From Chiloscyllium plagiosum (Eukaryota), in assembly GCF_004010195.1 (NCBI RefSeq), contig NC_057719.1, forward strand, positions 47,679,808-47,743,807: a stretch of DNA of 64,000 nt, written 5' to 3'. Position numbers and translations under genes: made by a program. Positions 1-64,000 of this stretch are shown here, piece after piece (within the stretch, counting starts at the first letter, position 1; each line of letters starts with the position of its first letter). Under the pieces are notes generated by a model. The model was not told the DNA's origin. It saw nothing but the letters and a program-made list of their open reading frames with translations, and did not search any database.

Positions 1-152
1 ACGTTTCGGGCATAAGCCCTTCTTCCTGAAGAAGGGCTTATGCCCAAAACGTCGATTCTCCTGTTCCTTGGATGCTGCCTGACCTGCTGCGCTTTTCCAG
101 CAACACATTTTCAGCTCTGATCTCCAGCATCTACAGTCCTCACTTTCTCCTA
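1..152. mobile_element. Palindromic Penelope-derived short element (cut by window edge)
   Basis: Head-to-head copies of the cctgaagaagggcttatgcccgaaacgtcg terminus. Confidence 0.75.
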
Positions 153-1079
153 CCTAATAGGAGTGACAGATTTGGATTGAAGGGCATTTTCAGGTTGGCA
201 ACCTAAAACTATTACTTACAATGCTACAATTATTTACAATGTATTTTATTGACTTGGACAAGAGAAGCAGAAGTTTACAGATGTCAAGAATAGGTGGCTG
301 CAGAGGCTGGTCATTAAGTATTGTCATGGCTGAGATAGAAAGTTAATTAGTAAGAAAATCAAGGGTTATGGGGATAAAGCAGGAATGCGAATTTGAGGTT
401 TATCAGTTCAGCCATGCTCTCAGTGAATGGCTTCCTTCTGGTCCAATATCATATGGTTGGATAGTCTATGGGTGATAAGGCAGTGAGACCAGATGAGAAG
501 CATATAAGGAAGTGAAATGGTCATAATCTTTCACTCTTCCCTTGGCTCAGAGTGTACAAGAGCTTTGGAAAATTTAAGACATTTTGCCCTTGTTTAAAGT
601 AGAATAAGTTCAGCAATTACAAACTAATAAAAGTAAATTCACTGGTATGGAAGCTTCTACAATTATTCGGTATTGATTTAGTAGTCTCATGGAAAAAGCT
701 GATTTCTATTGTGAGAATCAGCAGGAATTTCTAAAAGAAAAGTCATATTTAGCTAACTTGGATTTTTTAAAAACAAATTAACAGAAAGATTCAGTGAGCT
801 AATGTTGCTGATATGATGTATGTGGATTTATTTAAAAACTACAGATTTATGAGAGAGGTTTAGTTCATGGGACAAAAGGGAAATAAGCAATGTGGATACA
901 AACTTAGCTGAGCAATAGGAAACAGATGAATGGATACTTTTTTTTGGCTGCAGTAAGGTTTGTTTTGGACATCCCAACTGGTCAGCACTGGGGCTTTGCT
1001 TTTCTTGATACGTAGTAATCTAATGAGCCACAAGTTCAAAGCACATGGATAATTTGAAACTTGGAAATATAGTAAACTA

Positions 1080-1248
1080 TGTGTTGCTGGAAAAGCGCAG
1101 CAGGTCAGGCAGCATAAAAGGAGCAGGAGAATTGACATTTCGGGCATAAGCCCTTCTTCAGGCTTATGCCCGAAATGTCGATTCTCCTGCTCCTTTGATG
1201 CTGCCTGACCTGCTGCGCTTTTCCAGCGACACATTTTTCAGCTCTGAT
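1080..1248. mobile_element. Palindromic Penelope-derived short element
   Basis: Inverted arms gtgttgctggaaaagcgcagcaggtcaggcagc / gctgcctgacctgctgcgcttttccagcgacac. Confidence 0.75.
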
Positions 1249-2510
1249 TTTACATTACATGTAATGTAATGTAAAAAATGTAAAGTATCTAAATGTATAT
1301 TTGCAATGCCAATGTACACAGGTTATGGGCCAAGTGCTGGAAAACAGAATTAGAATAGATGTGATTGTTTTTGGCTGGTACAGATTCGATGGGCCAAAGG
1401 GCTTTAACTGAACTGCAGACCTCTATAACTCTATCACTGAAGGTGGCAGGACAATTGGAGAGAACAGTCAATAAAGCATATAGTACCCTGGGATATATTA
1501 ACATAGGCACGAAGTATAAGGAGCAAAGAGTTTATGCTTAATTATAAAAGACACTTGTTAAACCTCAGTTGGAGTAGTGTGCCACATGGGATATGAACCC
1601 ACTGGAATGTCAAGAGTGATTTTACAAGAATGGTTCCAGGGATGAAAAATTCCATTTAGGAAGATAAATCAGACAGCTTAGAACTTTTTATTTTGGAGAG
1701 AGGGTTGAAGAGAAGTGCTGAGAGGTCACGTGGGGGTAAACACAGAGAAACTGCTCCCACTAATAAAAGGATCAAGAACAAGAGGAAATAGATTTTGAGA
1801 GATTTGCAAATGAGATGGTTCAGATCTGCATTGCACTGCCTAGATGTCAATGGGGGTGAGGAGGAGAAGATCTGATGGGATGTTGGTGCGTGTTCAAGCT
1901 TCTGTATTTTCTGCCTGATGGAAGAGGTAGAGGGTATTACAAGAGTGGGAAAGGACTTTGATGATGTTGGTTGCATTTCTGTGGCAACAACAAGTGTAAA
2001 TGGATTCCAGAAATGGGAGGTGAGCCTCTGATGGCTCCCAGCCATGGATGCACAAGCAGGTATGCCACTTGGAATATAGCTCTAGGAATATAAACCAAGA
2101 CTATACTGTTAGGACCAAGTTGCTGGAGAAAAGAAAAGTAAAGGGAAGGGAAGAGTTCTCAGCAGAAGGTTGTTCACAGAAAAATTATTCTACTAAATTT
2201 CCAATGAGAAACAAAGTATGAAATATTTGGGCTTCGGTAATGAACATCACTGTAGCTTGTTATTTCTCTTCTCTCTTTCTGTTAGGGAGAAGCTTCCTTT
2301 AAAAGCAAAAAAAAAAAAAGAGTCCTTTTGCTTTATTTTCGAGAAGGGCAAATTGAGTTGTGTGACCAAAGCCACACATTAAATCAAATTACTTTGTGGA
2401 TATCAAATTGTTTTCTTCTAAAACCAATGCATGTAAACAATTAATAGTTCACAGGACAGATAAAACTTCATAATCACAAAGAGTTTAAGTACTGTACGAT
2501 CATTTCTTAC

Positions 2511-2554
2511 CTTAAATGGATTGGCACGTGCAAGCATACTGTTTGTAAGAGTTA
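2511..2554 (-). CDS. WDHD1: WDHD1 exon (VTLTNSMLARANPFK)
   Basis: 44 bp, tAG/GTaaga; ends in the conserved RxNPFK motif. Confidence 0.85.
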
Positions 2555-5500
2555 CTATTGACAAGAAAGTTATAAAATCAGAATCTGTATCATAAATCCA
2601 ATACTAGTTTTCAATTTCACTAATACTGTTCCATTCTAAAATTTATATCAATGATTTTATGATACAATCATTTTGGCAGTGACACATTTAAAAGGAAGCA
2701 ATCCTGAATTAAGCATCTACTTTCAGTTTGTAATTAACGTAATTTTCACAATTAGACAACCAGCCAGCTGATTCAATGCAAATGCCTATGATATAATATG
2801 CATAGTTGTGCAAACGTGTTAAATGCCAATATGTTGGCTTTTAAATGAAGACTAAAGTCAGTATATTATTTTATCACCTTTAAATAGACAACAAAGTAAC
2901 ATGCATAATTAATATACACTAATGGCAAACTACTCTCAGTACCTGATTTTGGAGTTATTTGTTCCACGGGACCAAGATTTTTACTAAATGGATTTAACCC
3001 TGCAGTACAGAAGAACAGTTTTCAATAAGTAATCAACACAACAAAGTGGTTTTCTGCATATGTTTGCTTCAAACACATATTACCAGCACAAAAATAAACA
3101 GAAGTTACTTTTGGAACATGTAAAAAATTACACATCAGTATTTACTTGTACAAATATTTTCTTCTATTTACTTCAAAGTTCTGAATACTGATATAAAATG
3201 GATCAGGATTTGCTAAGCAGGAAGGTCGAAAGAGTGTTGGAGTTTTTTTGAAAAAGTAACAAAGAGGATTGATGAGGGCAGAGCGGTAGATGTGATCTAT
3301 ATGAACTTCAGTAAGGGGTTTGACAAGGTTCCCCCTGGGAGACTGGTTAGCAAGGTTAGATATCACAATATAGGGACAAGTAGCCATTTGGATACAGAAC
3401 TGGCTCAAAAGGTAGAAGACAGAGGGTGGTGGTGGAGGGCTGTTTTTCAGACTGGTGGCCTGTGACCAGTGAAGTGCCACAAGGATCGGTGCTGGGCCCT
3501 CTACTTTTTGTCATTTACATAAATGATTTGGACGGGAGCATACGAGGTACAGTTAGTAAGTTTGCAGGTGACACCAAAATTGGAGGTGTAGTGGACAGTG
3601 AAGGAGGTTACCTCAGATTACAACAGGATCTTGACCAGATGGGCCAAAGGGCCGAGAAATGACAGATGGAGATAAATTCAGATAATTGCGAGATGCTGCA
3701 TTTTGGGAAAGCAAATCTTAGCAGGACTTATACACTTACCATTAAGTAAGGTCCTAGGAGTGTTGCTGAACAAAAAGTGCAGGTTCATAGCTCCTTGAAA
3801 GTGGAGTCGCAGGTAGATAGGATAGTGAAGGCGGCATTTGGTATGCTTTCTTTTATTGGTCAGAGTATTGAGTACAGGAGTTGGGAGGTCATGTTGTGGC
3901 TTTACAGGACATTGGTTAGGCCACTGTTGGAATATTGCGTACAATTCTGGTCTCCTTCCTATCGGAAAGATGTTGTGAAACTTGAAAGGGCTCAGAAAAG
4001 ATTTACAAGGATGTTGCCAGAGTTGGAGAATTTGAGCTATGGGGAGAGGCTGAACAGGCTGGGGCTGTTTTCCCTGGAGCGTCAGAGGTTGAAGGGTGAC
4101 CTTATAGAGGTTTACAAAATCATGAGGGGCATGGATAGGATAAATGGACAAAGTCTTTTCCCTGGGGTCAGGGAGTCCAGAACTAGAGGTTATAAGTTTA
4201 GGGCGAGAGGAGAAAGATATAAAAGAGACCTAAGGGGTGACTTTTTCCACACAGAGTGTGGTACGTGTATGGAATGAGCTGCCAGAGGAAGTGGTGGAGG
4301 CTGGTACAATTGCAACATTTAAAAGGCATTTGGATGGGTATATGAATAGGAAGGGTTTGGAGGGATATGGGCCGGGTACTGGCAAGTGGGACGAGATTGG
4401 GTTGGGATATCTGGTCGGCATGGACGGGTTGGACCGAAGGGTCTGTTTCCGTGCTGTACATCTCTATGACGACATGCAGCTACAGGAGCTGAAGCACAAT
4501 TTTTGTTCAAGTCTTGTTCAAATAATTTCATATCAGAGCAATGAATAAAAATCTGGTCTCATAATTGGTTTGGACTTCTAAATATGCTAAACATGTAAAA
4601 AGTCATCTAAAATAAATTTAGAAAGTGGAATATCTAGCCAAACTTACTTCTCTTTGCATGAACTGTTTCCTCAGGATCCAATTCATTGTTACCATCTCCT
4701 TCTGCATTATTCTGAATATCTTCCTCACTTCCTTCTTCCTTTTCAATGGAGTTTTGAGCTGGAGGTTGCACATGTGAACTCCATTTGGTCACTGTTCTTC
4801 TATAGCTGCTTGAGAAAGACAGTTTCAATAACCAGCAAATTTTAGACCACTAACATTTACATCCTGAAATAATTAAACAAGCCTACTTTTGTGCACAAAG
4901 TTTTAATGCAAATGCAAAAAAATGTGGCAGTTGGATTCTGAAGTTACTTGCAACTTCTTCATTTGGTTGCAATTAGTTGAAAGCAACATGAAATTGTTAA
5001 ATGCTCATTAAATTCATTTGATCAACTGTGTAATTTATTGGATTTAAGATCAAATAAAAAAAGTGTAAAAAGCCCAAGTTCTAAAGTGCCATTTTATTCC
5101 TAGAGGTTTTCCCACTCAAATTCAGTTCATGTTTCAGAAGAGGATATTGAATTACTTGTCATGGACACTGAAGTGATTTTCAAAATAAACCACAGGACTG
5201 AGATTTCAATCTCTCCACAAAAGAGTTCAACATAAAGTATCTGACTAATAAAATTAAAAATTTCAGAAAGGAAAGGATAAAATGTAGTCCTTCTTTCAAC
5301 TGTTGCACATTTGTAGGAATAAGTGATGAAACAATAAAATAGCATTGAGACATGCTTATGAACACCAACATCGATTATAACAGAACTACTGAGAAATATG
5401 AAACTTGAACAGGCATGAGCACCTGATCACAAATTTTGGTGAGATGTTTCAAAGTGCAAAATGCTGATTAAATGGTATGGGCAAGCTGAAATACCTTTAA

Positions 5501-8500
5501 GGTATTCACATGAAGTAAAATCACAACTGCAAATCTTCTAGTTCGAAATATATCAGATTGAACCACAGTACAACCTGAAGCATACCACAAGCATACCCCT
5601 ATTTTGTGTCATGCATGCAGTTTTGTTTTCATATCATGCAAACAAGTTATATGGTCTTGTGAAAAACGATCTCAGTGGATAGAATTATTTGAATTATGGA
5701 AATACATTTTCAAATAGCTCATGATTAAATGGAAATATAGGTAATAATGAGTTAAGAGGTATAGTCCACAAAGTACCAAAGGCATCTATCCCCACTAGAT
5801 TTAGACAACAGATATATAACTTGATGGGCACCCCTCTACATCAAGTGCAGAGTAAGAAGACAGGCCTCCACGAATTACCACAGCAAGTGGAAGTGAACCA
5901 CTGCTGTTGGTGTCATTCAGTACCATATTCTAGTCAACTGAGCCAAACAATACACTGCAATAACAAATTAACAAAAAAGCAATACCTCGCCTTTGGATCA
6001 GCTTGAAAGTCATCTTCATCTTGTACTGTCAATAATGCTGTAGCTTTCTCCTGTGCGAGGTTGCTAAGGCGTTGGGCAAGAGTTAGATGTTTTGAACGTG
6101 AAGCATATTTGATAGCCAAATTTAAGACGTTCTGAGTCATAAATTCAGTGAGTTCTTCACAACGGAATTCACGTTCTGCCTTGCACGACAGCTAAATGAC
6201 AAACAGAATGTTAGCTTTCTTTCCAATTGAGCTTCAACGAAAATGTGATGATAATACTCATTTAATAAGTCTTGTTATAAAAATTAATTCAAAAATATTT
6301 TTAAAAGTTTAACAATGCACACTATGTAAATAAATGCAAGGACTTTCCAGACAAAAACAATAAGCTATGTATATTGGAAATCTGAGCTAAAGAAATTCTC
6401 ATGAATATTCAGCAGTTCCGGCAAACATTTTGGACTTTTTCAGCTAATGAACTTGTGACAAAACATTTTGAGCACATTTCTAACAATTGTTATTTTTATT
6501 TCAGCACGCTCTGGAAAAACTGGCTTCCGCACACAATCATATGCCACTTCTAGCAAATGTAGGTGAATTATGAATATGACTAATAACCTTCGTTCAGTTG
6601 TAAGTGTAGCTAATAGTGCCCTCAGGATTGTCCAGCAAGTACTTCCTAATCTTGGCTTCACAAGCATGGGCTAGCTGAACACAGCTCTGCTGACTACAAA
6701 CAACTGAAGGAACCTGGTGCTCTGCTTAGCACACTTTGTGTATGAATTTCAGTGTTGGTGCAATGCCAGTTACACAAGTCATACATCTCAATGACTGGAC
6801 GATCAAATCAAACATCATGAAATTTAAGACCTGATGATGCTTTACACATGTATTGTATTAAACAGGAGCATGTAATGATAATCACAGATTGTCCCCACTG
6901 CGGTATGCAACAATAAATGAATGGCTTTAATTCTCCAGAAAGCTGTTCCATTTACCACCAGCATATATGATGGAAGTTTCCGTTTCAAGAAGACTAAATA
7001 TTAAAAGGTAAAAATATTCAGAAGAACCAAAGCATTGCTTTAATATTAAGAGTGTCTGTGTATATTCTGCAGCTGTCAGATAAACACAAATTTTGATTTA
7101 ACTAGCTAAATCAGCAGCTCAAACGTTGCATTGTTTAAAGAAAAGCAATAGGATGTTCAAATGGTATACAGCCTACCCAGTTGAGTATGCTGGCAGCATG
7201 TTAGCAACACCAGTGTACATTTGAAATGTAATTGCACTCACAACCCCTTACTTTGTCTCTCTCTTCAAAGACAGGAAGGAGAGGATGTGTATGTTTGCAG
7301 AAACAGCTGCTCAAGATTATATAGAATTTACTCACAGCAAACATCTTCATTAGTAGTTCCTGCTGTTCCTTTAGTGCCTGGTGTTTTGCAGTTTCATCAA
7401 ATTCATAACCATTTTCTGCCAGATAGTCAAAGTGATTATGAAATAGCACTGATCGCCAGTAATGTTCCTGGGAAGATAGGAAAGAATTTAAATGACCCAT
7501 ATTATACTACTAACAAATTGCAACAGATTTTCTATAAACAACAAATATTTTGGATCAAGTTATTTATATTATTGCATTGAAATAAGCAACTGGTTTATAT
7601 ATAATGAAAGCCAGCCAGACCATTTATTCGTGAAATTGATTATTGCTTAGAGAGGCAAGTCTTAAATTATGTGCCTCCATTTTCTAACCATTACATTGTG
7701 TGCTAAAAGTTATACTGCAGCACCTTTTTGCAGCTTTGCAAGATTACAGACAACAACGTAAACACAAAGTGGTATTATTTGATTTTGGATAACAAAGTAA
7801 CAGTATTTTTTGTTTTTCAGTATTTTGAACTGAAATGAGGAAAGGACCTTTGAAAGTAAAAATTATGAAAGGGAATGCTGTACCTTTTAAAAGCAGCTAC
7901 CAGCACTCATGAAAGTGGTCTTTAAACTGCTTTTTGGTCAAGCAGTGGAGGGAGGTTAGATCTGGATGGGCTGGAACCAGGGGTTGTGTACAAAGTGAGA
8001 TTCAGCTGGCAACAACTAGCTGATTGGTCTGTGGAGTAGTAACTAATCATTGATGCCAACAACTACAAGATTGGCCCTGGGTAGCTGAGGAGTTTGTGGG
8101 GATAAACAAAATGGCCAGAAGCCTTTAAACATGTGGAAAGGGAGATGGCATTGCTCCCTCTCCAGTGAAAAAACAACCTAATGTCTGAAGAAAGCCAATT
8201 TATTTTCCCCTCACCAGTTGCTATATCTGTGGTTTTTAACCAGTAATTAATTAAGAGACTTTACGATTGTAAATCAAATCACTCAGAGCCTTCTATTTAG
8301 CACACTTTCATATTTTAAACTTCTGTGACAACTCTTGGAATAGCTGGGCTTGATGTCCAGTGTGCCATCCCAGTGAGGCATGATAACAACTCCACTTTAT
8401 TGTGGCCTTTGAGGACTGCTGTGGCAATAATGTTCACCTCACATCACTTGAGTGGCAAACTAGTAGAGCTTGTTGCCCACCAGTAGCAGAATCCACCTGA

Positions 8501-11500
8501 TTTTAATTTACAGCAAGTTCTTTACTCATCACTTTTACCTAATGACATTGATGTAAATTAGCGCCATCCACTCCCCCTCCCAAAGAATATCATAAAATCA
8601 TATTGGAAGTCAATTATAACTATATTTTAAACATTACACAGTGTTCAAAATTCTCTAATATTCCAGGTGTTTTTTTAAAAATAAAATCTACACAGGCAAT
8701 TTCATAAAACAAATAGGGAACTGTCAACACCCAGCCGCTCTCATGAAGCACGTACAAAATGTGCATGCACTGTACACCTTCCAGTGCACATTCTGTTTAT
8801 TTGCTTACATTATTGAGCTTATTTAAGCACTTCTTTTTTTTAAAAAAAAAGACAGGGTGTTTCACAAAGTGTGCATGTGTATAACTTTCAACATGCATGA
8901 CATGAACCTTTCGATGGTGACAGGTCTTCCTGACACCCAACAGTAATGAAAACTGTTGGTTAATAAATGAATTGGTAATTTTGAAATATTACATCCATAG
9001 TTTTGCAATTCTGTGCACATCAGTTTAGAAAGGACTCTACCATCTACTAAAAGCTTAAAAATATACACTCATAAACAGTTAGATGCAGGTATCCACTCCA
9101 ACTTTCTTTGAGTTGCTTTTCAAAATTAATTCAGTAAATGTACTTCAGATTCTCCCTAAACTGGTAAATTTGTATCAATTCAATAAAGCAGTCATGCACA
9201 AATTTGCATCAGAATCAATATGACAAATTCTCTTTAACATGGCTCCTTTAACATGGCATAAAAGCAAATAATAATTCATCTTTAATTTTATCCATTTTGA
9301 AATCAAGAAATAAGGAGGTGTAATATTTGAAATTTTGCAACAAGTTAAAATTTGTTAAAATTAAAGAAAAAGCAATGTTTGGGAATTACTTCAGGGCACT
9401 GCATCAATGCAAAAGAACATACCACCTATCACATACCTCCATTTGTCCTTTTTCTGAACTAGTTTGACAATAAGGGAGTTTCAATGGTAGAATTGTTACA
9501 GTGGGACGTGGAAGTGTAGGTGGAAATCTAGAGCCTTTACATGGAATACATCTGTCAACAATAAAATTATATTTTAGTTCTCAGGAGTAAGACATTTTAA
9601 ATCACATCATCAATCTTGCCTAATTAGCTTTCCAATAAGCAGAACAAGGTTTCTTTTAACTGCATGGTCCAAAACAATGAAAATATTGCCATGGAGAAAT
9701 ACATGAGGTCAACTAGTTCTCCATAAATAAAATAGGGCATAATTTCAGTGTTATGGAAACAGAGTGATGCATTACAGCAACTGTGTCATTTGAGAGCTTT
9801 CGTATGAATGATACAAAGGCTTAGCATATTTTTTAAAAGTGCAGATTGTTTTGAACTGTGAAGCTATTTCATAACGGATTCTTAACTTACTGAAAAATTG
9901 TAAAATTGGAGGGCAACTGAATTGCAAGATCAGACTTTTTAAAATTCCTTCAGGTCAGTCTATCAGTTGAATTTATTTCCTTGAAATTAATTCAGGTTGT
10001 AGCAATATTGAGCCTGGGACCACAAAATGACTAAAATATGACAAAAGTATTCACTTTCAGATAATCATAAGAATGGCAGTACATGTAATGAAATAGTCCT
10101 ACTGATTATTAATGGTTCCATTTCACACGCAATGTTAGGGTAACAGAAAGTGTATTGTACAGAAGGTGCTTCTCTTTGCAAAGCTTCTAGAGCATTTTCC
10201 ATTTTTCAGAAATGAGCAACTTTAATTTTAATAGAGCTGAAACCAGAGTAAGTTACGAAATATGGAGTTTCTGAATCATAAAAGGAAATTAATTTATTGC
10301 TTTAAAAAAGTAGTGTATATGCTTCTCTAGTGGAAAAGCTGCATAGTTATTTCAAGCAGGATCAAACTACATTGCAAAATGTGCTGCATCGTCTGTGTGA
10401 AGATACAACATATGCATTTTTAAAATAAACAAAATTATTTAACTGCAACTTAAACATATTTGGACACTAAATGTGCAAGTATCGCAGTTTTACCACTGAA
10501 CCAAAGGTTTTTCTGCTTTGCACCAATGATAATTTTGTAATATTAATACACCCAAACAGAAAAACTGTTCAAAGGTCGGGAAAGAATTATAAATTCATTT
10601 TTCTTAGCCATCTGAAATTACAGCAGCAGTAGCTGCTTTTAGTTTAAAAAGAATTGAGCAATCTCTAAAGTTTACGATGTAAAGCAATGCAGAGAACAAT
10701 TAAGAGTTTGATCTTTACCATAGTTCAAAACTGCTACTATCTGAGGTTTCTCTCCAAGGGCACTTTTCCATTTTAATAGAACAATCATGTACACTATATG
10801 TATCTGCTCATCTGCATCCTTTCCTTACCTGAGCTGCTGAGGGTTTTCATGGATACCAACAACCCAGTAATAGTCAGATTTGCCTTTGCAATGATCCCTG
10901 GTGTTCGAAATAGGAATCCAGGTGCTCCCTAAAGATCTGTTTAGCATTTGTACGATCCCTTCTGAATCTGCAAATACTGGGGTACCTACCAAAAAAAAAG
11001 TATTGAACAATAGACAATTGATTTGCATATCTAATGAAAGTTGCATTGTTCTGGGATTGTTAATGGATTACAAACAACTTATAAATTCTACTTCAAAAAG
11101 ACGAACTATAATACAAAGACGATCAAGTTGGAACTTCAAATCAGATGTATGATTGAGATTCTTAAAGTTGAAATGTAGCAGTTCTGCTACAACATTTTAC
11201 ACCTTAAACAAAAAGATACGATACCTGCTGCTGTAAAATAAAAATCTAATACAGCAATGGAATGCAGGGAGGCAGCCTTTATTCAATGTTAAGAAAACAC
11301 AAGTTAAAAGCATATGGCCATATGTTTAAGAACTGCTAAAAGAAACTTTTAAAACAAAGATGCACCACAGGTCGATACATTTCCAAGGAAGGCTTGGATT
11401 TCATTAATAATTCTTCAATAATTTTAATGAAGAATCTTATTCAAAAAATTCATTTTTTCTTTTCCCTTTCAGTGCTCATTGCGCCGTTGCAAAATTTCAG

Positions 11501-14500
11501 TATTTCCTCAGTTTTTTCCTAATCTATAATATTTATCAACACATTTTGAACATATCGCAGCACATTTAACATATATGCACCATTTCCAGGTGAGGAGTTC
11601 TCCTTTTATTTAATTGGTAGTACAGAACTGGAATATTGTTGAGAAAAGAAATTGCACTCATCAGGTCAGATGAAAGAACTATACTTTCTCTTCTTCATGG
11701 CCTGCACACTATATCCTAAAGTATTTGGAATATTAAGAGTAGATATTAAAATCACCTTCAGCAGAGAAGCCCTGCCACATCAGATAAGACTTCCTGGTAA
11801 GAGGAAGGGACGTTCCTTGCAGAATCTGCCGTTTCCTTCTTCCTAATTCCATTATTTGCACCCCCAAGCACTGATCTCCATCAAAACCAGTACCTGAAGA
11901 GAGAAAGGTCATAAATTTAAAAAAATTAAAATTTTCTTCAATAAATTTTACCTTCAGAAAGGGTTATTTCAAAGAAATTTACCATCTAGCTAAGTGGGTG
12001 AAACTATTCATTGGTTATAAAGTGCTTTGAGACTTCAGTTAGTTATGGAAAGTACTATATAAAATTAAAAATCACACAACACCAGGTTATAGTCCAACAG
12101 GTTTAATTGGAAGCACTAGTTTTTAAGAGTGCTGCTCCTTCATCACGTGGTTGCCTGAAATCTAGTGCTTCCAATTAAATCTGTTGGACTATAACCTGCT
12201 GTCAAGAGATTTTTTTTAAACTTTGTACACACCAGTCCAATACCGACATCTCCATATCATATAAAATCAGTCTTTCTTTAAAACAATGCCACTGAAACAA
12301 TGACTTACTAAAACTTCAAGGGATTCCTAAATCCACAAGGTGGCTGTGTATATTTCCACATGGAAATAAAATTACTGTCTGTTCTGACACCCTCCTTCAC
12401 TCTCAACAGTCACATCCCAACAGCACCTTCCCATGCAATCATAGAAGATACAACATTTAGCAGCTACCTCGTCTGTATCTCAAGCCCCAGACACCTTCCA
12501 GATGAAGCAGCAATTTACCTGCATTTCATTCAATCTAGTCTACTGTATTGGCTGCTCACAACACAGATTCCTTTAAAATGGGGAGACAAAATGCAGAGTG
12601 GGTGATTGCTTTGCTGAACACCTCCGCTCTATCTGGAAAAATGACATGAGCTTCTAACTGCCTGCCACTTCAACACACCACTGCTGTTCCCTTGCTAACA
12701 TTTCTGCAGTGCTCCAGCAAAGTTCAATGCAAGCTGGAGGAACAAAACCTCAGTCATAGAGATGTACAGCATGGAACCAAGACCCTTCGGTCCAACCAGT
12801 CCATGCTGACCAGATTTCCCAACCCAATCTAGCCCCACCTGCCAGCACCCGGCCCATATCCCTCCAAACCCTTCCTATTCATATACCCATCCAAATGCCT
12901 CTTAAATGTTGCAATTGTACCAGCCTCCACCACATCCTCTGGCAGCTCATTCCATACACGTACCACCCTCTGCGTGAAAGAGTTGCCCCTTAGGTCTATT
13001 TTATATCTTTCTCCCCTCACTCTAAACCTATGCCCTCTACTTCTGGACTCCCCAACCCCAGGGAAAAGACTTTGCCTATTTACCACAGTGGCCTAACCAA
13101 TGTCCTGTACAGCCGCAACATGACCTCCCAACTCCTGTATTCAATACTCTGACCAACAAAGGAAAGCATACCAAACGCCTTCTTCACTATCCTATCTACC
13201 TGCGACTCTACTTTCAAGGAGCTATGAACCTGCACTGCAAGGTCTCTTTGTTCAGCAACACTCCCCAGGACCTTACCATTAAGTGTATAAGTCCTGCTAA
13301 GATTTGCTTTCCCAAAATGCAGCACCTCGCATTTATCTTTCACTTAGGTACCTTACAGCTCTAAAGTCTCAACTGAGAGTCTAACATACCCACAACCATG
13401 AGAGTTTAACTATTTCAGTGGGAACACTTTCACCCGTGTTTGTTCCTCACCACCACACTCCCAAAGGCCTGTTCTGTATGGGTTGCTCCCAGGATAGCCT
13501 TTCCCATTTTCAACGATTTACAGTTCTCATTCAGCACAAAACCTCTTCCCCAGCTTACTATCTGCAATATCTTTGCATGCTTCCCTTTTTTCTCTCTACT
13601 GATGGGCACCATCTTCAACTATCCATGTCACTCCTCTCTCCCCCTACAACCAGCCATCATTAACATAAATACCACCCTTTCCCAGTTATTTTCAGTTCTG
13701 ACAAAACATCACTGCACTCAAAACATCAACTCTCTTTTTCTCTCTACTGATGCTGCCACACATGCTGAGTGTATCCTGCAGTTCTGTTTTTGTTTCAGGT
13801 ATACAACATCTACAATTCTTTGTTTAATTTCACAGTTCATTCTTGCCAACGCAATTTACATTATGCAGTTAGCACCTCTTATGTCGAAAAATGTTGCAAA
13901 ATGCTTCCAAGATTTAGAAGCAAAAAATGGATGGCAAGTCAAGAACAACATTTAGAAGGGGCGAGCTAAAGCTCAAAAGGAGAACAGAAAATTTAGAGGA
14001 AATTAGGAAGGGGATTCTGTCTGAGTTCTTAATACACAAGAAACTGATAGCAGAGAATATGGTAATGGGTAACTTTGTAAAACAGGAGTTTACAGAAAGA
14101 GGAAAGGAAGAAGCCATGTTGGGATTAAAGTATGGCAAAAGTGAGGACTGCAGATGCTGGAAATCAGAGTCAAGATTAGAGTGGCGCTGGAAAAGCACCA
14201 GACCGCATCCGAGGAGCAGGAAAAAATCGACGTTTCAGGCAAAAGTGCTTCATCAGGATGCAAATTTTAAATCTGACCCAGAAAGAAAAAAAACAGTAAA
14301 ATTGCAAAAGAGATATCCTGGTCTGGCTTGTCAAAATGGAGGACCAGCATAAGCAGGATGCTCATTTTCAAGTTTTACTATTTGTTTTCTCTGGGGAGGC
14401 ACTGGAAGGCCAGGAGCCAATGGAAGCGAGAATGTGCAGGCTGAAAGACCAGTGAGACGAAGGATGGCATACAAATTGTTCTAAAAAGGATGAAAGAACT

Positions 14501-17500
14501 GACGCCAGATAGAAACATATTGGATTAACCAAGTCTGGAGATGACAGGTCATGGATGAAAGTTTGAAGAATAATGGACTCATAAGGATAGAGGAAAAGAG
14601 AGAAAGAATTCAACATCATTCTGGATATGGTGGACTGCACATTGTCAATCACCTGGATTTTTTTGACTTGGAAAAGACTTGCAAAAGAAATAAATTTGGG
14701 AAAAATGCATCGTTTGCTCCCAAATAATATTCCTCCAAACAAAAGGGTTTAGAGGGATAAGGGCCAAGTGCTAGCAAATGGGACTAGATTAGGTTAGGAT
14801 ATCTCATCGGCACGAACGAGTTGGACCGTAGGGTCTGTTTCCGTGCACTATATCTTTATGACTTTAATGAATGAGCCAGAGGTCAAAGAAGAACAATATC
14901 AAGACTGCAGATCTGTAAATTTCAATGTTACTGATGTAGAACCCTTTAGCTATTAACAACTACTTGCTCTATACTGCATCTCAAACAGCAACTGGCAATG
15001 AATATCATGATCTCGTAATGATTTAAAGGCATTTTAGAGGCATAAATTAAAATTTGTTTTGAAACCAATTTTATGGACTGAAAGAAAATGATCCAACTGA
15101 GAATGAGGACTTGGCCAAATTAAATACAGACGGTAGGAAAGCAGGGAGGAGTAGGGAAGAATAGAATTATATTTAAAAACATACACAATTCCATCAAGCC
15201 AGAACAAGAAATTAACTCTGGTTCAAAGAATTCAGGAGGATATGCAGGAGTAGCACTAGACGTATCTAAAATAAGGTATCAGTCTGAAGTTACAACACAG
15301 GAGTTTACATGTCAAACGTAGCATGCATTATTAGAGTTAAGTGATTCCACAAACAACAAATCAGATCTAAGTTTTGTAGCCCTGCCATGTCAAGTGGTAG
15401 TGGGCAATTAAGCAACTGACAGAAGGAGACAAATCCATAAATATTCCATCCTCAACAGAAGACAGGGGCCAGCAAAAGGCAAAACTGAAACATTTGCATC
15501 CATCTTCTTCCAGGAGTGCTGAGTGAGTGATTCATCATGGCCTACACCTGAGGTCCTCAGTACCACAGATGAGAAGGGAAACGTGAGACTGATGTCAGCC
15601 AATGACCTTTTTCATCTCTAACTATCTTTTAATTCACACTTGTAATTTTAAGGAGAAGAACCTGTTGCATTCTGATTTTTGGTGGGAATTCAAAGAATGC
15701 AGTCAAACAAAATTAAAAGGATATCTTGTCTGAAAATAAATTATTTTTCTAGGATGTAGCAAGCAAGATAAACAGTAATCGAGTTTTGAGAAGATGAGGA
15801 AGGACACCACTTCAACTGGGACAACACATCCATCCTAGGACAAGCCAAACGAAGACACGCACGAGAATTCCTAGAAGCATGGCATTCCAACCAGAAATCT
15901 ATCAACAAACACATTGACTTAGACCCAATCTACCACCCCCTGAGAAAAAGAACAGGAAATGACACCACCACAGGAAATGACATCACCAACCCGAAGAAAC
16001 CCAAACATATCAACAGAAAGCAGGGATCATCAGCATCCAAAGGCTCACTGAAGATGTTACCTAGTATGGTGATGAAACGCCTGAAAATGAACCTTCCAGC
16101 TCAGCAAGCAAACCTACATCCATAAACAGTAATCGTATTGCATTTGGATTTTTAAAAGGCATCTGATGAGGTGCACCAGGTGTCACATCTCAGGCACTGT
16201 ATTGACAGGGTAGCAAGGAAACCTAATAAAAGTAGATGTTAATGTTCAACAGCCTTGACTTACAAGTAGTGGGGGGCAGAATACATGTCAATGTTTTACT
16301 ACTTAGGTGAACAAAAAAAAGAGAGATTGAAGGAGTTTGGCAACAGGTTAATAAATATAATTAGAACACTTCTAGAATGCAAACTTGAAATGGTTGAACC
16401 TGCCTGTGTCTGTTTTTTAAACTTGTATGCATTTTATAGAGTGATTCACTATAATACCCTAAAATGGCATCACACTAATGACCACCAGTTTGGACAGGAT
16501 GAGAATCTATATCAAAGTTTGTTATAGCATAGCACAAATGAGTAATCTTATTTACAAATGACTGGCGTAGAAAATTAAAGTATATATGATCTAAGGCATG
16601 CTGTTGCTTTACTTTTCATTTCACGAAACAATTATGGACTTAGGACTGCTTGCTTCAATGCAATTGGTCAGAACAATAAACTCAATATAAAGCACAAAGT
16701 ACAATGGTTCAGAAAGAACTTTTAAAATGTACCTCGATGATAAGAAATCAATAGCTGCTCCCCATGACCTGACATAGCGACCACAGGCCCCATAAGACTG
16801 AAGAGCTCCTTTTGTACACCACCAATGCTGAAGATGCGAACAATTTGAGCATTTGTCGTAACAGCAGCCCAGCCTTGACCTAAACAAATGGCTTCAATGT
16901 TTTCATTGTTTGGCATATCCACCATCCATTCTTTGTTTGCATCCCTGGAGTTGAAGTGAATACACTGGAGTGTGCTGATGGACAGATGGAAAAGCATAGT
17001 GTCTTAATATACACAATAACTTCCTTTCCCAAGAGCACTTTAATATTTTCTCATGCAGGGATTTAAAGAAAACATACAGATTTAACTTCAATAAGCTGAA
17101 CGGATTGGAACAGATAAAGATCGTTTAGCTTTCCCCAAGAGTTCAGCAGGTTAAGGTAGTGAATTGCTGAATCATGCAGGTTAAGAACACCCCAGCTCAA
17201 TCCCCGGTCTGTGCAGAGTTTACCGAACGGTCAGTGTGGCAGCAATAACATGTCAGTTTTGCTTAGGCATTAATCCTTGGTTAACCATTTGATTTTAAAA
17301 GCCACTATAATTTTAAAAATATATCATTTAGGTGGACAGTGAAGAGACCTTTCATTGTCAGAGGTGATATCTTTTGGTACAGCAAATCATTTTATATGAA
17401 CCAGAGGACTAATAATGCTTTCTCAATCAACACAATTAAAACTGATTATCTGATCAATCATTCATTTGGTGAATATATATGACATCTTGCTATGTTCAGA

Positions 17501-20500
17501 TTGGCTGCCATGTTTAGCTATCTCACAGCTCTTTAAAAATATGCAGAGGAAATGGCACAATATAATTGTAAATTTCCACATGACAGTAAGTCTAATCCCT
17601 TTTCTCCAGCCAGAGGACTAAGTATGCAAAGTTTCAGCTCCTAATCACCTTCCGACAAGTCCTGCTGCAAATGAACATCAGTGGACCTTGCGTCAAGATC
17701 ACATCAAGCTCACCTGTGATACCTGTTACAGTTTAAAAGCCTGCTTACGCTCCCTATCAAGGTTCCCTTATAGCCACCATGGCAAGATACATTCGGATTG
17801 GTATAAATCTAGTCATTTCCATCGGTTCCAACAACATCTATCCTTCCTCAATCTGCTCCACTTTCCTAAACATATTATTCAATATGAATTCAGACCCAGT
17901 TGGAAATTTCATGGGGTGGTGGTATTTCCCATTCTGCAAATAAATAAAGCACAATATTCAATAAATAAAAGCAAATTACTGCAGATGCTGGAATCTGAAA
18001 CCAAGAGAAAATGCTGGAAAATCTCAGCAGGTCTGGCAGCATCTGCAAGGAGAGAAAAGAGCTGACGTTTCAAGTCTAACTGACCCTTTGTCAAAGCTGA
18101 TTGGTTTCAGATTCCAGCATCCACAGTAATTTGCTTTTATCCAGTGTTTAACCCACTGCCACCTCTCTTCCAGGAATGCCTACCGTGAAGAAGTACTGCT
18201 CTTTTCTCCGACAGGATTTTCATTTGTCTCTCTCCCCCTGTCCACCTTCACTGCTTTCCTTTTCTCTTTCGGTGTTAGACAAGCACAATATTCACCCCAG
18301 TTAACAGAAGATGCTTAGGTATCATCAGTTCAAACACATCAGCCAGGATCCAGTAATACCTAAGAGCCAAGGCCTCAACACTAGGCTCCTATGCTTCCCA
18401 CTTCCCCCTCCATTTTTGGAGGCTGTGCTTTGAGACAAATAGACTCCAAATCTCTGGATTCCTTTATGACCCTCTTTAAAAGCCATTTCTCCAGCTATCA
18501 TTTTGGCAATGGCACCCAATGTACACTTTCATTCAATGCCATTTTTCTTATGAATCTGTTAAGCATCTTAGGGCACTACACAAATCCAAATCCGAAACAA
18601 GTCACAGAGTCGTAGAGATGTAGAGCACGGAAACGGACCTTTTGGTCCAACTCAACCATGCCAACCTGATATCCCAAATTAATCTAGTCCCATTTGCCAG
18701 CATTTGACCCATATCCCTCTAAATCCTTCCTGCTCATATACCCATCTAGATGCCTTTTAAATGTTGTAATTGGACCAGCCTCTACCACTTTCAAGTGTTA
18801 TTGGCACACCTTTGCACACCTTCTGATCCTGCTCCTGTATTCAACTATTTTGAGAATCAAACCACAATGCCACAAAGGCCGTTACCAGATTTAGCATCCT
18901 GTCAAAGCCACTACCATTACAAATAAAAGGGCCTGTGCCCACCAATTAAAAGGAGTTCATGTGGGCCACAATCAGTCCACAGACTGCATTTTGGAAAATG
19001 TCAATAAAATTATGGGGCTTTGTTTTGGTTAACATAGAAGGCAAATACTGACTGTAAATATTTAACACACTCAGTGGTACAGCACAAACCAAACTTCAAG
19101 TATTATTTTTAAAATCCCATACTTTTACCTTGGCACTTCATCAGTTTTTACACACGCTAGTAGCACTGCTTCATGTGATAAATCAGCCATGGTGTGATTC
19201 AGAACATTACTCAAGTGTATTGCATGATGTACTGAAGTATCGTGGAATTCTACATCTATAGCATTATCTTGCTCATCACTGTAACAGCGAATAATACCAA
19301 TGGAATTCCACACCTAAAAAATAAAACAGATACAATTTTTTATTAAGAAGGAACACTGTGGCAGAGAATTAACAAGAACAATGCAGTTGTTGTGGGTATA
19401 TTCACCAAACTGAGAAGTTGGTTTGGAGACATTCCTCCTGCTCCTTTGATGCCGCCTGACCTGCTGCGCTTTTCCAGCAACACATTTTTCAGCCCTATCT
19501 GGGTGACATCCTCAGTGCTGTGGGGCCTCCTGTGAAGCGCTGCTGTATTGTGTCAGTTGGAATTCAGTTGGTTTCATTCCCACTGCTTCCAGTTGTTCAT
19601 TGTAGTGGTTGGTATATTGGGTCTAGGTCAAATGTGTTTATTGATGGAGTCTGTGGATGAATGCCATGCTTCTAGAAGTTCTATGGCTGTCCTGTGGTTG
19701 GCTTAGCCTAGTACTGTTGTGTCAAATACTACCACCGTGTCAGGTATAGACCACCTATCAACAACCCACATGCCAGAGCTGAGGATATCACCTAGAAAGG
19801 GGATGAAACATCTGCAAAATAACTTCCCAACTCGCCAAACTTATCCACAGAAACTGCAACCAGCACCCAAGCTACAAAACCTTTACACAAACATTTAACA
19901 ATAACAATGTCCAAAAATCAGCAACTACACGAAAACCATTTAACCTTTATTCAGAGAAAACTTTATGGGCCATGTGGGGTTAAGACAATTGCAAAATTAT
20001 CTCTTAACTGTTTTAGAATTTTGAAGCTGGATTGCAACAATTTGAAAGACAAATGAGACTTTAGCTCTCAAATCTTTACGGCTACACCATTAAGCATGGT
20101 CTACCTCAGACAACTGACTTTGATCCCATTGAAAGGGATCATACTCTAAAACATGATATCTGTCTAATTTATATTTCCCAACATTTGCATTAGAACTGTT
20201 GTCTAGTAATGATTAGGGGATTTTTAAAATTATGGTGTACAGACTGTTATCTTTATTTTTTAAAAAGCTGTGGACTGAAATATATGGAGGTGGATAAATC
20301 TCCTGGTCCTGACCAGATATATCCAAGAACTGTGAAAGAGGCTAGAGAAGAAACTGTGGGGGCCCTGGCTGATACTTTTGCATCATTGTTAGCCATGGCT
20401 GAGGTCCTGGATGACTACAGGGTAGCAGAATGTCATACCCTTATTCAAGAAGAGCTTCAAAGAAAAACATGGGAACTACAGACCAGTAAGCCTAACATCT

Positions 20501-23500
20501 ATTGTAGATAAATTACTTGAAAAAATTCTGAGGGATAAGATATATATGCATTTGGAAGACAGGGTTTGATTAGGAGTAATCCGCATTGGCTTTGTGCATG
20601 GGAGAGAGATCATGCCTCACAAGTTTGTTAGAGTTCTTTGATAAATGACCAGGAAGGTTGATGAGGACAGGGTGGTAGACATATGGATTTCAGTAAGGCC
20701 TTTGATAAGGTTCCACATAGTAGGTTGCTCTGAAAGGTTAGACCGTATGGAATCCAGGGAGAGCTGGCAAATTGGATACACAATTGGCTTAATGGTAGGA
20801 AGCAGAGGGGAATAGTGGAAGGATCCTTGTCGGATTGGAGACCTGTAACTAGTGGTGTACCTCAGAGGTCAGTGCTGAGTCTTTTGCTGTTTGTTATCTA
20901 TATTCATGATTTGGATGAGAATGTACAAGGAATTGTATATTAGTAAGTTTGCTGATGACACTAAAATAGGCGGTATTGTGACAGTGAGGAAGGTTATCAG
21001 AAATTGCAGCAGCACTTTTATCAGATGGGGGAAGTGGGCCAAGAAATGGCAAAAGCAGTTAAATATAGATTAGTGTGGGATGTTGGATTTTGGGAAGTCA
21101 AATCAAATAGGAATTTCTTGGCGAATGGCAGGCCCTTAAGGAATATAGCAGAACAGATGGACCTTGGAGTTAAGATGCACTTGGAGTATTGTGTTCAGTT
21201 TTGGTCATCCTGTTATAAGAAGGACATTATTTAACTGGAAAGAGTGCAGAGGAAATTTACAAGGATGTTGCCAAGGCTCAATGGTCTGAGTTATAGGAAG
21301 TGGTTGGACAAGCTAGAACATTTTTCTTTAGAGCATAGGAGACTGAAAGGGATCTTGTAGAAACGTATAAGATCATGAGAGGCATGGATAACACGATGCA
21401 CTCAATCTTTTTCACAGGGTTGGGGAACTGAGGACTAGAGGGCATCAGTTTAAGGTGAGAGGGGAAAGTATAAAAGGGAACCTGAGGGGCAATCTTTTTT
21501 TGACACAGAGGATGGTACACATACAGAATGAGCGGCCAGCAGAAATGGTTGAGGTGGGTACATTAACAACATTTAAAAGGCATTTGGATAAATGCATGGA
21601 TAGGAAATGTTTACAAGGTTATGGTCCAAGTGCAGGGAAATGGGGTTAGCGTGGATGTACATTTTGTTTGGCATACACCAGTTTGGGCCGAAGGGCCTGT
21701 CTCTTATGCTGTAGGTGTCTATGACCAAGAAATGAGAAAGAACTGTTTTAAAACCAGTGTTAGTAAAGGATGGCTGTATGGTTTGAAAACAAGTAACCCA
21801 ACATCCATGGCCAGCATTATGATGTTCAACTGGTTGTACAAGTACTAACTGAAGTGGCTACAGATGAAATTGGGGGGGGGGGGGGGGGGAAAGAGGAGAA
21901 GAGTGGGTGGTGGCAGGTGGTAGTATTCTGTGAAGACAAGCAGCCGGTTGGAATAAATAGTAATTCTACTTAAGTACAGAATCTGGGCTGGGCTTTCTAC
22001 CAACCTGGGACTTAAAAGTCAGGTAAATTGGGGAAACTTTACATATTTTTCAAGGTCTTTAACTTTCATGATGACTTCAGGAACAAGGCTCGATTTCGAA
22101 CACACTACCTCAGTACCTGAGTCATGACAAAACGTCACTTCAAAAAAGATATCACTGGTGTAACAGTACTCCAAGAAGAGCAAGAAGTTCTCCTAGTTTC
22201 CTGATCAAATACATTCCTTCAACCAACACCACCACAAACAAATGAACTGCTCCTTCATTTTATTGCTGTTTCTGAAATATTCAGCAAGCAGCTGCTGTCA
22301 TAAATCAAATTTCAAAGTACTTCAGCATAATATTTGAGATAAGTTTGCAATCTTTTCTTGTAAAATCTATAAAGTGTAATAATTTCTAAGATAATGTGAT
22401 CACTTATCTGTGTATTTCACCTTTAAGGCAGGATATGAAAAAAATTAAAAGCAATGGTACTTGAGCTTACCATGAACCGATGCTGGAGATAAGAGGGAGT
22501 GGAACAAGGTTGAAAAGGTTTTTGTTGTGGTGTTGGCACTGGTCCAGAGTATCCTACAACTGTTGGTGCAGTTTGTGCAACAGTAGTTCGGGCATTGTCA
22601 TCGTCATCATCATCATTATCCATTTCTTCTAATTGGGTGGAAGATCCAATATCTAGAATAAATGTATAAACCTTAAATTGTTATTTGAACATCAGGTGTC
22701 ACTCTCCCCACCCAAATATACAACTAAAGTAAACATTATTTTATTTTAAGGTTTTGAACGTCTGAAGGATAACTTTGTACTCATTAATATGCATGTGAAG
22801 AATTGCCATATTTTCCCTTTTGATATTACATGAAGTGCTTTGTTTAATTTATTCACAAAATATGTGCATTACTGGCTAGGTCAGCAATTATTGCCTATCC
22901 TTAGCTGCTCAAGAATCAGAGTCATTGAATCAAAGAACCTCTACAATGTGGAAGGAGGCCTTTTGGCCCACTGAGTCCTCCAAAGAATATCCCACCCAGA
23001 CCCAGCACCCCATAATCCCACATCGACCATAGCTAATCCTCCTAGCCTATACATCCCTGAACATGGACAATTTCAGCATAGCCAATCCACCTAACCTACA
23101 TCTTTCCTCCCACATCTTTGGAGTGTGGGAAACCGGAGCACCCGGAGAAAACCCACACAGGCACAGGAAGAATGTGCAAACTGGACACAGACAGACAGTC
23201 ACCCGAGGCGAGAATTGAACCTGGATCCTTGGAGTTGAGGCAGCATGCTAACCACTGAGCCACCATGCCGCCCCAAAAATGCTGTCATCTTGAACTGTGA
23301 CACACCATGGAGACTTGGCACACCCAGTGCTGTTAGGGAGTTGCAGGTTACAGATTAACAAAAATGCTTCTTGGGATGAGGAATTTCAGTCAAGTGCATT
23401 GATTGAAAGAGTTGGGTCTGTTTTCCTTCAAGAGAGGGTTGAAAGGAGATTTGATTGTGATTTTCAAAACCAAAAGGACTCTGGACAAAGTGAATAGGGA

Positions 23501-26500
23501 AAAACTACTCCCTCTAGCAGAAGGGATTAAAAATCAGAAGACATCGATTTAGGGTTATTGGCAAAAAAAAAATCAATGCCAAAAGCTTTTATATGGAGTG
23601 AGCAGTTAGTATCTGGTATATACCACCTCAGAGGGCGATGAAGGCAAAATCAAGCAAGATCTTGCTGATGATATAACTGATGATAAGTTAGTCTTGCAGA
23701 GACTGATATGGACATGACTGGCTGAATGGCCTCCTTCTGTGCTTCAACCATTTGATGATTCTATTTAATATTCCTCCTATCTTAAACATCAAAAATAAGA
23801 TTTGAAATGACAATGGATGTGTGTGCATAAAAGTGTATCAGGTATACTTTTGGTGCTGACAATTACTGCGGAATCTAAGAAGAACATAATCGATTATGTT
23901 CTAAGAATGGTCTAGCTAGCTGAATAGCTTTTATTTCATTAAAAGGAATTGTAGTTGGAAAGTAATATCAGAGATTTCTAAAATAAAATTTACCAACATT
24001 TCTTCAAACAGAATAAATTACATATCACGTCGACAACTTCCTTACTTTCACACAAGTTAAATAATCTCAAATGACAAAATAATGAAAATACATAAGCAAA
24101 AATAGCTAACAAATATAAATTCAAATACAATAATAGTATTTACATGTTCAAAGATACTAAATTGGTGGGCAACATGGTGGCACAGTGGTTAGCTCTGCTG
24201 CCTCACAGCGCCAGAGACCCGGGTTCAATTCCCGCCTCAGGCGACTGACTGTGTGGAGTTTGCACATTCTCCCCGTGTCTGCGTGGGTTTCCTCCGGGTG
24301 CTCCGGTTTCCTCCCACAGTCCAAAGATGTGCAGGTCAGGTGAATTGGCCATGCTAAATTGCCCGTAGTGTTAGGTAAGGGGTAAATGTAGGGGTATGGG
24401 TGGATTGCGCTTCGGCGGGACGGTGTGGACTTGTTGGATCGAAAGGCCTGTTTCTACACTGTAAGTAATCTAATCTAATCTAAAAAAATTATTCCTTATT
24501 CCTTACCGTTTGAGTTATCATCTTCAATAGCTCGATTATGTCGAGAACGGTTGACAATCGCCATTACATTATCATCATCACCATCATCGTCATCATCATC
24601 ATCCACTAATGGCTGCCTCATAGGTGATGGGGGTGATAGATTCATGCCTTTTGTTAACAAGTCATTGTCCTCTTCATCAAACAAATCTTCAAATGTGGCA
24701 GCATTTGAATGAGTTGCGTGTTCCTAAATAAAAATGTTTAAAAAATTTGCAGTAACCATGTCCAACAGAACTAATTGAGGTATCTACAAGTTTCTAATTT
24801 GTATAATTTCTCTATGGTGAATAGAATTAATACACTTCAGTACTGTAAACTGCGGAACAGATACACCTATGACGAGGATTTAATGCACTCATGCAAGCGT
24901 GTATACATACACACACAGACACAGTTAATAAAATTGTTTTAATACAAAACTACCAGTTCAAATAAAGTAAGACCTTATAATTATATTACTTTGCTTTAGC
25001 TTATTGCACACTCTACCAGAAATGATGAAGTGACAGCAACAAAATTACAAAAACATCCTTGTGCCTGTATTACTACTATAGACATAAAGTGTTTACCTTG
25101 CTACCAGCACTTGCCAAAACCCCTTCATGAAGACCCAGATTTCCTTCAGCATCTGTATATGCTATACTTTCTTTTGAAGGATGCCATGCCATTGCACAGA
25201 TGCGATAAGACTTCTCATGCTGAAATCTAAAAAACAACATAGTATTACTCACATCATACATTTATCAACCATTTATTAGATTATACTGCAGATAAACTAC
25301 CACTGAAATGGCAAGGGATCAACAGAAAAGTGAGGGCTTAAAAACTCGCATCTTAGACTTCTTTGATATAACACATTATAATTTTAGACCGTTAGTATCT
25401 TAAATACTTGAGCATATAGATCAGTTCTCAAGTGTTGAGCAATTAAACTAGTAAAGATTTTCAGTGCCTTGCCGCTTTTCAATTAATTAATTCAGTTTTA
25501 TGAGCCAAGTGTTAGTATTTTGTTCCAATAAATTGTAAGTTTACATTTTCAATTCCATCACGACAAGTTTCTTTATCTTCAAGTGCATTATTTAGGGTGA
25601 AATGGAAAATTAAAAGTGAAACTGTTTTCAAAGGAGTTAGAGAGAAGCAGAACACCCCTTTTACTTATTCATTGGTCACTACATGACAAAAAGAGAAGTT
25701 CACAGAAAGATATCAAGTTTGCCTACTCTCGCAAAATGACTGGTCCACAGGTTGGACGAAAAGCTAGTTCTGGATATCCAAAGTATGAATTCAAGTTCTT
25801 ATTATTCAATCTCAACGCTTTAAAGACATTTATCTTCCAGGTTTTAGCTACTACTATTAAGTTCAGTCAGCATGTTCAAGACAGCAAACAGCCAATTGTA
25901 TTTTTATTGCATGAGGAGAAAGTGAGGTCTGCAGATGCTGGAGATCAAAGTTGAAACTTTATTGCTGGAACAGCACAGCAGGTCAGGCAGCATCCAGGGA
26001 ACAGGAGATTCGACGTTTCGGGCACAGGCCCTTCTTCAGGAATGAGCAGAGAGTGTTCAGCAGGAGAAGATAAAAGGTAGGGAGGAGGGACTTGGAGGAG
26101 GGGAGTTGGAAATGTCTTCTTCTTGACCTCTCCGCCTCCACCCTACTCCGACCTATCACCCTCACCTTGACCTCTTTCCACCTATCACATTTCCAACGCC
26201 CCTCCTCCAAGTCCCTCCTCCCTACCTTTTATCTTCTCCTGCTGAACACTCTCTGCTCATTCCTGAAGAAGGGCCTGTGCCCGAAACGTCGAATCTCCTG
26301 TTCCCTGGATGCTGCCTGACCTGCTGTGCTGTTCCAGCAATAAAGTTTCAACTTTGATATCCAAATGAATCCAACAAGAACTGGACCAAGCATATGTGGT
26401 ACTCATAATCTTCTTCATCCTAAGTATACGCATGATTTTACTACAACTGCTAAGTATTTCATCAGTAATATTTTCAGCAACATAACACAAAACATCGCAG

Positions 26501-29500
26501 ATAAGAAAAACTGCAGCATATTAACATGCCAAATTTCCCCTAAAGTAAATGCATTAAAATTCCATCAAATTTGACAATATTGTTATGTATTTGGCTTTAA
26601 GGGGTTAACACGTAGGGGGTTCCATACAACAGCCAAGCAGGGTGAGATCAATAGTTGTGATGTTGAGAAGATATGCTCTTCTTCATTAGGGTAAATAAAA
26701 CCACAGAAAGTAGACAAAATCAAACACAAAATATTGCTGAGGAAAGGAGTGAACAAAGACAGAAATGGGAACTATTTAAATGTAAATCTATGATTCGCTC
26801 CAGTAATAATATCTAACAATATTCAATATCTAGGATCATACCAAAAGAGTACTTTGAAGTATTAAAGGGATTTTCTGCTATCTAGTGATCTCTGAGGCAT
26901 GAAGTTTCCCTTTCTTGATATGTGCAAGATCAAGACAAACACTAGGCATACAGTAACAGTGATATCACCGCAGGGAGTTGGCAGCCAATTACACTGAAGT
27001 ATTCTCAAACAGCAAATCAGAAAGTAAAATGCAGTAAAATCTTCTACTCAATTAAAATTTCCACAGAGTAAATACAAATCATCAGTGATACACATGGGAT
27101 TAAAGTAGCTGAAATATCATAACTTTTTTTTAAATTTGAAAAAAACATTATTGCCATAATAATGGCAAAAAAGCATCCCAGTGATATAACATTAGATTTC
27201 TATGAGTAACTATTGAGTTATTAAAATTAAATTGCATTTATATAGTAACTGTTATGGCCACAGAAAGATCCAAAATGCTTTACAGCCAATAAAGTACTTT
27301 GGAAGTACAGTCAGTGTTGACACATAGCAGGCAATTTACATGTAGCAAGCTCCCACAAAAAGAAATGCTGTACTAATTATTGAAAAAATATTGACTATGA
27401 CACCTGGAACAACTTTCTCATCAGTGGTGAGGTTCTGGAACCCACGAGTTCAAAGGGTAATACAGGCAAAAACCATAATCACATTAAAACATGCGGTGGA
27501 ACAGTCAATGGGTTTAGGAATCAAAATTTGGAGAGTGGGATTAGTGTGACGAGGTATTCATCGACTGGTATGGACATAATGTGCCAGACGACTACCTTCT
27601 GTGCATGAAATCTTACTGTGTTTTCTATGTATCTATAACTCTTATTAAAAATAGTGCCATTGGCTCTTCTATGTCTACATTAGAGGACAGACAGGCCTTC
27701 ACTTAGTAGGCTCTCGTCAAAAAGATAGCAGCTTAAATCTTCCAACTTCCCTCACTGGATTGGAATGTGTTGCTGGAAAAGCGCAGCAGGTCAGGCAGCA
27801 TCCAGGGAACAGGAGAATCGACGTTTCGGGCATAAACCCTTCTTCAGGAATGAGGAAAGTTTGTCCAGCAGGCTAAGATAAAAGGTAGGGAGGAGGGACT
27901 TGGGGGAGGGGCGTCGGAAATGTGATAGGTGGAAAGAGGTCAAGGTGAGGGTGATAGGCCAGACTGGGGTGGGGGCGGAGAGGTCGGGAAGAAGATTGCA
28001 GGTTAGGAAGGCGGTGCTGAGTTCGATGGATTTGACTGAGACAAGGTGGGAGGAGGGGAAATGAAATTTTCAGCTCTGATCTCCAGCATCTGCAGACCTC
28101 ACTTTCTCCTAGCCATAGTGAAGCCACACAGTGTCTAACTCAATGACTCGTCTCTGGTAAATACGAACGTTGTTGATCTCCTCTTGTGTTGAAATCAGAA
28201 ACAGACATGAAGGTGACAATTGGAAGCCACCCACCCTGCACTGAGACTGAAGCCAGCCGTCTCTGGTTTGATGTTTTCAAGAAAGACCTTTATATCTGCG
28301 ATGGGAAGATTTGGGTGTCAATCTTACAAGGTAATGCAACAATATCATTAAGGTAGAGATGGATTGTTTGTAGTGCCACCCCTCAGTGAAGTTGTTAATG
28401 AATAAATAGAATACATAAAGAAAGAAAGTCACATTTGTATGAACCTCAGCAAGGCTCATTACGGTCAATGAAATTTTTTTTACTCAGCCAATGAAACAGG
28501 GCACAATAAGCTCCCACAAACAGCAATATGATAGTTGCCAAGTGACCTGCTTTTGCAATGTTGATTGGTCAGGACTCCAGGGTTAACTCCCTTACTATTC
28601 TTTAAAATTGTGCTATGGTATCTTCTCCCTCCACTTGAGAGGATAGAATCATAGAATCCCTACAGTGTGGAAACAGGCCCTTCAGCTCAACAAATCCACA
28701 CCAATCTTCTGAAGATCCATTCCCCTATCCTATTATCCTATACTTACCCGTGACTAATGCACCTAACCTGAACATTATGACAATTTAGCATGACCAGTTC
28801 ACGTACCCTGCATGTCTTTGGATTGTGGGAGGAAACCTGAGCACCCAGAGGAAACCCACACAGACATGGGGAGAATGTACTGTCGCCCAACGGTAGAATC
28901 AAATGCAATACCCTGGTGCTGTGAGACAGCAGTGCTAACCACTGAGCTACCATGCCAGATAGATGCGACCTTTTTTCTTAACAATTCGCCTCTGACTGCA
29001 CACCCCTGCTCAGGACTACACTGGGGTATCAACCCAGATTAGAACTTTCTAAAGAGGCATTTTGCCCACAATATTGTAAATCAGCGTTCAGGGTTCAAGT
29101 AGTGAGTCACGCTAATTCAGAGTGCATCAGTGCTGAACGGTACTGTCTTCCATGTGCGTCAATGATCAGATAAAGGTCTCTGAGTGTTGAATAAATTATC
29201 CCCTCCCCACGCCTCCATCCTACTCTGACCTATCACCCTCACCTTGACCTCTTTCCACCTATCACATTTCCAACGCCCCTCCTCCAAGTCCCTCCTCCCT
29301 ACCTTTTATCTTCTCCTGCTGAACACTCTCTGCTCATTCCTGAAGAAGGGCCTGTGCCCGAAACGTCGAATCTCCTGTTCCCTGGATGCTGCCTGACCTG
29401 CTGTGCTGTTCCAGCAATAAAGTTTCAACTATTTTTATTGCATGACCAAGCTACAGATTGATGCAAATATGCACTGGGACTGTTCAACTGCTGATTCCTC

Positions 29501-32500
29501 CTGCATTTTTAAAAAAGCCCTGTAGAAAGCCATAGGCATACAGCCACACCTTTTGTCACTGTGCCTTATAACAATTTAACTGCGAAGAAACTATGCAAGT
29601 GCCTTTGCACCAATTATTTTTAAGGTGCCTGGGGAAACGCCACTTTTTGTCATTAGCCTACTAAGAAAATCATATAGGTGCTATTCTTGAGAACTTGATC
29701 GTACTTAAAAATAGCCCAGGAAATTCATGTCAGAATTATGCCAGAAATTATTTTAACATTTATAAAATGTCACCTCTATTTTGAGAGCAAAATATAATAA
29801 AACTATTTCCAAAAGTTCAAAGCAATTCAGCAAATGTTCATAAACTTACATTCCATCCATTTAAAAATGAAGATAAGCTAACTTCAATGAAAAGTGCAAA
29901 CAAAATAAGCATTTTAAATTCATAATCATTTTTTAGTTTAGAAATTGGACAAAATTATCTTAAAACATTTAAATTTCCAGTATTTTGACTTCTCATTACT
30001 GAATAATAGAATCTCATGAAGGAAAATAAACATTTTGACACTAACTTATCCTGTAAATAATTCAGTGTGAATTCCATCACAATATCCTCAAACAATAATG
30101 GAGTTTCACAAATTAACACGAGAATATTATACCTTTCAATGCATTTTCTGGTCTGTACGTTCCAAACCACCATTGATCCATCAATGCTCCCAGCAGCCAC
30201 ATAACCACCACAAGGAGACCATGATACAACATTTAATGGCTGAGGAAAAAGAATGGGAAAATAATCCTCAAATTTAGCATTTGTAAAAAAATACATTAAT
30301 CTTGCCTTTAATAATCACCTGTCTGTCTTTGAAAATAAACACAACTTCTAAAAACAGTTGGCAAAACTTACAGGGAAAATACACAAGGTTTCTTACCTAT
30401 TTTGGCAAAATAATTTTTAATATTTCTATGATCTTCTAAACATTAGTTCTAATCCAGAGGACTTGTTGTTTAGAAAGCTATTTGCAATGATTGCTGCTTC
30501 ATGAAATGTTATTTTAATATAAAAATGTTATTTTTATATTAAATTTCAGTAAGGTTACTCTCAATTGGAAAACTTACCATCATAATACTTTCATCTGAAA
30601 GATTGTCAGTATTTTCCCAGGTGTCCCTTTCAAAGAGCTTCACAACCTTTTCTACTGGAACTGCCAGAAGCTATATGCACATACCAAAACAAAAAGACAG
30701 AATTAAATTGAAAACATTCAAATTACACATGTATTCAGTCAATTGTTAAAATTTAATTTCCAAACATTTCTTCTCATTTTTTGGTATACATGTTGCATAC
30801 TTTTCTGGTTAGTAATGCAGAAACGAATTACAATACTAGAAACTCTGGTCAAAGCGGAGACCAAAATACACAACTAAAGCTACATTATCAACAGCATAAA
30901 ATGTACCCAAAAGATCCTATTCCACTTACTGAACCAAACAAATTTAGGATCAGGTTCGTACAAGGCCGGTCTGGAGTCCACAATGAAGTAGAATACAGAC
31001 GGAACTGGCCTATAGTTCATCAATACATGGCACTGGTAGCCTCTCCATTACATGTCCATATAGCATCACCCTTTTCTTACGGTATTTGCTCCCACAAGAA
31101 TTGCAACCCGCAAGACACTGCCATCAGTTCAGAGACTACTAAATCACCCGAAATGGCTGCTTGCTAATGAGAAAAGAAACACTGCAGACTTGATAAGTTG
31201 AGCTATCATACCCCAGAGTCTCCCATTGAGGAATTACTCAGTACTATCATCCATCACAAGGCGGGAATAGCTTGGAGGTGATGTAACTCCACTAGGCTAG
31301 GCACCACAATCCACCTCACCCAAATACAGGACAACCGTACACGTACTGCAGCTAATCCAGTAAGGCTAGGAATACTTTAGCAAATAATTCACTTCCTGAC
31401 CACCCTCCCAAAGCTTATCCACCATATTCAAGGTACAAGTTAAGAGTGTAATGGAAAACTCTTCAATCACCTGAATCTGCAGTTCCTACAACACTCAGGA
31501 AGTTCGAACACAAACTAAGCAGCTGTCTTCTTTATTGACACCTGATCTATAAGCAGAAATCAGTAACGCCCTCCATCAGTGGTGAACCATTATTGAGTGT
31601 ACACACAATGCAAGCTGCACTACAGAAACTTACCAAGGCTTCTTCAATAGCACTTTCCAAATCCATGACCTCCACTGTCTAGAAGGAGAAGTGAAGCAGG
31701 TACACGAGAACATCACCACCTGCAAGACCCCCTTCCAAGTCATGTGCCCATCTTGACTTAGAATCATATCATTCTCCATCATCACTGGGGTAAAATCTTG
31801 CAACTACCTATCTAAATAGCACTGCAAGAGTACCTATGGACTTGAGATTATTTTCCAATGCATAGTTATAGCAGGTTAATTGTGGTTAAATGAGAAATCT
31901 GGTAACTTAAGCATGTGGCATTTTGTCTGTGATTGCTTATTATCAAAGATAGCCCCTCAAAGGTGAGATTAACCAAATGGCCCACACTAACAAATTTACT
32001 GGTGGAGTAAACTCCCATTTTGTAATAACCTTTGAAGTGAAAGTCTTTAGTATACAGGCAAAGTTTTGTGTTTAAAATTGGCTTCATTTTATAACTACAT
32101 TACTTTGGAATGACGTTGTGTAATTAATTACATACAACAATTTCTTAAGACAATCTAGGCTGTAAAATTTCAGTGATAAGGTTTGATTCTTGGTAAATGA
32201 CAATCTAAACAACCAAAGGCTTTCCAAAATTTCCTTTTATTAACTTGTTCTAGGCAGCAGTTATTACATAAATAAATGGTTATTTTAACTTTAAGATATT
32301 GATGGTTTTAGAATTCACCAGAACATTTGGGTTGATATTTATGACTAGAATATGACACTACATACCTCTAAGCACACAAAAGTACTTGGATAGTATTTCC
32401 TTACTTGGCTTACTAAGTTTATGACTTCCTACTAACAGGGAAAACTTGGAAGGAAAAGGTGTACCCTGTCATTGATAATTTTGTGAACCAGTTGGGAGAC

Positions 32501-35500
32501 AGTCATATTATTAATATAATTTCTATCACAGTTAAGAAACTAATCAGGAATTAAAGCACACACTACCTCACCAATCCAAGACTGATTATGTGCTGTCCAT
32601 GCATCAGCAAACCAGAGTTCAGGATACCATTATTTGCCAAAATGAACACTCCAAACTTAAAACAGTGACATGTGTATATTTGAGCTCTCAGCAGCAGGTG
32701 CCAACAGCACCACCAGAACAGCACAAGTAGCAAGATCCATTACAAGTAAGCCAATGTATCGTTATCACCTTTGTGGTCACAACAGGTGCAAACTAGATCC
32801 CACTGAATAGAAGCTTTACCAGTGGCAGATGTGCAACTCCTAACATTTCAAGCTATTTGATGGATAATTATCAACAGCATGTCCAATAATCTAAAAAAAA
32901 CAACTGCATTGTTATAAATATCCAATTTCATTGAAATATACTAAACATGCCTCCAATTATTATTACATCCAGGTTCTTGATTAAAAAACTAAGATAGAGA
33001 AACATCTTTCAGGAGGTTGATACACCTACATAATGCCAATTTAAGTCTTTGCACATTTCCTTGACACAAACCAAGTTGATGTTTCTCAGGACGTACCTCT
33101 AAGACTATTACTGTTCTTACTCTTTTGCCCAGAACAGATGGCCAACACACCAAAAGGCTACTTTCTAGTATTTAGAATAATCACTTCAGTGCACTTTACT
33201 TGAATTCAAGGGAATTTTTTTTAAAAAAACTATGTTTTAAAAATTTTCATTCTACAGATTTACACAAATCGGAATCATTCCTAGCTCTAGATGTCTAACA
33301 TCTCTTACCAGGTGACACATTGCAATAGCAGTCTGAGAGTGGTTGACTGCATACACAACCAAGGATGGTAGGCATTTATTAATCGTGAAGAAAAGGGCAA
33401 TACTTCACTTACATAAAATAAACTCCTTTAATTAATTATATATTTTCCATCAGTAAACCAGACTGCATGAAGACACAATTTTATTAATATTACATCTGAT
33501 ATTTTTCATATCAGATATCTGACCTCATCTGTTTAACATAGGTAGGACTAGGATTACATCCTATCTCTTCACCCTTCAGGCACTCTGCCTGTATTCCTGA
33601 TGAAGGGCTTTTGCCCAAAACGTCGATTTTCCTGCTCCTTGGTTGCTGCCTGAACTGCTGTGCTTTTCCAGCACCACTCTAATCCAGAAATATGATTACA
33701 TCCCTAACCAAGGCAATATTTTCTTAATCTCTGTTGTTAAAAAAAAAATTGATGGTGTCTCTTAAGGTATTTTTGTATGGTGCTAATTTTGTATTTACCT
33801 TTCCAATCTTTGGTTGCCACTCAAGTCTACAGATTGATGTAGCACGGTTCACCTCATTGAATTTAGTTAATAGTGGCCAACTTGCTACACGTGTCTACAA
33901 AATAAAAAATAAAACTATTATTGCACATATTAAATGTATTTTACTTCAAAACAGATTTTATAGGATTCAATAAAAGAAAAGAAATTATAATGAATGTGAC
34001 AAGAATGCAGAGTTAAAATCCATAGTGCAATTAAGCTTTGTATACATACCACCTTTTAGTACAATTTTATCCGAAACTAGCACTGATGTACATTAACTAC
34101 ATGACCTCAATCGTAAAGCTTGTCCAACTTACTTGATCAGCAATTTTCCAGACACAAACTGCTCCATCGCAACTAGAGGAAGCCTGTAAACATAACATGA
34201 CTGTTACCTGCTTAATAATTTAAGTACTGAACCATGAAAATGTTTTGCATATATTTAAATATTATAGTCATTTATAATATCAAAAGTTCAATTGCGAGTT
34301 TTTAATAAGAAATGTCAGCAATGCAGCGAGGCAGAAAGAATTATTGCACATGAGTTGTAAAACCAAGAAAAGAAGTCTTTCTCCAACTGTCGGGAGTGTT
34401 GGGCGACGTTACTGTGAAGATTTTGGTAATTTTACACATTGCCTTTATTTACAAAGAAATATATTTGAATTGGAAGTGTTTTGAAACAAAAGGTTGATTC
34501 CTGGGATAAATGATGGTCTTTTAAGAAAAGTTTGAGGAGATTGGAGTTCATAAGAGTGAGAGGTCATCTTATTGAAACATACAGAATTCTAAGGAGCTTG
34601 ATAAGTTAGATGCTGGGAGGATATATTCCTCCTCATGGACATGAATCTGGAATAGTTTCACAGGGTACAGTTTCAGAAGAGGTGAGGATAAATTTATTTT
34701 CACACAAGGGTCCTTAATCTTTTGAATTCCATATCCCACAGACCAGAAGAGGCTGAGTCATTGAATGTAGTCAAGGTTGCATTAGACAGATTTTTGATAT
34801 AATTAGGTCAAGGTATTTTTTGGAAGTGGGGCAGGAGTGTGACTTTGAGGCCAAGATTAGCCCTAGCCATGATTTTATGGAATGGTGATGCTTATTTGAA
34901 AGTCCATTTGGCCTATTCCTGCTCTGATTTCTTAGGATTTTAATATGAACCCAGAACTGTAAATATATTTTAGCACTCATTAGTCTTAGTTTAAAATAAC
35001 TTTATAGCCTATTACTGACAGATCTTGAATGGATTAAGGTGCACTAATATTTTATTACCAAAAATAAATCCTTTGGATCAAAGGCAACACTGAGGATAGG
35101 ACCTTCATGACCTCGAATAGTCTTCTGCTGACTGTTGTCCTTGGTCTCAATGATCTTCACCATAAAGTCACTGCAAGGGACAGTCATGCAATTACCTACT
35201 TTGTACATAACCAGAGGCAATATTCAGATCCCACATTAAGAAAATATGTTAGTCCTCTTCATTATCAGAAAATAAAACACATAACTTAAATATATTGCAT
35301 TCAAAATCAAAAATACCCTTGATGTTACATCTGCATCCTTTTACCTTTCCCTTTCCAAAAGCTGATGTTTAAAATTGTTAATGGTTACCTAAAATCTATT
35401 ACATGGTGATCATTTGCAATATAGTGTAGCATTCTCCAAACTTGCATTACCTGGAACCAGCAGCAACACTGGTTGCAGAAGTATTGAAGACGACGTGGTT

Positions 35501-36606
35501 CACTTCAGCAGTGAAGCGAGTTAAAATACCATCTGGTAAACCCTCAGGGAAGGAGTGAACTTGAACAATGTTGTTAGAAACAGTTGTAACAAGCATTCCA
35601 TTCTGAAGGCAGAAGCAAAAATATTTTTCAATTATTAATCTCCTTAAATCATAAATGATGACATACTCTTGAACTGCTTCATGCATTTCTAGAGAGAAAA
35701 TTATTTTTATAAAATATTGCAAGATATTACTCATTCTTAACTTGCAGTTGAAATGCTAAAGTTAACATATGAATAATGCATTCATGATAAACCTGAGATT
35801 GAAAATTTCTTTCCTAAGACTATTAGTTTTGTAAAAGCTGATGATATTTTGTTTTAGATTTTTACTGTTGTTATTTATTGTATTAGTTATACTCCATTGA
35901 TACAATCATTAGGCACCACAATACCATAGGAGCAAGTGGCTTCCAGTTTTCTCTCCCCCCAATTGAAGTACAAATCAAACTAATATTTGGATTAAAGAGC
36001 CCACATTAAAATGTACCAGATGCATAAATGTAAGATTACAAAATAAATGTCAAATCAATAAAATACAACTATGACAAACATTCAATCGACATGCACTGTT
36101 TTCATGACAGATTTTGCCTAACCATTTGAATTTTAAATCTTCAACTTCTGCCATCCTGTGAATATTTCTGCAATGCTTGCAAGGATTCAAGAATTATTCA
36201 GTTCTGAGTAGTACTGGTCATTTTCATTCCTCCACTTTCAAAAGCTTGACATGGTCATGAACAACAGTCTCCTGATTATTAATATTTTGTAGTTAACTCA
36301 GGTATTAGCTGTATTCACAGAACTTTTAAAAAATTAATAATGCTGAAAAGTTGTCACTGCCAAAAGTAACTGGCTACCTATTATATTCATTATAAATTGT
36401 TATGCTTGATCAAGTCAACTTGGGACATAAACAATTTATAACTTTGGGGAATTATTTTAAAAAAGAATCCTTAAAAGGTAAAGCAAACACCTACCCGGAG
36501 AGCCAGTGAATAAATTTTTTCACCCACATTGATTGATTTGGGATCGTCATCATCCAGACTTTCCCATATCCTAATGTCTCCATCACTGCCACCAGTTACT
36601 ATGAAT
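2511..36606 (-). CDS. WDHD1: WDHD1 / AND-1 (Ctf4 homolog; WD40 + SepB domains), partial multi-exon gene: 20 coding exons in window, start exon and HMG-box exons missing
   Basis: Hand-spliced exons translate to FIVTGGSDGDIRIW...VWNSIGIIRCYSDEQDNAIDVEFHD...CIPCKGSRFPPTLPRP...RANPFK, co-linear with recalled human WDHD1. All introns GT-AG, phases compatible, total 2686 nt. Confidence 0.97.
2943..2999 (-). CDS. WDHD1: WDHD1 exon (LNPFSKNLGPVEQITPKS)
   Basis: 57 bp, gcAG/GTactg; resembles human QNSFSKSTNSSDVSAKS. Confidence 0.8.
3225..4470 (+). mobile_element. CR1-clade LINE, 5'-truncated (RT domain and 3' end)
   Basis: VPQGSVLGPLLFVIYINDLD, SKFAGDTK, RPLLEYCVQFWSP in ORFs 3426 and 3777; frameshifts and stops. 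Confidence 0.92.
4648..4805 (-). CDS. WDHD1: WDHD1 exon (YRRTVTKWSSHVQPPAQNSIEKEEGSEED...HAKR)
   Basis: 158 bp, tandem AAG-CAG acceptor, GTaagt donor; low-complexity but phase-compatible. Confidence 0.85.
5986..6191 (-). CDS. WDHD1: WDHD1 exon (LSCKAEREFRCEELTEFMTQNVLNLAIKYASRS...DPKA)
   Basis: 206 bp, tAG/GTattg. Confidence 0.95.
7336..7467 (-). CDS. WDHD1: WDHD1 exon (EHYWRSVLFHNHFDYLAENGYEFDE...LMKMFA)
   Basis: 132 bp, cAG/GTgagt. Confidence 0.96.
9437..9551 (-). CDS. WDHD1: WDHD1 exon (CIPCKGSRFPPTLPRPTVTILPLKLPYCQTSSEKGQME)
   Basis: 115 bp, cAG/GTatgt. Confidence 0.96.
10829..10985 (-). CDS. WDHD1: WDHD1 exon (GTPVFADSEGIVQMLNR...YWVVGIHENPQQLR)
   Basis: 157 bp, tAG/GTaagg. Confidence 0.96.
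11756..11893 (-). CDS. WDHD1: WDHD1 exon (GTGFDGDQCLGVQIMELGRRKRQILQGTSLPLTRKSYLMWQGFSAE)
   Basis: 138 bp, cAG/GTgatt. Confidence 0.95.
12066..12258. mobile_element. Palindromic Penelope-derived short element (second family)
   Basis: Inverted arms caggttatagtccaacagg / ctgttggactataacctg; ATATAAAAT flanks both sides. Confidence 0.7.
12420..13830 (+). mobile_element. Decayed Penelope-like element (GIY-YIG remnant and 3' end) interrupted by CR1
   Basis: Degenerate FTCISFNLVYCIGCSQ..GETKCRVGDCFAEHLRS at about 12515-12630; sequence resumes after the CR1 at about 13338. Confidence 0.65.
12752..13337 (-). mobile_element. CR1 LINE 3' fragment with internal deletion near 13083
   Basis: ORFs 12829..13086 and 13080..13343 match the CR1 ORF2 C-terminus. 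Confidence 0.9.
14138..14259 (-). mobile_element. Penelope terminal fragment with hammerhead-like core (14226-14259)
   Basis: Minus strand reads ATC-CTGATGA-A..GAAAC-GTC-GAT. Confidence 0.65.
15782..16121 (+). mobile_element. Penelope-like element 3' end with 14-bp TSD
   Basis: Encodes EGHHFNWDNTSILGQAKRRHAREFLEAWHS (end of the GIY-YIG region); ATAAACAGTAATCG at 15768-15781 and 16122-16135. Confidence 0.85.
16733..16974 (-). CDS. WDHD1: WDHD1 exon (TLQCIHFNSRDANKEW...GHGEQLLISYHR)
   Basis: 242 bp, cAG/GTacat. Confidence 0.95.
17961..18280. mobile_element. Palindromic Penelope-derived element with 14-bp TSD
   Basis: AAGCACAATATTCA at 17947-17960 and 18281-18294; inverted arms. Confidence 0.75.
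18600..18790 (-). mobile_element. CR1 3' end fragment
   Basis: Reverse complement of the CR1 tail seen at 4290-4470. Confidence 0.8.
19129..19313 (-). CDS. WDHD1: WDHD1 exon, SepB start (VWNSIGIIRCYSDEQDNAIDVEFHDTSVHH...)
   Basis: 185 bp, tAG/GTaaaa. Confidence 0.96.
19384..19894. mobile_element. Decayed inverted Penelope-like fragment with nested terminus
   Basis: Minus-strand A.ELLEAWHS remnant, inverted arms, imperfect flanking repeat TTAACAA(G/T)AACAATG. Confidence 0.65.
20275..21725 (+). mobile_element. Decayed CR1 LINE
   Basis: DKSPGPDQIYPR, SKFADDTKIGG, HLEYCVQFWS motifs. Confidence 0.9.
22471..22652 (-). CDS. WDHD1: WDHD1 exon (...GPVPTPQQKPFQPCSTPSYLQHRFM)
   Basis: 182 bp, tAG/GTaagc. 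Confidence 0.93.
22920..23273 (-). mobile_element. HE1-type V-SINE
   Basis: Reverse complement of the tRNA head + V-domain SINE at 24167. Confidence 0.8.
24167..24483 (+). mobile_element. HE1-type tRNA-derived V-SINE (elasmobranch), young copy
   Basis: A box TGGCACAGTGG, B box GGTTCAATTCC, V-domain GGGTTTCCTCCGGGTGCTCCGGTTTCCTCCC, CR1-like tail, (TAATC)n end. Confidence 0.88.
24507..24723 (-). CDS. WDHD1: WDHD1 exon, acidic linker (EHATHSNAATFEDLFDEEDND...IEDDNSN)
   Basis: 217 bp, tAG/GTaagg, phase-compatible with neighbours. Confidence 0.9.
25097..25226 (-). CDS. WDHD1: WDHD1 exon (FQHEKSYRICAMAWHPSKESIAYTDAEGNLGLHEGVLASAGSK)
   Basis: 130 bp, tAG/GTaaac. Confidence 0.94.
26008..26043 (-). 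ncRNA. Minimal type-I hammerhead ribozyme motif (inverted arm)
   Basis: Reverse complement of the motif at 26259-26294. Confidence 0.78.
26259..26294 (+). ncRNA. Minimal type-I hammerhead ribozyme motif (Penelope terminal repeat)
   Basis: ATTC-CTGAAGA-A-GGGC(CTGT)GCCC-GAAAC-GTC-GAAT: core boxes, 4-bp stem II, 4-bp stem I, palindromic ACGT stem III; predicted cleavage after 26290. Confidence 0.8.
27766..28112 (-). mobile_element. Penelope terminal fragment inside the cargo
   Basis: Diverged relative of the 25915-26353 termini. Confidence 0.75.
27816..27851 (-). ncRNA. Hammerhead motif in Penelope terminus
   Basis: ATTC-CTGAAGA-A-GGGT(TTAT)GCCC-GAAAC-GTC-GATT. Confidence 0.65.
28199..28330 (+). 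pseudogene. TSPEAR: Isolated TSPEAR-like exon (TDMKVTIGSHPPCTETEASRLWFDVFKKDLYICDGKIWVSILQ), orphan copy inside Penelope-bounded cargo
   Basis: 132-bp phase 1-1 open exon with pyrimidine-rich stretch + cAG acceptor and GTaatg donor. Strongly resembles recalled human [49 protein letters not shown]. No other TSPEAR exon seen in the window. Confidence 0.82.
28645..28955 (-). mobile_element. HE1-type V-SINE inside the cargo
   Basis: Same consensus as the 24167 copy, more diverged. Confidence 0.8.
29336..29371 (+). ncRNA. Minimal type-I hammerhead ribozyme motif
   Basis: Identical to 26259-26294; predicted cleavage after 29367. Confidence 0.8.
30133..30239 (-). CDS. WDHD1: WDHD1 exon (PLNVVSWSPCGGYVAAGSIDGSMVVWNVQTRKCIER)
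   Basis: 107 bp, cAG/GTataa; inside ORF 29955..30296. Confidence 0.95.
30578..30670 (-). CDS. WDHD1: WDHD1 exon (LLAVPVEKVVKLFERDTWENTDNLSDESIMM)
   Basis: 93 bp, tAG/GTaagt. Confidence 0.93.
33562..33692 (+). mobile_element. Penelope terminal fragment with hammerhead-like core (G12>A)
   Basis: attcCTGATGAagggcttttgcccAAAACGTCgatt; GATTACATCC flanks both sides. Confidence 0.7.
33799..33894 (-). CDS. WDHD1: WDHD1 exon (TRVASWPLLTKFNEVNRATSICRLEWQPKIGK)
   Basis: 96 bp, tAG/GTaaat. Confidence 0.93.
34133..34183 (-). CDS. WDHD1: WDHD1 exon (ASSSCDGAVCVWKIADQ)
   Basis: 51 bp, cAG/GTaagt. Confidence 0.93.
35059..35170 (-). CDS. WDHD1: WDHD1 exon (DFMVKIIETKDNSQQKTIRGHEGPILSVAFDPKDLFL)
   Basis: 112 bp, AG/GT boundaries. 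Confidence 0.95.
35451..35602 (-). CDS. WDHD1: WDHD1 exon (NGMLVTTVSNNIVQVHSFPEGLPDGILTRF...AAGS)
   Basis: 152 bp, AG/GT boundaries; inside ORF 35447..35734. Confidence 0.95.
36495..36606 (-). CDS. WDHD1: WDHD1 exon (FIVTGGSDGDIRIWESLDDDDPKSINVGEKIYSLALR)
   Basis: 112 bp, ttcAG acceptor and GTaggt donor; WD40 repeat 1. Confidence 0.95.
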
Positions 36607-36998
36607 CTGAAAGTTCAGAAAGATTAACAAAATGAGAGATCCTGAAGTCTTTGTAAAGACTAATCAGTCTTGATAATGGATGCTCTCTTGCCTTTCAGCT
36701 TCATGAGCTTCAGCAAAACAGGAAGCCACTTCAGTAATGAAGGAATGTCCAATATGAGATGAAACTCAAAACAAAGATTCTTGGGTGGATGCAAGAGATT
36801 CCATAGCACTGCTGAAAAAGCATCAGCAGAACTCTCCCAGTGTCCATATAAATATTTATCACCACTAATAAGACATACTGACTGGCAATTTATCCCATTC
36901 CTTTTTTGCAGACAGATTTGTGCGGTCAATCCAAGGAGTAGATCTACACCAAATTCATTTAATTATGATTTGGACTGGGATGTACAAAATTAAAAATC

Positions 36999-37498
36999 NN
37001 NNNNNNNNNNNNNNNNNNNNNNNNNNNNNNNNNNNNNNNNNNNNNNNNNNNNNNNNNNNNNNNNNNNNNNNNNNNNNNNNNNNNNNNNNNNNNNNNNNNN
37101 NNNNNNNNNNNNNNNNNNNNNNNNNNNNNNNNNNNNNNNNNNNNNNNNNNNNNNNNNNNNNNNNNNNNNNNNNNNNNNNNNNNNNNNNNNNNNNNNNNNN
37201 NNNNNNNNNNNNNNNNNNNNNNNNNNNNNNNNNNNNNNNNNNNNNNNNNNNNNNNNNNNNNNNNNNNNNNNNNNNNNNNNNNNNNNNNNNNNNNNNNNNN
37301 NNNNNNNNNNNNNNNNNNNNNNNNNNNNNNNNNNNNNNNNNNNNNNNNNNNNNNNNNNNNNNNNNNNNNNNNNNNNNNNNNNNNNNNNNNNNNNNNNNNN
37401 NNNNNNNNNNNNNNNNNNNNNNNNNNNNNNNNNNNNNNNNNNNNNNNNNNNNNNNNNNNNNNNNNNNNNNNNNNNNNNNNNNNNNNNNNNNNNNNNNN
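36999..37498. other. Assembly gap (500 N)
   Basis: N run; round length suggests a scaffold join of unknown true size. Confidence 0.99.
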
Positions 37499-37780
37499 TT
37501 CAAAATTAGGGGGCATACTTTTAAGGTGAGGGGAGAAAGATTTAAAAAGGACATGTATAACAAAGTTTTTACATAGAGAATGGTTAGTGTGTGGAATGAA
37601 TTGCCAGAGGAAGTTACGATTGCGGGTACAGTTACGATGTTTAACAAAACATTTGGATAAGTATGTGAATAGGAAAGGACGTGGGCCAAACGCAGGCAGG
37701 TGGGTCTAATTTAGTTTGGGAACATGGTCAATGTGGACTAGTTAGACTAAAGGGTTTGTTTCCATGCTATATGACTTTGA
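37499..37780 (+). mobile_element. CR1 3' end
   Basis: RGHTFKVRGERFK motif and CR1 tail. Confidence 0.85.
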
Positions 37781-39084
37781 CAATATTATCTGAAAGGTAC
37801 CACATGTCTCCAAGGGCAAGGCATTGAAAAATGGTCTTGTATGAAGATGGAAGAGGAAACTTTTAGGTACTCTGAAGCTTGTAATATTGATTGTAATCAA
37901 TGCAACCTTGATTCCTATATCCTGAAATACCATATTCACCTAAGAAATATTACTCAAGGTTTCGAAATGTAGAGCCATGCCAACTTAAATATCACAGTTT
38001 AAATTATATTACATATATGAAACCAATACAAATGCTTTCTTGTGATCTACAAACTTCACGTAAAAACTAATGTTTACTTGAGTATTGCTAAAAATATACA
38101 CACTGTAAAAGCTTTTTATTTTGTACTCTTGAGGACAGCATTGCAAAAATACAAAACTTCAAAGTAGCACAACAATTTATAGTTCATGAAAAGGGATGCT
38201 GATTAGTCGGCAGCTGGATTCTGACTTTTTGAGGTGTTACCATAACAAATGCAACAGGGGACAGTTAATCACGCAGATTTTTTTGTTTGAATGCTTGTCT
38301 TGGGATTTCGTTCAGTTCAAAACCAGTACAATGCTTGGCTATATTCCTATAGAATGTAACTTGTGGTTGTAAGTTTGCTCGCTGAACTGGGAAGTTTGTT
38401 CTCAGACATTTTATCACCATGCTAGGTAACGTCATCAGTGAGCCTCCGATGAAGCGCTGGTGTTCTGTCCCACTTCTATTTATCTGTCTCCATTTGTTGT
38501 AGTAGGTGATATCATTTGCGGTTCTATTTCTGAGAGGTTGGGGTCCAAAATGGGGTCCAAATCTATATGTTTGTTAATGGAGTTCTGGATAGAATGTCAG
38601 GCCTACAGGAATTCCCGTGCATGTCTTTGTTTAGTCTGTCCCAGGATGGATGTATTGTTCTAGTCGAACTGGTGTCCCTCTTTGTCTGTGAGTGGATACC
38701 AGTGATAGTTGGTCATGTCTTTTGGTGGCTAGTTGGTGCTCACATATCCTGGTGGCTAGCTTCTTGCCCGTTTGTCCAATGTAATGTTTGTTGCAGTCCT
38801 TGCATGGTGTTTTGCGTATGACGTTCTTGGTAAGGTCCTGGGGAGTGTTGCTGAACAAAGTGACTTTGGATGCAAGTTCATAGTTCAATGAAAGTAGAAT
38901 CGCAGGTAGATAGGATAGTAAAGGCGGCATTTGGTATGCTTTCCTTTATTGGTCAGTCATGGTTTGGCATATATGAAACCAATACAAATGCTTTCTTGTG
39001 ATCTACAAACTTCACGTAAAAACTAATGTTTACTTGAGTATTGCTAAAAGGCGGCATTTGGTATGCTTTCCTTTATTGGTCAGT

Positions 39085-39606
39085 CATGGTTTGGAGATGC
39101 CGATGTTGGACTGGGATGTACAAAGTTAAAAATCACACCACCAGGTTATAGTCCAACAGGTTTATTTGGAAGCACTAGCTTTCGGAGCGCTGTGCCTTCA
39201 TCAGCTGGTTGTGGAGTATAAGATCGTAGGACACAGAATTTATAGCAAAAGTTTACATTATGATGTAACTGAAATTATATATTGAAAAAGACCTGGATTG
39301 TTTGTTAAGTCTTTCATCTTTTAGAACGAACATGTCGGTTTCAATTTTCATATGTAAATTGCAGAACATATGAAATAACTGAAACCAACATATTCAATCT
39401 AAAAGATGAGAGACTTAACAAACAATCCAGGTATTTTTCAATATATAATTTCAGTTACATCATACTGTAAAGGTTTGCTATAAATTTGGTGTCTTATGAT
39501 CTTATACTCCACAACCACCTGATGAAGGAGCAGTGCTCCAAAAGCTAGTGCTTCCAAATAAATGTGTTGGACTATAACCCGGTGTTGTGATTTTTTTTTA
39601 ACTTTA
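39085..39606. mobile_element. About 520-bp near-palindromic Penelope-derived element nested in CR1
   Basis: Inverted arms of about 240 bp; TTTA(T/A)GGTCAG-type duplication at the flanks. Confidence 0.8.
39173..39207 (-). ncRNA. Hammerhead motif, second family (AGCT stem III)
   Basis: CTGATGA-A-GG...CTCC-GAAAG-CTA-GTG; partner copy on + at 39516-39550 has GGAGC/GCTCC stem II but G12>A. Confidence 0.55.
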
Positions 39607-42244
39607 TAGGTCAGGGCATAGAGTATAGGAGTTGGGAGGTCAATTTGCGGCTGTACAGGACATTGGTTAGGCCACTGTTGGAAAATTGTATGCAGTTCTG
39701 GTCTCCTTCATATCGGAAAGCTGTTGTGAAACTTGAAAAGGTTCAGAAAAGATTTACAAGGATGTTGCCGGGGTTGGGGGAATTAAGCTATAGGGAGAGG
39801 CTGAATAGGCTAAGGCTGTTTGCCCTGGAGTGTCGAAGGCTGAGGGGTGACGTCATAGAGGTTTATAAAATCATGATTTGGATAGGCAAAGTCTTTTTCC
39901 TGGGGTGGGGAAGTCCAGAATTATAGAGAGCATAGGTTTAGGGAGAGAGGGGAAAGATATAAAAGGGACCTAAGAAGTAACCTTTTCTCACACAGGATGG
40001 TGCGTGTATGGAATGAGCTGCCAGAGGAAGTGGTGGAGGCTGGTACAATTACAACATTTAAAAGACGTCTGGATGGGTATATGAATAGGAAGAGTTTGCA
40101 GGAATATGGGCCAAGTGCTGGCAAATGGGATTAGATTAAGTTGGGATATCTGGTCGGCATGGACAGGTTGGACCGAAGGGTCTGTTTCCGTGCTGTACAT
40201 CTCTGACTCTATGCTGGTTGTTGGTACGGGGTCTTTTAAATTCATCAGGAGCTGTTTCAGTGCGGTGGTATATTTGTGGGCTATCATGATGCCTAGGGGT
40301 CAGAGTAGTATGGTCGTCATCTCTGAGATGACTTTGTACGATAGGGTAGTTAGAGTGTCGGGTGTGTTCTGTCTTCCTGTTTCAGTCTGTTGTGCAGTAA
40401 TCAGCAGACTGTACTTAGCAGGGACCTGTTCTTTCTGAATATTTTGTGTATGTGTTGTTTTTTTTGGCTTCTTGTAGTTCCTGGATGCTAGAAGGTGTTG
40501 TGGCTCTTAAATAATGTCCTGATGCAGCTCTGTTTGTAGGTGTTGGGATGATTGCTCCTGTAGTTGCGTATCTGGTCAGCGTGTGTACCTTTCCTGTGGA
40601 TGCTGGTCTGCAGCTTTCCATTGACTTTTTGTCCAAGAAATTGAGTCTATTATTATTCTCTTCCTCTTTGGTGAAATTTATACCAGTAAGGATGTTGTTT
40701 ATGTGTTTGTGGATTTCTTCTAATTTGTTGCATTTCGTGATGACAAAGGTGCCATCCACATAGTGGACCCAAAGCTTGGGCTGGATCATGGGAAGAGCTG
40801 TTTGTTCTAACCTCTGTATAACTGCTTCTGCTAAAAGTCCTCATATTTGGTGATCTCATAGGTGTCCTGTTGATTTGTTTGTAAATCTAGTGAATGAAGG
40901 TGAAATAGGTTCTGAGGCACAAGTCTACTAGTTTGAGGATGCTGTCCTTGCTGATGGAGTTAGTGCTGTCAGGTTTTTGTGTCCTCGGTTCGTCCGGCAG
41001 TGAGCCCAGTGTTTTTGGCTAGGGTGATATCTATTGATGTGAATAGGGCCACACATCGAAGGAAACCATGACCTCATCATCCTCTACCTTGGTGCCTTTG
41101 ATGATAAGGAATTCCTGGGTCGAGTGGATGGAGGGTGTTGTGTCTTCTACTTGGTGTTTGTGTGTATTACAGTTCCTTTGCTAGGCTGTATGTCCGTGTG
41201 CCGGGAAGTGAGGCTATGGGTCTGAGGGGGCTGCCTCTTATTTATGTACCTTTGGTAATCCGTAGAAACAGGGGTTCTGTAATGCGGTTTTCTAGCTGTG
41301 GAGTAGAGTCCATTATCACGGTAGGTGTCATTATTGGCAGGTAGTATGTTTGCTTTTTCAATGCATTGCATAAACAACATCTTTCCTGGTATAAATTTCA
41401 CCAAACGGGAAGAGAAAAATAATAGGCACCCCTTCCTGGACATCACAGTAGAATGAAAAGCCAATGGAGAGCTGCAGACCAGCGTCTACAGAAAAGCCAC
41501 ACACACACAGATCAGATACTCAGCTGCAGGAGCAATCATTCCAACACCCACAAATGGAGCTGAAGCTGGACATTAGTTAAATGAGCCACAATGCATTCTT
41601 GCACCCAGGAACTATGAGATGCCAAAGAAAAACACCTATATAACATATTCAGGAACAACAGTACCCGATAAGCACAGTCTGCCGATTCCTGCACTACAGC
41701 CACCCAACCATACATCAAAGACATCTCCGAGACTACTCTGACCTCTTGGCACCATGGTAGTCCACAAACTTAGCACCACAATAAAACAACTCCTAATAAA
41801 TTTAAAGGACCGCATACCAATAGCCAGAAGAACAAATGTCACAAACAAAACACCCTGTAATGACTGCAACAAACAGTACGTTGGACAAACGGGCAGGAAG
41901 CGAGCCACCTGGATACATGAGCACCAACTAGCCACCAAAAGGCAAAACCAACTATCACTGGTATCCATACATAGACGAAGAGGGACACCAGTTTGACTGG
42001 GACAGTATATCCATCCTGGGACAGGCTAAACAAAGACACACATGGGAATTCCTAGAGGCCTGGCATTCAAATCGGAACTCCATTAGCAAACAAATAGATT
42101 TGGACCCCATTTGGGAGAAAGTGAGGACTGCAGACCCCCATTTACCAAACTCTCAGAAACAGAACCAGAAGTAACATCACCTACCACAACAAACCAGGAC
42201 AGATAAATAGAAAGCAGGACAGAACACCAGTGCTTCACTGCAGG

Positions 42245-42286
42245 CTCACTGATGGTGTTACCTAGCATGGTGACGAAACATCTGAG
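42245..42286 (+). ncRNA. Decayed hammerhead motif, third family (GTTACC/GGTGAC stem II)
   Basis: CTCA-CTGATGG-T-GTTACC(TAGCAT)GGTGAC-GAAAC-ATC-TGAG; related copies at 16044-16084 (+) and 38401-38442 (-). Confidence 0.55.
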
Positions 42287-43215
42287 AACAAATCCACCAG
42301 CTCAGCAAGTAAACACAACCTGATCTCCAAATCTTCAAAATCTCAATATAACTTCTCGCAAGCCGCATTGTGAGCATGACTGGTAGTAGTCAGAGTGAGA
42401 TTGTTGGGATTGGTTAGTAGATGGTGTCCAGTCATAGAATTACATGCAGTGTTGAGCATTATTTTGCATTTGTTAGCATGGGCTGATTGAAAGAATGCTG
42501 CCAAGATCTTTACCTGTTTGAACAGGTACCGTGGTGTAGTGTGTGATAATATCTACCAGACATTGGAATGTACAATCTACATATTTAGGATCACACTGAC
42601 ACTGAAGTTGAATACTGCATTAGGCAGAATGTCTTTCTGGCTTGATGACAGCATCTTATCAATTGTACTGTTATAAAACAGGAACTTGAAACAATGAACT
42701 TCACCTTTTGCTTAAATTTTGAACAATGTTACCTAGAGATGATTATGGTTCACATTTCGCTCACTTCACAAATTTGACACTTCCCTCACTTTCTTAAAAT
42801 AAAGTACAACACTGATGTGGTAAAGAAAAGATCATCTGTGCTGAATGTTGGCTGTCAAATATTGCAATTTAAGAAAATTAGAGCATATCAACAACACTTC
42901 TTTACTATAGTTCCTTGAATGCAAGCATATATTTTCTAATGAGGATTTATATCCTAGGGCTTTATATCACAAGAATAGATCAGAGGCTCGGAATACTGTA
43001 GCAAATATCTCGCCCCCTGACAATTCCAAAGCCCATCCACCATTTACCACACATAAGTCAGGAGTGTGATGGAATACTTTCCCAACTTGCCTAGATGAGT
43101 ACAGTTCCAACAACACTTGAAGTTTTGACACCATTCCAGGTCAAAGTAGCCTGCTTGATTCACACCATATCCATAAGCATCCACTCCCTCCAATACTCAG
43201 CAGCAGCTATGTAGC

Positions 43216-43565
43216 GGGCAGTACGGTGGTTCCGTGGTTAGCATTGTTGCCTCACAGCGCGAGGAACCTGGATTCGATACCAGCCTCTGGCAACTGTCTC
43301 TGTGTAGTTTGCAAATTCTCCAGTGTCTGCATGGGTTTCCTCCAGGTGCTCTGGTTTCCTCCCACAATCCAAAGAGATGTAGGTTAGGTGAATTGGCCAT
43401 GCTAAATTGCCCATAGCGTTCGGGGATGTGTAGGTTAGATGCATGAGTCGGGGGTAAATGTAGAGTAATAGGGTAGGGGAATGGGTCTGCTGGGATTCTC
43501 TTCAGAGGGTCGGTGTGGACTTGTTGGGCCTAATGGCCTGTTTCCACACTAAGGATTCTATGATA
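43216..43565 (+). mobile_element. HE1-type V-SINE inserted in an older LINE fragment
   Basis: tRNA head + V-domain + GATTCTAT tail. Confidence 0.82.
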
Positions 43566-44329
43566 CTGTAGGGATTTTATGACAATCTATAAAATTCACT
43601 TCAGAAATTTGCTAATGATCCTTAAACATCCCTTCCAAACATAAGAAAGAGAAGGGCAGCAGATATGTGAGAACACTACCACTTGCAAGTTCCACTCCAA
43701 GACATTCATCATTCTAGCTTGGAAATGAATCACCACTCCTTCGCTATTGCTGAATCAAAGTCGTGGAATTCCTCACTCATGGAATTTTGGGTCAATGTAC
43801 AGCACATGGACTGCAACAGTTCAAAAAGATAGCTGACCACCACCTTCTCAAAGGCAACTAGAAACAGGCAATACTACTAGCCCAGCAGCGATGCACATAT
43901 CCCATGAGTAAAAAGAAATGAAATGTGAAATATGATTCACATAATTAAATGAACTTTGTTAGCAGAATTAATTTATTCCAAACCACAATCTACACCCCTC
44001 TAGAGACTTCAGAAAGTTCTCTTGGGCTTGCTTGATCACTAAGGTTGGAAAGGATGCTTGAACTAAATTGCAGTTTCCTTTTTACCTGGCTTAGGAAATG
44101 GACAGAAGTTATGAGATAGTGAATAGAAAATGAAATGAGCCTAAAATCAGAGGCATGGATACTTTCTACCATGATGACGAGACAAATCTCATAATGTCAT
44201 CAATGTTTACAATAAATAATGCCTTTTCAAAAATGTCAAAGACTAACCCCAAAACTGAGATTGCTGGGTGTTTGATAAACCTTTTCAGATTGCGATGTTG
44301 CTGCCATCACAGAACAACTCAACATTCTG

Positions 44330-46795
44330 AAATAAAGGATCTTCAGGCAGGGCACAGAAGGGTGTAAATGTGGAGTTGGTGTTGCATTATTAATTGAGTC
44401 AATTACTGTAGTCAGGAAGGACGATACCTTGGAAGGGTCAACAAATAAGGCTTTGTGGGTAGAGCTTAGGAATAAAAAGAGGCAGTCGTACTGAAAGGAT
44501 TGTAATATAGACCCCCAAATATAAGCAGGCAATATAAGAGCCAATATGTAGACAATTATAATTGAGTGATGTAAAATTGTAAAACAATAATAGATAATTA
44601 TATTAGGGGATTTTTAACTTCCCAACATTAATTAGGATAATTAGAGTGTAAAGGGTTTAGAGGTGGCGGATTTCTTGAAACGTATTTAGGTGAGCTTTTT
44701 ATATCAATACATAGAGGATCCAATAAGGGGCAATGCTGAACCAATTCTGTGGAATGAAGCCAGACAAGTGGTCAAGGTGGCAGTGGTGGAGCATTTTAAA
44801 GACAGTGAGCACAATACAGTACAATTTGTTTTGGATAAGAAAAATATGGCCTGCAAAGAAGTGCTTTGGATGCAGGAAGGCAAATTTTATTGAAATAAAG
44901 CAGGGGCTGGCCAAAGTAGACTGGAAGCAGCTAATTGGAGGTAAATCCACATCAGAACAGTAGAAGGCATTCAAAAGGAAGTGGGGAACTTACAAGCCTA
45001 ACATATTCCTTTAAGGTGAAATATAGGGGCGACAAACCCAGAAGACCATTGATGTTTCAGAACATTTGAACTGGATAAAAAGAAAAAGAGAGGTGTGTCA
45101 CAGAGGGAGTACAGGTATGGATAGATTAAATCAACAGAGACCATGGTGGAGTATAGAATGTGCAGAAGGGAACTTAAAAAAGCAATTAGCAGAGCAAAGA
45201 TGGGATATGAGAAAACGCTGCCAGACAGATTATGGAGAATCCCAAATATCCCACAAGTATATCAAGGGGAAGAGAATAGCCAGTGAAAGAGTAGGGCTCA
45301 TTAGGCATCAAGAGGGAAATCTGTGCATGGAACTGGAGAACATTGGTAAGTTTTCACTTCTGTCTGAAGAGAAGGAGGATGTAGGCACAGAATTCAGGAA
45401 GGTAAGCTGAAGGGTTTTGACCAGTTTGACGTAAGGAGTGAGGAGGTATTGGAGGTTTTGGTGGGCTTGAAAATTGGTAAATCTTCAGATCTGTATAAGT
45501 TGCATCCAGGCTGTTGTGGGAGACAAGGGAGGAAGTTACAGGTGCCCTGACCCAAACTTTTCATTCCTGTCTGGCCACAGTGGAGGTGACATAATGTGGT
45601 TCCATTTTTCAAGAAAGGTGATTGAGATAAACTGGGAAATTCATAACATTGTGGTAAGGAAACTACTGGAGAAAAGTTTAAAGGAGAAAATATACCTCCA
45701 TTTAGACAGGCAAAGTTTGATCAGGGCTAGTCAGCATAGCTTTGACAGTGGGAGATTATGCCTAAGGAATCTGGATGAACATTTCAAGGAGGTGACCAGA
45801 AGTATAGACAAAGGTCAGTTTATATGGATTTCAGCAATGCCTTTGATGTACCACATGGGAAACTGATAAAGAAGATAAAAGATAGGATAACTCAGGAAAT
45901 TGGATCCAAAAGTGCTTAGTGACATGAGACAGAGGGTGGTGGTAGAAGGCTATGTGACTGGAGATCGGTGTCCACTGATCAGTGCTGGGTTCCTTATGTT
46001 GGGTGGGAAGGGAGATGACACTAAGATTGGTGTGGTGATTAACAGTGAAGAAGGTCTTAAGAAGACCTTTCGAGGAAGTAACAAGACAAGGGAGTACTCA
46101 ATGATTGGTAGGACACTAGGAAGCTTGGAGGAATGGAGGGTCTTGTCCACAAATCCCTTAAGTGGGGCAGTTTAATACGGTAGTGAAGAAGACAAACAGC
46201 GCACTAACCTTTATCAATTTAGGCATAGATTATAAGAGCAGGGAGTTTCATTGGAGCTATAAAGAACTAGTTAGATCACAGCTGGAGTACTGTGCAATTC
46301 TGGTTACCACAGTGTAGGAAAGATGTGATTGAACTGAAGGGGGTGCAGTGGAGATTCACCAGAATGTTGCCTGGAATGGAGCAGTTTAGCTATGAAAAGA
46401 GTCTGGAAAAGCTTAGGTTCTTTTCTTTGGAGCATGAAAGGTTGAGGGGACACCTGACTGAAGTGTATAAGATTATGAAGGGCATAGAAAAAGTGGATAG
46501 AAAGCAGCTATGGAAGGGTCAATAAGTCGGGGGCATACTTCTAAGAGAAAAGGCAGGAGGTTTAGTGGGGAGTTAAGGAAAAATCTTTTCACCCAAAAGT
46601 TGGTGGGTGTCTGGATGGGTAGTAGAGGCAGGTCACCCCGACCTTTTGCAAAGGATTTGGATGAGCACTTAAAGTGTCACAACATTCAAGGCTTTGGGCC
46701 AAATGCTGGAAAGTGGGACTAGTGTAGATTTAGCATTGGTTTGGTGGTACAGACTCAATGGCTGAAGAGCCTCTTCTGTACTCTATGATTCTATA
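44330..46795 (+). mobile_element. Highly decayed CR1 LINE (endonuclease to 3' end)
   Basis: Remnants YRPP, GDFNFP, DDTKIG, QFWLPQCRKDV; many stops. Confidence 0.85.
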
Positions 46796-48794
46796 ATTCT
46801 TCAGATATTCAAGTAATTTGTGTCTCCATGCAGCAAGATTGGAGCAACATTCAAACGTGGGTGGCATGTTCCAATATTTATGACACACACATGTTAGGCA
46901 TTGACTATCTCCATCAGAGAATTTAACCATCTGCCCATGAATTTCAATGCTGCTACCAAAGCAAAATTCTCCACCATCAATAATCTGGAGATTACAATTG
47001 ACCAGAAATTGAACTGGGCCAACCAAACAAATACTGTGGCTACAAGAGGAGGTCAAAGGCTAGGAATTCTGTGATACTTAACTCACCTTCTGATTCACCA
47101 GTCTGCAGCACAAGTTAGGAGTGTGATAGAGTACTCTACACTTGCCTGGATGAGTTCCAAACATCAAACAAAAGCTTAATATTATTGAGGTCAAAACAAC
47201 ACACTTGATTCTCATTCCAATAATCATTTTCAGCATTCATTGCCATGTGAAAGAATCACTGCAGTAACACACCAAGGCTGCTTAGCCAACACTTTTTAAA
47301 CTCACAACTTCTATCACCTAGAAGGATGAGGGCAACTAGAACAGCACCACCTGCAAATACCACCAAAGTCACACACCATCCATCCTAACTTGAAAATCTT
47401 TTACATTCCTTCATTGTCACTGAGTCAAAACGATGCAACGTGCAACCTAACAGCACTGTGCATATACCCATGCACTTGGGCTGCAGATGTTCAATGTTAA
47501 TAATATGCTAGTGAAATCTGCTTGCTTTGCTGTGGTCAGAGAGAACATGAACTCTCCTGCCTTGGAATACTCTCTTAAGCAATGGTGGACAGTGAACTGA
47601 ATGCTGATACAGACGTCAGCAGTTCCAGTCTGGGAGGATTCTGATATTAAGAAATTCACGGTCACAACCACACTCACAGGCAGTGGTAGCACCTCCTGCT
47701 TGAGGCTGCTGCTCTAGATACAAGAATTAGAACCAAAGAGTCAGAGTTTTACAGCATGGAACAAGGCCCGTCAGCAATTGTGTCTGTGTCAGTTAACAGG
47801 ACCTTATCTAAACTCACCCATTTTCCAGCACTTGTCCCATAGACTTGTATGCTTTGACACTTCCAGTTATAATCTAAATACTTCTTTATATTGTGATGAT
47901 TCCTGCCTCTACCACCTTTTCAGGCAGAGAGTTCCAGATACCCCAAGAAAACGTCTTTAAATCTCCTCTAAGCCTCCTATCATTTACCTTAAATCTGTAC
48001 CCCTTGCTAATGAGTCTCTTACACAATTGCTCTTCCTCACTTTCTCCATCTTTGTGCAGTTGGGCTCTGGTTGCACCCTCCAAGGGAAACCATCACTTTC
48101 ACTATTTTCCAACACAAACATTGTCTAGAGTGAGGTGCACTCTGAGACTTTCCTACCAACTGCCTGCCTCTCACCTTCTGACTGGTGGTCAGCCATTCCT
48201 CCTGAGTGCACTTCCTTAAACTGTGGAGTGACCACGTCTAAAAACATCTGAATCTACATAGCTCTCTGTGCGACCAGGCCTCCAGCTGATGCTTAAGCTA
48301 AAAAGCCCAGCACTCAAGCTGGTCAAACCTGTGGCACTTCCTGAAGATGTATTCATCCACAGAATCAAATACTAAACACATACTTCAACACATAAGACCG
48401 AACTCCCATGTCATACCTGAACTTAAATTAATCTTAACCAAAATTTAAACCAAGTAGAAAAATATTTAAGTTTCTTGTACTATTAACTCTAAACTGTAGA
48501 TAAATAAAAAGTAGAAAGTCATTGCCCTTATTGACATATCAGCTCTCTCTCATGTGCCTATAAACTTTTTCTTTCTCTGTCCTAGTTTAGAAGTTGACAT
48601 TTTCCCAAATTACTAGGTTTGAAGCACGGTCACTAACAGCAGTGGCTCAACAACCAATCAACTCGTTTCCCTCCAGTCTTATCAATTTCACACTTTCTCT
48701 GAACTCAGCCAGTACATGGCTTCTCAAAAAGTAACTTTGGGTAAAATGCTAAATAATAGGCAAATAATCCTAAATTTTACACAAGGTTCTGCAG

Positions 48795-49045
48795 CAGAGT
48801 CCTTCCTTACTGCCTGTTACAGGATCCTCAAATCACCCAGTCCTCTCAGTGATGCTGATAATCTATCGGAGAGTCCTTAGTTTACCACCTCCTCTCTATG
48901 CTGCTGACTGCCTTTCAGAGGGTCCATTCCTTATCCATTTCTTTCAGTGATGTTGCTTGCCTTGGGGTCCTTGACTCATCTACTCTTCTTGATGACACTG
49001 GTTGCTTGCTACAGGGTCTTTACCTTGTCCACTTATCTCATGATA
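48795..49045. repeat. Degenerate minisatellite, about 45-50 bp unit, 5-6 copies
   Basis: Recurring gggtcctt...ccac/t.ctct..(g)tgatgctg...tgcct units. Confidence 0.45.
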
Positions 49046-49251
49046 AGTTTTGTCATTAACTCTCGATGATACACTGATGTGGGTTGTGAGTAGCTTTTCC
49101 TTTGTTTGCAATCTCTACTCCATCCCTTTGTTATCTTGCAGAGCAAGAGGGCTTAGCAACTAACAACTAGCATGACTGTAAACAAGTGAACTGCACAGAA
49201 ACTTTGTGATCAGAACTGAGGCCTTCTCCATATGGTGCTCGAACCTCTATC

Positions 49252-49416
49252 GGAGCTGAAAATGTGTTGCTGGAAAAGCGNNNNNNNNNNNNNNNATTCC
49301 TGAAGAAGGGCTCATGCCCGAAACGTCGATTCTCCTACTCCTTGACCTGCTGCGCTTTTCCAGCAACACATTTTCAGCTCTGATCACCAGCATCTGCAGT
49401 CCTCACTTTCTCCTCA
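49252..49416. mobile_element. Palindromic Penelope-derived element containing the 15-N gap
   Basis: AACCTCTATC duplicated at both flanks; inverted arms. Confidence 0.75.
49296..49331 (+). ncRNA. Hammerhead motif in Penelope terminus
   Basis: ATTC-CTGAAGA-A-GGGC(TCAT)GCCC-GAAAC-GTC-GATT. Confidence 0.65.
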
Positions 49417-49957
49417 AACCTCTATCAACTTGGCCAACTTTGAGCAGCTCTACAAATCGCCAAGCATTTACACAGCCTCCAACAGAGGCAATAGAAATTA
49501 ATCAAAAAGTAACCTCAGGGTATTTGATGATTCCTTTAAGAGTGCTTACAGGTCTTCATGTTTCTGAATCTATATGTACACTTGTGCACAACTGGCCAGT
49601 GAGGCAAGGGTGAAAATGACACCACTGATGTCAAATCAGCATTACATGCTGAATCATGATTTCTGTCATCAACATATCTCCAGTACATGTTTCTCATGCT
49701 GGCTAATGCCCCAAAGTTTTGATATCAAAATGGCATTAGAGGAAATTACACTGATAACGAAAATGCTTTCATGGATGTAAGTAAACTCACTTTGCATGTC
49801 ACTGCTTCTGTTCTGTACCCTTACTCACTATGTTCATGCAGCCTCAGAAAGAGATTCTAAGTTTTTCTACAATAGATCCATTTGAATAACAACTCACACT
49901 CTGTTAAGCAAAAGAAACTGCAGGGAAAATATTGATTTTTTTTCAAGATTTCTCCTT

Positions 49958-49963
49958 TTTATT
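49958..49963 (-). promoter_or_regulatory. Candidate polyadenylation signal (AATAAA) of the SLC51A-like gene
   Basis: AATAAA on minus strand about 175 nt downstream of the stop codon; hexamer is common in AT-rich DNA. Confidence 0.35.
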
Positions 49964-50138
49964 ATCTTAGCAATAACATTTTGTGCGACATTATGAAATA
50001 TCAAAAGTCAATCCCACACATTGTGCAGCTAAATCTCATAAAGTTTCATGCCATATGTCACTATAAGGTTCAGTTTTTGAACAAATAGCTAATTTATAGA
50101 CAGCAAACATAATTTGACGTATTATTAAAAATATCAAA

Positions 50139-50266
50139 TCAAGGCATAGTATGAAGTGGATTTTCAAAATATAGTGGACTCGATTCTGGCATTTGTTTGC
50201 GATAATACTTTCTGGAGACAAGAAGCAAGATAAACATTTCCAGGATCTTTATATGGTGGTCTATTT
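50139..50266 (-). CDS. SLC51A-like terminal coding exon (KIDHHIKILEMFILLLVSRKYYRKQMPESSPLYFENPLHTMP*)
   Basis: ttacAG acceptor, phase 1 continues the previous exon. Matches OST-alpha C-terminal HLLILETFLMTVLTRMYYRR. TGA at 50141-50139. Confidence 0.85.
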
Positions 50267-51549
50267 CTGTAAAATAAATTAGTTTTTTTTTCAGTGTAAA
50301 TCTAACTTAGAGAATTTAATGAAGATCAAGAAAAGTTAGCACGATATTTCATTTCTGAATTAACTGCTGATAAGATAAAAATTGATAGCATGATAGGAAC
50401 AAAGAATTGAGAGTAAAACATATAAGCGTGAAGTTAAAAGGTAAAACAACATGGGAGAGTACATTATTGGAAAGAGAAAGGTGTTATATTTGGCTCTTTG
50501 TTACAAATGTGGTTTGGCGCTGTTTCCTTATGAAAATTCAAAAGGCAGATTTGTTTCAAGAGACCTGTCAAGAACTAGATCCAAATATTGAAAAAAAAAT
50601 TGCCTTTGCTTCCTTCAGATATCGATCTTCTTTATATCCTTATCAAATCAGAAGTTTTCAGCACCTCCATCTGCATATGTAATTACTTGCTGCCATTCAT
50701 TTTCTTTCTGGATATAATCTTGCCAAATTTAATTTAGTAACCATAAAGCCAGGATACTTCATAGACAGAGGTTTTGAGTGGCATTTTGAGGAAGAAATAT
50801 TGTTCCAGAAGGAGAGAACGAGGAAGGAGACATATTGATGTTTTATTGAGAGTGTTGCTAATTGCTTTATCAGGAAAACTCTTTAATAAATATCATGAAA
50901 CCCTCTTTAATATTTGTAATATCATTACAATTCCTATTGGGATATAATTCTTTATTGATATCTGTCATTGTAATGATACTGGACAATCTCCATAGTGTTG
51001 AACCTGGAGAGCTAAAGATTCAGTGTAGTATTCTGGTAAAACAGGATTAGAGAGAAGGGTATAGCTATATCCAGGTAAGGAAAGAAGGGAAAGTAATATG
51101 GAAGTTTAGCTTTCCAGGAACAGAAACCTAAAGCTATAGTATCTTGAATTTATATAGCTTCTGGCCTATAAAAGTGATTGTCCCTGAAAATGGGGATGCA
51201 GTGGTCACATGGTATTAGCCACAGGAAATGTAAAATAATCTTGAGACTATCATGCAGCTAGCACAAAATGCTTATTTGCTACACATCCATTTGGACCAGG
51301 CTGCTAAGCAGATAGCAATGACATCATTTAAAGGCAACCACACCTCTTAAAGAGAGGATACAAGTGGCAAAACAGCATTGAAGCAGCCCAATATGGATGG
51401 AAGACCTGAAGAAAGTACCACCCCTCAATTAGAGGATAATTGACGACTTGTAACAAGTACTGTGTTGACCAGCCTGCAACAAGCCAGTGAGATAGAACCA
51501 TTGGGACATATCAGCATTGACAGTTACAGGCTGTGTTACCCATGCCCTG

Positions 51550-52350
51550 GGAAAGTGTGAGGTTTTACACTTTGGTGGGAAGAATAGAGACATAAACTAA
51601 TTTCTATATGGCAAAAGGTTTCTGAAATCTGAAGCAAATTAGGAATTAAGAGTCCTAGTTCAGGATTCTCTTCAGGTTAACATGCAAGTTCAGTTGGCAA
51701 TTTGGAAGGCAAATGCAATGTTAGCATTAATTTCAAGAGGATTGAATACAAAAGCAGAGATGTACTGCTGAGACTGTATAAGGCTCAGGTCAGACCACAT
51801 TTGAAATTTTCTGAGCAGTTTTGGGCCCCATATCTAAGGAAAGAAGTGCTGGTGTTGGAGGGGGTCCAGAGGAGGTTTACAAGAATGGCCCCAGGGAAGC
51901 AGGGCTTGTCATATGAGGAGCAATTGAGGACTCAGTCTGTACTCACTGGAGTTTTGAAGGATGGGGAGAGATCTCATTGAAACTTAAAGAATACTGAGAG
52001 ACTTGGATAGAGTGGATGTGGAGAAGATGTTTCCATTAGTAGAAGAGATTAAAACCTGAGGGCACAGTCTTGGAGTGAATGGATGAAACTTTCGATGGGA
52101 GATGAGGAGAAATTATTTCAGACAAAGGGTAGATAATCTGTGGAACTCGTTGCTGCAGAGGGCTGTGGAGGTCAAGTCATTGAATGCACTTAAGACAGAG
52201 ATGGATAGGTTTTTGATTAGTAAAGAGATCAAGGGTTATGGGGAGAACACAGGAGAATGGGGTTGAGAAACATATCAACCACGATCAAATGATGGAGCAG
52301 ACTCAATGGGCTGAATGGTCTATTTCTGTTCCTATAGCTTATGGTCTTAC
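51550..52350 (+). mobile_element. CR1 LINE 3' fragment (older subfamily)
   Basis: LRLYKAQVRPHLKFSEQFWAPYLRK in ORF 51702..51980. Confidence 0.88.
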
Positions 52351-53116
52351 GGTTTTGACTGCAGGATCTGACAAAGCTCAAATAGTACCTCCCCTTGAAG
52401 CACAGTGGCCTCATCCATATCTACCATCACAATTTATTCATTCAAATGCACTGCATCTAAATTCTTTGCATGGCTGTGCATGCACAATAACTTAAAAAGG
52501 CCAATTGTGCTCACCCTCTGTGGAAACCTCTATGTAGAGGTGCAGCCATGTAAAATTAGGGGAAACATTGCCTGCCACATTCACTTCTTACCCAATTTTG
52601 TTCAGATGGTCCAAATTCAGATGAAATTAAATATCTGTTCTAGATATTAACCTGGGGGGGACAATTTTGAAGAAGAGAAAGATATAAAAACATTGTAGAA
52701 ACAGACAGCAGCAGTAAGACTTAACTAAAGATCTGAACCTAGTTATGTCTTTGAATATTATAATCCCTAAAGTGTGAAAGCAGTAAACAAACAAAAGTCC
52801 TGATTTAAAAGAAATTCAAGGGAATTAACCATATTCAAAACTACAGCAATACTACAAATCTTTATTCCATGCCATACTAAAATCTATCAGTTTCATTTTT
52901 TTATATTGATTCATGAGTGTAGGCATCACTGGGTAAACCAACACATATCATCCATCTCCTCGAGACCACTATTTATTATCAAATGCAAGTTAATAAAAGC
53001 ATTGCCTGTATTACCATAGCAAAAAAAGTTTTTCCATATATTAAAGTATCCTTCCTACACCATTTCATGTTCATTATTGGGAAGTGACATTTCATATTAA
53101 TTGAGGTTCCACTTAC

Positions 53117-53372
53117 TTGATGCTCTGTCTTTTGAGGGATACAGATCCACACACGGAATGACATTATAGGTTGCCAAACATCCTAAAATTAATGGCTGCA
53201 GATTGCTGAGGATAATATAGATAATTAAAATTGCATATTTGGCTTTGAGATGATAGCTTGCTTCTGCAATTCCAAAGGCAGCCTTCAATGACAAGTTAAA
53301 TACATATAAAGACAAAAGAGCAGATGTGTTCAGCATGATCTTCATGTAAAATAAGGGATTGCTTGGATTTAC
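53117..53372 (-). CDS. SLC51A-like exon (VNPSNPLFYMKIMLNTSALLSLY...LSNLQPLILGCLATYNVIPCVDLYPSKDRAS)
   Basis: 256 bp, ttgcAG/GTaagt, open frame within ORF 53097..53435. Matches OST-alpha motifs LTALQPSIF and IACSPPYSSKTRS; hydrophobic TM segments. Confidence 0.85.
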
Positions 53373-53589
53373 CTGCAACACAAAGTTTCTCTGATAAGTA
53401 TAGTTTAAAAGAAGCTCTAGCCTTTTGGCTGCCATGTTAATATCTTTCTATTACATCACAATATAAATATTTTCTAAATCTACCACAGCAATATAAAATT
53501 GGAGACCTCAGTAAACATTGATTTAAGTGAAAGAAAGGTAAACCTTGAGGTTTACACAATTGAAGCGCTAAATTGAGGAGACTATAGGG

Positions 53590-53860
53590 TCGGGGTTCGT
53601 TTCCAGCCTCGGGTGACTGTGTGGAGTTTGCACACTCTCCCCGTGTCTGTGTGGGTTTCCTCCGGATGTTCCGGTTTCCTCCCACATTCCAAGGATGCCC
53701 AGGTTAGGTGAATTGGCCATGCTAAGTTGTCCATAGTGTTCAGAAATGTGTAGATTAGGCGCATTAGTCAGGGTAAATGTAGGGTGTACTCTTCAGAGGG
53801 TCAGTGTGGACTTGTTGGGCTGAAGGGCCTGTTCCACACTGTAGGGATTCTATGATTCTG
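53590..53860 (+). mobile_element. HE1-type V-SINE, 5'-truncated
   Basis: V-domain and tail. Confidence 0.8.
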
Positions 53861-55641
53861 TGATATATAAGCTGTTTGTGGTCTGCTCAGTATCATGACA
53901 TAAACTCAACCATTCAGTCTCAAAGTTGTTGCTTTTATGTGCAGTTAAGAAAAGCATCAAATGGAGATGAAGCACTTTATCCTGTTTATGATCATTGTCA
54001 AGTCACAAGGGATGTATTAGCAGAAACCTGGGGAAACATTATGTATCAAGGCTGAATGTCAAACCAACTTTTAACCTCAAACTTAACAAATTTAATTATG
54101 TTGGATTTACATGTGCTTATCTTCTTAAAACCTCTGTTGTCCATATAATTAAGTGTATTCCAAGTCATGAATATTACCATTTTGTTGTTAATGATTTACT
54201 TTGTTTTGCTGATATTGCTGCCCAAATGTTTGTTGTGACTTTTGTGTTTGAACCAACAGAAATGGGAGATTTTCAATAATTGAGGGTCTAGAATGAGAGT
54301 TCATGGACAGAAGATTTAATATTTATGATTTAGGAGATGGAACAAGAGCACGCTTTGGTGTGCTACCAGATATGATGATTACAGTTAAATAATGTCAATA
54401 TTTAAGAATTAAACAGATGAACAATTGATGGAAAAGAAATATGGAACCAAAGTACATAAATGAAGTAAATGCAGCTGATAGAGTGGTGAATAAATACTCA
54501 CTTACAATGTTGAGCATTTAGCATTGTCAGCATTTCTATGCAATTCTATGGAAAGTCATGAAACAAGAGACAAAAATGCCTACGAGCTCTTGCTGTATAA
54601 AGATATTTTCATAATTGACATAATGAACATCAGTTTACAATAAATTGTGTGGGGAAATTTCTACCATTTTCATAGCCACAATTTTGGAACACACAGAAGT
54701 CCTTGTATATGTTGGTGCAGGTTTATGACAACAACATCCACTTGCCTCCCTGCAACCCAATCATAAAGCGTAGTAAATTCTAGGTATATATACAGCCACC
54801 CTTACACCTGGGTATTAGGGTATTAGGGAATGCCTACCAGCAATTATTGTCCCAAGTCTCAAAAGGGTTTAAAGGCCAAAATTAACTGGGAAAATGTCAA
54901 CTTTATTCCTAATTTGCATTGGTTCAAACAGAAAATGTCACAGATTGAAAGTATCGCTGAATGTTCCAGGAAATAAAAAATTAGAAAACATTACTGTATT
55001 TAGTATTACATATAGAAGATTCCAAACTTTCTAATGATTCACATTTAAAGGAATTTAATTCTAGAACTGTGTCAGGAATTACAGAAATTACAAAATGGGT
55101 CCAAAGTTTACTAACAAAAACAGAAATTGATAAAAAAAAGAACAGCAGGTCTGGCAGCATCTGTGGAGAGAAATCAGAGATAATGTTTTGGATCCAGTGA
55201 CCCTTCCTCAGAACTGATGGTAACTCGGAAAAAGTTGTTTTTTCTGCAAAAGGTAGGAGGTGGGGGAAAGGAATAAACGATAGGTGGCGATAAACCCCAA
55301 GAGAGAGAGAAGAATAGTTGGACCGACAAAGGAGTGGATAACAATCAGCTGAGAAGAATGAATAGCTAATAATGGAGACTATTGGTGGCTAACAGCGATC
55401 AATATTTACTAACTCTACTCGAGACAAAGCACATAATTTAAGTTCAAAATGTCCTCTCCTGGTGCATTAAATATAATTTAAAATGGTTTAATTTTGTTAA
55501 AACTGATGCAAAGTATTTTTTAACAAAAAGTAGTCTTGAATAAATTTTGAGTAAATTTCCATTTGAAAGACATCATGCTTACTTGGGGTTGTTAGCTAAA
55601 TCTGCATATTAACATTTAAACAAAGAAATCTTAGAGGTTAC

Positions 55642-55753
55642 CTCTCCACTGTCAAACTTTCCATCTGCCCACAAGACTGTCGAAATAAACTGAAGCAAAG
55701 GTTGTAGAATCAACGTCTGCAAGATGCCAATTCGAAGAATTCTATAAGCTTTT
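55642..55753 (-). CDS. Organic solute transporter alpha (SLC51A)-like, internal exon (KAYRILRIGILQTLILQPLLQFISTVLWADGKFDSGE)
   Basis: 112 bp, ttcacAG/GTaacc. Aligns by eye to human SLC51A KKLQLLMLGPFQYAFLKITLTLVGLFLVPDGIYDPAD. Not in the ORF track. Confidence 0.8.
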
Positions 55754-55814
55754 CTGTGAAATAATTAGCCTTGTGTTAAAGTGACAATATATGTTTTCAG
55801 TACAAAAATGAGTT

Positions 55815-56365
55815 CATAGAGTCATAGAGATGTACAGCATGGAAATAGACCCTTCGGTCCAAGCTGACCAGCTATCCCAACCTAATCTAGTCTCACCTGC
55901 CAGGACCCAGCTCATATCCCTCCAAACCCTTCCTGTTCATATACCCATCCAGATGCCTTTTAAATGTTGCAATTCTACCAGCCTCCACCACTTTCTCTGG
56001 CAACTCATTCCATACACGTACCACTCTCTGCATGAAAAAGTTGCCCCTTTGGTCTCTTTTATATCTTTCCTTTCTCACCCTAAAACTATGCCTCTAGTTC
56101 TGGACTCCCCCACCCCAGGGAAAAGATTTCGTCTATTTATCCTATCCATGCCCCTCATGATTTTATAAACCTCTATAAGGTTACCCCTCAGCCTCCGATG
56201 TTCCAGGGAAAACAATCCTAGCCTATTCAACTTCTCCCTATAGTTCAAATCCTCCAACCCTGGCAACATCCTTGTAAATCTTCTCTGAACTCTTTCAAGT
56301 TTCACAACATCTTTCCAATAGGAAGACCAGAATTGCACGCAATATTCCAAAAGTGGCCTAACCAA
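55815..56365 (-). mobile_element. CR1 LINE 3' fragment
   Basis: ORFs 56075..56365 and 55893..56078. Confidence 0.9.
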
Positions 56366-56594
56366 TATTAGATGAACATTTATCTGTCTTCCCAGCTGAC
56401 AAAGATTTGTTGAGGTACGTTTTGATTATTACATAAATCAGATGTCAGCCCATTAATGAATCAAAGCATCTTTTCACCACACTTGTTACAGCCTGTGGAC
56501 GATTAGCTTGTTGAAGCACTGAGCTTACTAAGTAGCTTCAGGCAACCATGTGGGCAATACTGTGTTATATGAATTTCAATGTAGGTAATGATGA

Positions 56595-56897
56595 CATTAG
56601 ATTCCCTCCAGTATGGAAATAGGAACTTCGGCCCAACAAGATCACACCGACCTTCCAAAGAGTAACCAACCCAGACCCATTACCCTACATTTACCTCTGA
56701 CTAATGCACCTAACACTATGGGCAATTCAGCATGGCTAATTCACCTGACATGCATATCTTTGGATTGTGGGAGGAAACCCATGCAGACACGGGGAGAATG
56801 AGCAAACACCACACAGACAGTCGCCCGAGGCGGGAATCTAACCCAGGTGCCTGGCGCTGTGAGGCTGCAGTGCTAACTACTGAGCCACTGTGCTGCC
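56595..56897 (-). mobile_element. HE1-type V-SINE
   Basis: Reverse complement of the SINE consensus. Confidence 0.8.
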
Positions 56898-57529
56898 TTA
56901 AGTGTGGTGTCATTTATTTTTCAGTTGGTTTCCCATCTTACATATTTCAGAATTGTTCTCATTGTTGTTGATTTTAACTCATAGATAATGGATAAAAGAG
57001 AAATACTTTGCATTCACCTTATAGCATTTAGAAATATTAGCTTGTTCTCACAATTTGTTCTCACTCAGATCTGAGCCAGAATAACATTGAGTTTTTATTT
57101 ATTCATTCTTGGATGTGGACATCACTGACTGGTCAGTATTTAGTGCCCTTCCTGAGTTGTCCTTGAGAAGGTGGTGATGAGATGCTTTCTTGAACCATTG
57201 CATTCCATTTGGTGTAATTAGACACAACAAGTTAAGGGGGGAGTTCCAGGATTTTGACCTGATGACATTGAAGGAACAATGATACAATTCCACATCAGTG
57301 TGGTGAGTGCCTTGGAGGGCACTTGCATCTGGTGGTGTTCCATTGTATTTGCTGCCCTTATCCTTCCAGATGGTTGTATGGTTTGTGTTCAACCTTAGGA
57401 TTAGAAGGTGCTAAGGAGCCTTAGTGAATTTCTGCTCTAAAACATGTAGATAGAATACTGCGCTGCTTCTGAACATTGGTGGTGGAGAGAGTGAATGTTT
57501 CTGGATGTGATGCCAATCAACCCAGCTGA

Positions 57530-57884
57530 TCATAGAATAGAATCCCTATGGTGTGGTAACAGGCCATTTGGCATGACAAGTCCACACTGATGCTCCGAAA
57601 GTGTCCCACCCAGACCCATTCACCTATCCTATTACTCTATATTTACCCTAATTAATGCACCTAGCCTACACATCCCTAAACATTATGGGCAATTTAGAAT
57701 GGCCAATTCACCTAACCTGCACATCTTTGGACTCTGGGAGGAAACTGGAGCACCCGGAGAAAACCCACCCAGAGACGGGGAGCATGTGCAAACTCCACAC
57801 AGACAGTCGCCTGAGGCTGTAATCAAACTCGGGTCCCTGGTGCTGTAAGGCAGCAATGATAACCACTGAGCCACCGTGCCGCCC
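57530..57884 (-). mobile_element. HE1-type V-SINE nested in an older minus-strand LINE (about 57100-58700)
   Basis: Reverse complement of the SINE consensus; flanks resemble 43000-43910 and 46830-47490. Confidence 0.78.
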
Positions 57885-58719
57885 TACCGTTACCTATTTC
57901 TTTGGAGTAAAGTCTAGCGATAATACCATTAAGCCATCACTGTTTTGTCCTCGAAGGTGGCAAGCTTCTTGAGTGTTGTTGGAATTGCGCTCATCCAGGC
58001 AAGTGTAGAGTATTTCACCACATTCTTAACTGAGTGTCTTGTAGATGGTGAATATGCTTAGGGAGTGTCAGGCAGTGAGTTGCTCATGCAGGATTCTTTC
58101 TCTTGTAGCCACAGTATTTAAATGGCTCATCAATTTCTTTTTAATGGTTATCCACACCTTGGTGGTTGTGAGGGATTCAGTGATGGTAATGCTATTCAAT
58201 GTCAATGGACAATTCTGTCTTGTTGGAGATAGTCACTGCCTGGAATTTGTGTGGTTCAAATATTGCCACTTGTCAGCCCAAATTTGGACATTGTCCAGCT
58301 CTCGCTACATTTGCCCATGAACTGATTCAGTTTCTGAGGAATTGCAAATGATGCTAAACATTGCACAATCAACATCAAACATCCTCACTTCTGACCTTAT
58401 GATGGAGAGAAGGTCATTGATGACATAGCTGAAGATTGTTGGGTCTAGGACACTGCCCTGAGGAACTTCTGCAATATGTCTTAGAGCTGAGATGACTGAC
58501 TTCCAACAACCACAACCATTTTCCTTTGTGCCAGGTATGACTTCAACACAGAGAAAGCTCCCCTCTCGACTCTAGCTTTGCACAGACTCCTTGATGACAT
58601 ACTTGGTCATATGCAGCCTTGATATCAAGGCAATCCCTCTCACCACACCTCTGGAGTTAAGTTATTTTGTTCATGTTTGAACCAAGGCTATGATAAGAAG
58701 AGGAATTGTCATCATCTTC

Positions 58720-59600
58720 CGCCATTTCCACTGTTCCAGCAGGTGCCACTACTGAACACATATTTCCCTCACCTCCCTTGTCAGCATTCCACAGGCATTA
58801 TTCCCACCATGCATCATAATCCAATCTTCAGTCACTCCTAATATTTCCTCAACCCTGATGGCACATTCTAATGTAATTACAAAAGGTGAAACACTTGCCC
58901 TTTTATCTTTTCTCTTCTCACTGTCTAGGGACTAAATACATTTCAAGATATAGCATCAATTACTTGTACTTCATTCAATCTAGTCCACAGTATTCACAGT
59001 TTGGTATCCTTTACATTTGTGAGACCAAATTCAGTCTGGGTGATCACTTTGTGGCACACCTCCTTTCTGTCCAGAGGAATGAACTCAATCTTTCTGGCTG
59101 CTTGTTATTTCAATATATCCTTTTACCCCAGTGCTCATATTTCCATCCTAGAGCTGCTGCAATGTTCTAGTGAAGCCCAACGCAAGGTGGAGGAACAGCA
59201 CATCATTTTCCACCTAAGCACCTTACAGAGTTTAGACTTAATTTGTATTCAATAACTTTAGAACATGAACACAGTCCTCCGTTTTGGTTACACCTTCCCA
59301 ACTCCCTAACCCCACACCCCACCACCCCACAGGTCTCTTGTTTGTGGGGATTTCCTCTCTGTAAAGCCAATCCATTTTTGACTATTCTCATCTATCATTA
59401 ACACCTATTTTGTATAAATATCACTCTTTTGCCACCATTACCTTTTGCGTGGTCACCAACTGTCCCAATAACTCTTTGCCCCTTTTGTCAACAACTTTTA
59501 AACCATAATTTTCCAGCTGTTTAGTTCCAAAGAGAAACTTGAAACTCTGATCCTCTTTCCACATATGGAGTTTCTCTAGCACTTTTTGTTTTTTATTTTC
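58720..59600 (+). mobile_element. Decayed Penelope-like element (GIY-YIG remnant)
   Basis: Similar to 12420-13830; FGILYICETKFSLGDHFVAHL in ORF 58886..59170. Confidence 0.6.
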
Positions 59601-60959
59601 AGAACTAAGCAGGTTATTGCTAAGCAAATGCTGTTTATTGGCCTTGTTGATAACCACTTCCATCACTTTACTAATGATTGAGAGTAGAGTGATGCAGCTA
59701 AATCTTGATAAGAGACTGAGCAACGTGGGCAATGGTGGAATTTGTGGCAGAATTGGGTAAGCAGATGGGTGAGGCTGATCATAATATCAGGAGAATCTCA
59801 TTCCAACATTTATACCTTTGACAAGTAGCAAGGTGAGTTTTTTTGCTAGTTGCTATTTAAGGGGGATTATTGCATGTTAAATGCATTGTTAATAGCCTAA
59901 TTCAGTTCATTGATAATCAGGTTCCTACCTTATCAAACATGCTAATAGGCTGGACATCAATAAAACTCAATCTGGAAATCAGAGCAGGTTCCTGGCGAAT
60001 TTAGCTCACCACTTGCACTGAAGGACATTCCATATTGGAACTGGGCACTGCCATTTCAGGTGGCACTCAGGGGCACTGGCCACAGCCACTGACGCCTGAT
60101 ATGTCCAAGTCTCTAAGAATCTTCATGGTACAACTCCACTCCACTCTTAGAACACTTCTGCATCTCAATGCTGCATCTTGGGCTATTGATAGCTAGATAT
60201 CCACTGACAATTATCATTGTAATGCTGCAACAAGGACATTGTACACTCTGGAACACACACCCATTCATAGATTAGACTAGGCTGCACCTCTGGGCTCTTT
60301 GCTTGTTATCATAGAGCTCATTCTCTCTAAGCCTACCTGGATGCTTTCAACATCCCTGCCTTGCATCACCTTCCCTTGTCATTTTAAGCTTTGCCTACTC
60401 AGTCAGAGATACCAGGGTCATATTACTTTTGTCTTGCCTTGGCATTTAGTGCAGACACAACAGAAGGAAGTTTGTCATGTTTGTCAGCAGGCTTCAGTCC
60501 AGTCAAGAGGGATAATATTTGCTCAGAGTATCTCTGCTCAATAAATCAAAGGCAGCTTGCAATTTCAATCCAAGGGCTTGGACATTGTCAGCCAGCCACT
60601 CAGAGCATTCAGAGTCAGGTTGCTTTCCACAAAAGGGGTAGGGAGGTGAATATCAGGGTAACCCGTCACTTCTCTTGAGTCTTTCTGGCTTACTGGGGGC
60701 TTTACTTCTTCTTGGAATAAGAGAGAGCCAGGTACAATGGGAGATGTAAGTAGGTGGCAGAGCTACTACTGTTGGTGCAGTTAGGGAGGTGGCCCGAGAG
60801 AGTGAGATGCTGGATCGAGGGCATGCAGGGTTTGTGGTGTTGGACCTTGTGGTGGGAAGATGTTGCAGGCAATAGTGTGAGTCATAGAGCACAAGCCTTG
60901 GTGGGACATTAGCATAGTAGCAGAGAGAGAATGAATGTGGGGTAGCAGAGAGAAGATAG

Positions 60960-61185
60960 TGGCACTTACACTCGCACCGTGAAAAAGGTCATTGACCTAC
61001 ATCTTACAGTGCTGAGCATTGCCTGGGTAGCTGAGAATGACTTATTCCAGTCAGTAACCTTGGACCAGGCTGGTGTGGTGTGGTATTGCGATTTCCACTG
61101 CTAGTCCTGGGAAAGAAAATATCTGTACCGCCCCACCTGGTCTCTATCCACAAAGTGAGGCACCAATTTCACTTTGCCTGCCATG
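60960..61185 (-). mobile_element. Decayed Myb/SANT-like exon, probably Harbinger-transposon derived
   Basis: Broken frames read MAGKVKLVPHFVDRD..DIFFP..PAWSKV..AQHCKM*VNDLF, followed by a GTAAGT donor. Confidence 0.4.
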
Positions 61186-62197
61186 TCTGGGAACCATACA
61201 GAGAAGCTCTTTGGGTGCTCGACAGGCTATTAAAGATGATGCAGGTGGAAAGGGAATGGGGGGGCTCAGTTAGCTGGATAGCTGGTTTGCGATGCAGAAT
61301 AACATCATGAGTTGAATTTCTGCACTGGCTGAGTTTACTATGAAGGACTTTCCTTCTCAGCCTTTCCCCTCTCCTGAGGTGGGGTGACCTTCAGGTTAAA
61401 CCACCACCAGTCATCTCTCTCTAACGGCAGATCAATCCAAGGTCTGGTAAGACTATGGCAACTTTACTATTACCTTTAGGTGCAAGGGAAGCCTATGAAT
61501 CCTGGGATATCGACTGAGTTGGATGTTGTTCTAGTAATAGCATGTGGTAAAATTAGGCTCGAATTGAGCATAACAGATACTGTAGGTATATGGTAGATAG
61601 TTAATAGGGTATATTTGGTCAGATAAGGATAACAAAAAAAATCACTAGGCCTCATGGTGGAAATCCTTCCAAAAAGCTCAAAGCAACTTGGACTAATCAA
61701 AAACCCAATTTAGAAGTATGGGTCACTGGACTCGAAATGTTAACTCTTCTTTTTCTCTGCAGATGCTGCAAGGTCTACCGAGTTTCTCCAGCAATTTTTG
61801 TTTTTGTTTCAGATTTCTAGCATCTACAATTCTTTGTTTATATTCAGTACAATTGTCAGAATATTGTCAGTGTCAATAGCCTATGATAGCGTCATGTGTG
61901 TTCAGTGTCTTGATATTATGTGGAATGAATTGAGTAATTGGTATAAATTGATATGAATATAACTGAGAGAAGTGCTGATCTTTGACGTTATATTGAACTG
62001 ACACCTCATCTGTCAAGTGAAGTGTGCAAAATTTAAAGAGGAGCAGTGAGTTTTCCAAGTATACCAATTGACCTCATAGAAAACAGATTATCTTTCCTTC
62101 AATTTATACCCATCTTTGGCCAATAACAATGTATGAACTTCAAAAAAATTCACTGACTTAAAAGGATAATGAACTATTGAACAATTAAGTAAATAAA

Positions 62198-62325
62198 AGC
62201 TGAAAGAACTGCGGATGCTGTAAATCAGAGACAAAATTGCTGGAAAAGCTCAGAAGGTCTGGCAGCATCTGTGAAGATAAATCAGAGTTAATGTTTCAGG
62301 TCTGGTGACCCTTCCTCAGAACAGG
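62198..62325 (-). mobile_element. Penelope terminal fragment (fourth family) with hammerhead-like core and 13-bp TSD
   Basis: GTT-CTGAGGA-A-GGGTC(ACCA)GACCT-GAAAC-ATT-AAC on minus strand; ATTAAGTAAATAA duplicated at the flanks. Confidence 0.7.
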
Positions 62326-62579
62326 ATTAAGTAAATAACATGAATATTGAAAATCAGACGTCAGTGGTTCCTGGGTTAAGTTTGTTTCCAGAGACCTGAG
62401 CATATAACTTGGGCGTAGTATGCAGTGCACCACTGAAGATATGTTTCATTATTAGTGATGTGAGCTGAAATTTTCTCTCAGGTCAGGAATGTAAAAAAAA
62501 TGCTTTATAATAACTTCATAAAATATTTAGAAATGCATTGATATTATGAAGAAAGCTTTGCTAGTTATAAAGTGTAGAA

Positions 62580-62905
62580 CAGGTCTCTCCGGTTGCAAAG
62601 AACATGTCTTTTGTACAGACATCCCTGATAAGGCTAGACCTCAAAACCCATTCAAAAACCAACCTAGAAAAGGTTAAAAACAGCCTCTCAAAAATGAATA
62701 AATCATTAAGGACAGGAAAAGATTTTTTTGAAGTGATCCATGCTAGTCAGTCCTCATCAAACAAAAGACGATTGGGAAAGGATGCTTCCCAGGACCTCAG
62801 CTTGAAAGGCATCGAACAGAAGAGGCGAAAGCTAAAAACTGATTAGAAATGTCTGCCACCCCCAGTGGCAGAAATTGGCTTCATCAGTCATCTGGGACAG
62901 TAAAC
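62580..62905 (+). mobile_element. RTE-like LINE 3' remnant
   Basis: KNSLSKMN..FEQKRR-like stretch and terminal IGFISHLGQ, resembling the RTE ORF end. Confidence 0.45.
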
Positions 62906-64000
62906 CATCCTTGCTTGTCATGGGTTATATGCTTCTCCTGCCTACTTACCTGATGCATTATTTTTAAAACTTTGATTCTTAATAAACTACTTAATGAACT
63001 GTTTTTAAATCACTTAGAACCTCAAACTTCTCTTTTGGTTGACTGTCACTCCCAGGATACAATCTTACATAAATTTGGTGGAGGGAGAATATCAAGTCAA
63101 GAAACCCTACCAGAGTTAGATTCCTGAAACGATCCTTCAGTGCCAGGCAAATTGGCATCCAGAAAGCCATTTCTCATCCAATTATGGATGGCTACCATTG
63201 CCAAAATGTGACAGGGTGGTGGTCTCCCTGCCTCTGGACCAGAAGGTCTGCGTTCAAGGCCAAACTAAGGATGTGACGACCATAGAGGTGTGTCATAACA
63301 TGACCAAACAGATTGATTAAAAATAAATTAAGGATAGCAGGCAGCCTCCAGAGGTCCTCCAGAAATTACACATCGGTAGACCTACAGATTGAGCTGGAGA
63401 TGTGAGAGAGAAAAAAAGAAAGTGAGAGAAAGGGAGAGAGGAGTGCCTGTATCTTGGGGAAACCCCCTGAACCATTTCTAAAGTTTAAGACTAGAGGCCA
63501 CAAGCAGTGTTGGAAATGAATGATCACATGACATTAATTTGAAAAGCTTTTTCATCTTGGCCAATATTTGTCCCTCAGACCCAGAGCAGTAACAGAAATA
63601 AATCTCTTATTGCTAATTGTGGGAACTTGCTGCAGTCAAATTAAATTTCACCTTTCTTATGATGTAAACATAATTTCACTTTTCACACTAATCTTGCTTT
63701 TAATGAAGGTGTTAACCTCTTTAAAGTAAATTATGTAATGCATAAAGAAATACAACTCATGTTTTCATTGAAAATGTAACTAACTATCTAATTTCAATCT
63801 AAACTAGGCTGTAGCTTTGAACCAAGTCCAAACTTAAGTCAATTTCTCCAACAGAAAAATGATACAAGGAGACATTAAGGAAAACAGAAAAAAAGAAAAA
63901 AGCAAATAAAACTGTTTGGTAATGGCTTTACATTTACGGCAACAGAAAATGTCAAAAAGAATAATTTTAGTAATTTTTATATAATTTAAATAATTTTTAT

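What the first reader, a model, noticed from the sequence alone, without database searches (positions are those of the whole stretch)
26259..29371. Tandem same-sense hammerheads would excise a 3077-nt unit RNA (retrozyme-like)
Seen: identical intact cores at 26259-26294 and 29336-29371, with predicted GUC cleavage after 26290 and 29367, 3077 nt apart. Stem III is only the palindrome ACGT. Known: minimal Penelope hammerheads are proposed to act as dimers, and retrozymes use tandem hammerheads to release monomers that circularise. Inference: a + strand transcript could pair the two motifs in cis and release a linear or circular RNA carrying the TSPEAR-like exon, a potential substrate for further mobilisation.
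Basis: partly seen in the sequence, partly recalled or inferred. Interest (0 to 1): 0.7.

Follow-up and report, generated by a model that had tools for sequence, protein, structure and literature searches.

The report
Penelope insertion carrying captured TSPEAR exon
The two hammerhead motifs are real, but they are the ends of what looks like a single Penelope-type jumping-gene insertion that copied about 2.8 kb of another shark gene (one TSPEAR exon with its flanking intron DNA) into an intron of WDHD1, a kind of gene-fragment capture described in rotifers, and probably not a self-excising RNA circle.

Summary
Both minimal hammerhead cores are real and 3077 nt apart, but they are parts of Penelope-like (PLE) terminal repeats. 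Its layout is inverted repeat with 35-nt tail, direct repeat, 2846-bp cargo, direct repeat. The three repeats are about 99% identical. The cargo holds one TSPEAR exon with intact splice sites and sits antisense in an intron of an otherwise colinear bamboo-shark WDHD1 gene. This matches the PLE gene capture reported in the rotifer Adineta vaga. The retrozyme reading fails as an origin: the insert spans both cut sites, and the sequence upstream of the two hammerheads differs, so it was not copied from an excised monomer or circle. An antisense repeat inside the cargo is predicted to sequester a hammerhead. An AATAAA 14 nt before the cargo's 3' junction hints at a cleaved read-through RNA. The empty site, donor locus, junction-spanning reads and transcription are untested. 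Listings from five paper searches showed no vertebrate case, but this scan noted two similar cassettes in other genomes (unchecked).

The parts
25899..25914 (.). Left copy of the 16-bp target-site duplication (13 of 16 bases A/T)
   Evidence: the 16-mer occurs only here and at 29430 in the window; 14 of 200,000 random 60-nt pairs share a 16-mer
25915..26115 (-). A': inverted, 5'-truncated PLE terminal repeat ending in the 35-nt 'tail' (25915-25949); head to head with A
   Evidence: 175/177 identical to A and 166/167 to B; three older copies in the window (23-150, 28064-28109, 49296-49413) end at the same tail base, as does a 21-nt fragment
26008..26043 (-). Intact minimal hammerhead in A' (predicted cut after 26012); sense in the WDHD1 pre-mRNA
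26116..26363 (+). A: direct PLE terminal repeat, 5'-truncated at the inversion point; ends at 26358 or 26363, 5-10 nt into the tail
26259..26294 (+). Minimal type I hammerhead in A (predicted cut after 26290)
26364..29209 (+). Cargo: 2846 bp of unspliced host DNA, inferred to come from the TSPEAR locus; no long reading frame; 601 of 2846 bases match repeats elsewhere in the window, and neither 100-nt end does
27764..28063 (-). C: older PLE end (about 90% identical to A) inside the cargo, with a core-intact hammerhead at 27851-27816; antisense to A and B in a + strand RNA
28064..28109 (+). Tail-bearing inverted stub belonging to the older insertion C
28199..28330 (+). Single TSPEAR coding exon, 132 nt, AG/GT splice sites intact, phase 1-1; the only TSPEAR exon found in the window
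   Evidence: 98% to Chiloscyllium punctatum TSPEAR, E 1.2e-21; one tblastn hit of the 671-aa protein, residues 264-308
29190..29195 (+). AATAAA lying 14 nt before the CA at the cargo/B junction (possible cleavage site of the template RNA)
   Evidence: 0.18% of random breakpoints in the window and 0.32% in the cargo have this pattern; noticed after the fact; 6 AATAAA hexamers in the cassette
29210..29429 (+). B: second direct PLE terminal repeat, 5'-truncated, ending 35 nt before the tail end and running into the right TSD
29336..29371 (+). Minimal type I hammerhead in B (predicted cut after 29367)
29430..29445 (.). Right copy of the 16-bp target-site duplication (its first T could also belong to B)
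25227..30132 (-). Host WDHD1 intron (GT at 30132, AG ending at 25227; 4906 nt, of which insert plus one TSD copy is 3531) between the exons coding about residues 232-268 and 268-310

Best explanation
25915-29429 is one retrotransposition product of an endonuclease-bearing Penelope-like element acting in trans. Shown by the sequence: TSD, inverted repeat with tail, direct repeat, TSPEAR intron-exon-intron cargo, direct repeat, TSD, inside a WDHD1 intron; three near-identical repeats; outer ends 35 nt apart on the repeat; both hammerheads present uncut. Inferred mechanism: the PLE protein nicked both strands of an AT-rich site 16 nt apart. One reverse transcriptase started at the first internal start site and copied 220 nt of terminal repeat (B). 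It then continued or jumped onto unspliced RNA from the TSPEAR locus, possibly at an end made by cleavage after AATAAA, and copied 2.85 kb and then repeat A. A second cDNA primed from the other strand at the tail site gave A', and the two were joined head to head. My preferred sub-route (roughly half of this explanation's weight) is that A sat in the TSPEAR intron, a read-through RNA ran from it to a cryptic poly(A) site, and B was added by a template jump. Two jumps with neither repeat at the donor, or both repeats already at the donor, share the rest. The hammerheads are passengers of the terminal repeat and did not define the ends of this insert. The exon lies antisense to WDHD1 and is probably inert.
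For: Perfect 16-bp direct repeat exactly at the two outer repeat ends and nowhere else in the window; 14 of 200,000 random pairs do this. No repeat of 7 bp or more brackets any of the three sub-units tested, A'+A, A..B or B alone, while a control head-to-head copy near 49.3 kb has a 10-bp TSD. A and B are 98.9% and 99.4% identical to A'; the other 13 fragments are 79-95%, and those aligned over more than 50 nt are 79-90%. A tblastn of the congener's WDHD1 gives 20 colinear hits on the minus strand with consecutive exons either side of the cassette, whereas TSPEAR gives 1 hit; complete TSPEAR proteins with this exon exist in related sharks. The layout equals the rotifer case of two direct plus one inverted pLTR and a TSD around host DNA (PMC3846280). 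The 35-nt offset between ends equals the 30-40-nt tail explained by two RT start sites, the Anolis PLE protein cuts both strands at AT-rich ATT sites, and unprocessed RNA is its main template (PMC11167929).
Against: No empty site, donor locus or junction-spanning read was seen; no genome is held and no reads were laid. The link from this repeat family to an RT/GIY-YIG ORF was not shown here (one search found nothing; PLE identity rests on architecture and the hammerhead). There is no poly(A) at either junction, and the AATAAA is one of six in the cassette and was noticed after the fact. B differs from A at 2 of its first 17 bases, which a single-template model must put down to later mutation or RT error. 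TSDs were not found for controls F, D and H and only weak or internal repeats for C and I, so the TSD search is not sensitive on old copies. The assembly has N gaps, one at a PLE palindrome, and such structures are known to trouble assemblers (PMC8557442).
Confidence: 0.74

Rival explanations
1. Two-step DNA route: a plain fold-back PLE insertion (A' plus one direct repeat, with the 16-bp TSD) came first. A break in it was later repaired by copying from the TSPEAR locus through similar repeat copies, duplicating the repeat and inserting the cargo.
For: It would also give the TSD, near-identical A and B, and unspliced cargo. Fold-back insertions with their own TSD exist in the window. B's first 17 bases carry both A/B differences.
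Against: It needs matching young repeats, or microhomology, at both cargo ends in the donor. The only repeat copy inside the cargo is about 90% identical and inverted. It does not predict a layout identical to the rotifer retrotransposition case, where an empty allele was found.
Confidence: 0.11
2. Assembly chimera: WDHD1 and TSPEAR intron sequence were joined through near-identical repeat copies, and the true WDHD1 allele has only a short fold-back insertion.
For: The window has N runs (500 nt at 36999 and 15 nt at 49281). Both cargo junctions are at copies of a high-copy repeat. Junction reads were not examined.
Against: It needs two jumps, out and back, through 220-250-nt repeats and two near-identical young copies 2.85 kb apart at TSPEAR. 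A and B have different 5' and 3' ends, unlike a collapsed repeat. The exon has Ile where 8 of 9 aligned shark TSPEAR proteins, including all three C. punctatum records, have Thr; this fits a drifting copy but could also be a species difference.
Confidence: 0.07
3. One reading: a + strand RNA is cut by a cis dimer of the two hammerheads, and the 3077-nt monomer or circle is the mobile, amplifying unit.
For: Both cores are intact and helix I is perfect in A, B and A' (3 of 9 cores in the window). The dimer geometry is nested and feasible (-13.1 kcal/mol). A circular-template model for PLEs has been proposed (PMC4209133), and dimeric axolotl retrozyme constructs cleave better than monomers (PMC7229834).
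Against: The insert boundaries lie outside both cut sites and are marked by a TSD. The sequence upstream of A is not a second round of B plus cargo. The antisense copies C and A' out-compete dimer pairing by hundreds of kcal/mol. The unit is 3077 nt against 170-400 nt RNAs or 51-972 bp consensus for animal retrozymes, and there is no tandem array. The known gene here is transcribed from the other strand.
Confidence: 0.05
4. Independent insertions of a young repeat subfamily on either side of a TSPEAR fragment that arrived by some other route, the 16-mer match being chance.
For: The repeat family is abundant (16 fragments catalogued in 64 kb). The genome-wide abundance of the A-type subfamily was not measured.
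Against: A-type variants occur only in these three copies out of 16, the 16-mer sits exactly at both outer ends, and the orphan exon is left unexplained.
Confidence: 0.03

Closest known systems
[quoted passage not shown] 2013, PMC3846280; sections 9 and 11 and passages read)
   Same: Host DNA between two direct pLTRs with an adjacent inverted pLTR, the whole flanked by a TSD; no internal PLE sequence; cargo of a few kb (4 kb per PMC6431247).
   Different: Vertebrate host. The cargo is one exon with partial introns, not a whole gene, so retention of a complete intron is not shown. The TSD is 16 bp against 8 bp. The empty site was shown there and is untested here. There is a possible poly(A) signal at the cargo end here.
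Canonical insertion architecture of EN+ PLEs: partial tandem, inverted 5'-truncated copy, 30-40-bp tail (PMC8557442 passages; PMC11167929 main text)
   Same: Head-to-head inverted copy next to the upstream repeat; a 35-nt tail on one end only; AT-rich target; hammerhead in the terminal repeat.
   Different: The RT/endonuclease ORF is absent and host DNA lies in its place (longest frame 92 codons).
[quoted passage not shown]
   Same: Core, extra base between 9 and 10.1, G10.1-C11.1, palindromic ACGU, short helix I; that paper also reports tandem pairs about 3 kb apart and opposite-strand pairs.
   Different: In the published 3-kb pairs the spacer is the PLE ORF; here it is TSPEAR DNA. Helix II is 4 bp, shorter than the 7-8 bp of the schistosome motifs.
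Animal non-LTR retrozymes (PMC7229834 passages; bioRxiv 10.64898/2026.07.22.740005, first 2 of 5 parts)
   Same: Two same-sense type I hammerheads, no coding capacity, likely dependence on PLE enzymes.
   Different: Not a short tandem repeat; about 3 to 18 times longer than the reported units; minimal, not canonical, hammerheads; ends not consistent with a rolling-circle copy; no circular RNA shown.
LINE-1 3' transduction and exon shuffling (as summarised in PMC6431247 passages)
   Same: Flanking host DNA carried to a new locus, possibly ending at a downstream poly(A) signal.
   Different: No poly(A) tail; the cargo is closed by a second terminal repeat; the PLE RT starts internally.

Membership tests
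Minimal type I hammerhead of PLEs | Conserved core CUGANGA...GAAA...UH, extra base before helix II, G10.1-C11.1, palindromic 15.2-16.2, short helix I | tested here: met
   against the features listed in PMC4209133
Minimal type I hammerhead of PLEs | Self-cleavage as a dimer | not testable with these tools
   Folding only: dimer -13.1 kcal/mol; competing duplexes -370 to -429 kcal/mol
EN+ PLE insertion / PLE-mobilised host DNA | Two direct plus one adjacent inverted terminal repeat | tested here: met
EN+ PLE insertion / PLE-mobilised host DNA | 30-40-nt tail on one end | tested here: met
   A' extends 35 nt beyond B; three older copies and one 21-nt fragment end at the same base
EN+ PLE insertion / PLE-mobilised host DNA | TSD around the whole unit at an AT-rich site | tested here: met
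   16 of 16 bases, 13 of them A/T; none around three sub-units
EN+ PLE insertion / PLE-mobilised host DNA | Cargo is host DNA from another locus | tested here: met
   One TSPEAR exon inside a WDHD1 intron; full TSPEAR proteins in congeners. The donor DNA itself was not seen.
EN+ PLE insertion / PLE-mobilised host DNA | Empty site with a single TSD copy | not tested
   No genome held; no reads were laid
EN+ PLE insertion / PLE-mobilised host DNA | Terminal repeat belongs to a family with an RT plus GIY-YIG ORF | tested here: inconclusive
   One protein search with a 41-codon frame of a related copy found nothing; an earlier unchecked scan note reports an intact element with such hammerheads in another genome
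Autonomous PLE | RT and endonuclease ORF between the repeats | tested here: not met
   Longest stop-free frame is 92 codons
Non-LTR retrozyme | Short head-to-tail tandem repeat unit (RNAs about 170-400 nt; consensus 51-972 bp) | tested here: not met
   Spacing is 3077 nt; no tandem array of period up to 500 here
Non-LTR retrozyme | Genomic copy is a more-than-unit copy of a cleaved monomer or circle | tested here: not met
   The sequence upstream of A differs from B's 5' part plus cargo end
Non-LTR retrozyme | Multi-copy family | not tested
   One copy in the window; genome not held
Non-LTR retrozyme | Abundant linear and circular monomer RNA | not tested
   No RNA reads were laid

The most novel reading that the evidence does not exclude
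Shark Penelope-like elements act as exon shufflers: the RT starts inside its own terminal repeat and jumps onto the processed 3' end of an unspliced sense host RNA, here 14 nt after AATAAA, so multi-kb exon-bearing blocks move between genes. Cassettes like this one, with identifiable donors, would show which strand and which RNA ends PLEs use, a question left open in PMC3846280. With many terminal repeats per genome the route could be common in sharks.
Probability: 0.3. Interest if true: 0.72.

Novelty: new member of a known kind. Interest (0 to 1): 0.46.

Why it matters
PLE capture of unspliced host DNA rests, in the papers I saw, on a few rotifer loci. A clean vertebrate case with a single-copy gene as likely donor makes the mechanism testable from genome data alone: comparing the TSPEAR donor with the copy would tell read-through from template jumping from composite mobilisation. 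It also gives natural evidence that an insert can be copied from RNA that its hammerheads did not cut, in line with the in vitro Anolis result. No effect on WDHD1 and no new gene is shown, so the biological consequence at this locus is probably nil.

Tried and rejected
Whole-genome search: no genome held. Rfam at gathering threshold: 0 matches in 64 kb, uninformative for minimal motifs. Tandem-repeat search: 6 rows, none in the cassette. Pfam on the cargo exon: 0 families; its identity came from the protein search. Protein search to link the repeat to a PLE ORF: 1 candidate, none significant. Sequencing-run search with 26364-27700: 20 of 24 runs hold part of it, no RNA holder listed. Shares were 0.97 in four runs of the possible source sample, 0.66-0.75 in four other samples of the same species, 0.31 in one small run of that species, 0.34-0.37 in nine runs of organism B and 0.21 in two of organism C. 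None was laid, so I do not count them as evidence. By arithmetic 0.37 corresponds to about 97% identity and 0.66-0.75 to about 99%, which could mean donor-only individuals, a diverged population or thin coverage. No read-level result was obtained, which leaves the empty site, donor junctions and transcription open. Dating: 3 substitutions in 609 compared bases (0.5%) would be about 7 million generations at the epaulette-shark rate of 7e-10; I reject this as a date because the count is 3, RT errors and a pre-existing A would inflate it, and the rate's interval is tenfold. The window as a native TSPEAR locus was rejected (1 exon only). Free folding of the single motifs did not give the full hammerhead fold. 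Earlier-findings look-ups by sequence and two by words returned nothing. Supplements of the papers were not read; they may hold further PLE-capture cases.
Full report
Observation. They have every feature listed for minimal hammerheads of Penelope-like elements (PLEs): the conserved core, an extra base before helix II, a G-C pair opening helix II, the ACGU palindrome instead of helix III and a 4-bp helix I (PMC4209133 results and discussion). C17 falls at 26290 and 29367, 3077 nt apart. Rfam gave no match at gathering threshold. The motifs are not rare here: 9 of 11 core-pattern matches in the window lie in copies of one dispersed repeat, of which I catalogued 16 fragments. Two more cores lie on the minus strand inside the same 3.5 kb, 1808 nt apart.

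Setting. No genome is held. Pfam hits and a tblastn with the Chiloscyllium punctatum protein show WDHD1 on the minus strand, with 20 colinear hits from 36.6 kb to 2.5 kb. The finding lies in one intron, 30132 to 25227, so the + strand is antisense to the host gene. The exon at 28199-28330 is TSPEAR: 98% identical to C. punctatum and 93% to Hemiscyllium, with AG/GT sites intact. It is the only hit of the 671-aa TSPEAR in the window, while related sharks have complete proteins. It has Ile where 8 of 9 aligned shark proteins have Thr and one distant shark has Ile; a tenth did not match the pattern. The host is a bamboo shark or close relative.

Anatomy. The hammerheads sit in longer repeats: A (26116 to about 26363, +), B (29210-29429, +) and an inverted A' (25915-26115, -) joined head to head with A. 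A and B differ at 2 of 221 bases, A and A' at 2 of 177, B and A' at 1 of 167. The other 13 fragments are 79-95% identical to A', and those aligned over more than 50 nt are 79-90%. A 16-bp sequence is repeated directly at 25899-25914 and 29430-29445, abutting the outer ends of A' and B, and occurs nowhere else in the window. Random 60-nt pairs share a 16-mer 14 times in 200,000. None of three sub-units tested has a flanking repeat of 7 bp or more; of six control copies one had a clear 10-bp TSD, two had weak or internal repeats and three had none. A' runs 35 nt beyond B's end, and three older copies and a 21-nt fragment stop at the same base. The 2846-bp cargo has no frame longer than 92 codons, and 601 of its bases match repeats elsewhere in the window, including an older antisense copy C of the same family just upstream of the exon.

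What it is. This layout is the one described for PLE insertions, with an inverted 5'-truncated copy and a 30-40-bp tail (PMC8557442 passages). [quoted passage not shown] The Anolis PLE protein cuts both strands at AT-rich sites and starts reverse transcription at two internal sites that bound the tail (PMC11167929 main text), which accounts for the two outer ends. I infer one insertion event (0.74). The steps inside it are inferred, not shown. An AATAAA lies 14 nt before the CA at the cargo/B junction, a pattern seen at 0.18% of random breakpoints in the window and 0.32% in the cargo. It was noticed after the fact, the cassette has six such hexamers, and there is no poly(A), so it is a hint only. 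It favours a read-through RNA from a repeat in the TSPEAR intron, cleaved at a cryptic site and closed by a template jump. Because the cargo holds only partial introns, retention of a complete intron is not shown; it only excludes mature mRNA as template.

The retrozyme reading. The insert contains 175 nt upstream of the first cut site and 62 nt downstream of the second, so a doubly cut linear RNA cannot be its template. Copying round a circle would place B's 5' part and the cargo end upstream of A; instead A differs at 26141 and 26149 and continues for 17 bases in repeat sequence shared with copy C. For a present-day transcript the dimer is geometrically possible (-13.1 kcal/mol), but A or B pairs with C at -429 or -397 kcal/mol and A with A' at -370, and the minimum-energy fold of 26116-29429 puts hammerhead A in the C duplex. 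These are predictions. Minimal hammerheads cleaved poorly in vitro even as dimers, and in the Anolis element cleavage needed protein and was dispensable for insertion. Animal retrozymes are short tandem units (PMC7229834 passages; bioRxiv 10.64898/2026.07.22.740005 parts 1-2), which this is not.

Limits. No reads were laid, so the empty site, the donor junctions, the reality of the joins and transcription are all untested. A two-step DNA capture (0.11) and an assembly chimera (0.07) remain. The link of this repeat to an RT/GIY-YIG ORF was not shown. Run word-shares are listed under tried and rejected.

Novelty. In the listings of five paper searches (titles and abstract starts only, 15-20 papers shown of 36-275 matches each) I saw no vertebrate case of PLE capture of host DNA, and two later papers cite only the rotifer case in the passages I read (PMC8557442, PMC6431247). 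The library lacks most subscription papers. This scan has noted two similar cassettes in other genomes, one in a fish-like vertebrate (unchecked). Verdict: a new member of a known kind; interest 0.46.

Noticed in passing
window 26008-26043 and 27816-27851 (minus strand): The WDHD1 pre-mRNA itself would carry two same-sense, core-intact hammerheads 1808 nt apart (A' and C), each with a long antisense partner (A, B) in the same intron; predicted duplexes -371 and -392 kcal/mol.
   Followed up: partly
window 26339-26344 and 29416-29421: The young A-type terminal repeat carries an AATAAA where older copies read differently; A ends at a CA 19 nt after it if its end is taken as 26363.
   Followed up: partly
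window 49242-49426: Head-to-head PLE insertion with a 10-bp TSD and a 15-N assembly gap at its centre.
   Followed up: partly
window 1-150 and 1079-1248: Two further fold-back PLE stubs centred at or near the hammerhead.
   Followed up: no
window 15790-16122 and 58929-59252: Frames resembling C-terminal endonuclease regions of other PLE families (the resemblance is recalled, not tested).
   Followed up: no
window 3217-4545, 12832-13343, 45891-46719, 51681-52263, 55896-56425: Several LINE-like reverse-transcriptase 3' fragments (label recalled, not tested).
   Followed up: no
window 26364-27700: Four other samples of the same species hold only 0.66-0.75 of this stretch's words against 0.97 for the possible source sample; unexplained, could reflect a polymorphic insertion, a diverged population or coverage.
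   Followed up: no

Follow-up and report, generated by a model that had tools for sequence, protein, structure and literature searches.

The locus described here raises the question of how an exon of TSPEAR came to lie, antisense and with intact splice sites, inside an intron of WDHD1, and whether the DNA of the animal carries it there at all. The window, meaning the whole 64-kb stretch of DNA that was analysed, holds WDHD1 on its minus strand, as identified by the Pfam domains WD40_WDHD1_1st, Mcl1_mid, and Ctf4_C, and the exon is found on the plus strand within a WDHD1 intron running from 30132 down to 25227 (edges judged by eye). The antisense arrangement given in a preliminary description of this DNA, which was made from the letters alone, is confirmed.

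Identity of the exon and its home gene

The exon (28199-28330, plus strand) is 132 bp long, is bordered by AG at 28197-28198 and GT at 28331-28332, is symmetric in phase (1-1), and contains 43 open codons (28201-28329), all as first described. Its translation shares 46% identity over 41 amino acids (pairwise E of 2e-15) with P0065, whose source name is [quoted passage not shown] a match to TSPEAR that, as judged by sequence comparison, is beyond chance. Searched against 1.84 billion proteins, the peptide gave 94 matches at E values up to 0.001. EPTP repeats were detected in 6 of the 10 matches scanned, two of which (P0037 and P0049) also contained LamG. A Pfam search with the 43-aa exon peptide itself returned no match. 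The exon is homologous to named TSPEAR proteins in the segment between LamG and the EPTP/EAR repeats, and these domain-bearing matches support the assignment to that segment made in the preliminary description.

An intact TSPEAR gene was located at G000:C7:22308570-22347077, where TSPEAR exons are collinear on both sides of the exon over 50 kb and EPTP matches follow downstream at C7:22.335-22.376 Mb (up to 22376389). The window exon equals the home exon, G000:C7:22329502-22329633, letter for letter. The complete gene that had been proposed as a check thus exists elsewhere, and the alternative of a misplaced contig fails, as the true TSPEAR gene still holds the exon. Because the letters equal those of the home exon, the open frame and splice sites, both present as described, are uninformative on selection. 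By tblastn, only 28199-28330 was matched in the 64-kb window, in line with the claim that neither neighbouring TSPEAR exons nor an overlapping TSPEAR gene are found there. A block of EPTP-repeat exons was also observed in two copies 25 kb apart (G000:C4:11814737-11815405 and 11839556-11840344), one of which has stop codons within the matches and may be a duplicate or an artefact.

Structure of the PLE-bounded block

The exon is enclosed in a block of 3,515 bp (25915-29429) that is bounded by pieces of a Penelope-like element (PLE) and flanked by a 16-bp target-site duplication. The parts of the block and its surroundings are as follows.

25097-25226, minus strand: WDHD1 exon that follows the host intron (edges by eye)
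25899-25914, no strand: target-site duplication, left copy, 16 bp (direct repeat D12 with 29430-29445)
25915-26115, minus strand: young PLE 3' end, PLE sense on minus (99.5% identical to the end of L117)
26116-26363, plus strand: PLE piece in inverted orientation, pairing with 25939-26115 as a hairpin
26364-27760, plus strand: "fragment A," 1.4 kb of ordinary DNA (home at L159, G000:C10, about 63.56 Mb)
27761-28110, minus strand: older-type solo PLE insertion, mosaic by its diagnostic bases
28111-28198, plus strand: TSPEAR intron, acceptor side (by alignment to the home on G000:C7)
28199-28330, plus strand: TSPEAR exon encoding the LamG-to-EAR linker (no difference from the home exon)
28331-29210, plus strand: TSPEAR intron, donor side, with a blunt cut at 29210
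29211-29429, plus strand: inverted PLE 3' arm with a hammerhead-like motif at 29336-29371, ending tailless at the first end site
29430-29445, no strand: target-site duplication, right copy (direct repeat D12 with 25899-25914)
30133-30239, minus strand: WDHD1 exon that precedes the host intron (edges by eye)

Introns are kept on both sides of the exon, the ends of the block are PLE arms, and no poly(A) was seen, so the early judgement that this is not a processed pseudogene stands. The left PLE end contains a hammerhead-like motif at about 26043-26008, the first end site, and a 36-nt tail; private changes among the copies considered below fall within this end, and it is likely to be real locus sequence near the flank, as is the right arm at 29211-29429. 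The inverted piece at 26116-26363 is likely to be the start of a pasted path, and the hairpin centre at 26115/26116 recurs at 192 places in the assembly. The same centre is shared by a stand-alone 442-nt hairpin PLE with its own duplication, which lies about 2.6-3.0 kb to the right of the exon copy at locus L019 and is a possible home of that path segment. The window also contains N gaps at 36990-37499 and about 49280, the long one adjoining LINE-like sequence.

Both ends of the block are PLE 3' pieces and share 99% identity with the end of a copy encoding a reverse transcriptase (RT) and GIY-YIG. This copy, L117, has a 749-aa frame that scores 35.4 bits for RVT_1 (cut-off 29.6) and 21.5 bits for GIY-YIG, just under the cut-off of 22.6, which P0100 exceeds with 23.1 bits. 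A partner open reading frame with RT and C-terminal GIY-YIG is found upstream of the matching terminal repeat, as in EN+ PLEs, and further marks of these elements, namely a target-site duplication, an inverted arm, and a tail of 30-40 bp confined to one end, are found as well. The 36-nt tail occurs at exactly one end in all 54 copies that could be typed at both ends (42 left and 12 right), the other 44 of 98 copies not being typable in this way. The tailed and tailless ends are likely to be real and fit two reverse-transcription start sites, one per opposite strand. The hammerhead-like motif is putative, its core and helices I and II having been recognized by eye and by folding (z-score -0.1), and an Rfam search yielded no hammerhead, the only matches being of miRNA models to the hairpin, with scores under the gathering threshold.

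Several further observations concern the element itself. The frame of L117 (2490-4739) has a Cys-rich linker and an internally duplicated stretch of about 116 nt, and may itself be a filled consensus; the position of the linker ahead of GIY-YIG recalls Neptune, as seen by eye and without an RT tree. The 5' region of the young PLE is GC-rich with a 36-nt tandem array (L037, L043, L050, L069, L039, L040, L130, and L148), and the full length is about 3.0-3.1 kb with the array collapsed. A first look for the GIY-YIG domain of the young PLE gave 163,425 candidates. GC-rich pieces after the block were considered as junk reads and rejected, being the 5' region of the PLE, and within one class of hairpins the spacer consists of PLE ORF sequence. 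A retrozyme-like circle between the hammerheads, which are 3,077 nt apart, was rejected because the right-hand joint differs in every copy.

The foreign parts of the block have two separate homes. At L159, a PLE stub with a duplication of its own stands on either side of fragment A, the left one pointing away from it, and TSPEAR is absent; fragment A in the block differs from this home at 1 position in 1,397. The PLE stub in the TSPEAR intron on C7 is also flanked by its own duplication, and the block is 98.5% identical to this home over 27764-29210 (1,461 nt aligned, with 8 mismatches and one gap of 14 nt). Since the block differs from both homes, it must represent a second haplotype or an older state. 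The older stub in the window, which includes a short tail arm at 28064-28110 on the plus strand, is L159-like by its diagnostic bases at 27759-27836 and TSPEAR-intron-like from about 27962, the type switching within about 120 nt where both PLE pieces are alike (27837-27958). This switch indicates that the joint between the two loci falls in PLE sequence common to both. None of the 98 copies shows the duplication that a master copy should have, and 15 further loci examined for a master locus yielded the home of fragment A instead.

Copies, block lengths, and control loci

The preliminary description had called the exon an orphan, a term that does not survive a search of the assembly, as the exon peptide is encoded identically at 98 places, one of which is the real TSPEAR gene, with 6 further partial places. 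For comparison, 98 copies were assembled from the window, the 96 other full places (home excluded), and 1 of the 6 partial places. Fragment A is present in 81 of these copies, with the other 17 beginning at the older PLE stub; across the assembly, the start of fragment A is found at 298 places and its end at 100. The left end of the block is fixed and its right end variable. Target-site duplications differ from copy to copy, each copy having its own (54 of 98 typed at both ends).

The interiors of the copies show 0 differences in 223,432 bases, where a divergence of 0.1% would by simple arithmetic give some 220. The ends, in contrast, have changed, with 18 private changes in 4,677 bases of right arms, 15 in about 6,800 bases of young left arms, and 23 differences in 2,125 bases of old-type left arms. 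Because no differences occur in the interior against these changed ends, the interior holds no locus-specific data, although identity alone does not make it wrong.

What follows the foreign block is an inverted arm in 47 copies, sequence not matched to PLE in 24, N in 4, and PLE in the orientation of the left arm in 23. The TSPEAR intron on the donor side is cut elsewhere in other copies or extends to a CA tract at exon +1077, where 36 of the 98 share one stop base, which N follows directly in 27; N is absent immediately after the foreign block in 71 of 98. Two candidates for a defined RNA 5' end were rejected, that at 29210 being merely the cut of the window copy and that at +1077 fitting an assembly dead end, given the N in 27 of 36. 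Past +1257 the TSPEAR intron is single-copy.

The point at which the PLE resumes was compared with the length of the foreign block in 18 copies, which are the 23 same-orientation resumptions less 1 whose left end was not called and 4 restarting at the PLE 3' end. In 14 of the 18, the PLE coordinate at the restart and the distance already covered agree to within 500 nt (e.g. 2,459 versus 2,417 and 1,537 versus 1,254), with a median offset of about +260 determined by hand and with PLE coordinates past about 2,730 being approximate. Uniform draws reached 14 of 18 in 0 of 100,000 cases, and the Spearman coefficient is 0.83 (p = 0.002) among the 11 copies with fragment A that resume in the 5' part and 0.50 (p = 0.04) across all 18. 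The four misses (L011, L016, L023, and L048) are 1.4-2.4 kb off. We know of no retrotransposition step that makes a foreign block match the length of the PLE body it displaces, and such a match is expected from the filling of a gap of estimated size. At L043 and L128 (G000:C10, about 5.89 Mb), the PLE 5' region was observed to resume after the TSPEAR piece, 94 nt from the position expected if that piece replaces the element body.

Control loci were chosen solely by the PLE 5' region; of 32 such loci, 3 were dropped as exon copies. Among the remaining 29, 21 run into N and 8 into other sequence, and none keeps the PLE body through the 1.5 kb in view. One of the eight (L153) may be a true deletion. 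Three others (L175, L176, and L177 on G000:C16, C14, and C3, respectively) contain a second filler that is unrelated to the first, is 100% identical among them, departs from the PLE arm at one fixed point, and is cut at about 1,420, 2,400, and 3,100 nt, after which PLE resumes. This second filler recurs at 199 places in the assembly and is likely to be an artefact of the same kind. Locus L024 has the first filler from the left and the second from the right, and L072 has the first from both sides, as two-sided extension would leave.

Joint overlaps average 0.69 nt against 0.66 nt expected by chance (32 placed joints, 30 of 62 being unplaced and only 4 natural joints being available for comparison); the joints are compatible with blunt cutting and not strongly discriminating. 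Public sequencing runs contain at most 0.77 of the sampled words (20 holders from 10 studies) compared with 0.88 for the home allele, a difference that lends weak support to an artefact, as the species may differ. No RNA runs were found among the listed holders of the sampled words.

Origin of the block and comparison with known systems

The reading favoured by these data, with a probability of roughly 0.85 that is drawn from assembled sequence, is that a real young PLE lies in the WDHD1 intron and that its interior was filled with a wrong path carrying the TSPEAR exon. The exon is then probably not in the animal's DNA at the WDHD1 locus. A young PLE of about 3 kb with an inverted arm, 3,515 nt in all, would have inserted, and its interior, which is likely to be the element's own RT and GIY-YIG body, would have been left unassembled. 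A gap closer may then have extended inward from the PLE end through PLE-shared sequence into fragment A from its home at L159 and passed on, by way of another PLE piece common to both loci, to the TSPEAR intron, the walk being cut at the estimated gap length or dying at the CA tract at exon +1077 and leaving N. One such walk would have been pasted into about 300 gaps, of which the 81 fetched copies would be those long enough to hold all or most of the exon, and in 17 further copies the walk would have led straight from older-type PLE ends into the TSPEAR intron. This explanation is favoured because of the length rule (14 of 18), the controls, the two-sided fills, and the lack of copy-specific letters in the interiors, and also because of the common stop (36 of 98, 27 then N), the intact homes, the type switch, and the absence of a master copy.

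Some points speak against a fill. The copy numbers are those of the assembly, 4 of 18 copies miss the length rule, N does not follow the block in 71 of 98, and the differences from both homes call for a second haplotype or an older state. A fixed PLE 3' end with a falling copy number (298, 100, 81) fits 5'-truncated retrotransposition equally, and interiors free of private changes could be a correct consensus pasted into real copies. The length rule does not apply to the window copy, because that copy resumes in an inverted arm (one of the 47), and the verdict on it rests on its sharing the identical path.

An actual transduction by the PLE is unlikely. In the version considered, an antisense transcript reading through TSPEAR intron, exon, and intron into a PLE end would have been reverse-transcribed from internal start sites; a second round would have added fragment A, and some 300 insertions of the chimeric RNA would have followed, 5'-truncated and with an inverted second arm. 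Retention of the introns would be accounted for by antisense templates. The PLE ends on both sides, the different duplication at each site among the copies typed at both ends, the polarity of truncation, the pairing of old-type arms with copies without fragment A, and the existence of an RT and GIY-YIG partner with a 99.5% identical end are all as such a process would leave them. A precedent in a rotifer (PMC3846280) and the use of two internal start sites in vitro (PMC11167929) have been described. However, transduction gives no reason for the PLE to resume at a coordinate matching the length of the foreign block, and it does not explain a second, unrelated filler that behaves alike, private changes in ends but never in interiors, or the gaps that 21 of the 29 controls show in place of plain long PLE copies. 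Ordinary PLE insertions account equally well for the duplications and tails, and because the left stub at L159 points away from fragment A, one more template jump would have to be postulated.

We give little credence to the proposal that a vertebrate PLE built an ORF-less family of about 300 copies in two capture rounds, and no such PLE family was found for this kind of genome in a literature search. If it were true, nearly 100 sites would have received a TSPEAR exon that is phase-symmetric, ready for splicing, and accompanied by its intron edges, 54 insertions would record strands that always used different reverse-transcription start sites, and exon dispersal at this scale, unreported for PLEs in the literature searched, would make a striking vertebrate case.

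A mixed origin, in which one real fragment A-TSPEAR chimera was reused as filler and the WDHD1 copy is false unless this happens to be that locus, is very improbable. The few differences from both homes that are common to all copies are what an older real copy would give, but a second haplotype explains them equally, the switch zone of about 120 nt of alike PLE is short enough for an assembler to walk through, and no copy has the duplication expected of such a locus. A functional exon, whether in an overlapping plus-strand TSPEAR-like gene or as a selected segmental duplicate, would suit the open frame and intact AG/GT edges but is largely refuted and exceedingly improbable, as no other TSPEAR exon lies in the 64 kb, the exon is bounded by PLE ends and a duplication, and identity to the home exon leaves nothing for selection to act on.

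On the artefact reading, the locus holds no new biology beyond an ordinary young PLE insertion. The preliminary interpretation as a whole is partly supported. The assembly appears to hold hundreds of PLE gaps closed with a small number of foreign paths that are identical from gap to gap (the two counted stand at 298 and 199 places), and these fills mimic exon capture by a retroelement down to the duplications. Findings of PLE transduction in G000 accordingly need read support. The length rule and the comparison of ends with interiors require an assembly only.

With EN+ PLEs, which have pLTRs, an inverted 5'-truncated copy, and a 30-40 bp tail (PMC8557442, PMC11167929, and PMC4209133), the block shares its two ends, a 36-nt tail at one end, an RT and GIY-YIG partner, and duplications of about 12-18 bp; the putative minimal hammerhead-like motif would fit as well. 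Unlike in those elements, the interior of the block in the assembly is not the element. In Adineta vaga (PMC3846280), intron-bearing host genes are framed by direct and inverted PLE terminal repeats with a duplication. Intron-containing host DNA framed in this way by PLE repeats and a duplication is also found here, in the assembly only, and as in A. vaga no PLE body is present inside the frame. The rotifer cases are one-off events, the NRPS case having an empty allelic scaffold, whereas the present ones comprise about 300 letter-identical interiors of a length that tracks the missing PLE body, with a second filler behaving alike. Private changes were not found in the interiors as they were in the ends, and the length of the cargo is not independent of the point at which the PLE resumes.

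Mis-closed gaps are a further point of comparison. PLE insertions often trouble short-read assemblies (Craig et al. 2021, PMC8557442), and gap closers often insert untrue sequence or mis-assemble gap sites, according to the abstracts of the DENTIST (PMC8848313) and RFfiller (PMC9575681) papers. A literature search found no paper on one path pasted into hundreds of retroelement gaps so as to mimic transduction. The block resembles the mis-closed gaps described there in its probably wrong inserted sequence, and it is set apart from them by an identical path that recurs hundreds of times.
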